A stretch of DNA of 64,000 nucleotides from Moniliella sp. 'wahieum' (taxonomy: Eukaryota): positions 1-64,000 of the forward strand of contig RSEE01000002.1 in the NCBI GenBank assembly GCA_003971905.1, written 5' to 3'. The position numbers and the translations under genes are program-made. The notes under the pieces were generated by a model. It had not been told where the DNA came from. It saw nothing but the letters and a program-made list of their open reading frames with translations, and searched no databases. Positions within the stretch are counted from its first letter, which is position 1. The number at the start of each line of letters is the position of its first letter. Shown piece after piece: positions 1 through 64,000 of the stretch.

Positions 1-10567: not shown

Positions 10568-10632
10568 TGTCCCTATCTACTACGTTGCGAAACCACAGCC
10601 TAGGGATTGGGCTAGGCTACTACGGCGGGGCA
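10568..10632 (+). repeat. Isolated 65-bp 28S rDNA fragment (equivalent to 4093-4157) at the 5' end of the sister retroelement
   Basis: TGTCCCTATCTACTACGTTGCGAAACCACAGCCTAGGGA is an exact match; 61/65 identical overall. Confidence 0.92.
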
Positions 10633-11300
10633 CGAAGGTTTGTACGACGACGATGCGCCCTCGACAATGCGAGCGGTGCTCCCGCTTTGGGCATACGGCA
10701 CCGGTCTGCCAACAAGCGGCGACTGGGGGCAAGAAGTGCGGCCTGTGCCGCATCCCCGGCCACCGACGCGGCCAATGCCAAGACCTGATTGATGCATAGA
10801 TCAGGGCGATTGCTCGCAAGAAAGGGGTACCCCTGAGCAAGTCGAGTGCAGCGCAGAAGACGTCGTGGCCAACGGGCCGGAGCGAATCGGAGTGGCAGCA
10901 GCGGCTGCTGCGTTGGATGCGTCCCGGACAAGCGCGCGTGGTTCATCTGGAAATGAACGTGGTCGTGTTTACTACTCCCCCTCCGAGTCGGAGGGGGAGT
11001 CTTTTGGCGGCGGTCAACGCCAGCGAGGCCCGCGACAGGGACGATCGTGGTCGTGGGACGTCAATGGGGCCGGTGCGCCGGTCGACGCGGAGGGCAGCGC
11101 TCAACGCTGTCGTTGCCGAGGCGGCCTTGGTCCCCTTGCCTGGTGGATCCGGCGATGGGCTGGAGTCGGGCAAGGAAGGAGGGAACGGTGTGGGAAGCGA
11201 GGGGGGTGGATCTGAGGGCGAGGAGGCCGACAATGAGGGCGAGGGGGGCAGCTCGGGCGAGGGCGTGCTCGAGGCGGCCTCTGGTCTACCCCCCCCGTCT
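10633..11300 (+). pseudogene. 5' part of a sister CRE-like element (two CCHC knuckles, in-frame stop)
   Basis: TTMRPRQCERCSRFGHTAPVC...KKCGLCRIPGHRRGQCQDLIDA* aligns with TTMR...CGLCSRYGHVDAGC...KLCGVCHTPGHRRDQCQELVDQ; RRSTRRAALNA..ALVPLP aligns with RRSERRAAANA..AVPLP. 3' limit approximate. Confidence 0.85.
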
Positions 11301-12519
11301 AGCCCCTGGCGAAGCTCCTTCCCAGTGCAAAGAAACAGTGCCATGTTCACCAACGTCGCCTGGGGCACCATGCTAGCGGGGATGCCCTTGTGGAACATCA
11401 CATACGAGTCAGTATCAATAGGCGCCGACCAACGCGACCCTCGATGTTATTGTCTCGCCACTGTCCATCGCCGGCCTATCTACCTGCAACCCGCCAAGAA
11501 ACGGTTTGCCACTGCGTACGAGCGACTCTGGCATCAAAGTTGGGGCAAGTGGCCGCTGCAGCCCTTTTATGAGCCCCCATCGGCCCTCATACCGCCCTGG
11601 CCCAGCTCTGTCTAGAAGGACGCAACTGAGTGCCGATGACTATGCCCCGAATCAGCAATGGTTGGACGAACGGCTCTCCCCAGCCCTGGCGACTCTGGAT
11701 GATCTCAAGAAGCACGATCAAAACCACAATCTCTGCCATAGTGGCTGTCCTGGCTCGACTGTATCGGTACGTTCGATGACCCGTCCATCCGTTGGGATGC
11801 TCTTCTTCCTTCCTGGCACCCCGCCGCGGTAACAGGTGCGACGAAAGGGGGTGAAAGGAGAGAAACAGCGCGAGGGGGGCGACTTGCTAACCCGCACATC
11901 TCTCAGCAGGAGCAGATGGGCACCATCCCAACTCACACAACTGCGTCAGATGATGCACTACTCCCGTCTTGGTCAGCACGCCACGGGGGGGTGGGGACCA
12001 CAACGTGTTACAACAACTGGAATGATACGGAGGACCGACTGGCGTATCTGGCGCCCAAGAACGTACGTATAATGATGATCTTTTCAGGATCGTGACGCAA
12101 CCCCACTAGAAAAGGAACCGGAGGGGACGATATACTTACTGGATACACTTTGCCTTATCAGTTTGACCAAGCTTCGCAAGATGCCGAGCACTGGACCGCC
12201 AAGTTGTTTGTCGCCATGGAAGGCACTGCCCACCCCCCAAAGCAGCAGCTCCCTTGAATAATAGAGCTACCTTTGGCTGGAACACTATGCATGCTCAGTG
12301 TTGACTAGCACCTCCGTGCTTCATCCCTTGCCGCCTCATCTTCCTTTGCTCCAGCTACGAATGTTCCTCTTGACTGGGATACCCGGGCGTGGCAAGGCTG
12401 CCGTCGGCACTGTTCGCGTAGGACTGTCACTGCCCTGCTGGCCCACGTTGTGATGGCGGTACGTTACCCATGTTCTCTGGTACTGTCCAAATTACTGACA
12501 ACCAAAGCAGCTCAAACAC

Positions 12520-12870
12520 CGCACCAAGGAACCTGCCTGGATCAATACCCCTTTTCCAGGCATACGAGCGTACGCGGTGGTCTTGGAGGCACTGCACCAC
12601 TTGACGACGGGCATCTGCAGTGGCCAAGAAAGTACCCGCTCCACTCCCCCTTCGGTGGGGTCTGCTCGGACGATCCTGATTGCCATTTGGCCGGGCAGGG
12701 ACGTGCGAAGGGGGTGTCGGACCTGCATCCGGGTCTTTTAGCGGCCGGGCGCCGCCCCTACGGGATAGCCAGCTGGTTCTGGGCAACACAGCGGACGCCT
12801 TTAACGCCGTCTGCAGCGCTTCCGGCTGCAGTGCGGGTCTGGAGCGACTGCTGCTCGTGCGAAAGGGAGA
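12520..12870 (+). repeat. Diverged segmental repeat, paralogous to ~16870-17215
   Basis: Shared blocks such as ATCAAT(A/G)CCCCTT.TCCA, GCGTACGCGGTG, CCGTC.GCAGCGCT.CC.GCTGCAGTGC. Confidence 0.6.
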
Positions 12871-13554
12871 GACTAGGTTGGTAGTTTTTCTTGGCCGCAA
12901 GGAGAGATGTTAGGCGACACACAGCGAGCACCCCGACGAACAACAACAATCGACCGCCTCCGCGCTCGGCGTCCTCGCGGAGTCCGAGGAGCAGCTCGCA
13001 GGGCAACGCCATGGACATGGCTTCGACGCGAAGCAGCTGCAGAGCATGGTGCTGGGCGGGACAACGGCCAAGGGGGTAGCCAAATGGCTGCTGCGGCGGG
13101 GACAACGGGGACGACGTCGGTGAAGGCGAGAGGGGAGACGAGACGCGAGGGGAAGCAGGATGCGCGACCAAAAGGCGCACTGGGTACGCTGCGTGTCGGA
13201 TGGGCGGGTCGGTAGACAAGGCGCCGCTTGCTTGGTCCGCTGTGCTGCCGCGCGTGGCAAACGCCTACTGCTGTCCCCAAGAATCAGCGGCGTAGGTTGG
13301 TTCGTGGCCAGGTCCGGCCGGTAAGGACGGGCCAGCCAAGGCGGGGGTACGTGGGCCGGGAAGCCGCGCGCGGCGAGGGTCCAGTCGCGGGAGTGTGGTG
13401 CCGATGTGGGTGCGGGTGCCCCCCCCCGGCACCGCGCTGGGCCGATCGGTCTCGCGGCGAGCGTTGGGTCGTCGCGTTGCGGCCGCCGCGTGGTTTGGCG
13501 CGCCGACGCCGTTGCAATTCATCCACATTGGCTGCGGCCACCACCTACAACCCT

Positions 13555-13990
13555 AGCGCCGCGCTGAATTTAATCTCGTCGCGTCTGCGCGGCTTTTGCT
13601 TCTGCGCCACCAACCAGCACTGTCGGGCCGCTGCTGCAGCTCGCGTCCTAGCTTTTTCTCTCGCTGTGCACCAAGCCGGATGCGTGCTCATGAGAGGTGG
13701 CGTCCCTTGCTCCGCTTCTTGCTGCCCATCGGTATCCATGCAGCGCTCGATACCAGTGCACGGCTGGGACGAATCAGGCCTAGGCGATGGTCTGCAGCAG
13801 CATGCCGAGCAGGACACGCTGTTCCTTCACCCGCCCTCCTCGAGTCGTCGGTACAACGAACCGGCCTTGCCTGCAAACGTGAATCGTGTTCTTCCCGAAT
13901 CGGCCGCTTCTTTTCAAAGCGCAGTCGACACGATGCATAGCGGGATGCAAATCAACCTGAAGATGGCCCACCCATGGGGTCCTGACAACT
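13555..13990 (+). repeat. Diverged segmental repeat, paralogous to ~17435-17730
   Basis: Shared GCACCAA.CCGGATGCGTGCTCA and GTCGACACGATG...ATGCAAATCAAC...CCCACCCATGG. Confidence 0.65.
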
Positions 13991-14379
13991 GGATTCTGCG
14001 TGTGGTGGCAACGAGGGCGGCAGCAGGGATAGCCCGCTCCCCTTTTCTGGTCAGCACATGCCTCGTGCTCACCTCTCAGAGCCAGCAGCGCCCCAACCAA
14101 ACGCACACCACTCCCCGATGATTCCTTTCCTGGTACTTTCCGCCCTGCCATTTGCGTTGCTTCCCCACCTTGGCCAACGGCGGCGCGCCAGAACTTGACC
14201 TCACTCCCGATGGAGCGCCGACAGCCCGCTTGTATCGGTTTTAGTTGTCTCCCCAAATCGGCCGTGCTCGGGCTCCCAAGAGCAACCATTTGCTACAAAC
14301 CGGCTTGGTGGCAACTGGCGTGCCCAGGAGAAGTGGACCCATTACTCCTGGCATGGGTATGAGCTTTACCTTTGCAACG

Positions 14380-16460
14380 CGGGTGCCAACAATGACGACA
14401 TTCCGGTATTTTTGCCAGCAGTTGCACTGGTAAGGTGGGATTGGATATGGGGCCTTCCATTGCTGTGAGGCTGCTCGTCCCACTGCTTCCTCCATCGACG
14501 AGCGAGGCTGGGCTCATATCGCTCATGTCCCCCACCGCGATGTTGCGACCAAGACGGGGTTACGCTTCCATCAAGGTACACTGCGACGCGGCGTGGCATC
14601 TCGTCGTTCTGCTTCTGTTGCGTTTACATCCGCAAAAGCTGTCGCACCGCCGCCTTCCTTTCGACCTTACGGCCATGCGGAATTGCTAGACCTGCGAATC
14701 CTTTTTACGCTGTCTTGCGCGGCGTTGGTACCGCTATACCCAGTATGTGTTTCTCTGGTACGAAAGTACCCATGCCTTGCTCTACTGTGATATACTGACC
14801 AGTGCGCTAAACAGGTCCAAATTTATCTTGCCGGAAACGAATAGCCGATGAAAACAAGAAAGTCATCACCCCGCCATCTGCAGAGGTATCGCCTCCGCAC
14901 CAGATTCATCACCCCGCCAGGCAACGACAACTTCGGGTGGTGGCGGGGGGCTGCCAGGTCCTGCCGCCCTACGTGGACCGGGGACGTTTCCAATGAACAC
15001 AATGGGCACGTTTTGCAAGAGAGCTTGGGGTCTATTATAAGACGTGGATCGAACCATCGCCAGCGCATACCGCGACGTTGTGTCGATGAAGGAGACGCGC
15101 AACCGGAGATGGCCTCGGCTTGAGGAATGGGGGGCAGCATAGTGGTGTGAGACCAACAGAAGGAGGAGCTGTGCTACTATGGTCGCCCCTCAGGATGTAC
15201 CTAGTCGCGCTGCACACTTCTCTCGGTGATTACCCATCCAGGATGGGCCCAGTTCGCCAACTTTGTTGGTGTGGATGCCGATGCTTGTACGTGGTCCATC
15301 TTCTGTTGTGGCCCAAGTTGCTGACAGTTCTCATCGATCAAGCGCAGCACTGGAGGCAATAGGATCAGACGCGTCATGCAGCCCTCCAACTCGTCACGTC
15401 AACGCCCCCTCACCCAGTTGTTCAAAGCACCAATTGAGGGTATGCCGATACGGCACTTCCCTGTTGACCATCGGCGCTGCACCACCAGCCAAGGCAAGGA
15501 ATGCTTCACACCCCCGCAGGTTGTGCCTTAATGGAAGGCCCCCAGGTTGCCAACAAGGAGCACGTGCTGTTCGATGCTGTTCTGTTGTACTGGGCCATTC
15601 CGGACGCAGAAAACGGGTGCTGGGGGCGAGCGGCCACCGCGGGCTGCCATCCGCACAGTCACAGCACTTCGAAAAAAGATGGGGGTCGGCGGCGACAGGC
15701 TTGTCTGCTGCCAGAGAGCGCGTTTGTTGACCGAGCAGGCCGGCCAGCCGCAGTTCTCTGGCTTCACGCGTGCACGAGACCAGGCTCGTCGTGGCCATGC
15801 GGGGGATGATGGGCGCGCATCTCGAACCCCTGAAGAGGATGCAGATGGTGTGGTTAGCGTCAGTGAACCTCGCTCTCGATTGAATATTGACGATTGATGT
15901 GACGCTTGGCTCGCCGCGCTTGCCGTTCGGGTGGGCTGTCGACCACCCCCGAACCCGAGCCGTGTCGGAGTGCATCCTCAGCCTCGCATCTTCTGTCTGC
16001 CACTCCCTGATCATTCGCTACTCCCTCATCATTCACCTTTCCTCGTCCCCCTCCCCCGGCCGAGTGCGCACACGGCTAACTCCTGATATGCCTTTTGCGC
16101 TATGCCCTTGTGCATCCCACGATTTGGGCTGTCATCGTGATGGCCGTCGATGGGCCCGGCACAGTCAGTTGCCGAGTTGTCTCGTCCTGCCTGTCCGCAA
16201 CAATCACTGTCCCCGCGAGTACATGTGTACGACAGGTCGTAACCAAGAGACGCAAGGCGATGGGTATGATATCCCGTCAATCTGGTCTGGCTTAATGGTC
16301 TCCTTGCCATTTTGGACTCAAGTCAATCTAAGCTGTCTTGTTCGTGCTTGCTTGTACGTTACGTGCGCATCTAAGGTGCATCATCTGGGAAAGTCGTTAC
16401 TGGCACTGCATGCCGGGAGAGCCAAACACCGCCATTCATTCCTTGCGGCAGCCCGGCATA
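14380..16460 (+). repeat. Diverged segmental repeat, paralogous to ~21170-21900 and ~25467-27190, with pieces also at ~17750-18170
   Basis: Shared GGG(T/C)GC.AACA..G...ATTCCGGT, CTGGTAAG...ATGG.GCCTTCCATTG, TACTGACCAGTGCG.TAAACAG, GTGGCCCAAGTTGCTGACA, CTCCTGATA.GCCTTTTGCG. Confidence 0.75.
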
Positions 16461-18409
16461 TATCGCAGCGATTCCACCACACCGACGCCTCTGAACCCCA
16501 CCACCCAAGGAACATCATTCGCCACCAAACGGCCGTGAGGCGACTGCAGTGTTGGGGACTGGTTCCGCTATTATTCCAGTGCGGCGGCGCAGCTTCATGA
16601 GGCCCTGGTACTGTTTTCGTGCAGTGTTGTACACCTTGTCCATGCCCTACAAATGTGGTGCGATGTCGCCGCCGTTACCAACGATAGGACTAGCTGCTCC
16701 CGGTATGGGCGGTGTCACTGCAACACTTGTTCTGCACATTCGTTTTGACGAAGCTTGCTGGCTCGCATTGTGGTAATAGTACGTTGCCCCGCTCTCTTGT
16801 CCTCTCTTGCGACGCGAGTTACTGACAACCGACGCAGCACAAACGCAGCACCAGCAGTAGTTGGAACGAACGTGCTTGCCCAAAGAAACTGGCTGTATCA
16901 ATGCCCCTTATCCACAGCATGCAACGCGTACGCGGTGAAAGTGCAGGCACTGCTCTGCTTGCTGATGGGCAACTGCCCTCGTAAGGCAAGTGCTCGCACT
17001 ACTCTCCCCTATGTTGTACGGAAGGCCCGTGTTGGGCTTTGGGCAGCAAGGGGCTTGCAAAACCAGTGTCGGATGAGCTCCACCCGCCTGCTTCAGCAGC
17101 TGTGCGCCAGGCCTGTTTGGAAGCGACCTGGCCTGGCCAACACGGCGGGTTCCTTGCCTCCGTCGGCAGCGCTCCCTGCTGCAGTGCAAGTCCGCAGAGC
17201 TGCTGCTCATGACAGGGGAGGGGGGGCTGGGGTATGATATTCGTGGCCGCAACGGCAAACGGCGGCAGCAGACGCAAGCCGAGCAGCCCCGCAATCAACT
17301 GCAATCGGCCGCCTCTGTGCGAGACGCGCAGAATGGGCTCCTCCCTTCGCGGGGTTGACGTGCGTTTGCCGCTCGCTCGGCGCGCAGAAGTCCCTCCACA
17401 TTGGCCCACCGCCACACCTCCCAAGCCTAGCCCCGCGCTGGTTCTGGCCTGGCTGCGTTTGGGGCCGCTTTGCCTTACCACCACCAATACTCTGGGGCTC
17501 TGCTACGCCTCGTGTACTTGCTGCCTCTTCATCCTCCCCCTCTCACTGCGCACCAATCCGGATGCGTGCTCACGGGGGTGCACGCCCCTGGGCACCGCTT
17601 TTTGCTGTCCATCCTTGTCGATGCAGTACCCGAAGGCTGCGAGACGGCGGCTGCGTTACCGAGGTCGACACGATGTGCAGTGGTGGAATGCAAATCAACT
17701 TGGAGGCGTCCCACCCATGGTGTACCGTAACTTCGATTGTGGCGATTTCTGTACGTGTTCATACCCTTCTGCTGGAGCCCGAGTTGCTGACATTTCCCGT
17801 TAGCTGAACGCCGCTCCAGAGGCACGGTGCGCGCACTCCAGTAGCCCTTAACTCGTCACGTCGACATCCCCCCAGCCAGTTGTGCCAGGCGCCAATGCAT
17901 GGAATACTGGAAAAGGCAGCGCACATTTTACGCCCCTGCGGATGCGCCGGCAAGGAAGGCCTCTATGTCTGGCACAGGACAGATACTGCTCGGTGTTGCT
18001 CTGTTGTGCGGGACGAGGGCGCAGAAGACGCCTGGGGCGCGCGCGGCTGCCCTTCATCCCCCTCGTTGGACCCCTGAAGAGGATGGAGACGGGGGGGTAG
18101 TGTCATTGAGCCTCACTTTCGAGTGGATATTGATCATGGATGTGACGGCCTAGCTGGTCGCGCTTGCTGGTCAGGGGACCGGCGATCACCACCTAACGCG
18201 AGCTGTGTCCACGTGAATCCTCTGTTTAGCGCCCCACTGGCACCAGGGATGGGGCTCCATTGCGCCTCCCTTTGTTCACCCTTCCTCAATTCGCGGCCCC
18301 ACGCGTCCGCTGCGCCGCCCAGACCCACCGGCCCCTCTCCCAGAGTGACTGGTGTTCCTCAACAACGAAGTCGCATTCATCCCCACCCACAACTTGTTGA
18401 AAATGGGTT

Positions 18410-19110
18410 GAACACCTGGTCTGGTCCCAGCAGCAACCCCAAGCTCTTCCCGACGCACTCCCAGCGCAGACCGCAATGACTGCCACGACGCACAACGCTT
18501 CCACACAGCGAACGCATTCCTCACCTCAAGCTTGCTGCCGCCGACCGTCAGCACCTTTCATACTAAAGATGAAAACGATCATCCGCGCGGCCCTACTCAA
18601 TACCGGCGCCATGATTCGCTCTACTGGTTTTACATGTACGACGACGACCTCCACCCACATTTCCTCTGGGATGATGTACTGACCGACGCGCTTGTGCGGG
18701 CCGGAACGTACAGGCGCGGGTATGCAGAAGGGGATGGATAATCAAGAGTGTCCGAGCACTAAGGCAAGGACATGGGTCAAACCAGTTCCCGCTTTTCATT
18801 TATGTGGGAGATGTTAATGGCTCCTGTGGAAGCTGCCAAGTCATATGCTTCCAGGCCCCGTCTCGTCTGGGGGCCAATATCCGACTGCTGCATATTAGAG
18901 CCCTCTCCCCCCTCTTCTCCCAGAAGGGCATCAAGTCTAAGGCAGAGTGGGCCAGATTGTGCGTCTGCTGGACATTTGTTACAGAAGGCGATCGAGGCGA
19001 AGGGCCCGAGCGAACAAGAAGAGGTTCCAATGTGTATCGTGGATCGACTTCAAACACAGCTTACAAGATGTGCAAGCGCAACGCCATGATCGCGGTCTTC
19101 TGCATTGGGG
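18410..19110 (+). repeat. Segmental repeat, paralogous to ~21935-22677
   Basis: Long near-identical tracts CTCACCTCAAGCTTGCTGCCGCCGACCGTCAGC.CCTTTCATACTAAAG, GACGACCTCCACCCACA.TTCCTCTGG, TTACAGAAGGCGATCGAGGCGAAGGGCCCGAG. Confidence 0.85.
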
Positions 19111-19399
19111 CTAATGTGGGTCGGGTGCAGGGTGGGAGGGGGCAGCTGGCGGTGACAAGAGACGCGATCCGCGCGGTGCGTTGGCCGCTGCGTCGGCGCT
19201 CGTCGCTCGCAATGCGTTTGTCTGGGCGACGGAAAAAAAGCGGCTGACTCCCCTGACGCGGTCAAGTTGAACTTATTCCCTCTCCACCTTTCCATCACCA
19301 CCTTCTCCGCCTTGACCGCGGCCTGGAGGCCCTGGCGAATCATGTGGCCCCTGCCGTAGGCGCGTGAACGAGGCCAGCGTGAACTAGCGAAAAACCAAC

Positions 19400-21170
19400 A
19401 GCTCAGGTGCGCATGCGCTAAGCCAGGCAGTCGGTGTAGGCTGTGCTCAGCCCAATGTGGCAGCCGAAGCGGACCACCCGGCAGTTCCGATTCGGATCCA
19501 TTCGAGTGGTGGAGTGCGCTGTGCCCTCGCCGCCGGGCAGCACAATGGTGCGGTGTCGGTTCAAAGAGGCGGCCGGTCGATTGGGAAGAGCGTATTTAAT
19601 TTAGATCATCCCGACGATTATGCCGTGTTCAACCTGGTTGCCCTGTCGAAGGCGGGCTTGCGGAGGGGGCTCTTCGGCCGACGTTTATGCCATCCTCAAG
19701 ACCTGTCCGGAGATGGCTTGGCCGCCCGCTATGGAGAAGGGCTCTGCAGAGCGGTGGCGTTCCGATGATTTGACCCGTGCACACCGCCAGGTTAAAGAGG
19801 GCATGCTGGGGCGTGCGGCGCGTACGCTGCGTCCCGAGGATGCGGCGGTGGGGTTTGGGCCGGAAACGGTCGAGGCCCTGCGTGCGAAGCTGCAGACCCG
19901 AAGAACCCGCTTACTGGTTTGGTCGTTCGGCAAATGTCGGAGCGGGCCCCGCCTGGTTTAACAGGCGGCACCGCAGTGGTAGACGTCGGTGAGCCCCCAA
20001 TAGTTTTGGAGTTGGATGATAAGGACATCTATCGCGCGGCAAGCAGCTTCTCCCGGGACGCGGGGGGAGGCGTGGGCGGATGGTCGGTTCCTCTTCTCCA
20101 GCTGGCTCTGAAGCACGATGACTTTAAAGCGGCTCTCAAAGCCATGGCGTGCGTCATGTTTCATGGGACGTGTCTGGGTGCTCAATTGTTGTGCACCGGC
20201 AGGTTGCTTGCGAAGCCTGACGGTGGAGTGAGACCGATCGCCTGTGGTGAGCTACTTTACCGCGTAATGGCCAAGGCACTTCTTCATTTGGATGTGGTTA
20301 CTCCTCTGCTCCACACGCAGTTGGGCGTCAAGTCCAAGGGCGGGGTGGACAATTGTGCCGCTTATGGATCGTTTGGTTAGTGGGGCAGAGAGGGACCCGG
20401 CTTGGGCCAAGTTCAACTATGTGCTGTCGTTGGACTTTAAGAATGCGTTCAACTCGACCGACCGGGCAGCGGTGGCCCAGGAGGTGAGTGACTATTCGCC
20501 CGAGCTCCTTCCTTTCTTTCGTTGGGCTTATGGGAAGCACACCCAGTTGGTGTTGGGTGGTGCAGGCGGCTTTGGAACCCCCCTTAGCCACAGCAGGGGG
20601 GTGAAGCAGGGCGACCTCTTTGGGCCCTTCTTCTCTGTCGGCATCCGCAGCATGCTCGAGCAGGCACAGCGCGCGTTGGGCGACGATGGGTTGGTGGTGT
20701 CCTATTTGTACGCCACTTATGTATTGTCGCGCGTGCAATGCCAATGCGTTGCAGCTGGTCTCGCGTGTCGTGCGCAGAGCAAGACGGGGCTGGACCTCAA
20801 CCTGCGCAAGACGAAGACTGTCTCGACGCAGAAGTTGCGTCTGGAGGGCGGCACCTTCCTCGGCTCGTTCGTGGGTCCCAGGGCAGCTCGGCTCGCTTTT
20901 CTGCAGGCAAAGGTGAAGGCTCAGGCGGCGCTTTGCCCTTCCTTGCACGGGAAGCCGCTGCAGGACCGCTTGTTCTTGTTGCGCGTGGCTCTGCAGCAGA
21001 ACCTGCGGTACCTGCTCCGCTCGATGCGGACAGACGACCTGGCGGACCAGCTCCACCAGATCGACGAGCAGCGCTGGTGCGAGGTTAAGGCAATCGGGGG
21101 GGGGCGAATCCGAGCGAGGAGGACGGTCAGAAGTGGCAGAGTTCTTTTCTCTTGCCAGTCCGTATGGGTT
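19400..21170 (+). pseudogene. Decayed RT region of the sister CRE-like element
   Basis: AHRQVKEGMLGRAARTL, AASSFSRDAGGGVGGWSVPLLQLAL, AKPDGGVRPIACGELLYR, LDFKNAFNSTDR, GVKQGDLFGPF. The catalytic YLDD has decayed to YLYA. Homology breaks at the LP..GGLG motif. Confidence 0.92.
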
Positions 21171-22959
21171 CGGGCGCCAACAGTGGTGGCATTCCGGTTG
21201 GTTCTGTCCATAGCTACTGGTAAGGCGGGTTTGGATATGGCGCCTTCCATTGAAGTGGGACTGCTCGTACCCCTGATAAGACTGGGCTCATATCGCTCCT
21301 GTCCCCCAGGGTGGCGCGGTGGCCAAGATGGAATCGACGTTGTGATCAAGGCACACCTTAAGCGATCTGGCATATCGTCGGTCCGCTTCTGTTACATCCG
21401 GCAACCTCTCTCGTCCCCACCGCCTTGCCGCCCTACCACCACGCCGGATTGCCAGGCGTGCCAATCCATTTTCACACTATCATGCTCGATGTACCGACTA
21501 TCTGTTCATCAGGTACGAAGCCACCCAAGCCTTGCTGTGTTGTAATGTACTGACCAGTGCGTTAAACAGGTACGAATACACTAGGTGGCTAACCGATGGA
21601 AAAGCAAGTCATCGCCCCGCTCTCTCCAGAAGTATCGCCTCCGCATCAGATTAAAACACCCGCCAGGCAACGACAACCCCGGATGGTGGTGGGGCCGGTT
21701 TGCGAGGGCCCGCCCAACGTTGACCGGAGAGCGCTGCAGATGAAAACAACGGACAAGCGCTGCAAGAACCTGAGGTGCAAGATAAAGGAATGGATCGAGT
21801 CATTACCAGCTTCGGCCGCGATCGATGTAGTGCATGAAGCAGAGGCTCCGCATCTGCAGGTCGTCTCGCCCAAGCCCAGGAATGTTGGTCAGAGATACAA
21901 CATGGAAACCGCATTGATCCCCACCCATGGGGTCGAAGTCTGGCCTGGTTCCAGCACCAGGCCCAAGCCCTTCTCAGACGCACTCCCCTCGTAGACCGCA
22001 AAGGCCTCTACGATGGTCAATGCCTTCCACATGGCGAATGCATTTCTCACCTCAAGCTTGCTGCCGCCGACCGTCAGCGCCTTTCATACTAAAGCCAAAA
22101 ATGATCATCCGCACGGCCCTATTCAATACTGGCGTCATGATTATTTCTACTGTTTTATATGTACGGCGACGACCTCCACCCACACTTCCTCTGGTATGAT
22201 ATACTGACCGACGCGGTGTGCAGGCCGGAACGTACAGGCACGGGTATGCAGACGGAGATGGATGGTCAAGAGTGTCCGAGCACTACGGCAAGGACATGGG
22301 TCAAACCAGTGCCCTCTTTCATTACGTGGGAAATGTTAGTGGTCCGGCATCGCTTTACACTTGGCCATCCCTCAACATGATGACGCTGTGGAAGCTGCCC
22401 AGTCATATGCTTCCAAGGTCCGTCTCGTCTTGGAGCCAATATCTCCACTGCATATCAGAGTAACCCCCCCTCTTCTCCCAGATGGGAATCAAGTCCAAGG
22501 GAGAGTGGGGCAGATGGTGCGTTGGCTGGGCACTTCGTTACAGAAGGCGATCGAGGCGAAGGGCCCGAGAGTAAACAAAAAAAAACGGTTCCAATGTGTA
22601 ACGTGCCTCGACTTAAAACACAGCGTGCAAGATGTGCAAGCGCAACGTGCCAAGATCGTGGGCTTCTGCATTGGGGATAGTATCACCTGACTGATGATCT
22701 TGCGAGTCAAGAATGTGGATCAACCAAACTCGCTACCCCTGCTTAAAACCCCTCCCGTGCGTTGCCCCACCGGGTTCAGTTTTTCATTTTCGGTTCGTGC
22801 TTGCAGCAACTCCTCCGCCATCTGTTTCGCTCGAGCGGAGAAAGGATCTGGCACGGGCCAAACTCCCCTGGGTAGGTGAGCAGCAATGACACGAGGCAAG
22901 CCATCCGGGACGACAATCGGGGCAATGTGGACGGTCAATGGTAGGGCCAAGTTGGCATC

Positions 22960-23770
22960 CCGATGCCCGTTGGTTTAGGCAGATCGGTCTTGCTCTCTCG
23001 TCTTGGCTTTGCTCCACAGGCCAAGGCATCGGCTTGCGTAGAGAGGGGAATGTATTGGCGGACGAGGTCAACGGCCGTCATGAAGGGGGATCCGGGCCGC
23101 TCATCGACATGGCGCATGGAAAAAACGACGGTTTTGCTCGCCCGCCAGGATACGAAGCTGCTGCCTCCCGTGACTACACTGCTTCGCTCCTGGCTCATCG
23201 AAAAGCAGAAGTGCTCGACCAGAGCTGGAGGACAAGGTGCCCTCTAATCCAGGGTTTACTTTTCTTGGCCACGGGGTCATGGCTGGGTTGCGGGACATTG
23301 CTGGGTTGCGGGACATTGCGGCCACTATGGTAGAGCCCGACCCATCCAACAATCCGGAGCGAATTGGACGCCCCACACCACTGTCGCCCGCGCTCAGATC
23401 ACGATGGCGAAAGCAGGTGCTCCAAAGAACCCATCCATATTGAACGGCCTAACTCTTTGGTCATTCGGGGACAAGATGCGCGACGCCTATCCTAGGCCGT
23501 GTCTGCCATCCACTCGTTGCCGCCCCTCCGGCACACGCGTTGTGCAAGAAGGAGATGATCACCTTGTTCGACACGGAGGCCAAAGCAAAGCACCAACGTA
23601 CAATCCTTGTCCAACGGGTTCCTAGCTCTGTTCCCTTGGTCTTCCCTGCAGGTGTGACTACGCCTGTGGTTAGTCCAGGGCTGCTTTTGGCACACTGCCA
23701 GGGAGAGCAAGCGTTGGTTGTCATTCCTTATTCGCCTTGCCGCTCGGACTCTTGCCTGTGCGAGCAATGG
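22960..23770 (+). pseudogene. Decayed C-terminal (thumb/RLE) region of the sister CRE-like element
   Basis: AEVLDQSW, PSNPGFTFLGHGVMAGL, LTLWSFGDKMRDA, KKEMITLFDTEAKAKH, VPLVFPAG, LACASNGI are colinear with AEALNRTW, PSTPALTLPDHEVMAGL, LTFWSFGNKTRDA, RKEMDVFVETAAKDKH, VPLVFTAG, LRCAVQGM of the 28S-inserted element. Confidence 0.85.
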
Positions 23771-23822
23771 TATACCTGCCGACCATGTTGCAAAACCGCG
23801 GCCTGGGAGCCAGGCTAGGCAT
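23771..23822 (+). repeat. Degenerate 28S fragment (equivalent to 4093-4144) at the 3' end of the sister element
   Basis: TATACCTGCCGACCATGTTGCAAAACCGCGGCCTGGGAGCCAGGCTAGGCAT vs TGTCCCTATCTACTACGTTGCGAAACCACAGCCTAGGGAACGGGCTAGGCAT: 37/52 ungapped, mismatches mostly transitions. Confidence 0.72.
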
Positions 23823-24438
23823 TGCGGTGCTTTGGCCCAAGAATACAAGACGAGCAAGATGCGTATCCGCAGAACGTTCTGGACTGCGTGCTCTACTTTG
23901 GCCACCAATGTGTCCAAGGCATCTTGGTGTACGGCTCCTCGGCTAGTATTGCAGTGCGTCCAGTCAAATTGTGTGGTGGCCTCTTTTTGCTCTGACATTT
24001 GGCGTAAGGAGGTGGCTCGAGCCATCAACCTCGCCATCAGGACGCCTGTGAGAACGTGTCAGTACCCGAAAATGATGAGGTCCGTTCCAGACCCCCGTTC
24101 CCGTCACGCTGCCGATTGCCAAAGCTGGGCCGGAAGTAGCCAGCCAGCGTGGTGGACCGGGTGCGTCCCAAGACCTGGTGGGTGGATGAAGCCTTGTGTC
24201 TGTCGTCCGTGCTTGCGGGGTATGTTTGTGTGATGGTCGGCTCTGACTCGCGACGTGAGGACCGCACTCACGGGTTCCCCGCGGTTTTCTTCGTACGTTC
24301 ATCCCCCCAAACAGCCGGTTGGCATGGAATGCATGAGAACCACACCCTACCCGACTGTTGTTCGTCTCGTCTACGCCCAAGAGCGAGGGGAACGAGGCGA
24401 TGGTGCGTAGTGGGATGTTGATCCCGTCTCTGGGCGGG

Positions 24439-25466
24439 ATGTGGGTCGGGTGCAGGGCGGGAGGGGGCAGCTGGTGATGGCAGGAGACGCGATCCGAGCG
24501 GTGCTTACCGAACCGGTTCGTCTGGGCGATACAGGCGGCGGGGGTCACCGGTCGCCGGTCACGGTCACTGGTCACCGGAGCAGGATTGAATATGGGTTGC
24601 ACGATTGAAACTTGAAACGATCCTGTGGCGAGTGAACCAACAAGCCGCTGGCGCCTCCTGACACGGCCAATTGAACTGAGTCCTTCTCCATCTTTCCACC
24701 ACCTCCTTCTCATCCGCCTTGCCCACCGCCTGGAGATCGTGGCGAATCATGTGGCCTGCCGTGGTGCGCGTGCCCGCGGCACGGTGGGAACTTGCGTAAC
24801 ATCGCCAGCTGCTATGCCAGGCAGTTGTGGCCTCAGCCCAAACTTGCGAACGAAGCGGACAACCTGGCAGTTCCGATTCAGGCCCATTCGAGTGGTGGAG
24901 CGCGCAGCAGCCTCGCGCCCTGGCAGCACGATGGTGCCACGTCTATTCAAGCGGGCCGCGGGTCTCTTGGGAATTACCTATCTAGATCATCTCGACGATC
25001 GCGATGCGTTTAACCTGCTTCTTCCGAAGGGGGCTGGCAGGGAGGCTCCTCGTCGACGTTTGCGCTCCCTCAGGGGCGATCCCGAGGAAGCCTGGCCACC
25101 AGCATCGATGATTTGGTGCGTGCGCACCGCCAGGTCAAGGAAGGCGTCCTAGGGCGGTCGGCGCGCACGCTGCGTCCCCAGGACGCGGTGGTGGTGGGGT
25201 TTGGGCCACAGGCGGCTCTGCGCCCGCGTTGCACGGGTTGCCGCTGCAGGACCGCCTGCTTTGTTACGGGGGCTCTGCAACAACTATTCAGAATCTGCCC
25301 CGTACAATGAGGGCGGAGGATCTGGCGGACCAGCTCCAGCAGATGGACGAGTAGCTCTGGCGTGATCTGAAGGCAATCCGGGAGGGGCGGATCCGAGAGT
25401 GATGCGGCGTCAGAGGTGGGGACAAAGCTCTCTTCTCCTTGCCACCGTAAGGGTGCCTTAGGCTTT
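24439..25466 (+). pseudogene. Further CRE-like relic with the RT core deleted; duplicate of the 19114-21170 block
   Basis: PGSTMVPRLFKRAAG, AFNLLLPK, RAHRQVKEGVLGRSARTLRPQDA, then a jump (~25208) to the LQDR...RWDKALFSLP region. Upstream DNA 24439-24780 matches 19114-19380. Confidence 0.85.
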
Positions 25467-28400
25467 TGGGTGCTAACAGTGGTTGTATTCCGGTTGCTTC
25501 TATTCAAGGCACTGGTAAGACGGGGGAGATGGTGCCTTCCATTGCAGTGGTCCTGCTGGGATCCCTGATGCGACTGGACTCATATCACACCTGTCCTCCG
25601 CGGTGGTGCTGCGGCCAAGATGGGGTTGGCGCTTCCATCAAGGCACTCTGTGAGGCGGTGAGGCATCTCGTCAGTCCGCTTTTGGTTCCTGTTCTCATGC
25701 GACAAGCCGATGGCACCACCTCCTTCGTTTCGGCCATACGGCAACCCCAAAGGGAGAGACGTGCCAATGCAGTTTCCCTCTTTTCTTCTAATCCATTGAT
25801 GTTCATCATATGCGGAACCACCCAACCCTTGCTCTCCAGTGACGTACTGACCAGTGCGCTAAACAGATACCAATACGCTAGGCGCAGGAGAATAGCCGAT
25901 GGATTAAGCAAAGTGATCGCTTCCCTATACTCAGTGGCATTTCCTCGCCACGATCAAACACCCCTCCAAGCAATGACAAGCTCGAATGGTGGCGGGGCAG
26001 GTTGGGCAAGAGCCGCTGTCTACGATGACCGGGGGCGTGGGTGGTGAGAGCAACGGACACGGCGTTGAAACATATCGAGGACCATTACGAAGATGTAGAT
26101 CAAATCTTGGCCGGCTTCTGCCGCGACCTGGTGCCGATGAAGAAGGAATCGCGCACCTGCAGATCGCCCCGCTCAAGCCCGAGGAATGTGGGTCAGACAT
26201 GGGGGTGTGCGGCCAACAGGATGAAAAGTTGTGCCGCTGCGGGTGTCCTTCGTGATGCGCTTGCCCGCGGTGCCCGCATCTTTGGGCTTACCGGACCAAG
26301 AGGGCCCAGCGCGCCAATGGTGTTGGTGGAGATACCTGCACTGGTTCGTATCCTTCTGCCGTGGCCCAAGTTGCTGACATTATATTGGCCAGACGCAGTC
26401 GGAGCGTCTACATTCGTGCAGCTGTTGCGACAACAACGTCCCTCGGCAGTCGTGCGCAGCGCCAAAGGAGGGAGTGCCCCCACTGCGCGCTTTGGCCAGA
26501 GGCAGCACCACTGCCAAAGGCAAGGCACACTTTTCACTCCCCGCGACTGCGCCAACACGGAAGGCCCCGAAGTTGCTGCTGAGGAGCAGAGGCCATCCGA
26601 TGCCGCTCTGTTGTGTCTGCCCGTTATCCCCGTGCCCGTAGAACGGATCCGGGACGCGAGGAGCTGTGAGCTGTGATAAGGTAAAGCTTCAGCTTCGCAT
26701 CTTCTGTTTACCACTCGCAACAGGGCTGTTTCCCGTTGCTCCTCTCCTTGTCCCCGATGCCTCCACCCTCAGCCCCCTCCGGTGGCGCTAGGCCGGATGC
26801 CCACACGGTGAGCTCCTGATACGCCTTTTGCGGTATACCCTTGTGCAGTCAACGATTTGTGCTGTCACCGGCCCAGTCAGTTACCGAATTGTCTCGTTCT
26901 GCCTGTCCCGAAAAATCACTGTTCCCGCCAGCGCCTGTGCACCGCAGTTGTGACCAAGAGAAGCAGGTCGGCGGGTATACCAGCTGCTAATCTGGTCCAT
27001 CTTCGTGGCCTCCGTGCCATTTTCGACCGAAGTGGGTATATGCTGTTTTGCCCGTGTGCTTGCGTGTGCATTACGTTCGCATCCATCTAAGGTGCCTCAT
27101 CTTGGAGAACTCGGTGCTGGCACCGCATCCCGGGAAAGCCAGGCATGTCCGTTCATCCCATGCGGCTGCTCGTTGTATATCGCCGATCCCCGCGGGTTAA
27201 GCGAGCGGCGAAAGAAGTGGGGGGATACGATGGCAAAAAGGCGTCCAACCGCGGCGCAGGTTTGGTGAATGGCGTGCCCATCTCATTGTCGTTCCCCCTG
27301 GTCAACCTTCCATTTGTGCCATCATCATCGACATCATCATCTCGGCAAAGACCACGCCACCGGTCAGTCCCTCACCATCTTCCGCATCTCGTCAACAAGT
27401 GAGCAGGATGGGGACTGCCCCATTCACATCAGCTGTAAGCAGTTTCCTATTGTCCCTCTTTCGTTATGGCTACTACCCAGCCCCAGGGTCAACCCGCGCG
27501 CATGCCGGAGCCCACGCATCACATTACCTTTGCCCAACGCCAGCCACATGTCGCGCTTTCCCGCGCCTCTTCCCTCCAAAGCATCCTCCCATCTGCTGGT
27601 CAGTCATTCATCGCCTGTGTTGAGGTGGGAAGGTCTGTGGCGCTTGGTCCACACGCTGCAACTCTCCCCGTATTAGGGTGCCGACTTGTGGTTATACCGA
27701 CTCTCTTCGTACGTGTGATTATAATTTAACTTCCTCGTGCAGATACTGTCTTGTGGATATATTGTGGTACTAAGGAAAGCGACTCGGGTAGTGTTTCCGC
27801 GGCAAGCATCCGGTGTCAGGAAACGTGAGATGGGGGAAAGGGAAGCAGATAGATTGTGGATACATCTATGGACAGACTGGAGGCAGTCGAGAGGTGAACA
27901 CAGGATCTCCGAACGGATAGGAACCACATCACAGTGTCCATACAGGTCTACTACTAATGGGACAAGACCCCCTAGCACAGCGTGAGAGTCTGACACCCGG
28001 ACAATGCATACTTCACCGTCGATTGCATGACCTCCGTATCCACAGAACTGGCCACATAGGCAGTATCCTTTCAGGGCACGCACGGGGGCAGTATTTAATT
28101 CCCCCCGTAGCCCTTGTACTGGGCTGCTGTCTTCCCCCCCATAAAGCAATGCACGCCCCCATATGCTCCGACTCTCCTACATCTTCTCTTGCGTACTCCG
28201 AGACCCCGCCCCCACCGTCCACACCATTCAACAGCTACACCTCACAGTACAACCCATCTTTACACACTCTCACTTATGCTCAACCACCCATGACCCCGCC
28301 GCCGCTCTCGGTCCAGATGTATTCTCCTCTACCTTCTACACTTCGTGCTAATACCCACATGTACGTCGCACCAATAACCGTGGAGGAGCTGCGGTGTTTC

Positions 28401-29161
28401 CCTCTGCACCGTTGGCCATATATGTGGGACAAGACCGAGGCGATCAGCCATAAACACACACAGTCTCAAGAAAGGGAACGAGGAGTTTAACGATCATATG
28501 TTTACGAGAAGGCTTTTGCGGCCAAGTTGGCCCATTCCTCGCAGCGTCCGTACCGTCCCGCCTCCCAGTCCTTGGCCGTATGATGCGACACGGAAGGATT
28601 CAGTCCCGGGGAGGTGAAGTATAGGAGACGGTAGCGTTGGGCGAGAAAAAGGGCAGCTGTTTGGGCTGGCCGCCAGTCTGGTTGAGATTGAGCGGCATAG
28701 GTTCATGGTGTGTCCACGGGGCCATGCATTCGAGTAGGCCTCTCCCGTGATGGCATACTGGTTCCAGATGTGCTTGAAGAGCGATAGGAATGGTGCGCCG
28801 AACCAGTCAGCTTGCCGCGGCTCCACCGTTGGGCCAGGGAGGGTGTGCACGTTGGACCGACCGCCCGTGGAACCATACGACAACTTAGCATAGAAAAAAG
28901 AGTGGAAAAGAAAGTGAATTTGCCGTTTGATCCCCTCTCCCCCATTCATCTGTTGCCTCTCTCTGTTACGGAACCCCCCCTGTAAGGGTCCGACTTTGTG
29001 GATATACTAACCCTTTTCCGATGACTTGTGCGTATACCAACCCCTGCAGATGCTGACTTGTGATATACTGTTCAGCCAGGCCACCTGGGCAGAGTGTCTT
29101 CCGGCAACGCGCGAAGTAGTGTTCGATTCCCCCTGTATCCATATACTCTACCACTACCATC

Positions 29162-29296
29162 ATCCGCGCCACCATAGAACTGTGACCGCACCGCATCCCG
29201 TCCGATCGGCGACGGTCGTCACTGCATGACTCAGTCAGTATATATATCGCAATGGAAGATGAACCCCCATGAGAATCCTCGGTATTAGACTGTGAT
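29162..29296 (+). pseudogene. Degenerate 5S rRNA copy
   Basis: ATCC...CCATAG.ACT.TGA..GCACCGCATCCCGTCCGATC...CTCAGT.AGTA...GAATCCTCGGT...CTGTG is colinear with basidiomycete-type 5S rRNA but has many indels. Confidence 0.72.
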
Positions 29297-29489
29297 CCTA
29301 CAGCTGCTCTGATCCCGGCTCGATAGCGTAGTGGTAACGCATCCCTGGCCAATAAGCGATGACATGGGTTTGATTCCCATTGGAGCCTCTCTTTTCCTCA
29401 CTATTTCCCCCGGGTTGTGTCTTCTCACACTCGGTGCCATTATTCTGTCTGCACCCTCCACCTCTCAAGATGCACCCCCGCGCTTGTAC

Positions 29490-29608
29490 AAGCGTGACCG
29501 CATCCGTCCGATCTACGATGGGCACCACAGCATCACTCTGTCTCAGTATATGATACCGCGATAGAATAAGAAGAGGCCACGTGGGAATCCTCGGGGCCGT
29601 CATTCTTT
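29490..29608 (+). pseudogene. Second degenerate 5S rRNA copy
   Basis: ACCGCATCCGTCCGATCT...CTCAGTA..ATACCGCG...GGCCACGTGGGAATCCTCGGGGCCGT followed by a T-rich tract. Confidence 0.65.
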
Positions 29609-32199
29609 CTGTATTCTCCTCTGCTCCGGCTGCATTTCTGCCCACACATCCCCCGTCCAGAGCTTCATTGCGTTCTAAGGTACCCATCCCCACGGCCCGC
29701 CACATAAGCAGCTATACACCATATGTACCTCCCAACAGCCCCATGGCGCTTCTGCCCACACGACCGACCCCAGCACCTCTCCCCCGCCCTTACTCTCCGC
29801 CCAGCAGTTCGCCTACCCACCCTCTTCCATTGGAACTGATACCACTTGGATAGAACACCAGCCATATACTGGATCAATACCGTTTTCCCTTAAGCGTTGT
29901 TATATAGTATGGGGGGGATCTATTCCCACCCTACTGCCGCATAAGCCCGTGCACGCGTGTATCTGCCGGGTTGGCGCATCACAATTGGTCTGGTGTACTA
30001 CCGGGCTGCCCTTTACCCCTCCACCGCCATCGGCACGTATGCCGAACCAATGTTCCGGCCAGCACTTTCAGCATGTTCGTTAGGCCAGCTTACTGCGGCT
30101 GGACGACCAATGTAGGGCCTTTCGAGGTACCGTGGGTGCAGCTCCGGCTTGATTGGCCGGAGACGGTGCTCAATCCCCTCTCACTCGAAACAAATGGTAT
30201 ATGGAGGGGTGCCCACAGGGATGTTCAATTGCAGGAAGGCTGTTGGGCCGTTCCATCCTCACAGCCGCTGCGTTCAACTCTTGGTCTCAGCCCGGCGCGA
30301 AGCATTGAGACCATCCTGGAAAACGGCATGGGCATTACAACTAATGTGCAACTCACTAGCATCGACCCAAACTAGTTGGGAGGACAAGAGGCTTCGCTAC
30401 AACCTGGGTTCACTCTGAGCTTCTAGGAAGAGGGAGGTAGTATACTCTTTAAGAAACACCATCACCACTTGGCCACGCAGGTTTCCTCTGCACTACGTTT
30501 TCCTTATCGACACATAGACAACACGATGGCCAATGTGCCCTTGAGCCTTGCTAGCACATCGTCGGGTCCACTTTCTTTATTCTGTCACCCCGCGAAGGTG
30601 CACCGTTTCCGTGCATGTTTTCAACGGGGTGTGGGGCTACGTGCGATATGGGGATTCCCTGGAGGGTCATTCGTATGTTTGCCACTACCTTCAAACGCCG
30701 GCGAAAGGAATGCTTGATGTTCGATTACTGCCTACCTGGCCTTCTACTTTTATGCCATCTCTTCCAAGAGGCAACGCCCCTCTAAGTGGAATTTCCTTAG
30801 GGGCTGGTATAGTGAGACATAGCTTTCGATGCGCATCTCAGTGCTTCATCCCGTGCAGCCCATCTTCCTTGTGCCAGCTGCGGATACAGTCGTCTGCCTG
30901 TCATTATGTATGGCAATGCTGCTATCATCTTTGTTCTCTTGTGGCCCTTATACTGTTTGTGTGCAGTGTTGTACCATGTGCATGCCTCAAGAAGGTGGCC
31001 CGACGTCCCCGCCGCTCCCAACAATGCGATTAGCTGTTACCGAGATTTATGGGCGGTATCTCTGCAATACTTGGTGCGCACATGCGTTTCGATGAAGCTT
31101 ACTAGCCTAACGGCCATGCCCAAGTACTTTGTAGACGTGTCCATGCACTTTCACGATATCCTGTGCGACGTCGGCGCCGCTATACTTACTAGATATCATC
31201 CCCGGTGCCACTAGCTGCCACTTTCTCTCTGCACCAGATTAAAGGAAGCTGATGAGCCCCGCATGTCGTAGACATCTCATCCAATCACGCAGCAGCTTCA
31301 GTCCCGTTAGACTAGCGAGAGAGAGCCAGAAGGAACCTTATCCATGCCGCGGATACTTTCACTAGCGCTTGCTCTTCTTAGGACTCCGTCTGATTCTGCC
31401 GACTACAGCGCGCCGAGTTTGGTGACACTGCCGGTCGCAGCGTTATCGGTCACCCGGAGCGCCTGGATCGAGGATCCCTTTTCAACTGGTCTAACGATCT
31501 ACGTACGCGGCTCCTACCTCGGAGGGTCCTAGCTGCGGCCTTTCCACGAAGGCAACAGTCACCCAAACTAGAGGTATAAAGCAGGACCTAACGTACGTAA
31601 CTCTAATGCCATGTCCAAGGGCTTTCACCCCCTAAATTGAGGGGTCGAGCTCCGTCTCGGGCTCGCCTCATGAAAGGACCTCTGGACAAAAGACTCGAAA
31701 CTAGTAGCCTGCCGCACTGGTGTGTGCGCCCGGTATATGGCCAACAAAAGGGACGTCTGAGGTGTGATGCATCATGGCTGTACATTTCCTCGAATGCCGC
31801 CGGCCGCTTCGGCCCGGCGCCATGACCAAGTAGAGCGTCTATATCAGTTAGTACATATGGCATTGTGGGACCCCGTCTACTACTAACTATCATAGCCTAG
31901 AATCCACATGTCTGCCGTCGTGGTCACTGTACACGAGGAGACGCGCCAGAGCATCATTTTTACTAGAGTAGGTGCCAGGCCCTGGAACGATCTATAATAG
32001 AGTGGTAGGACAACGAGGGGCAGCACGTCAAGTTGTGCTCGAGCACGAGGTGCAGGAGAGAGATGAACGTTGAACACGTTAACAAGAGAGGGGTATAGTA
32101 GTACACTAGTAGGGGCACAAAACGCAGGTGCAGGGTATATACGAGTTGGAGAAGGAGAAGCCGGCGACCAAGTTACAGTACCTGTTGGCCTACCCTTGG

Positions 32200-35100
32200 G
32201 CTTGGGAAGCGTGGCGAGCAAGGCTGAGAAAACGAACCACAAGAAACAAGAAAAAAAGTCAGCATCAAGAGGCCGCTGTGCAATCACGCTAACCAAAGAC
32301 GGGGAGTGTGGCGTACCTCTCTAGCACCTCTTCCACCACTTGGGCCGAGTCAGTCAAGAGCGAGTGCCCAGCGCCCGGAACGCGATGAACTTGCACCCGT
32401 TCTCCCATCTCACGTTCCATCCATTCCACGCCCGTCTTGATCTTATCGTCTTTGCCGCCGTGCCAAACGAGGATGGGCAGGGGCACATCGGAAAAGGCAA
32501 ACCCCCATGGTTTGGCTGTACGCCCCATGATGCGCAACAGATCCGCCGTGCCGGCTCGAGCGTCCATTTCCGCATGGGCAGCGCGAAGAAGCATCGTTCC
32601 CAACGAGCCCGCTCGGCCTTCGTGAAACGGCTTGGAAGGTGTTTCGAGAGACTCTGTGCGCGGGGGGGGCTGAGATGAAGAGAACCCTCTGCCAAAGGTG
32701 AGCTGGCCCGGGAGAGGAGGGGTGGATGCCTCGGGGGCACGGCGGGTGTGCCTAGGGAAATGGAAGAAGTGGTGCCAGGGAAGAGTTTGAGGGAGGGAGG
32801 CCTAGACACAGGGCGGTGCGAAGCAGGTGAAATATCTGGTCGAGCAGGATCAGCAGTGAGGGACGAAGCCGAGGACCTGGAACTCAGAATGGAAGAACGT
32901 GGCAAGCTGCATGGCGATAAGCGTCCCGAAAGGGAAGGCAGGGGTGGGAGGTAGAAGAAGGCAAATGAGTAGATTGGGCTGAACCTGCATCGGGGGACAA
33001 GACTTCCTCCAATGCCTCTTCCTCGTTCCCCAAAAATGGAGCTATCCACTCCGCTCGACGTCATGCGTAGGGATGAAGCGCGGGAGCCCGAACGATGGGT
33101 GCCCAAGGGATCGTGGAACAGAAGGCGCGAGTCTTGGGATCGCGTTTCGCTACCCCCCGACTGAGCGGACGGAATGGCGTCCTGGTCGGAGGAAAGCATC
33201 AAGGCGTCAAGTGAAGATGAACGCACCATCGATCCATCCGGCCGAGAGGCCAGGGAGTTGGGTGAGACTGGGTGAGGGGTGGGGAGCGGCCAAGCTTCCA
33301 CCCTTGGACTTGCAACTCAGCAGCTTGGGCGGTCCGAATGACGGAAGGCGGGACATATCGCAGCCACTGCCACCCCGGCTCCACCGTTGGGTCGGGCGAC
33401 ACCCATGGAGCGAGGAGATGCACGGGGCCTCGCACCGATCCGAATACGCCAACGCCGTCGCCATCGCAAAGGGGGCACCAGCACTGTGCGCAAGGATGGA
33501 AAAGGACTGGATGCACAATTGCTCCATCATCTCGCCCATCACGCTTGCCCAGTCCAGGACCCCAAAGGCAGCCGTCGGCACCTCATCCGTCCGGCCCAGC
33601 CCCCAACGGTCAGCACAATCAGACGCAGCCCCAAAGCGCCGGCGCGAGATCATCGTAGACCGATCAGGTGCCGCACGACGCCAAGACCAAGAAAGACCAG
33701 GACGGGGCTGCCAGCAGGATCGCCTACATCGGCGAAGGAGACACGCAAGCCCGCGTTGTGGCCTCGCTCGAGACATAGGATACGAGTTAGGTTGGGCTTG
33801 AGCAGGGAGGCATGGCCGCCTTCGGGGCTCACCCCTCGTCAACAATTGCCGGTCGGGGCCCCAGATCACTCGTCCGTCCTCGGTTGGGATCCGACAGGCC
33901 TGATGCCAATAATGGAACATGAGATATGCGCCGGCCCTGTCGGGTTGACGAACGGCGGGAACGGAGAGATGGGAGGCGGGTAAACCGTCCGGAAGAAGGG
34001 GATACCGTGCTATGCCTTCGAGGGTTGGATTGGATGGAAGTCCGCGCGGGGCCCGCCTTGCGATCCGCCAGTGCGGTATCCAAGGCACCCACAGGGAGCG
34101 TATCCTCTTGTAGATCGAGATCGGTGACAGAGGACTGTTGATGCCCACCTTGCGTCTGGTTCAAGTGTCGTCGACGATCGCGTTCCGAGCGTGCGGCGAC
34201 GCGGCGTGCAAGGCGAATATCTGCCATGAGGGAATTATCCGATTCGGACCCGCCTTCGTCGCTAGAGCACTCAAGTGCCGCCTGAATGGAAGTGATGGCC
34301 AGACTTGTGGGGAGTGAATCTGTGGATTTCACCGTACGGTTCGCCTCGTTCATGGCAACGGGGCGCGTTGGGCAGAAAGATTCGTGCGACTTGGCTCGGG
34401 TCCGATCCGGACCGGAGGGGAGCAGTGCATCCCGACCGATACAATAGAGGCGGACGACATGTGTCTTGCGCGGGAGGTACTCTCTGCCTTCCCCGACGGA
34501 GCGCTGGGAAAGACCGATAGACGATTGAGCGCTGAACGAGCCACACGAGGAAAGAGCAATGACGAGTCGTGCGATGGTGGAAGAGAGGCGCGCACAGGTG
34601 CAGGAGCTGAAGTGGAAGCATCTGCAGAAGCCGGTGGGGGGGCGGAGGGTTCCCGCTGAGCGCGGAGAAAACGAAGCAGCTTCATCCTCCCGCCAGGAAT
34701 GTTAGGCCCCGTGGAGCCGTTGGAATTGGGGGAGAGCGCATCGGTTGAGCGTCTGACGCGCGCCGAGCGTCCAGCCGGACCGGCAGCAAGAGGGAGCGCG
34801 GGTTTGATCACCATCCCAGGGGATGATAATGGCAAGGAGGGGCGCGAAGGGGCAGGCGGAGTGGCAGGGCGGGAGGTAGAAGAATACGGAGGGCAATCGA
34901 ATAAACTTGATTCTCCACTGGGTCGTAGGGAGCCCGACAGGGGGGAAGTGGGGCAGGAGCTAAGCTCAAACGAAGGATTGGCCAAACTGGGGGAGATGAG
35001 GCTGTTTCTGTTCCGGGCGGGGCTACCAGACTGGGCAGAGTGGTGCTCGGGGCTGGCGGGCAGCACACCGGTGGGGCTGGCGCACCCAACCGAAGTCCGG

Positions 35101-35784
35101 GTGAGCTGCGCGGGATGCAATGAAGAGCGTCGGGGTGGCGTTTGTGCAACACTCTTGGGGGGACTGTGCGCAACCACTTGGTCCAAGCTGGTGGAACGGG
35201 AGCAAGTAGCGGTCGGGGCAGGGGCACGTGCACGCGAGGGGCTGCGAAGGTTCCCCAAGGGTGACTGATAAGCCGGGAGGTTGCGCTGAATGATCTCATC
35301 GATGGAAGGGACCGATGGAGGATCAGCCCTCCTCTGGTCCTTCAGCGCCAATGGGGTGGGCCTGCGGGGGCGTGGGAGCGGCGAAACTGAAGCCCGCCCC
35401 TCGTGAGAGAGAGGACGCGGGGCAGTGCACCGGCAATGGCCGGGTGCACAGTGCGGCTTGCTCGCCTAGGCCGAGGCGATAGCCCTCCGGGGTTGTAGGG
35501 GTCGCCCATCACCCTTGGCTGCTCATCCACGCTTGGACGAGCGTGCTGCACTGGAAGCTGGTCTCGAGGGGTGCGAACAAGGCAACGGGCGATCTGTCCT
35601 GCACAGCGAGAGGCTGGGAGGAGGCTGGGGGACGGCCGGCTGCCATCGGGCCGACAGGAGGAAGGACTGCAAGTAGAGTTCGTCGGGGTCGTCGCTCGAG
35701 TCGGCAGCAGCGCGCAAGTTGGAGAGAGCCCGCATGCGACTCAAACGAGCTCGGGCACAGACTCCAGCGGTGGTGGAGGGCCAT
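32200..35784 (-). CDS. Alpha/beta-hydrolase-fold protein with long Ser/Pro-rich regions (frameshifted in the assembly; ends approximate)
   Basis: VSFADVGDPAGSPVLVFLGLG, DRWGLGRT, nucleophile motif ILAHSAGAPFA, KPWGFAFSDV..PILVWHGGKDDKI, VPGAGHSLLT. Confidence 0.75.
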
Positions 35785-37891
35785 GGTGCAGGGTGGGAGA
35801 TGTGGATGAGCGGATGGGGGCAGATGGGGATGGCATGCTGTGGCGGGGCTGGAGGCTGGGCCCTGATGGGGGGGCCTGTTCCGGCAGGATTGCGACAACG
35901 TCTGGGATGCCACAGCGCCGTGATGTGGGCGCAACAGAATGCACAAGAGAGTGTTGGCGTCGATGGTGGCGGCGAGTGGGAGGGTGACGGTGAGGATGGC
36001 GTGAGGACGACGCTGAAGGCGATGGCGATGGCGATGGCTGGGGCGATGGCTGGGGCGATGGCGGTGTGGCGCGTGGCTGCGGCCCACGGGAGGAGAGGAT
36101 GTGCCGCGGCTGCGGACCCAGAAAACGTCTTGAATCGGAAAAGCCACCTGATAAGTGCCAGGTACCGATAGCTGCTAAGCCCCCCGCGCCTGCCGCGCCA
36201 CTCATCACGTACTCGTCCCCGGCATTTCAAAATTGCACTCAGCGACAGAATGGCCTGCGGCAGCACTCGCATTTTAATCCCCCCACCTCCCACCGGCCCA
36301 TCCGCCCCTCACGCGCGCGCAAACCCCATGCGTGCTCACACCAAGCATCCCCCCGGGCCCCCACCCTGGCAAGTCGCCACACATGCATTCGGCGCGCGCG
36401 TTTTCGCGACTACATATGTAGTTTTTTTCCGCCCTCAGAAGGCCGTGCGAGACCCCGCGGGGTGCTGCGACACTCGCAGCCACTGGTGAGAGGGTAAATC
36501 ACCTCGTCGTCCTGGGTATGTGGCTCCTTTTGGAGAACTGGATGTCTCTTGCATCCAAAGAAATGGCTGGACAATAGAAGCACATGCCAGCCCCCAGTCG
36601 AGCCAGTAGCACAATGCCCACAACCGAACTCTGTGTTGGGTGTCCTACAAGGAATGGACCGATTCCTGGGCCAGATGAGCTCCCGCTATTGAGCCTGGAC
36701 CGGGTAATACCCCCAAAATGCTGCCTAACCGCCAGCGTGGGGCTTTCGCTCATCCCAGGGCGTGCCTATCAGGCCCGGCATCGCTTCATCATCCCTGCCA
36801 CCGCTTGACATACACCGTTCGTATTCGGGTCTGAAGACGGGTCCTGGAGCAGGGATACCAGGAGGTCTAGCTGAAGCCATAAGATGTCTGGTAGCGTGGC
36901 GAAGCCTCGCACGCAGCTCTCAGCTCTGTATGGGGGCATCGGTATGGCCTCCCCTTCGAACTGCGTTTTCTTCTCACTGTTGTGAAAAATGGGACGTCTG
37001 CTCTCGTCCCGCAGGGGGCATCGAGGCCATCATGCATGCCTGGCCATTTTTCTTTGAAGCCAACTGCGACCGGCGAACCATATGAGTCCATTGCTTGAGA
37101 TGCGTGCGAACGAGCTGAGACACTGAAGATCCTATCCAACCAACCATATGAGCACGCCTAACCACATCGACCACCATCCCAATGTCTACTGCGGTACTGC
37201 GTGCACTCGGTTGTTGAACTAACTCCGACTACTAACACTGACCTTGAGCCAAAACATCCCCTCCATCACGTCTCCTCGCACCGGCCTTGGCGAGGACGAC
37301 GCTCGTCTAGATAGTGCACATCGGCCAGGTAACTACGCATATGTGGGTGAAGTGGTGGAATGCACTGAGTTGGTAATGATAGGGGCTCGCTCACGTGAGC
37401 CGCGTGAGCTGGCGGCCAAAGACGGGCTACTCTGCCGGGCCCACTTTGTTTGGTTCCACCTTTATAGCCTGGAAGCGGAAGGTTGATCACGATCGCTATG
37501 TAGACAGAGTAAGTAGGGAGACTCATCGATCACTCCTCCTGGGAATCTTCCTAGCTCTCACGTTTGCCTTTGGGGCTTGCGCTTCCCTTGGTCTCTACCC
37601 CACTGCACGTCCTGCCACATGTACCTTCCACCAACCGAGTTGCACCATGCTCGTTGAATCCTTGTTTGGCAAGGGGTAGCGCCATATGCTGGGTGCGATT
37701 AACGCTGACGAACAGTTCCATCTGGCTCGGTTGGGGATCACCTGCCTTTCACAAGTCATTGGGCAAACCTATCTTGGTTCTTCCTCTCAAGAGGGTGCGG
37801 TGCACACCTGACCTAGTAGCAAGGGGATCGATCCGCCCAGGCAAGCAAAGAATGGTAATAGTACATGGATGACAATGCGCGCCCAACGACT

Positions 37892-38539
37892 TTAGTCGAG
37901 GTCCATCGACCTGTTCAAAACAAACATGCCGAGTCAGTATCGTATGGCAAACAAACAATGGCCCAACTAAAACTGGTGGGAAAAAGTGGGGGGGGGGGGG
38001 GTGATGATACGCACATTTTGGTGCCAGAGCCCGCTTGGAGCGCCGAGTTGGCAGCGCGGGCATTGCGGGCCTTGATTTTGATCTGTTCCAACTCGGGACG
38101 CAGCGCCTTCTCCTTGGCGAGCATGTCGCGAACGTGGGAGTGGCGGGCAACGGCGAGACGGTCGCGGTTGAGCTTGCCCTTCTTGTTGGCGCCGGCGGCG
38201 GCCATGCGGGCACGGAAGAAGGCCTTCTCGCGACGGGCCTTGATCTGGGCAATGCGGCCCATGGCCTGGAGGGTGGCGGCGTAGAGCTCGCGGTTGTAGC
38301 GCACGGGCACGTTCCTCCGCTTCTCAAACTCGAGCGTGGCATCGACGGTCATCTCCTTGCCGGCGGCCTTGCGGAAAGCCTTGGTCCAGCGCACCTTGCG
38401 CGGGTTGCGCTTCAGCTTGAAGTTGTGTGGCACTTGGAGCGGCAGAAGGCGAACACCTTGGCGTCGTTGCGCACAAAGGTGACGCCGTGGCCCGGGTAGA
38501 CGGGGTGGGAGCAGAAGTAGCAGTGCTGGCGCGCACCAT
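37892..38539 (-). CDS. RLP24: Ribosome biogenesis protein Rlp24 (L24e family); intron 37911-38014
   Basis: [88 protein letters not shown] intron before the final SMDLD*. Confidence 0.93.
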
Positions 38540-39043
38540 GACGGGGGCCGGGACGACGAGAAAGAGGTGGTGGGAGACGGGGCGGGTGGGGGCGGGGGCG
38601 GCAGCTGTCTGCGTCGGCGGCAGATGGCCTGGGGTTTTCTCCTGAAGAAAAAAAAAAGAGGAGCAGCGGCGTACGTAAGCGGCGCGGAAACTGAAATTGC
38701 AGCCGCTGGGGCAACCGCAACGCAAGCGGGTGCGGGGTAGCAAGCTGGGGCGCCAACCCTACCAGCTGAGGCGGCGCGGTTCCGGCTAGCAGGACCCAGT
38801 CGGTGCAAGTGGCCAGAGGAGGCCGACCCCCGAGGCGGTGCGGCGGGCGGGGGTTGGCGTGTTGGCAGCGCTGATTGACGCTCCAGCGCTTCCCGAGGCT
38901 CAGCGCAGGGTGCACTGCGGTCGCACCACTCGGGCCATGCAGACATGCGTGCGGCTGGCTTGGTGCGGTGTTATATCTCGTGCCACCACCGCTTCCCCAC
39001 TCGTGCCCCACCATCCCCACTCGCCCCCACCCCACCCACCCCC

Positions 39044-40867
39044 ATGCCGTCGCTATCCACCTGACCGAAGACTTTGGCGATGCCGTGTTGATTGTCGGTG
39101 GCGGCCTGGCCGGGCTGGCGGCTGCACTGGAGCTCACCAAGGCCGGGGAGCAAGTGGTGATTGTTGACCAGGAGCCCGAGGCGAGTCTGGGCGGGCAAGC
39201 ATTTTGGTCGTACGGCGGCATCTTCTTTATCGATTCGCCGCAGCAGCGCTGGATGGGCATCAAGGACTCCTACGAGCTCGCCCGGCGCGACTGGTTCAAC
39301 TCGGCGCAGTTTGACCGTGCCGAGACGGAGGACAAGTGGGCGATCGAATGGGCGGAAGCGTACCTGCGCTTTGCTGCCGATCGCGACACGGGCATTTACA
39401 AGTACCTCGCTGACCTCGGTCTGGGCATCATGCCCTTGGTCGGCTGGGCCGAGCGCGGCGCCGGGTCCGCCTCGGGCCATGGCAATTCCGTCCCACGGTT
39501 CCACATTACCTGGGGGACCGGGCCTGGCCTGGTCGAAATTTTCACCCGGCCCGTGCGAGCGGCCGCAGCCAAGGGGCTGGTCAAGTTCCTGTTTCGGCAC
39601 AAGGTGGAGCAGCTCACCATGTCGTCCGATGGCAAGAGCGTGATTGGTGCTACGGGCACCATTCTCGAGCCGTCCGATGCGGTTCGTGGCAACAAATCCT
39701 CCCGCATCTCGTCGGGACAGACGTTTTCCTACAAAGCTAGGGCGACCATTGTGGCCACGGGTGGGATTGGGGGAAACCCCGAACTGATTCGGCAGTTGTG
39801 GCCTACCAAAATCCTGGGAAAGTGTCCTGATCACTTTGTCCTTGGTGTTCCCAATCATGTGGATGGCTCGGGCTTGGCCCTGGGCCAGAATGCCGGGGGT
39901 GCGATTGTGAACCCTGATCGGCTTTGGTTCTACACGGAGGTACGTTACTACTACTCTACTACCTGATTGTAGGCTTGCTGGTGCGCTAGGACTGACCCAT
40001 TCGACCATTTCCTTCCTTGATCAGGGGGTTCAAAACTGGAACTCGATTTGGCCGGAGCACGGGATTCGGATCATTGCTGGCCCCTCGTCCTTTTGGCTCG
40101 ATGCCGAGGGCGAGCGCTTGCCTGCGCCGCTGTACCCCGGCTGCGACACGATTGCCACGTTCAAACATATTTTGGCCACGGGGTATGACTATACTTGGCT
40201 GATTATGGACAGCAAGATTCTGAAGAAGGAGATGGCTTTGTCGGGCAGCGAGCAAAACCTTGATATTACCAACAAGTCCATCTGGGGGCTGATTGATCGG
40301 TTGCGCTACGGTTCCAAGGGCGTTCGCGACTTTGTTGAGCATGGGGTGGATTGGATTCTGCGCGACACACTGGAAGAACTGGTGGAAGGCATGAACGAGT
40401 TGACGGCCAAGGACAAGGACCGCAAGCACCCGTCGCAGCCGCTGGATGTCAAGCGGATTTACGACCAGCTGCATGACCGGGACATTGAGACGGAAAATGC
40501 GTTTAGCAAGGATCCGCAGCTGGCGCTGATCAGTCAGGCGCGGCAGTGCCGCTCTGAGCGTCTGTTCCGCGTTACCCCGCCGCACAAAGTGCTGGACCCG
40601 GAGAATGGGCCGCTGCTGGCGATTCGTCTGTCGCTGTTGACGCGCAAGACGCTGGGCGGCCTGCAGACCAATCTGGATTCGCAGGTGCTGCAGGGCGACC
40701 ACGAGACGCCTGTGGCGGGCTTGTACGCGGCGGGCGAAGTGTGTGGGTTTGGTGGCGGAGGCATGATGGGGCACAATGCGCTCGAGGGCACGTTTGTGAC
40801 GGGCTGCATCTTTGGCATGCGCGCCGGGCTCGCGTTGGTGCGTTCCCCCGCCGCCCCAAAGCCGTAA
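39044..40867 (+). CDS. FAD-binding dehydrogenase (KsdD/fumarate-reductase flavoprotein-like, PRK12834-type); intron 39940-40024
   Basis: [87 protein letters not shown]. Confidence 0.9.
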
Positions 40868-41731
40868 TCGGCGTAGCGAGGTGGATGTACGACGGGTTTA
40901 TTCAAGCAATATATTAGTTGCCAACTCGGGTCATGGAGGAGGGCAACTGCAGTACGCAGTGGACAGTTACATGATTGTTGTCGTCGCATCGGAGGGCGGT
41001 AGAACTCAAATCTCAGAAGAGATGACATGGTCATGGACACCTGTGGGAGGCAAACAAGGCAGGGGACACAACGGTACTAGGGATGCAATCAGGAGAAAGG
41101 CAGCCCGGAGGCGCCACAGGCAGGGGTGGAACAGAGGCGGAACGGGGCCCCCTCGCACATCCTCTCCCCGAAAGAAGGGGGGGCAGAGGGGCGAAAGAAA
41201 AAGGAGAAAGGAAAAGAGAGAACGAAAGGAAACAGTGCGAAAAAGGAACGGAAAAGGGAGGGAAAGTCAACAGGGAGGAAAACGGCAGAGAGCACATTAA
41301 AGCAAGCAAGGAAGCGGAGGAAGCAAAGCCGCGCGGCTCCAACGCCCCAGCAGACCATGGAGGAGGCGAGCAAGGCGAAGGGGCACGCACTGAAAAAAAA
41401 AAATGCTGATGCAGCACGCGCTGATGCATCCCATCTTGAGTAGTCAGCTAGTCAGCGATACTTTGGCTGTCTGGTCCTCACCCCACACTGCCCTTGTGCC
41501 GCACGCCGTGCTTTCGCGCTCGTCCACCGCCCCGCCGCCCGTTCGCCTGTTGCTTCGCGTCGCCGTCAACCGTCAACCGTCAACAGACAGACATGTTCGG
41601 TCCGCTTCGCCTCGCCCCGGCGCTGCCTTCTTATATAACGGTTAACGCATAACGGATACCTCTGCCCTTCTTTTGGTCGGCGCTTCTCAGCATCGTATCC
41701 TCTCTTCCGCCCACCACCCTAAGTCTGTGCC

Positions 41732-43916
41732 ATGCTTGCCCAGACACTTTGTCGCGCTGCGCTGCCCTCTGCTCGGTCCCTGGTCGCTCGCTCGGGCGGT
41801 GTGGTGGCTGCAGCTGCTGCGCCGCTGAGTGCCGCGCGGTTGGGCGCGGTACGCTTCAACTCGACCGGCAGCAAAGTCAACGGTCCTGTTATTGGGATCG
41901 ATCTTGGCAGTACGTATCTCATCCGCCTCAAGTCCTTCCTCCCTCTGCACCAACGGATGGGGGGTTTGGCCCCACTGCGGTTGCGTGCTGGGATTGGATT
42001 AGATTGGATTGGGTCCGATCCGATGGATCACGATGGTCGCTGACCGTGTCGTTCTCGCTTTCTGTCTGTCTGTTTTCGCAGCGACCAACTCGTGTGTGTC
42101 CATCATGGAGGGACAACAGGCGCGTGTGATTGAGAATGACGAGGGGGGGCGTACGACGCCGTCGGTAGTGGCCTTTAGCAAGAACGAGGAGCGTCTGGTC
42201 GGTGTGCCAGCGAAGCGGCAGGCAGTGGTCAACCCGGAGGGCACGCTGTTTGCGACCAAGCGTCTGATTGGGCGCAAGTTCAAGGATACCGAGGTGCAAA
42301 AGGACATGCAGCATGTGCCGTACCAGATCACGTCGCACACCAATGGTGATGCGTGGCTGTCCGTGCGTGGCCAGACGTACTCGCCACAGCAAATTGGTGC
42401 GTTTATCGTAGCCAAGCTGAAGGATACGGCGGCGGGCTACCTGGGGAGGGCGGTGAAGCATGCTGTGATCACCGTTCCGGCGTACTTTAACGACTCGCAG
42501 CGCCAGGCAACCAAGGATGCCGGTACGATTGCCGGACTGGATGTGCTGCGGGTGATCAACGAGCCTACAGCGGCGGCGTTGGCGTACGGGCTGGACAAGG
42601 ACCAGGCAGCGACGATTGCCGTGTTTGACTTGGGTGGCGGGACGTTTGATGTGTCGATTCTCGAGATGCAGAACGGCGTGTTTGAAGTCAAGTCGACCAA
42701 TGGCGATACCCACCTGGGCGGGGAGGACTTTGACATTGTCCTGGTCCAGCATCTTGTGCAGCAGTTCAAGTCCGAGTCGGGCATCGACCTATCGGGTGAC
42801 CGCATGGCCATCCAGCGTATCCGTGAGGCAGCGGAGAAGGCCAAGATCGAACTCTCGTCCGCACCTTCAACGGAAATATCCCTGCCCTACATTACAGCCG
42901 ACGCTACGGGCCCCAAACACATTTCCCACAAGCTCACCCGAACCCAGCTGGAGGTGCTGGTGGGCAGGCTGGTGGAGCGCACGGTTGGAGCCGTGCAAGA
43001 AGGCGTTGGCCGATGCTGGCGCCAAGCCGACGGACATTGAGGCGGTCATCATGGTGGGTGGCATGAGCCGCATGCCCAAAGTTCTCACCACCGTCAAGGA
43101 CATTTTCAAGCGGGAGCCGAGCAAGGGCGTCAACCCCGATGAGGCAGTCGCCATTGGTGCGTCGATCCAGGGGGGCGTACTGTCGGGCCAGGTGACGGAC
43201 ATTTTGCTGCTCGACGTGACGCGCGCTGTCGCTGGGCATCAATACCCTGGGCGGCGTGTTTACTCGTCTGATCAACCGCAACACCACTATCCCGACCAAA
43301 AAGTCCCAGACCTTCTCCACCGCCGATGGCCAGACGGCAGTGGAGATCCAGGTTTACCAGGGCGAACGGGAGTTGGTCAAGGACAACAAGTTGCTCGGTA
43401 ACTTTAACCTGGGTGGTCTTCCGCCGGCACCGCGCGGTGTGCCTCAGATCGAGGTGTCGTTCGATTGACGCAGACGGCATCCTTTCCGTCGGCGCCAAGG
43501 ACAAGGCGACCAGCAAGGATGCCAACATCACGGTCGCCGCCTCCTCGGGGCTGTCCGACTCGGAGATTGAGAACATGGTGCAAGACGCGGAGAAGCACGC
43601 CGAGGCGGACAAGGCGCGCAAAGATTTGATCGAAGAGACGAACCGTGCGCAGTCGGTGTGTGCCGAGACGTCCAAGGCGGTCGGGGAGTTTGCCGACCAG
43701 CTTCCGCAGGAGGAGAAGGACAAGCTCACTGCGCTCATTCAAAAGACGGAGGAGTTGGCTGCCAAGGCGCAAAATGGCGATTCGGACCTCACCTCGGACC
43801 AGGTGCGGGAACAAATCGCGGAGACACAGCAGGCGTCGCTCGGTCTCTTCAAACAGATTTATGAAAAGCGCAACGCTGAGAGCCAAGCGAAAGAAGGTGC
43901 GGAGAAGAAGGAGTGA
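41732..43916 (+). CDS. SSC1: Mitochondrial Hsp70; intron 41910-42081
   Basis: Arg/Ala-rich presequence, VIGIDLGTTNSCV after splicing, [56 protein letters not shown]. Confidence 0.96.
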
Positions 43917-44958
43917 AACATGGCTTGACCTCTTGGCGCTGCTACCTCCTCTGATCCATTCTGTCATCTACAAGGAAAGCACATTCCTTGTCCACGTCGT
44001 TTGCTTCAACTGTTCATCCGTTTCAAGCCCACATCTGCCGTCTCCGCTGCTCTCACACCCCTCCCGCGCACGTTCATGTCCACCTGCCCCTCACGACAGG
44101 TCTACTATCCGCATTGCACTGCTTTGTTTCCATCTCTGCCATGGTATACTCGATCGGTGTAACAATAGATACATAGATACCCGGCGGAGAGGATGGGAAC
44201 GTAGTGAGCGAAGGTGAGAGAGGGTTTCTGGTGGTGTGGCATGGCATGCTAAAAGGGCAGAGAAAGAGGGGGCCGATGTGGGCTGGGACGAGGAATGAGG
44301 CTTATCAGAGGATGTTGGGACGCTGGTTTTGTTGCGGGCGTCCTCAGTGAGGAGTGCAGCACGTAGGACCCAGGAACGTAACGGAGGAGCGCCGAGCGCC
44401 AGCGCTAGGGTAGATACGGATCGAATAGCAGAGGCAGCAAGCTGGGTGCCGGTACGTAGCACTGCCAAGGCCGGGGAGACGACCCATGCTTGTCTGGCGC
44501 ATCACCTTCCCTATCGCAGAAAAAGTGAGAAGCGATGTTGGGCCGCCTTGTTGCCGCAAGCATCTCGCTTCGCTCCAGAGCACCGGAGCCTTGGCGCTTG
44601 AGCGGCACCAGATCGGCCACCAACCATGTGGAACCAGGAGAACCAACCCACTTTTCTTATCAGTCCGGGGAGAAACGTACATCAGTCAGTCGTTGTCCTC
44701 CTCCCCATGCCCGCACACTTACTTGGGTGGGGTGTTGGGCGTGAACCTCCACGTCGCCTTTACTCCTAACTTACCCAGGATTGTCCTGTTCCTCGTTATC
44801 TGTCCAGGGCAAGTGGGTCGCAATCCAGCTAGACCTATGATATCCGCCTCGCGCTAAGAGTGTACAAACCTTGAAAAACGCGTAGAATTTCCCATGTGGG
44901 CGGGAACCACGGCTGAGCGGGGTGAGCTGGACAAGCAGCGGGCACATGGGGCGGACGC

Positions 44959-45606
44959 TTAGGCGCTCTTGATGGCCGCAACGTTGGCCAGGGAGCCCTC
45001 GTCGCCGGCAGCCTCGAGCATCTGGCAAACCAAGACCAAACAACGCAAGAGCAAAGGGATTCGAGGGTCAGTAGGGGTCGATCGTTGGGACGTGCCGCGG
45101 AAGGAACAACAAAAATACATACCGAGATAAGCAGGTCGACGTACTGAGGCCATTGCCAGACGAGGTCAGTAACGGCGTGCAGGCACCAGCATCCACCGGA
45201 CGGATAAGAAACGTACCTCCTTCTGCGCCTCCTCGGTCGACTTGCCCTTGACACTGTTCCAGGCGTCCCTGATGAGATGGAAGCACCGCAGCGTCAGTGG
45301 GAGGTGAGGGGGAGGAGGAGGGGGGAGAGTGGGGCAAGGGAGCAAACGTACCACTTGGCCTTGCCAGTCAGGTCAACATGCCGGGGCGGGCGGTGTTGAC
45401 GTCGCCAATGGTGGCCTGCTTGTAGCTATACGCAGCGGGGCGCGGGAGAGCAGGAGCAGGAGCAGGGTCAGAACGCAGGAGAAGCAGGCAGCGGGGGTAC
45501 GCACAGCGAGTAGAACTGGCTGCTGCTGGGTGGTGGGCTTGACGGGGCCGTCCTTGGGGAGGCTCTGGACGGTGGCGACGGCCTTCTCGAACTGGGCGGC
45601 AGACAT
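44959..45606 (-). CDS. ACB1: Acyl-CoA-binding protein, multi-exon
   Basis: Exons MSAAQFEKAVATVQSLPKDGPVKPT..QFYSL / [25 protein letters not shown] / DAWNSVKGKSTEEAQKE / YVDLLIS / MLEAAG..KSA*, separated by GT-AG introns. Confidence 0.88.
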
Positions 45607-46479
45607 GGCAGGCAAGGGTGGGCAGAAGGAGGGGTGGGTGGTGGGAGGCAGGAAGGAAGAGCAGGAGGATGGTCGGATAGCAGCCAGGCGTGTGGGGCTA
45701 GGGTTGGTCCACTCGGCCCTCGGCCCTCGGCCATGGACATGGACCATCGACGATCGTGCTTCGCTTGGGCCGCCTGGCTTGCCGCCGCGTGGACGAGGCG
45801 CAGGGCAGCCGCCCCACACTCCCCTCGCACTCGTGCACACACTGGCGCTGTGCTGCCCGCGCGCGTGCGCTGCCTCCGTCACCCATGCCGCGCTCATGCG
45901 TCCTGGTGGGGTGCTGGCCAGTGGCCGCGTGGGGTGGCCGTGGATGGGGGATCCGGGACGCCCCGCTGGGTCCGTGCGAGCCCACGCAGCCCACCCACGC
46001 CCCCGCCAGCCTCCGGTTAGGGTTACTTCGCTCCCAGCCTCGTCGCGTGGCGGATCCAGTGCAGTGCAGACGGGGACGGGCGGCTTCAGCTTCAACTGAA
46101 GGTTCAACTGCAATTGCATTGAATTCAACCTGCAACCTCCACGGTCTTCCCATCCCAGAGCTGGTGCGCATCGACAGCGGCAGTTTGGGTTGGGGGCGTC
46201 AAGTCGCGCATCAAGGGGTCGGCGCCAACATTCCTCGTGGTATGGCCAGTGCGGGTGTGGAGTCCGGGTACGGCAAGCTCCAGGAACTGTGCTCGTGAGT
46301 AATGTGTACAAGTATTAATCCGCCCGTCTTCGGTCTCCCCAGCGGCCACAGCTTCCCACCACTCGCGCGCGGGAGTGGGGGTGGGGCACACCCTTTTGTG
46401 GGGGTTATGCAGAGCGTTTAAACCTCCGTTTTTGATTCCTCCCAAGATCGAATGATCCATGCAAGGTAGCTTTTTTGGT

Positions 46480-47530
46480 CGGGGATACTGGGGCGAGCAT
46501 CCTGATCGCTATGCAGCTAGGGCATCCGGTGGCCACGTTGCTCGTGGAATTGTCCCAAACCCAATATCATGAGAGTGGCGATGGCACAACGGGCGTGATG
46601 GCTGGCGCGTTGCTCGAGCAGACTGAAAGGTTGCTTGGCAAAGACATCTACTCCATCCGCATGGCCGATAGGTCCGACCGCAGTACATGTGGTAAGATTG
46701 CGGTGGCCGAGCAGGAGGCGGACCCAATGGGTTTAGTCGGGCAGAGAGGAGGGAATTGCTCAAGGTGGCCAAGATGTCGTAAGGCTCCAAGATTGTCAAC
46801 ATGTCGAAGTATTAGTTTGCCCAGATGGCCGTGGATGCCATTCTGTCCGTGGTCTGTCCGTGGCCGACTTTTGGTGCGAAAGGACGTGGACTTTGAGTTG
46901 ATAAGGTGGATGGCAAAGTAGGTGGGTCGTTGGAGGACGGCGTCGGTGCATGGCGTGGTGTTGGCCAAGGACTTCAGACATTCGCAAGAACGCCTCGGAA
47001 CGTACACGAGGCTCGGCTTGCGATTTTGCCCTCCCGTTTGAACCGCCGCGACCTAAGACGAAGCACAAGCTGGACATTACCACAGTGGACGAGTACCGCA
47101 AGCTGGAAACGTGTGAGCGGGAGACGTTTCTTGCTCCAAAAGAACCTGCCCGCGGTCCGGTAAGTGGGCGCGGAACAGAGATGGAGCTGGTTGCGATCAC
47201 GATGGGCGGGCTGATTGTGTCTCGGTTTGAGGATCTGTCGCCTGCCCACCAGCTGGGACGGGGCCTGGGTGGTGCGGCAGGGCTGGTGGCGAGCAGTACG
47301 CGATGCGCGCGTTCAGCCAAGCGTTGGACGGGACACCGCTTGCACTTGCGGCCAACAGTGGCCTGGGGCTCATCGAGACATCGAGAGTCTGACGGTCGCC
47401 AAGAGCAGGCAAATGCTCGAGGCCAACTCGCGGCTGAGGATTGACTGCATCATGGGCACCTCGGGCTTGCCTGCTGGCCACCCAGCTGGTCCGCACCGTG
47501 CTGAATATTGATTGACGATGTGATCCGGCA
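46480..47530 (+). pseudogene. CCT5: Decayed chaperonin CCT epsilon (TCP-1 epsilon) copy
   Basis: LLVELSQTQYHESGDGTTGV, KDVDFELI, DGKVGGSLED, FEPPRPKTKHKLDITTVDEY, MELVAITMGGLIVSRFEDLS, KSRQ..NSRLRIDC. Many substitutions at conserved sites and large deletions. Confidence 0.85.
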
Positions 47531-47834
47531 GCACGGCGTGGAGTAACCCAATCGCACTGCATCCTATTGCTCTCCTGGCTAGCCGAACCGAGCACATACC
47601 AACCCAGGTTACTCGTTCGAGCGAGGGATGGAGGTATGGATAAGTGAACTAGGAAAGTGATATTTGTTAGTTGACAGGATACTATTAGCCAGGAAACGCA
47701 CCATGGATATGCTCCTTAGAAAGGACCCTCACCTCCAGCACAACCACCCATACCTTCATGCAACTGACGGGGACGAAGGACAACCGACAAAACTAAGCCA
47801 GACCCCCTAAACGCATACGGTGCCGAAAAAAATG

Positions 47835-47921
47835 TTCCCCAACCGGAGTCGAACCCGGGTCTTCACGGAACAGCTGCTGGAGCTTGAAAGCGTGACATCA
47901 TAGCCGTTGGACCATTGAGGA
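47835..47921 (-). tRNA. tRNA-Glu(TTC) with a 16-nt intron
   Basis: Minus strand TCCTCAATGGTCCAACGGCTATGATGTCACGCTTTCA[AGCTCCAGCAGCTGTT]CCGTGAAGACCCGGGTTCGACTCCGGTTGGGGAA, then poly-T. One C appears missing from the T-stem. Confidence 0.9.
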
Positions 47922-48124
47922 CTGATACAGCAGTCGATTCCGCTGGGATCAAGTGCTGGGTAATCATCGGTGAGGGTGAAAAGAAGGAAATGCAAGGCTG
48001 ACCTGGGCTGCTCCACCCTGGCACGCGCCGGGGCTACGGCAGCGGCATAGACCCAGGCGTGGGACTTGATTCCATCCCCACCCCACCGACTGCCGCCTTC
48101 GCCTTCGCCTTCGCCTTGGCTGCC

Positions 48125-49021
48125 ATGACCGACCACCGTGCCGTTCTTCCCTCCAACGCCGAGGCCCAGGCGCACGCCGAAGCCAGCTTACATGCCTCGT
48201 CCCCGTCTCCTCCTCCGCAGCAGGCGACGCGCCCGACGGCAGCGCTCACCCCCCCTCCTCCCGCGAGGCGGAGCCAGAGGAAGAGGATAGTGACCTGGAC
48301 GACGATGCGCTTCTGGATGAGCTGGACAGTGGCGCGGGTGGGTTCAATATGGAAGCGTTCCGGGAAGCGAGGATGGCGGAGATTCGATCGGATGCGGCGC
48401 GTCGTGCGACTGAAGCGGAGCGGGACGCGCGGGCAGCGCCCGGCGGCGGGAACGCCAACTACCGCGGTCGCTACACGGAAATCAAGACGGAGAAAGAGCT
48501 GCTCCATCTCTCTTCGTCCGAACCCAACTGTATCATTCACTTTGCCCATCCGGACTTTAAGCGCTGTGCGCTGATGGACCGGCATCTCGAGGTGCGTCCC
48601 CCCCCACCCCCCCCGCCCCCTCCTTGCTCTGTTCCTGTCCCCTGTCTTGCGCGGCGGGGCTGCACATGCTAACAGCTGGCTGGCTTTGCAGCGTCTGGCG
48701 CCGCGGTACCCGACCGTGTCGTTTTTGAAGATTATGGTGGAGAATGCGCCGTTTTTGGTGGACCGGCTCAAGGTGCAGGTGTTGCCGGCCGTGTTTGGAT
48801 TTGTCAATGGCGTGTCGAGGGACAAGTTGATTGGGTTTGAAGCGTTGGGCAACAACGATGCGTTTACCACCTCGACACTGGAGATTCGGTTGCAATCGTC
48901 CGGCGTCTTGCCCAAGCCAGAGCCGAAGCCGATCTTTGGCGCGGCGGGCAACGCGGTCAACCCAGGCAAGACCATCCGCGGGCGGCAAGAAGATAGCGAT
49001 GACGATCTGGATTGGGATTAG
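48125..49021 (+). CDS. PLP1: Phosducin-like thioredoxin-fold protein (PhLP3/TXNDC9 type); intron 48592-48691
   Basis: AFREARMAEI, GRYTEIKTEKELL, CIIHFAHPDFKRCALMDRHLE, VENAPFLVDRLKVQVLP, LIGFEALGNNDAFTTSTLEIRL. Confidence 0.88.
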
Positions 49022-49108
49022 TCTAACCAACCAACCCCCGGCCTACCTCGGAATGGATTGTTGACTCGATGCTATTCGGGCACTATGGTGCATATAGGTC
49101 CCCATAAT

Positions 49109-50281
49109 TTAACTTCGTTGGCGAAGCTGCGCGTCGACATTGGCAGGTGTGGGGAGCGACGATGTCGTCTTACCCACTGGTGAAGCTTGGTTGGTGGGCA
49201 TGTTGGTCTCGGTTGGTTTCTTTGCTGGGTGGACGGAACGTTGCGATGGGTGGGAGAGCTGGCATGAGCGTAGCCCCGTACCGGCCAGCACCATCGCTGT
49301 GCCTGTCCATAGGTAAGCTGGGTTGGGTACCTCGGCGCCGCGTGCGCGCGCCCACGCAATCGACACGGCCAAGGAAGCAGCCTTGCGTACGGCAAGGTGA
49401 GGGTAACCCCCACCGAGCTGACCCGCGTGGTGAGCCGATTGACACCGGCAATGCACACAATCTGTGTCAGCGCATTGGCCAAGAGGGGAGACCAAAGGCC
49501 GGGTGGTACGAGCCTCGTGGACCTGTTGAACAGGGAGCTGCCAAGAGTAGGAGAGGGAGAGAGAGAGAGTGGTGTAGAACAGCGATTCCTTCCAGGATGC
49601 CTTGCCGTACTTTTTGAAGGTGCCTTCTTGCCACAGCCCCATGAAGCCGCTGACGACCAAACTGAGCAGAAGCAGGCTAATGCCAATCAGGTACTGGGCA
49701 TACATCTCCTTGGAGACACTTAGGCCATTGTCTCCCGTGCTGCCAGCAGCAAGCGTGGAGAGGGTTACCCCGCCAGTGACGAGCAGAACCGAAATGACTT
49801 GAAGGAGATTGTATCTGGGAGGAGGGGGAAGGGGGAAGGTGGGTGGGGGTCAGGACTCAGGACCGGCGATGGGGAGCAAGAAAGGGGGGAACACGAACTT
49901 TTTCCGGGCAATAGCCCAGCCCAATACCATGTTGACCACCAGGCCACCGGAGCGGAAGATGATGTGGACCGACATGGGGACGTGGAAGGCAAACGCGACA
50001 TTGTTGAGCAAGTTGGTGGTGAAGAAGAGAGCGACTTGGATGCCCCAGCGCTGGAGCGGCACGACGGGCGGGACGAAGCGCGGCAGCCAGGAGCCGCTGG
50101 GCCGGGCAAGCTGGGCGGGGAGGAAGCAGAGAGTGACGGCGAGAAAGCCCATGGCCGTGACGAGGGTGCCGCTGCGGGGAGGAGGACGGTGCACTGCTCG
50201 AGGGCGACGGCATTGGCCATGCAGCCGCCAAAGATGAGCGACATGGTGGTCGTCATGTCGGCGAGCTCGAGCGAGGGGCAT
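49109..50281 (-). CDS. YEA4: UAA-family nucleotide-sugar transporter (YEA4/SLC35B4-like); ends approximate
   Basis: SLIFGGCMANAVALE, LLNNVAFAFHVPMSVHIIFRSGGLVVNM, GLWQEGTFKKYG..WKESLFY, NALTQIVCIAGVNRL. Confidence 0.82.
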
Positions 50282-51543
50282 GGCGGGGGGGGGATGGGTG
50301 GCACGAAGAGAGTTGCTGTCGTCCACGGAAGGCACACCGGCGGCGAGCGCAGCAGGGATGCCTAGAATACGTCGATCTGCCGCACGTCTCGCCGAGTCTT
50401 CGGCCGGAAGCCAGCCCACGCGGGGCACCAGCGGTGTTGAACGTTGAACTGTTCATGCGGCCGGTGGCCGCTTGGATTTCCAGCCGGAGAGGACTAGGGT
50501 TGCGTGTCGGCTGGGCGTCCAGCGCTAGGGTTGCCCCCGCCCTAGCCAAATATATACTCCAACCGGAGGGTAGGACTGAGAGCGACAGAGCTCTCGCTGA
50601 CCTTCCCGCTCATCTACACCGCCGTCCCTCTGATCCCCGCTCTGATTCGACCGCCAGTTCGGTACTCTCCAAGTTTGGTATGGCGCCTAAGGCCTAATAG
50701 AGGACACAGAGGACGGCGCTTTTGTGTATGGATCGTACGAAGGCTATATACATGTGTGGCACGACGAAACCGTTCGGCCACTCATCTCGGAACTGGATCT
50801 AAGCAGTCCAAACACACTCTATTAAAAAAAGTGTCCTTCAGCTTGAAGCTTGATCGAACGTGTAAGAACCAAACGGAGAACCATTCACGTCCGGTAGTAC
50901 GATATAGTTTGGCTGCTCTGGGCTCCCATTTCCACTTTCTTCGTCGCGAGTGTCTCGCTCCTTCCCTGCTCTTCCGCTTCACACCCCCATGTCCTCTGCT
51001 CTTGCTTCTTCCCCACGAACAATTGCTACATTCCTTGGCCTAGTCCCACTCTGGTCTCCCTCTTCTTAGCCCCGACTGTGACAGTCCTCGCCTTACTATA
51101 TCGATCGCTTCACTCCTCCCTCTCCGATTGCCCCCACTTGTGGGGGCCGCGCAGCGTAGAAGAAGGGTGAGCTCACCCACACTGAGCCTTGCCGCCCTAT
51201 TCCCTCGGTAGGTATACGGGCAGCAGTAACTAGTAACTAGGCACTAGCATCAGAGTAAAGTACCTCGGGTGACCGGTGATCGATGATCCGGGATCTGGAA
51301 TCGATGATCGAGTGATCTGGGCTTGCGCCCAGGGCGGAATTGCTCAGGGAACGCGTCATGATGCATGATGCATGATGGATGATACCGGACGCGGATGGAT
51401 GACGTGTATGACACACACCCGCCCCCTTAAGAAACGCTAGCTGGGCTGGGTTCGTCGGTGCGCTCTGTGCTCTGCGCTCGCCGCTACCAACGCCTCCTCG
51501 GTCCCCCCCCGCGCTTTGCCTCGGTGCCTTGGCCCATTCTCCC

Positions 51544-52477
51544 ATGTCTGCTGCCAGTCTCCGGCCTGCGCACGACGCACTGATCCACGCATTCGACACT
51601 TATGCCCCAGGCTCCGACCCGGCCCCGATTCGTGCCCAGCTGACCAAGCTCAAGATTGGCCTGACCCAGGCGGGGCTCTTGCTGCCCGCGTTTGCGCCTC
51701 CACCGACGGCAGCGGGCCCGGACGCAGCGTCGGGCCACGTCTCATTGCCTGCCGATGTTGACTCGCTGGTGTTGACGCGCGACGTGCTGGAGGTGGGTGC
51801 GTTCTTCAGTGTACGCATCAAGGACGTCAAAGCATTTGACCGCTACATGGCACTGCTGGCAGTGTACTACAACGACTATGCACCGCAGTTGCCCGTGTCG
51901 ACGAACCATGAACCGTTGTTGGGCCTCCAGCTTCTCCGTCTCTTGTCGTCGAACGAGATTGCTGCGTTCCACACGGCCTTGGAAGCGATCCCCACCGAGT
52001 TGGTCCAGCAATCCTCCTATCTCCGCCACCCGGTCGACTTGGAGCGATGGTTGATGGAAGGCTCGTACTCCAAGGTGTGGCGTGCGCAGCGCGAGGCGCC
52101 CCGCCCAGAACATCGCTTCTTTATCGACAATCTCTTGGGTACCATCCGGCATGAAATTGCGTCGTGCGAGGAAAAGGCGTACGATTCGTTGCCACTGCAA
52201 GATGCGGCGGTATTGTTGTTTTTTGATAAGGTGGAGGACATTATGGCGTTTGCCAAGGAGGTACGTTTGTTCTTCCCCTGCGCTGTGGACCTGGTTCGAG
52301 CGGGTACTGACGCAGGAGGTTGTGGGGGGTCCCCTTGTAGCGTGGCTGGTCCATCAACCCGTCGAGCCAACCATCCACTTTGCCCAGACGAGGGACGATG
52401 TCGCCAAGACTGTTCCGCGCAAGAACACCATTGCGCTCAACTTGCAGTTTGCCAAGGAGCTGGAGACGATCGTATAA
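51544..52477 (+). CDS. RPN12: 26S proteasome lid subunit Rpn12; intron 52261-52340
   Basis: RDVLEVGAFFS, LGLQLLRLLSSNEIAAFHTALE, PVDLERWLMEGSYSKVW, IRHEIASCEEKAYDSL, FAKELETIV*. Confidence 0.93.
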
Positions 52478-53052
52478 CGCGGCAAAACCATCTCGTGGCA
52501 TCCTATGTACTCTTGGCTTTGAGGGTCACGTAGCATTGGGTCGGCTCCCTCATGGCGGACATGCGGGGGATGGAGAGAGATAGGAGGCTGCATGTACGTT
52601 GCATGAAGGAACAGCAGGAGATTCGCTTGACGGTTGATGGGCACAACAATGCTAGTCGTAGAGAGAGTCGAGTAGCATGGACAGGGGCATTCTACCCTTC
52701 AGCACCTGGGTGAATCGGCTGGATGCTCGAGGGTGTCTGTCCGAGCGAGGGCGGGGGCGGACAGGTGCCAGGAGGTGCCCGCCGGGACGGGCATCAACAA
52801 GTGGCTCATCACATGTGATGTGCATGTATGGCCAGCCGCACATGAGCTGAGGTGCTGAGGCAGGCCGACGCACGGAGGCGCTGAGGCAGCCGAGGCCCAG
52901 CTGGGAGGCGTGGGATGACGTAAGTGGTTCGCGTAGTTTCTAGCCGAGGTGTTTCGGGCGAAGGATATGTATGGGTTGCTGTCTTTTCTGCTGCCGACAA
53001 GGTCGCTCCCACCACCACCACCGCTGTCACCACCACCACCAACGCCTCAGGC

Positions 53053-55979
53053 ATGCGTCGCCCCCGCTTCTCGTCGCCGCTAAAAACGGACGTTCGCCGT
53101 GCGCGCTCGCAGCGCAAAACCATCTCAGCATCCACCTCCGATGTCGAGGATGCGCTCGACACGCACGACAGCCCTGCCTCCCCCGCCTCGCAACGGGCCA
53201 ACCCCACGCCCGCTGCCCGCCTCAGCGACGGCTCAACCATCTTTGCCGACATTGAACCCAACCCACTCCAAGGAGTCACGCCCGACACGCTTCAGGCCAT
53301 GCCCCGGCGCGAACTTACGGCGCTGTGCAAACGTCTGGGCCTCAAGGCGGGCGGGAAGAACGTGGCGCTGATTGCGCGCATTGAGTCCATGCTGCCCCCG
53401 CCCCCGCGCTGCCCTAGTGCGCTTGACCGATCTGCTTCTTCCCTTGCAAGTGAAGGATCGCAAGCCAGCGCACCTGCCTCCCCATCTGTTCACGCCACTC
53501 CCGAGCCCTCAAATTTCGACTCAACCTTCAACCCTTTCCAAAGCGGAGCGTTCCACTATTCATCCAATGTGTGCAGCGAACACGAGGATGAGTCGGATGA
53601 GTCTTCCGATCCCAACGATTCCCAATCCGTCTCCTTCATCTCTACTCACTACAGCGGCGCAAACGAGGATGTGGCTGAGGCTACTGCCCTCTGGATTCCA
53701 CCCGTCCCCACACCTCCCCGTCTTCTGTATCGTCCCCGTCTTCTGCCTCAATGGTGATGGAAAAGGTCGCCTCGAGTGATGGAGGTGATGCCGAGATCAT
53801 GGATGACAACCAAGATGAGCCATCTGATTCCAACGCAACCGTGGAAAGCACCCAGAACGAGCCTCAGCTGCCTTCCTTCACGAAGGAGGACCACCTCATT
53901 GAGCCCAAGACCCAGTGGACCCGACGGAACCCGTGCCCACCACTTCTCTCACATCTCGACCCGCAGCGGAGGAGATAACTACTCCTACGGAAGAGTTGGG
54001 GCACGCGGATGAAGACGGACCAATGCAACAAGACGACGAGCCCAAGTCGGAACATCTGGTCATGCCAAACGGTATGCTTGCCTCGCCTCAGTGCGTTGAC
54101 ACACATCTGGGTCCGATTTCCGTATCACCTCCAGCCCAAGACGCACACGCGACCACGTTGGATGTGCAAACACCGATTGATCGCGTGAAGTCTTTGCTCT
54201 TCTCTAAGGATCGTGGGCCCCTTGCTGTCTCCGTCCCATCATCTTGCCCCCCAAGAAGTCAAAGCGAACCAGTATCCGCACATCTCGCCCGAGGCCGTCT
54301 ATGCCTGGCGGCTGGTCCTTTGCACCCTTGGTAGCCAAATCGGTGGGAGCAGGACAAAAGGCATCAGCCGAGGAGCAACAAACTGTTGTCACCCAGCCTG
54401 AAACGCCTGGCACCAAGGATGAAGCAATCGAGGATGTGTCGTCTTCGCCTCCCCAGGCCCAAATTACGGAAGGAACAGGATCGCTTGCCCAAGTTCCTTC
54501 CAAGTCGGAGGAAGAAGTGGCAATGGATGTAAGCGATATTGCGCCGCCCAAGGCAACGGTCCCCACTACGAGCAACTCCACGTTTAGCCAGGTGACGGCT
54601 AAACTGATGGACGAGTTGCACGCTCGCCTCGCCCGTGCAAGTCCCTCGTCTCGCCTGGCTAAGAGAGAGGGACACGATTCGTCACTCTCGAAGAGGGAGT
54701 TGCTGCACCACTTTACCCTTCCATCCCCCCCGGGCGCAAGCTCACAGCTGGCACAGGAGCGCCGCTGATCCACGCGGGCTGGACCGCGCCTGCCCCAAAA
54801 GAAGGCAGTGTCAGCGCCAAATTTGCCGCGGCCCACGAGGCTCAATTTGGCAAGATGACCACATCACCGACACCGTCCGTCGGCCCACTGGCCATCCCGC
54901 TGCGGGACTGAAACGGACGCGGTCCGCAGCCTCGTTGGCCAGTGCCCGCACCGTGTCCGCGTCGAGCACCAGCGAATCGAGCGACCGTCGTCCCGCCAAA
55001 CGCTCTCGTCCTACCGTCACTCAGACCCGTGCTGCCACTTCCTCGGTGCCCCCCTCCCAGCCCTCCACTAGCTCTGCACCGCTCAACCGCCCAACTGCTC
55101 GTTCCCGCTTTTCCAATTTGATGTCTGGGGCCCGAAGCGTAGCCAAGAAGGCTCTGCCCGCTCGTCCCACACGCGCCGAGCTGTTGCGCACGCAAGCTGT
55201 CGCCCAGCGAGCTAGTACGCGGAGCGCCAGTACCACCCGCCCCCTCTCTCTTCGTGCCAGACCGTCTTCATCCAGTATAAAATCGGTTCGGACGATGGAC
55301 AAGCACATGCCCGCCACCTCTGCGCAGGACGGCGAAGCCCCAGGGGCAGGTGGATCGAGTACGAAATTGCTCCCCACCGCCATGGAGAAGGCGGCAGGGA
55401 AAGGGATGGGGACGGGGATGGGACGGCCCGGATCGTGCGCCCCGTGGCGCGCAACCAGGCAAGCCTGGCACCTGCTGGGAATGCCGGATCATCACATGGC
55501 ACTGCTTTTGCTCCCGCCGTACGGGGGGCCAGAGTGATCAAACCGATCCCCAAGCGGACCGCGGCCAGCACCAAAGCTCCCCCTCCCCCTTTTCGGCAGG
55601 TTGGCGCGGCCCAACCCCGGTCCACACTGAGCTCAGCGCCGCAGAAGATCAATGTCCCTGTCGCCAGAACGGCGGGCGGGTGCGCGGCCCGGACGGAGGT
55701 GCCAAATCGAGACCAGCAGGGACGGGTGGCCCTGGTAAAGGTGCCCAGGCCAAAGCTCCTTCCAAGCCGACCAAATTCATGTCGGGGAGCGCCAAGAGCC
55801 GTAGCAGCTCGAGCCGATTGATCGGGCGGGCCGGCGCACGCTCGACCGTGATGGAGGAGGCCAAGGTCGCTGCGCGCCGGAACGATGCTGCGCGCGCCAA
55901 GGCGCGCTGGGAGGCCAAGAAGGCTAGTGCGGGCGCGGGGATCGGTGAATCCGATCGTGTATACCATCATGAACGTTGA
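53053..55979 (+). CDS. Large low-complexity hypothetical protein with an N-terminal SAP-like motif (frameshifted in the assembly)
   Basis: LQAMPRRELTALCKRLGLKAGGKNVALIARI fits the SAP pattern. Consecutive overlapping + strand ORFs run from acidic to basic Ser/Pro-rich composition. Confidence 0.55.
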
Positions 55980-57339
55980 ACCTCATGGGCACGGCCAGTG
56001 CGGCGAGAAGATGAGCGCTGCAGTGTGGTGTGCTGGGTGCGAGATGGCGCGGTGCTAGGGTGAGCCGCTTTGGTTCTTCAATTGTTTGTCTTCTTTTTTT
56101 GGGGGGGGGGGGTTGGTGCCAATCGCTCTGTTGCATGGTTCCATGGCAGAAGCCGAACAGGTTGGTCCGACTCTCGTTTCCATTCCATTCCATGTTATGT
56201 TATGTTGTTCGTACCCGTATCCATGCAAGACGGCTCCGAGTCGGACGGCGAACGGCTCGGTCGCAACCGAGAGTTGGTGGTCGTAGTTCATCAAGTTGAG
56301 TGCGTGTAGTGTGTAGTAGTAATGCGCCGTACTGAAGTCGCATAGAACTTAGACGGAGTCGTAGGATCCGGCACAGCGCTGCTCGAATGCCAAGTATACA
56401 TACCAGCCGAACCCCGCAAGTTCAATTCGTATGCCCGTCCGTTCCGGCACTTTGCCCGACCTGCGCCGAAAAGGGTGGCGAGAGGGGGCGGGAGTTGGAC
56501 TGCACCCCGACGGGCGCAATGGGAAACTGTTGGCTTGAAGTTTGAAGGGCTGCTAGTAGCAGCTACTAAGTGGGGTAGTCCATCTACCGCATTTCGTGAT
56601 GGGTCGTAGGTTCCTGCGGGGGAGCCCACGCGATCTTGACACTAGTTTCCCTTGGCGCGGCAAGGCAATTTACCGCTCTCACGAGAGATGTTGGGGTGCT
56701 GGATCAGGTGTCGCTCGATGCTGTCGGTGTCAGTGTGTTTGAACGCGCGTGACTATTACAGTGACTTGACGGTTATGACTTGGCACGCAGAACGCATGCG
56801 TTTTTGAAGTATAGGGGAAGGTCCCGTCCAGTTTCCGCATGGGCCGTCTGCGGTGCCAGTCTGTGGGAATCTATCCGACGGGCCATGACATGTGACATGT
56901 GACAATTGACAGTGCCGCCAAGCACCGCCCCAACCAAATTACGGTCCCGGTTCGCTGCTGAATCGCTTTGCTGTAGCCTTTCTCTAACAGGAACGCATGT
57001 GCACTGCAGGCCATAATGTGTAGTCCACAGAAATGGAGAGCAGGCGCACGCACGTTAGATATGCAAAGTGGGTATGTATCCTATATATCCTGTTGAGGGT
57101 GCAAAATGGAATACGCGAGTAAGAGGGGGCATTGGCAACACAGTACCACAGTCACGAGCGCAAAGCCGGGGGAGGATCGGGGGGGTGGAAGAGTTTGTAA
57201 ACATCAAGCAGGAGACTCTGTTCCCCCTCTGGATGGATCAACGAAGACACGCGGAACAAGAAGAGGGCCGGATGGCGCATGCCCCCCGGGCGTTTTTGTT
57301 GAGCTCTTGATTCGCCTATCAAGCTGGCTGTAGCAACCA

Positions 57340-57804
57340 CTAACCTTCAAAGATGGCCAACCAACTGGAAGGAATCCAAGAAGCAGCAGGGAAGAGCCGC
57401 TTCATCCTCCAAAAGGAGGTACTCCAGCCATACAGGTGCCAGCGGGTGAACACTAGGTGGTAAGGCGGGGCCGGAGGGGGGGTAGCAATGGAGAAGTGGG
57501 GGATCAAACGGTCGTTTGGATCAGCCGCTAGCGCCACGGCACACGAGCAAGTCCAAGACGCAACCAACGTACCATAGTAGCCAAACCGGCGTCCCACAAA
57601 CTTGCCCGCATAGGGCAGCAGGACAGTCTGGATCACAGTTTGGAACTGCCGAACGGATGCATCCCATTCCTGCTGCAGCAGCGCCTCTTCTCCTCCGAGT
57701 CATAGTACTCTGAACCCCGATCGCTGTTGACCGAACTGGCAGCTGAGCGGTCAGAGCGGTCGGAAGCGGTGGGCTGCCCTGGGTCCCCCGCGCTTGCCCT
57801 GCAT
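57340..57804 (-). CDS. MIM2: Mitochondrial import protein Mim2-like; intron 57453-57572; start uncertain
   Basis: Acidic SEYYDSEE, then QQEWDASVRQFQTVIQTVLLPYAGKFVGRRFGYY/VFTRW, matching the Mim2 pattern QWEESL.QL..L...LLP..GK..GRR. Confidence 0.68.
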
Positions 57805-58682
57805 GGCTGGGATGGTTGATCGCAACGCATCCACCTGGCCATGGGTAGATGGGTGGACGAGTGGACGAATGGATGGGGATGGATGAGTGGAAGGGTGGAA
57901 TGGGGGGTAGATGGCTGGTCCCCTGTCAGCTGCTGCTCGGTGCTCTCCTGGGGTCCTCATACTTGGCTCCACACAGCGCCCTCCTCGGCGCAGTGTGGGG
58001 CAATTCATTCAGCCGCACCGAGCAGGTGTGGGAACCAAGTGGAAATGGCACTGTCAAATGTCACATTTCAAACGCTGCTACGCTGATTAACGATTGGCAA
58101 TCAATATTCACTCATCGTCATCCACCATCGACCGCATCCACACCGCCAAAGCTGCTGTCTGTTCTGAGCTCTGAGCTATACCACCCTCTCACGCTCCAAG
58201 TCCATGGGTGCGGGGGACGACTAGGGACCGCCATGGACCACCAGGGACGACTGCCCTGGGCAAAACCCATGCATATTGGTAGTACTGCGGTTGGCCTGCT
58301 AGCTTGATGCTGCAAGGCAAGCGTGATTCGATACAGAGAAACGAATGGTGAGCGCCCAGGCTGAGCGACAGGCAGCTCCCAGCACGCCACACCCAGCTTT
58401 TAAGACAGGCGGGTACCCCCGGCTCCCCATGGGCGCAGTAGCCGTTTGGAAATAGGACGAGGAACGAGGAACGAGGAAGGAAGAACGAGGGAAAGGGGTA
58501 AGGGAAGAGGTATGTGGGAGGAAGACGCATGGGGTGGTCCAATAACATGTGACATGTAACAAGCATCCGAGACGCCGACCAGCGAGACTCGGTCGGGGCG
58601 AGTGCGGCCAGGGAAAGGAGGGTAGTCGGGAGCAAAGAGGGTGGGGGCGGTACCAAAGTTCACGACGGGGAAGGGAGCAGGA

Positions 58683-60312
58683 TCAGCGAACGCTGAACGC
58701 AGCGAACAAGGCGAACGCAGTCCACGAGTGAGAGGGGAGACGTTTATTCCTCCTGCGATACTTGGCCATTTCCTTCTTGAGCGCCTGGGCGTCCAGCGGT
58801 TTCAGCAGCTCAAACGCACACAGCAGGTCGGCCGAGACGGACATGACGGCGCCAAAATTATCAAACTCGCCGCAATAATTGGGGGCGGAGAAGATGGTGA
58901 CCAGGGTACGGTCGTTCCAGAATTCGTACCCATCCTCCACCACCATGTGAGCGCGCGCTAGCAGATCGAAATCGTACTGGGCCAAGAATTGAGCAATGAT
59001 CGACTTGCCAAAACAATACGACACCCTCGCTCATTGTCCTCCCAGTCCAACGCAGTGTCCGACGGATCGGACCAGAGGAGGTCGTTGAGCAATCCGTAGT
59101 CCGGAACATCGGTTGGCCGTTCAATCCGCCGAATGTCGTCCATGTCCGACAAGGAAGGCGACAGCCCCCCATGCACGCAAAATATTTGGACGCGACCACC
59201 GCAGCAATTGGGAGAGTATTGAAAACATCGACAAAAGATTTCCAGATTTTGATGTTGGCGCGGCGCTTGCATTCATCGTAAAAACCGTAGACTATGCACA
59301 GGGCCGGAATGTTCGTTAGTTTCGATCGCGCTTGCCCGTTCCTTGGCACCAAGAATAGCAGCAGGAGAACGTACCTCGGGTAACGTTGGCGCACTCATGG
59401 TTGCCACGAAGAAGGAAAAAGTTCTCTGGGTATTTGATCTTGTAGCACAGCAGGAGCAGGATGTTTTCCAAGCTTTGCTTACCTCGGTCCACATAGTCGC
59501 CCAAGAAGAGATAGTTGGCCTGGGGGGGCCAGCCACACATGTTGAACATCCGGAGCAGGTCCTGGTACTGCCCATGCGTATCACCGACAATCTTGACGGG
59601 GGGACTAAGTTCGATCAGTGCCGGCTGGGACAGGAACACTTCTCGTGCCGCTTGGCACACCGCAACAATCTCATGATTCTTCAGCGCTGGCTTGGGCAAT
59701 TTGCCCACACTCTGGTATCCCGACTCGACCAGACGCGCAATCAATTCGTCAATGTCAAACGTTCGAATCGGGATGGTCGAAGCTGTGCTAGCTGCCGTGG
59801 GCAACGCCGCCTGCGGGACCGCGTTGGACGAAGGCGTAGACGAGCCCATGCCATTGAGGGCTGGGCCTCCATTGGGTGTGAACGGACCGGAGCGGTTGCC
59901 ACCGGGAGCAGAAGGACTGGGGGCCATCGGTTCCGCAGGAGAGGGGAGAGGACTCTCATGCCTACCGGATCGAAGGGGGACCCACCGCTTGAGGGCTGAG
60001 GAACCGGTATGGCCGCGGCCGCGCGCGAGGTGGAGTGCGGCAGCTGGGCCGGTGGGGGGGCGGGTGTAGCGGCAGGCGCAGGAGGAGAGGCAGAGTCGTG
60101 GTGGTGGTGGCGATGGCGATGGCTGTGGTGGCGGTGCGGTGGATGGCTGCCACCGGCACGGCCAGAGGCGGCGGACGGGGCAGGGGCGCGGCAGCATCGG
60201 CTAGCTCCGCCTCGTCGGCGAGCGAGCGGGGCATCATGCCTGCGTCGTCCGTCTGGAGTGGGCGCTGTTTGCGCGAGGATGCGCCCATGCGCTTGCTCAG
60301 CGACTTGAACAT
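58683..60312 (-). CDS. PPZ1: Fungal PPZ-type Ser/Thr protein phosphatase; intron 59292-59374; start uncertain
   Basis: [85 protein letters not shown]; long Ser/Pro-rich N-terminal extension. Confidence 0.85.
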
Positions 60313-60361
60313 GCTGCGGCGTGCGTGCGTCGAGGACGAGGACGGACGAGGGCGGGGCGGA

Positions 60362-60432
60362 GGCGAGGGCGAGGACGAGGGCGAGGACGAGGGCGAGGAC
60401 GAGGGCGAGGACGAGAGCGAGGACAAGGCGAG
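60362..60432. repeat. 12-bp tandem repeat (GAGGACGAGGGC)n
   Basis: About 5 copies directly visible upstream of the phosphatase CDS. Confidence 0.8.
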
Positions 60433-61271
60433 GGGGCCGCGGAAGGCGCGATGGAGTGGGTGCGCCTGCCACCTGCAGCCTGAGAATGCACACCAGCGTT
60501 GCCGACGGGGCATGAGCATGACCGGTGACGTGGTGACGCAGCGTGACGCGGCGTGACGCGTGACGCGGCCTAGGAGGCTGGGGCAGGTGTGTTACGTCAG
60601 CTGCCCGTTCGGGAACTGGCGGTGGCTGGGCGTCACACATGTCACATGTCAGAGGGGCGCAGAGAGGCGCAGAGAGGCGCAGCCTAACGGGTGGAGTTCA
60701 CCAATCGTTCGCCCCACCGCCCAGCTCCTGCCCCCTTGCCGCGCAGACCCAGACGGCGTGTGGCCAGGTGTGACATGTGACGTGTGAGATGTGATGTGCT
60801 GTGGTGCGGCTAACAAGCAAAGGTCCCTAGTATCTCTACCGACTACCGGCTACCCCTGACGCACCCACCGCACGGCACGCTTGTCCGCCCACGTGCGTGC
60901 TCCAAGGACGAGATGAAAAGATAGATGACGAGCAGGGCGGAGGCGGTGACAGCCGAGAAGGAACGGGGACCAGGTCGGTCCCGGGACCGTCGATCCAAGC
61001 AGCAAAACGGAAGCAAAAGGGGGGGAAAGGGAAAAGAAAAAAGAGAAGAACAAAAGAGAAGAAGGGTGCGAGGGTACGCCCCCCCCATCAACACACTGCA
61101 CAAGAACCAAGGGTGGGGCGGGGGGGTGGGGTGAAAGTAAAAGTGCGACAATCAGGGCAGTCGGATCAATATTCAATCCAACGGCCTTCGTGCGAGAAAA
61201 AAGGGTTAGGCGGAGAAAAGTGTCCATCCCATCCGCCTGCGCCTCCGCCTTGACCGCGCCTTCGACGCGCC

Positions 61272-64000
61272 TCACACCTCCAGCAGCCGCTCAATCGTGG
61301 CGATATGCTTGGGAGGATGGTCCGGTTGGAGGGGGACGCGAGCGCGGGCGCGCGGATACGCATGTGGATGTGGATGTGCATGTGGATGTGCATGCGGGGC
61401 GAGCGGCAAGCCCTGTGGCTGGGGCAGCGGCGGTGCACTGCGCGGGCTGGCCATGGCCGTGGCAAGGGCAGGGGCAGTGGCAGTGGCAGGGGCAGCCGGG
61501 ACCGGAGCGAGGGCTGGGCTGGCGTGCGCATGGGTCCGAGCGCGGGCGACATGGTCAAAGGAGCTGGGACGAGGAGGAGGAAGAGGAGGAAGCGTGTAGG
61601 GCCGCGGCGGCGGCCTGGGCAAAGCTTGCGGTCCCGCCTGGTCCGACGGGAGGCGGGCCAGGCACGCTGTGGCCCAATAGGGGCGATGGGCGTGGGATGC
61701 CAGTTCGCGCGCCGAGGAGGCAAGGTGGGGCGCAGGTGCAAGTGCAAGGGCGGGCAAGGGCAGGGGCAAGTGCAGGGGCAGGGGCAGGGGCACGTAGTGC
61801 CGGGCGCAACACGTGCGCCAACTGCGCCTTTTCCCCCGCGTCGACGAGGTTGAGCACGCGCTGCAGCACATAGTTGGCGTATTGGTCGTGCAGGAGCAAG
61901 ACTACCGTTGCTTGTTCGGTTGGTCCCGCCGTCTTGTCTGCCGCTAAGGGGGCCAACAAGAATTCCAGAATCAAACGGAAGAAGGCGCCGGGCGCCACGT
62001 CGGGCCCAGCCGCAGTAAGCACAGCGGAAGCGGGCGTGTGGGTCTTGGCGGTGGAGACTACGTACTCGAGCACGTTGGACGCGAATTTGTGCCGGGCCAG
62101 ACGCACAAAGCGGTCCGGTCCGCCGGTCTCATGGGACAATGGATCGGGCGACGACGCCGGGTCCAGCACCAGCCGCAGCACTGTCTCATGATCCGCCATG
62201 ATGACCGCTGCTTCCTGCTTGTCCACAGCGGCACTGTCCTTCCCACGCGAAGGGAGCGAGTGAGGCGAGGTGCGTTGGAGCAGCCACTGCACCACATAGT
62301 TCCCATACGCGTCTTGCATCAACGTGAGTGCGTTCTCGCGTACTTCGTCCACTAGCGCACGTGTCGTGGCCGAGGGCAGGCGTTCGAACAGACGCTGCAG
62401 CACGCGGCATGCATAAGCGTGCGTCGCGAGCACATGAACCCGAGTCAAGAACGCTTGGACCAACGTCGTCAAAGCTGCATCGGCCTCGGCACAAGGCGCA
62501 ACCACGCCATCGGCCGAGTCGATCGACGGGGCCAAGACGGCGACAAACTTTTGCAGCACGTGGTTCGCGTTTTGGTCGGTTGCCAAGGTGCGCACATGAT
62601 CTTCCGTCGTCTGTGCACCCAGAGAGGAGGCCAACAACAGGCGAACGGCCAAGGAAGCTGCCTGGGGCCGGGTTACATAGTCCAGCGCACGCTGCAGGAC
62701 ACGGCAGGCGTAGGTGTGCCGCGCGATGGAGGACAGATCTCCATTCGAAGGGTCCTCCTCCTCTCCCTCGGCCGGTTCCTTCTCTTTCCCTTCACTGGAG
62801 GTAAGGAAGCCAAGCGCGACAAGCAAGCTCGTCCGCTGTTCCAAACTCTCCGTGCTCGAGAAGCTTTTGAATTACCTACAGGCCAGAATGAAAAAAGGGT
62901 CAGTGGGAATGAAAGAATGCGGACACCAGTGTTGGGAGATCGGCCAAAGGGACCTACATAATTCCAAACACATCATGCATCAGCTTCTTGGCCTGCGGCA
63001 ACACCTCTGCCAAGATGATCGATCGCGCATCCTCGCCTTCGTCCGGTGCTGTGAGTGGGTTGGAAGCGCCGCGGTCCAACGCATCTTGCAGCCGGCGGGA
63101 GCCCAGCTGGTCCTGAGCCATCCGTACCACCTCCCCCTTGAACTGGTCCGGGCGACGGACTCCAGCCGCTCGGGCTGGGTGGGTGGAGGCAGTACGTGGG
63201 AGGGACCATGGTGCGACGCCAAGGGCGTGGGTGCGGGTGGGCTGGAGGATAACCCGGTGGAGCGGCACCAAGAGGAACACCACCAAAGGGAACGAGGGGG
63301 GCTGCCATCGGCGGCCAACCCGCGGGTCCGCCGGAGCGAGAGTGGCGATGCCGACGCCCCGGGGTTCCTTGGTTGTTGGCCCCTTGGCCTTGGCCTTGAC
63401 CTTGGCCTTGGCTTTGGCCGCCCTGCCTAGGCGCATCAATGCCCCAATTGGCGGAGGCCGGGTCCCGGACAATGGGAGCCCAGGGGGGAGGCGGTGGGTG
63501 CGGGAAAGGGTGCGGGTGGTCATTGGTGGAGGGATTTCGGTTGTGGCCGCCAGGGGGACCGCTGGGGACGGGCATGGGTTGTGGGGCAGCACCGGGGGCG
63601 GTGGGAGGCAGGTTGGCCATGACAGGGCCTGGGGACCAAGCGGTTGGATCGGGGTAGGTGGGCACAGCAGGCCATTGCCACGCCCACCATTGTGCTGGGG
63701 GTTGGGGAGAGTAGGGAACGGCGTCGTCACTGGTGGGGGAGCCGATAAGGGGGGAGAGAAGAGCCAGGGGCGGGGGCCAGTAGAGTTCGTTCCCTTCCGA
63801 ACGAGGCGAGCGCGGCCGTGTGGGGTCGGACTGGTCCAGCTGCAGCGCAGGCGGGGCGGCGGGCTCATGGGATACGGGTACATGTTCAATCCGTACCCCA
63901 TCGGAAGCGGCACGACAGGGGTGGAGAGGGTGATGCTCTGGCGCGAACGGCGGCTGGCACGGCGTGGGTGTCGGCCAAACGCGCCAGGCGGGTTGGGACC
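61272..64000 (-). CDS. PUF3: Pumilio/PUF RNA-binding protein (Puf3-like), 5' end probably beyond the window; intron ~62877-62957
   Basis: Eight Puf repeats: QDQLGSRRLQ, HDVFGNY/VIQK, HTYACRVLQ, DQNANHVLQ, HAYACRVLQ, DAYGNYVVQ, HKFASNVLE, DQYANYVLQ. Confidence 0.85.

Follow-up and report, generated by a model that had tools for sequence, protein, structure and literature searches.

The 64,000-nt stretch of DNA analyzed here (the window) begins with a eukaryotic rDNA unit, in which 18S occupies positions 1-1446, 5.8S occupies 1535-1689, and 28S starts at 1815; the 3' end of 28S was matched at 9280-9378. The 28S gene carries a retrotransposon, el1, inserted at 4795/4796 and flanked by a long duplication of 28S (4544-4795 and 8815-9065) within a real 28S gene. 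This duplication is 252 bp long, and 225 bp of it is near-identical, with 2 differences. Two features of the unit serve as references:

4093-4162, forward strand: 28S source segment, beginning at the R1 bottom-nick position, with TGTCCCTATCTACT at 4093-4106; the 28S gene is uninterrupted there
4796-8814, forward strand: el1, the reference element inside 28S, with a CCHC-knuckle start, ATG at 4858, reverse transcriptase (RT), and restriction-like endonuclease (RLE)

A profile built from 19 relatives detected RT of the non-LTR type at 5925-7744, in el1, and at 19674-21104, in a second copy described below as copy B (412.7, 178.9, and 229.0 bits). Pfam RVT_1 was found in 10 of 10 relatives; on el1 itself it scored 25.6 bits, under the cutoff of 29.6. 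In all, 3,290 representative proteins matched at an E value of ≤1e-3. The family alignment has 14 invariant columns at the C terminus, among them C, C, H, C, H, E, R, D, D, and K, and el1 retains every one. We take these columns to be the RLE motif, going by the R2 literature and not by a database label. From its sequence, el1 thus appears to have the C-terminal CCHC and restriction-like (PD-(D/E)xK-type) catalytic residues. No family of the endonuclease/exonuclease/phosphatase type, as expected of an APE endonuclease, was found in the 10 relatives, 7 el1 frames, or 125 ORFs of 9.2-30.7 kb. On these three counts the family probably belongs to the RLE-bearing non-LTR retrotransposons (R2/CRE/NeSL-type supergroup).

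Two narrower assignments were rejected. The elements are not R2 sensu stricto as defined by insertion at the R2 site: that site (AAGG/TAGC, 4032/4033) is unused, with 28S running through it without a break, el1 lies at 4795/4796, and the 28S fragments described below derive from 4093-4162. Nor do they belong to the R1 clade, which has an APE endonuclease, two ORFs, and a 14-bp TGTCCCTATCTACT duplication; only the nick position is common to both, and they differ in enzyme class and in how long the 28S segment is.

Two 28S fragments downstream of the rDNA unit

The initial annotation described a single 13-kb sister element of el1 at 10568-23822, with a ~65-bp duplication of 28S 4093-4157 at both ends. 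The two 28S fragments, called tags here, are as follows:

10568-10637, forward strand: 28S tag of copy A, matching 4093-4162 at 65/70 positions; the sequence upstream is neither 28S nor element
23771-23822, forward strand: 28S tag of copy D, 37/52 identical to 4093-4144, with a degenerate continuation to ~23845 (~4161-4164)

Both lie in the sense orientation. The identities first reported for them, 61/65 between 4093-4157 and 10568-10632 and 37/52 for the second fragment, both ungapped, were reproduced, and the first match extends past its reported end to 93% identity over 70 nt. The significance of the second match was checked. The 52-mer of 28S 4093-4144, slid over 9301-64000 on both strands, matched at 48 positions at 10568, at 37 at 23771, and at ≤28 of 52 elsewhere; the local alignment score of the second fragment was 22, compared with 12.1 ± 1.4 (maximum, 18) in 200 shuffles and with a maximum of 15 among 74 real 1-kb tiles. 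The match is therefore far above chance, and the refuting condition set in the initial annotation, a 3' match without significance against shuffled controls, did not come true. The proposal that both fragments start at the same 28S base holds to within about ±4-6 nt of 4093; the second fragment has a poorly defined left edge, where the local alignment begins at 4097 and the first 4 bases include 2 matches. On the right, both tags end at 4162 (±2 nt).

The left limit falls at a known nick position. R1Bm cleavage products described in PMC1919474 place the bottom-strand nick before TGTCCC and the top-strand nick after CTACT, and comparison of the window sequence with these markers identifies 28S 4093 as the bottom-strand nick position of R1.

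Copy A sits in spacer, ~1.19 kb past the 3' end of 28S. No 28S homology was found upstream of 10568 (9200-10567 against 28S 1815-4795; 49 of 50 shuffles scored as well), and no element 3' end was found upstream of this tag (137/300 and 251/300 shuffles scored as well). Likewise, 28S homology was absent beyond ~23822-23845. The flanks of A and D showed no similarity to each other, and comparison of the two tags revealed no derived substitutions in common.

Element copies and a tandem duplication in the interval

The interval and its right flank contain the following pieces:

10638-11126 (end approximate), forward strand: copy A, 5' fragment only, with a 15-nt UTR, ATG at 10653, two CCHC knuckles, and an in-frame stop at 10797-10799
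18360-21896, forward strand: tandem-duplication unit II, paralog of 21898-26200, lacking the 22682-24436 segment
18872-19113, forward strand: C', an RT fragment like el1 6830-7015 and, in unit II, the paralog of copy C's beginning
19476-21155, forward strand: copy B, RT core of the sister subfamily, 46-69% amino acid identity to el1
21898-26200, forward strand: tandem-duplication unit III, containing copy C, the second 28S tag, and copy D
22467-23762, forward strand: copy C, a 3' part with 5' truncation and internal deletions (el1 6867-6972, 7393-7712, 7979-8064, and 8219-8674)
22682-24436, no strand: segment of unit III that unit II has lost by deletion; TGGG microhomology marks the joint
23823-23874, forward strand: copy D 5' UTR and ATG (23859), aligning to el1 4815-4866
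24805-25447, forward strand: remains of the copy D RT, paralogous to B but having lost the RT core

In copy A, the zinc-knuckle ORF predicted at ATG 10653 was borne out by two C-x2-C-x4-H-x4-C knuckles. This frame is 52% identical at the protein level to the el1 knuckle region (tblastn E value of 4e-16), and the stretch after the tag aligns to the el1 UTR with a score reached by 8 of 2,000 shuffles and 8 of 3,288 tiles. Collinearity with el1 is weak and continues up to ~11126; the next RT does not appear before 19.6 kb.

That RT belongs to copy B, which is decayed: its frame changes at 19898 and 20350, it has YLYA in place of YLDD, and its homology ends at el1 7726. The tree suggested for the RT at 19.4-21.2 kb was built as a quick tree of 94 rows, and it placed this RT as the closest relative of el1 (el1 + B clade, SH-aLRT of 99).

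Copy C stops 8 bp before the second tag and lacks the last 140 bp of el1, including the stop codon and 3' UTR. The decayed endonuclease C terminus reported just upstream of the second 28S fragment was recovered by tblastn at 23380-23733 (E value of 3e-7, 29% identity), a similarity in which catalytic residues are unreadable, and DNA at 23629-23762 corresponds to el1 8536-8674 with a score reached by 0 of 300 shuffles. Between copy C and its upstream flank there is no tag (no further 52-mer match above 28/52).

Directly after the second tag, 23825-23874 aligns to the el1 UTR and ATG (score reached by 5 of 2,000 shuffles and 2 of 2,044 tiles), and the ATG is offset from the tag start by +88, compared with +85 in A. 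Because a 5' UTR and ATG like those of el1 come after it, the second fragment is the head of copy D. By tblastx, el1 4889-5906 and 23886-24745 are joined in a weak collinear chain (summed E value of 0.002).

Units 18360-21896 and 21898-26200 are tandem paralogs with 69-79% identity. In unit III, el1-collinear homology is continuous across the left edge of the 22682-24436 segment. Copies B and D are DNA-level paralogs within the tandem duplication; therefore, the head of B's RT is the second tag, not the first.

These results show that the interval holds the remains of three or more old insertions, all from one sister subfamily of RLE LINE, further scrambled by tandem DNA duplication and deletions. 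The 28S segment 4093-4162 stands at the head of copy A (10568) and, separately, of copy D (23771), in both cases before the copy's own 5' UTR and ATG.

A single 13-kb element is hard to reconcile with this structure, and we regard it as very improbable. It would account for two real, co-oriented fragments that start at or near the same 28S base and for knuckle, RT, and endonuclease pieces in collinear order. However, the interval measures 13.3 kb, compared with 4.0 kb for el1, whose relatives encode ~1000 amino acids; the RT pieces are duplicated and their element coordinates overlap, with B reaching el1 7726 and C restarting at ~6867; the tandem duplication crosses the right border; a UTR and ATG follow the right fragment; and the outer flanks are not 28S. 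The annotation stands in that both fragments are genuine and derive from the same R1-site segment, beginning at the bottom-nick position. The bracketing of one element between them was rejected.

Origin of the 28S tags

Most likely, although with somewhat less than an even chance of being correct, full-length sister copies begin with the ~70-nt tag (4093-4162), which was carried in the element RNA. The tag would be part of the mobile unit. The subfamily would have its home in 28S, with a putative 5' junction at 4162/4163, and RNA read through from rRNA would keep 70 nt of 28S from 4093. Reverse transcription would place the tag in every full-length copy, so that copies landing outside 28S genes would still carry it. 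The tag might also act as a homology arm through which the cDNA anneals to the target and the second strand is primed; in a 28S gene cut at 4092/4093, it would then resemble a 70-bp duplication. The arrangement of C, tag, and D would be a head-to-tail junction, formed by insertion of C against D's tag or by template jumping.

Several observations are consistent with an RNA-carried tag. A's tag is 93% identical to 28S, yet homology ends abruptly at 4093; the left and right limits are common to both tags; copy C has no tag toward its upstream flank; and the el1 UTR weakly resembles 28S 4130-4164. The last likeness reaches only p ~0.02-0.03 (58 of 2,000 shuffles and 29 of 1,482 tiles reach the score). 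Other observations argue against it. The window contains no sister copy inside a 28S gene at 4093/4162, its one 28S being uninterrupted there, and the home site is thus a putative one. A length of 70 nt is about twice that of the longest R2 or R1 tag described in the papers cited here. No ribozyme family, HDV-like ribozymes included, was matched with Rfam at an E value of ≤5 over 9200-27500 or ≤10 over 4780-5300, a search that divergent ribozymes can escape, and folding of the 5' regions was no better than that of shuffles (z of -0.30 to +0.60). Long inheritance of the tag might have left derived substitutions common to A and D, and these are lacking. Finally, the tail of C adjoins the first tag base, as a true 3' junction at 4092/4093 would.

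This last point would also suit the main rival, an R1-style double insertion. Nicks at 4092/4093 (bottom) and 4162/4163 (top) would generate a 70-bp duplication, and a second copy inserted into the duplicate in front of a copy already in place would yield element-tag-element; the array would then have left or outlived its 28S gene and decayed, leaving tags that are target DNA. We consider this explanation a serious one but rather unlikely. It fits the position of C's el1-like tail, which ends 8 bp before the tag, and of D, which begins right after it. The long duplication around el1 in a real 28S gene suggests that such duplications may be the insertion mode of the lineage, which favors this rival. 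Precedents include R1 arrays whose rDNA spacers measure 14 bp or 33 nt, tandems with 5' truncation (described, like the arrays, in PMC2718515 and PMC5932611), and long duplications in RLE-bearing LINEs (126 bp in R9 and a median of 900 bp in Dualen, as cited in PMC9977147). On the other hand, A's well-kept tag is preceded by neither 28S nor an element tail, C is not preceded by a tag, and the window holds one junction of this type. This junction, the sole candidate 3' junction in the window, lacks the equivalent of el1's last 140 bp and so may not be an authentic one.

The tags would be uninformative about the target if they arose as chimeric cDNA, by a template switch at the close of reverse transcription, from the RNA of the element to mature 28S rRNA, an abundant transcript, as in L1-U6 chimeras. 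A sense tag directly 5' of the element UTR with no further 28S is what such switching would leave, but random switching should give differing segments, whereas both tag limits are common to two separate copies and the segment starts at a known LINE nick position. We therefore consider this origin improbable. Still more so is the notion that the element hit a short 28S-like fragment already present in spacer. It has a precedent in the 22-bp copy of the R1 target in the Drosophila ananassae spacer (reported in PMC2718515), and A does lie in spacer; however, it would require two unrelated sites to have the same 28S start base and to end exactly at the element start.

The window does not support a clean "second target with a 65-bp duplication". 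A single copy with the same long 28S segment on both sides and 28S outward, as in R9, is seen for el1 and not for the sister subfamily. The tags do support a past in rDNA for the sister subfamily, as judged from sequence, and the idea of two subfamilies tied to different 28S segments was upheld (4093-4162 for the sister subfamily and 4544-4795 for el1).

Discussion

The tags of the sister subfamily are a variant of known behavior. Melanogaster-type R1 and many R2 lineages also have tagged full-length copies, but with shorter tags. Drosophila R1, as described by Stage and Eickbush (2009, PMC2718515) and McGurk and Barbash (2018, PMC5932611), is similar in that a short 28S piece from the same nick position lies between copies, ectopic full-length copies have 28S sequence at the 5' end, head-to-tail joints include 5'-truncated members, and DNA-level amplification followed. 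A possible resemblance to R1-type tandem arrays comes from one joint in a single window (C tail, 8 bp, tag, and D head). R1 differs in having an APE endonuclease and two ORFs, whereas the elements described here have a C-terminal restriction-like endonuclease and a single ORF. Its tags are also shorter (14, 33, or 7-28 nt in those accounts, compared with 70 nt), the 7-28 bp on full-length copies outside rDNA coming from 28S upstream of the R1 site (PMC2718515), so that orientation relative to the site differs. The divergent rRNA suggests that the host here is not an arthropod. With R1Bm (Maita et al., 2007, PMC1919474) the tags have in common a left limit at the bottom-strand nick before TGTCCC; the endonuclease class is different, and the right limit lies 56 bp past the R1 top-strand nick given there.

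R2 is similar in being an RLE-type, single-ORF element co-resident with 28S, and its proteins are the closest solved structures (9nl3 and 9dou; E value of 3e-5 to a family member). For R2 RNAs, Eickbush et al. (2013, PMC3774820) describe cuts lying as far as 36 nt upstream within 28S. The 28S sequence kept at the RNA 5' end has been proposed to let the cDNA anneal to the target, and R2 5' ends now include 28S duplications of 21-26 bp that carry substitutions. Unlike R2, the elements in the window leave the R2 site unused, have no detected HDV-like ribozyme, and have a tag twice as long; they also have CCHC knuckles at the N terminus, where C2H2-like motifs are seen in most relatives. Unusually long duplications are also made by two RLE-bearing LINEs covered in PMC9977147, R9 of bdelloid rotifers, which makes them in 28S, and Dualen-4b of Chlamydomonas. 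In the window, only el1 is a single doubly flanked copy in 28S, and the sister subfamily shows none.

A stronger version of the RNA-carried tag, which we regard as doubtful, is that a selectively maintained 70-nt 28S arm primes the second strand at the R1-nicked phosphodiester. Insertions would then mimic a duplication, and the UTR of el1 would still hold a decayed remnant of the arm after the switch of el1 to 4795. If this is true, a lineage of RLE LINEs outside animals arrived convergently at the R1 site, shifted between 28S sites, and kept its old arm.

Site-specific LINEs are a model for target-primed reverse transcription and are being engineered for safe-harbor gene insertion, and 5' end joining is the least understood step of LINE insertion. 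A long 5' arm derived from 28S or, alternatively, a restriction-like enzyme that makes a 70-bp staggered cut at the R1 position would, if either holds, let this lineage serve as a natural test of homology-guided 5' joining and of target-site switching within the rRNA gene.

Two 28S fragments with common limits

Downstream of the rRNA genes, the decayed relatives of el1 (the sister subfamily) are accompanied by two short pieces of 28S sequence, and both pieces are real and significant. The window's own el1, a LINE with a restriction-like endonuclease (RLE) that resides in the 28S gene at 4796-8814, served as the reference. The first fragment, 10568-10632, matches 28S 4093-4157 at 61 of 65 positions, as the initial annotation had reported, and the identity extends to 65 of 70 (10637 = 4162). 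The ATG at 10653 opens a knuckle frame with two C-x2-C-x4-H-x4-C motifs, 52% identical to that of el1. The second fragment, 23771-23822, matches 28S 4093-4144 at 37 of 52 positions, and the R2 and R1 landmarks lie in 28S where they had been placed. The match of the second fragment is not due to chance, since its local score of 22 exceeded those of all 200 shuffles (maximum, 18) and all 74 real tiles (maximum, 15), and the 52-mer behind it reached no more than 28 matches anywhere else (54.7 kb, both strands).

The two tags run between the same limits, 4093 on the left (±4-6 nt in the second) and 4162 on the right (±2 nt). In the cleavage products described for R1Bm, the bottom-strand nick falls directly before TGTCCC (PMC1919474), which corresponds to 4092|4093 in the window. 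The window's sole 28S gene is uninterrupted at 4093-4162. The first tag is 93% and the second 71% identical to 28S, which indicates that the copies they belong to, A and D, differ in age.

Four element remnants and a tandem duplication

The fragments had been read as the two ends of one element, bracketed by a duplication of about 65 bp. A search with uninterrupted pieces of the el1 protein and a family profile instead yielded four separate remnants.

10665-10826, copy A: knuckles only, with no reverse transcriptase (RT) after it up to 19.6 kb
19476-21155, copy B: RT core as far as el1 position 7726, with YLDD changed to YLYA
22467-23762, copy C: restarts at el1 6867 and runs, gapped, to el1 8674
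24805-25447, copy D: further RT remnants

In element coordinates, B and C share about 860 bp, so the two cannot belong to one copy. Because the RT active site of B (window 20700-20730) reads YLYA where el1 has YLDD, this copy is predicted to be catalytically dead, besides being frameshifted. The family profile found no additional RT or RLE remnant in the six-frame window at 11-19.6 kb or beyond 27 kb (i-E < 0.05), Pfam gave no matches for 125 ORFs of 9.2-30.7 kb, and the RLE piece had no match among longer proteins or among solved structures.

Self-comparison revealed that 18360-21896 (unit II) and 21898-26200 (unit III) are adjacent tandem paralogs with 69 to 79% identity, in which B is paired with D, and 18872-19113 with the start of C. 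Unit II is without the segment 22682-24436. In unit III, el1-collinear homology crosses the left edge of this segment unbroken (22621-22951 = el1 7393-7712), and the joint in unit II bears a TGGG microhomology; these two features indicate that the units differ by a deletion in unit II. What unit II has lost is exactly the stretch with the tail of C, the second 28S fragment, and 616 bp beyond it. By paralogy, the RT that the initial annotation paired with the first fragment belongs with the second.

Other repeats surround the remnants. Blocks at 12436-16475, 16756-18222, and 25468-27190 occur two or three times at 61 to 77% identity and match neither Pfam nor the family profile; in B as in D, one such block comes immediately after the RT. 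Dispersed repeats (9699-9900 with 28192-28402, and 16595-16762 with 30937-31106) tie the spacer behind 28S to sequence near 28-31 kb. Two tRNA matches, 29317-29388 (+) and 47835-47921 (-), lie downstream of this element graveyard.

The second fragment as the head of copy D

The sequence that follows the second fragment (23825-23874) aligned to the 5' untranslated region (UTR) and start codon of el1 with a score reached by 5 of 2,000 shuffles and 2 of 2,044 real tiles, and a weak collinear chain runs on from there to the RT of D. The stretch after the first fragment also aligned to the el1 UTR (score reached by 8 of 2,000 shuffles and 8 of 3,288 tiles). The ATG lies 88 nt from the start of the fragment in D and 85 nt in A. 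When A and D were compared directly, the local alignment ended at the tag and no fixed-offset identity was found past it; a permissive alignment past the tag scored no better than 230 of 300 shuffles and 213 of 266 tiles, and that of the two stretches after the tags no better than 226 of 2,000 shuffles. A and D are therefore not recent duplicates, and the head of D rests on the comparison with el1, not on A. One 28S piece with common limits therefore heads two separate copies, A and D.

The flanks were also compared. Downstream of D's fragment is copy D itself, and upstream of A's there is neither 28S sequence nor anything that resembles the C tail or the el1 tail. The RLE tail that had been described directly before the second fragment does end 8 bp upstream of it, but at el1 8674, which is 90 bp short of the el1 stop codon and 140 bp short of the el1 end, so that this may not be a true 3' junction. 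Given the overlap of B and C, the tandem duplication, and the position of the second fragment at the head of D, a single bracketed element is not supported. The link of the sister subfamily to rDNA survives as a tie to 28S 4093-4162 in two separate copies, without a single bracketing duplication.

el1 and its 28S duplication

At the start of the window is a eukaryotic rDNA unit comprising 18S (to 1446), 5.8S (1535-1689), and 28S (from 1815), in which the 4.0-kb el1 interrupts 28S at 4795|4796. The gene continues from 8815, where 4544-4795 is repeated (252 bp, 96.4% identical), to about 9378. A permissive Rfam run matched the final 100 positions of the LSU model at 9280-9378; at the gathering threshold the match stopped at 9198, about 180 bp short of that end. 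The remaining 54 kb contains no second rDNA unit, so this unit lies at an array edge or is an orphan.

Two CCHC knuckles lie in the start region of el1 (ATG 4858); an RT follows, and an RLE forms the C terminus. Of the C-terminal residues that are invariant across its protein family, el1 retains all 14, among them every invariant endonuclease residue. Despite these intact residues and a near-identical flanking duplication, the frame changes at least three times (window 7190, 7714-7744, and 7863-7871) and contains a stop at 7826-7828, which suggests either very recent decay or assembly indel errors in G+C-rich runs. The duplication (4544-4795 versus 8815-9065) is itself composite. Between 4566-4790 and its copy there are 2 differences in 225 positions (an indel in the T run at 4610 and a substitution at 4748), and the 22 bases adjoining the el1 3' end (4544-4565 versus 8815-8837) contain 6. 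The fresh duplication may be about 225 bp, with the older 28S-like stretch before it belonging to the element tail.

Carried tag or target duplication

Three behaviors documented for rDNA LINEs could give the observed arrangement. In the first, the element carries a tag: full-length R1 copies outside rDNA are described with 7-28 bp of upstream 28S at their 5' ends (PMC2718515), and an account of R2 reports RNA cleavage up to 36 nt upstream, within 28S, as well as lineages in which 28S duplications of 21-26 bp have become fixed at the 5' end (PMC3774820). In the second, resident R1 copies are joined by new ones that insert at their heads, in the duplicated target, giving arrays with 14-bp or 33-nt rDNA spacers, 5'-truncated members included, that can later amplify outside rDNA (PMC2718515, PMC5932611). 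The third is the very long duplication described as possible for RLE-bearing LINEs (PMC9977147), of which el1 is an example in the window.

We tentatively favor an RNA-borne tag of 70 nt because the barely decayed tag of A breaks off at 4093, where it meets unrelated DNA, and because no tag precedes C; the 52-mer scan found no further copies of the 28S fragment, including between C and its upstream flank. Weighing against such a tag, Rfam and folding found no ribozyme or special fold at the 5' ends, no derived substitutions common to both tags were seen, and the likeness of the el1 UTR to 28S 4130-4164 is weak (P of about 0.02-0.03). Head insertion combined with a long target duplication, which seems to us possible but rather unlikely, would match the behavior of el1 itself and the abutment of C on the first base of the tag.

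The wider family

el1 matches 3,290 representative proteins at E ≤ 1e-3, with a best identity of 42%. This large, unnamed family is frequent on environmental contigs of 3-5 kb; the few names seen among its members are those of hypothetical proteins from two basidiomycete (tremellomycete) yeasts. Its members are single ORFs of about 1,000 amino acids with a layout of zinc finger, RT, CCHC, and restriction-like endonuclease; RVT_1 is the sole Pfam domain, and among solved structures R2 proteins come closest. A quick IQ-TREE run on 94 rows (the 92 of 150 listed database matches with at least 150 residues covered, plus two window pieces) made the RT at 19.4-21.2 kb (copy B) and that of el1 mutual closest relatives (SH-aLRT, 99).

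Among 79 related metagenome loci, none was similar to the window's rDNA and none adjoins rRNA sequence; an Rfam scan of 20 of them gave no matches. Flanking direct repeats in the 22 related loci with flanks were only 14-32 bp long and occurred in 3 loci. Within this sample, residence in rDNA is therefore not characteristic of the wider family, and the association with rRNA genes is, as far as sampled, specific to the small lineage of el1 and its sister subfamily.
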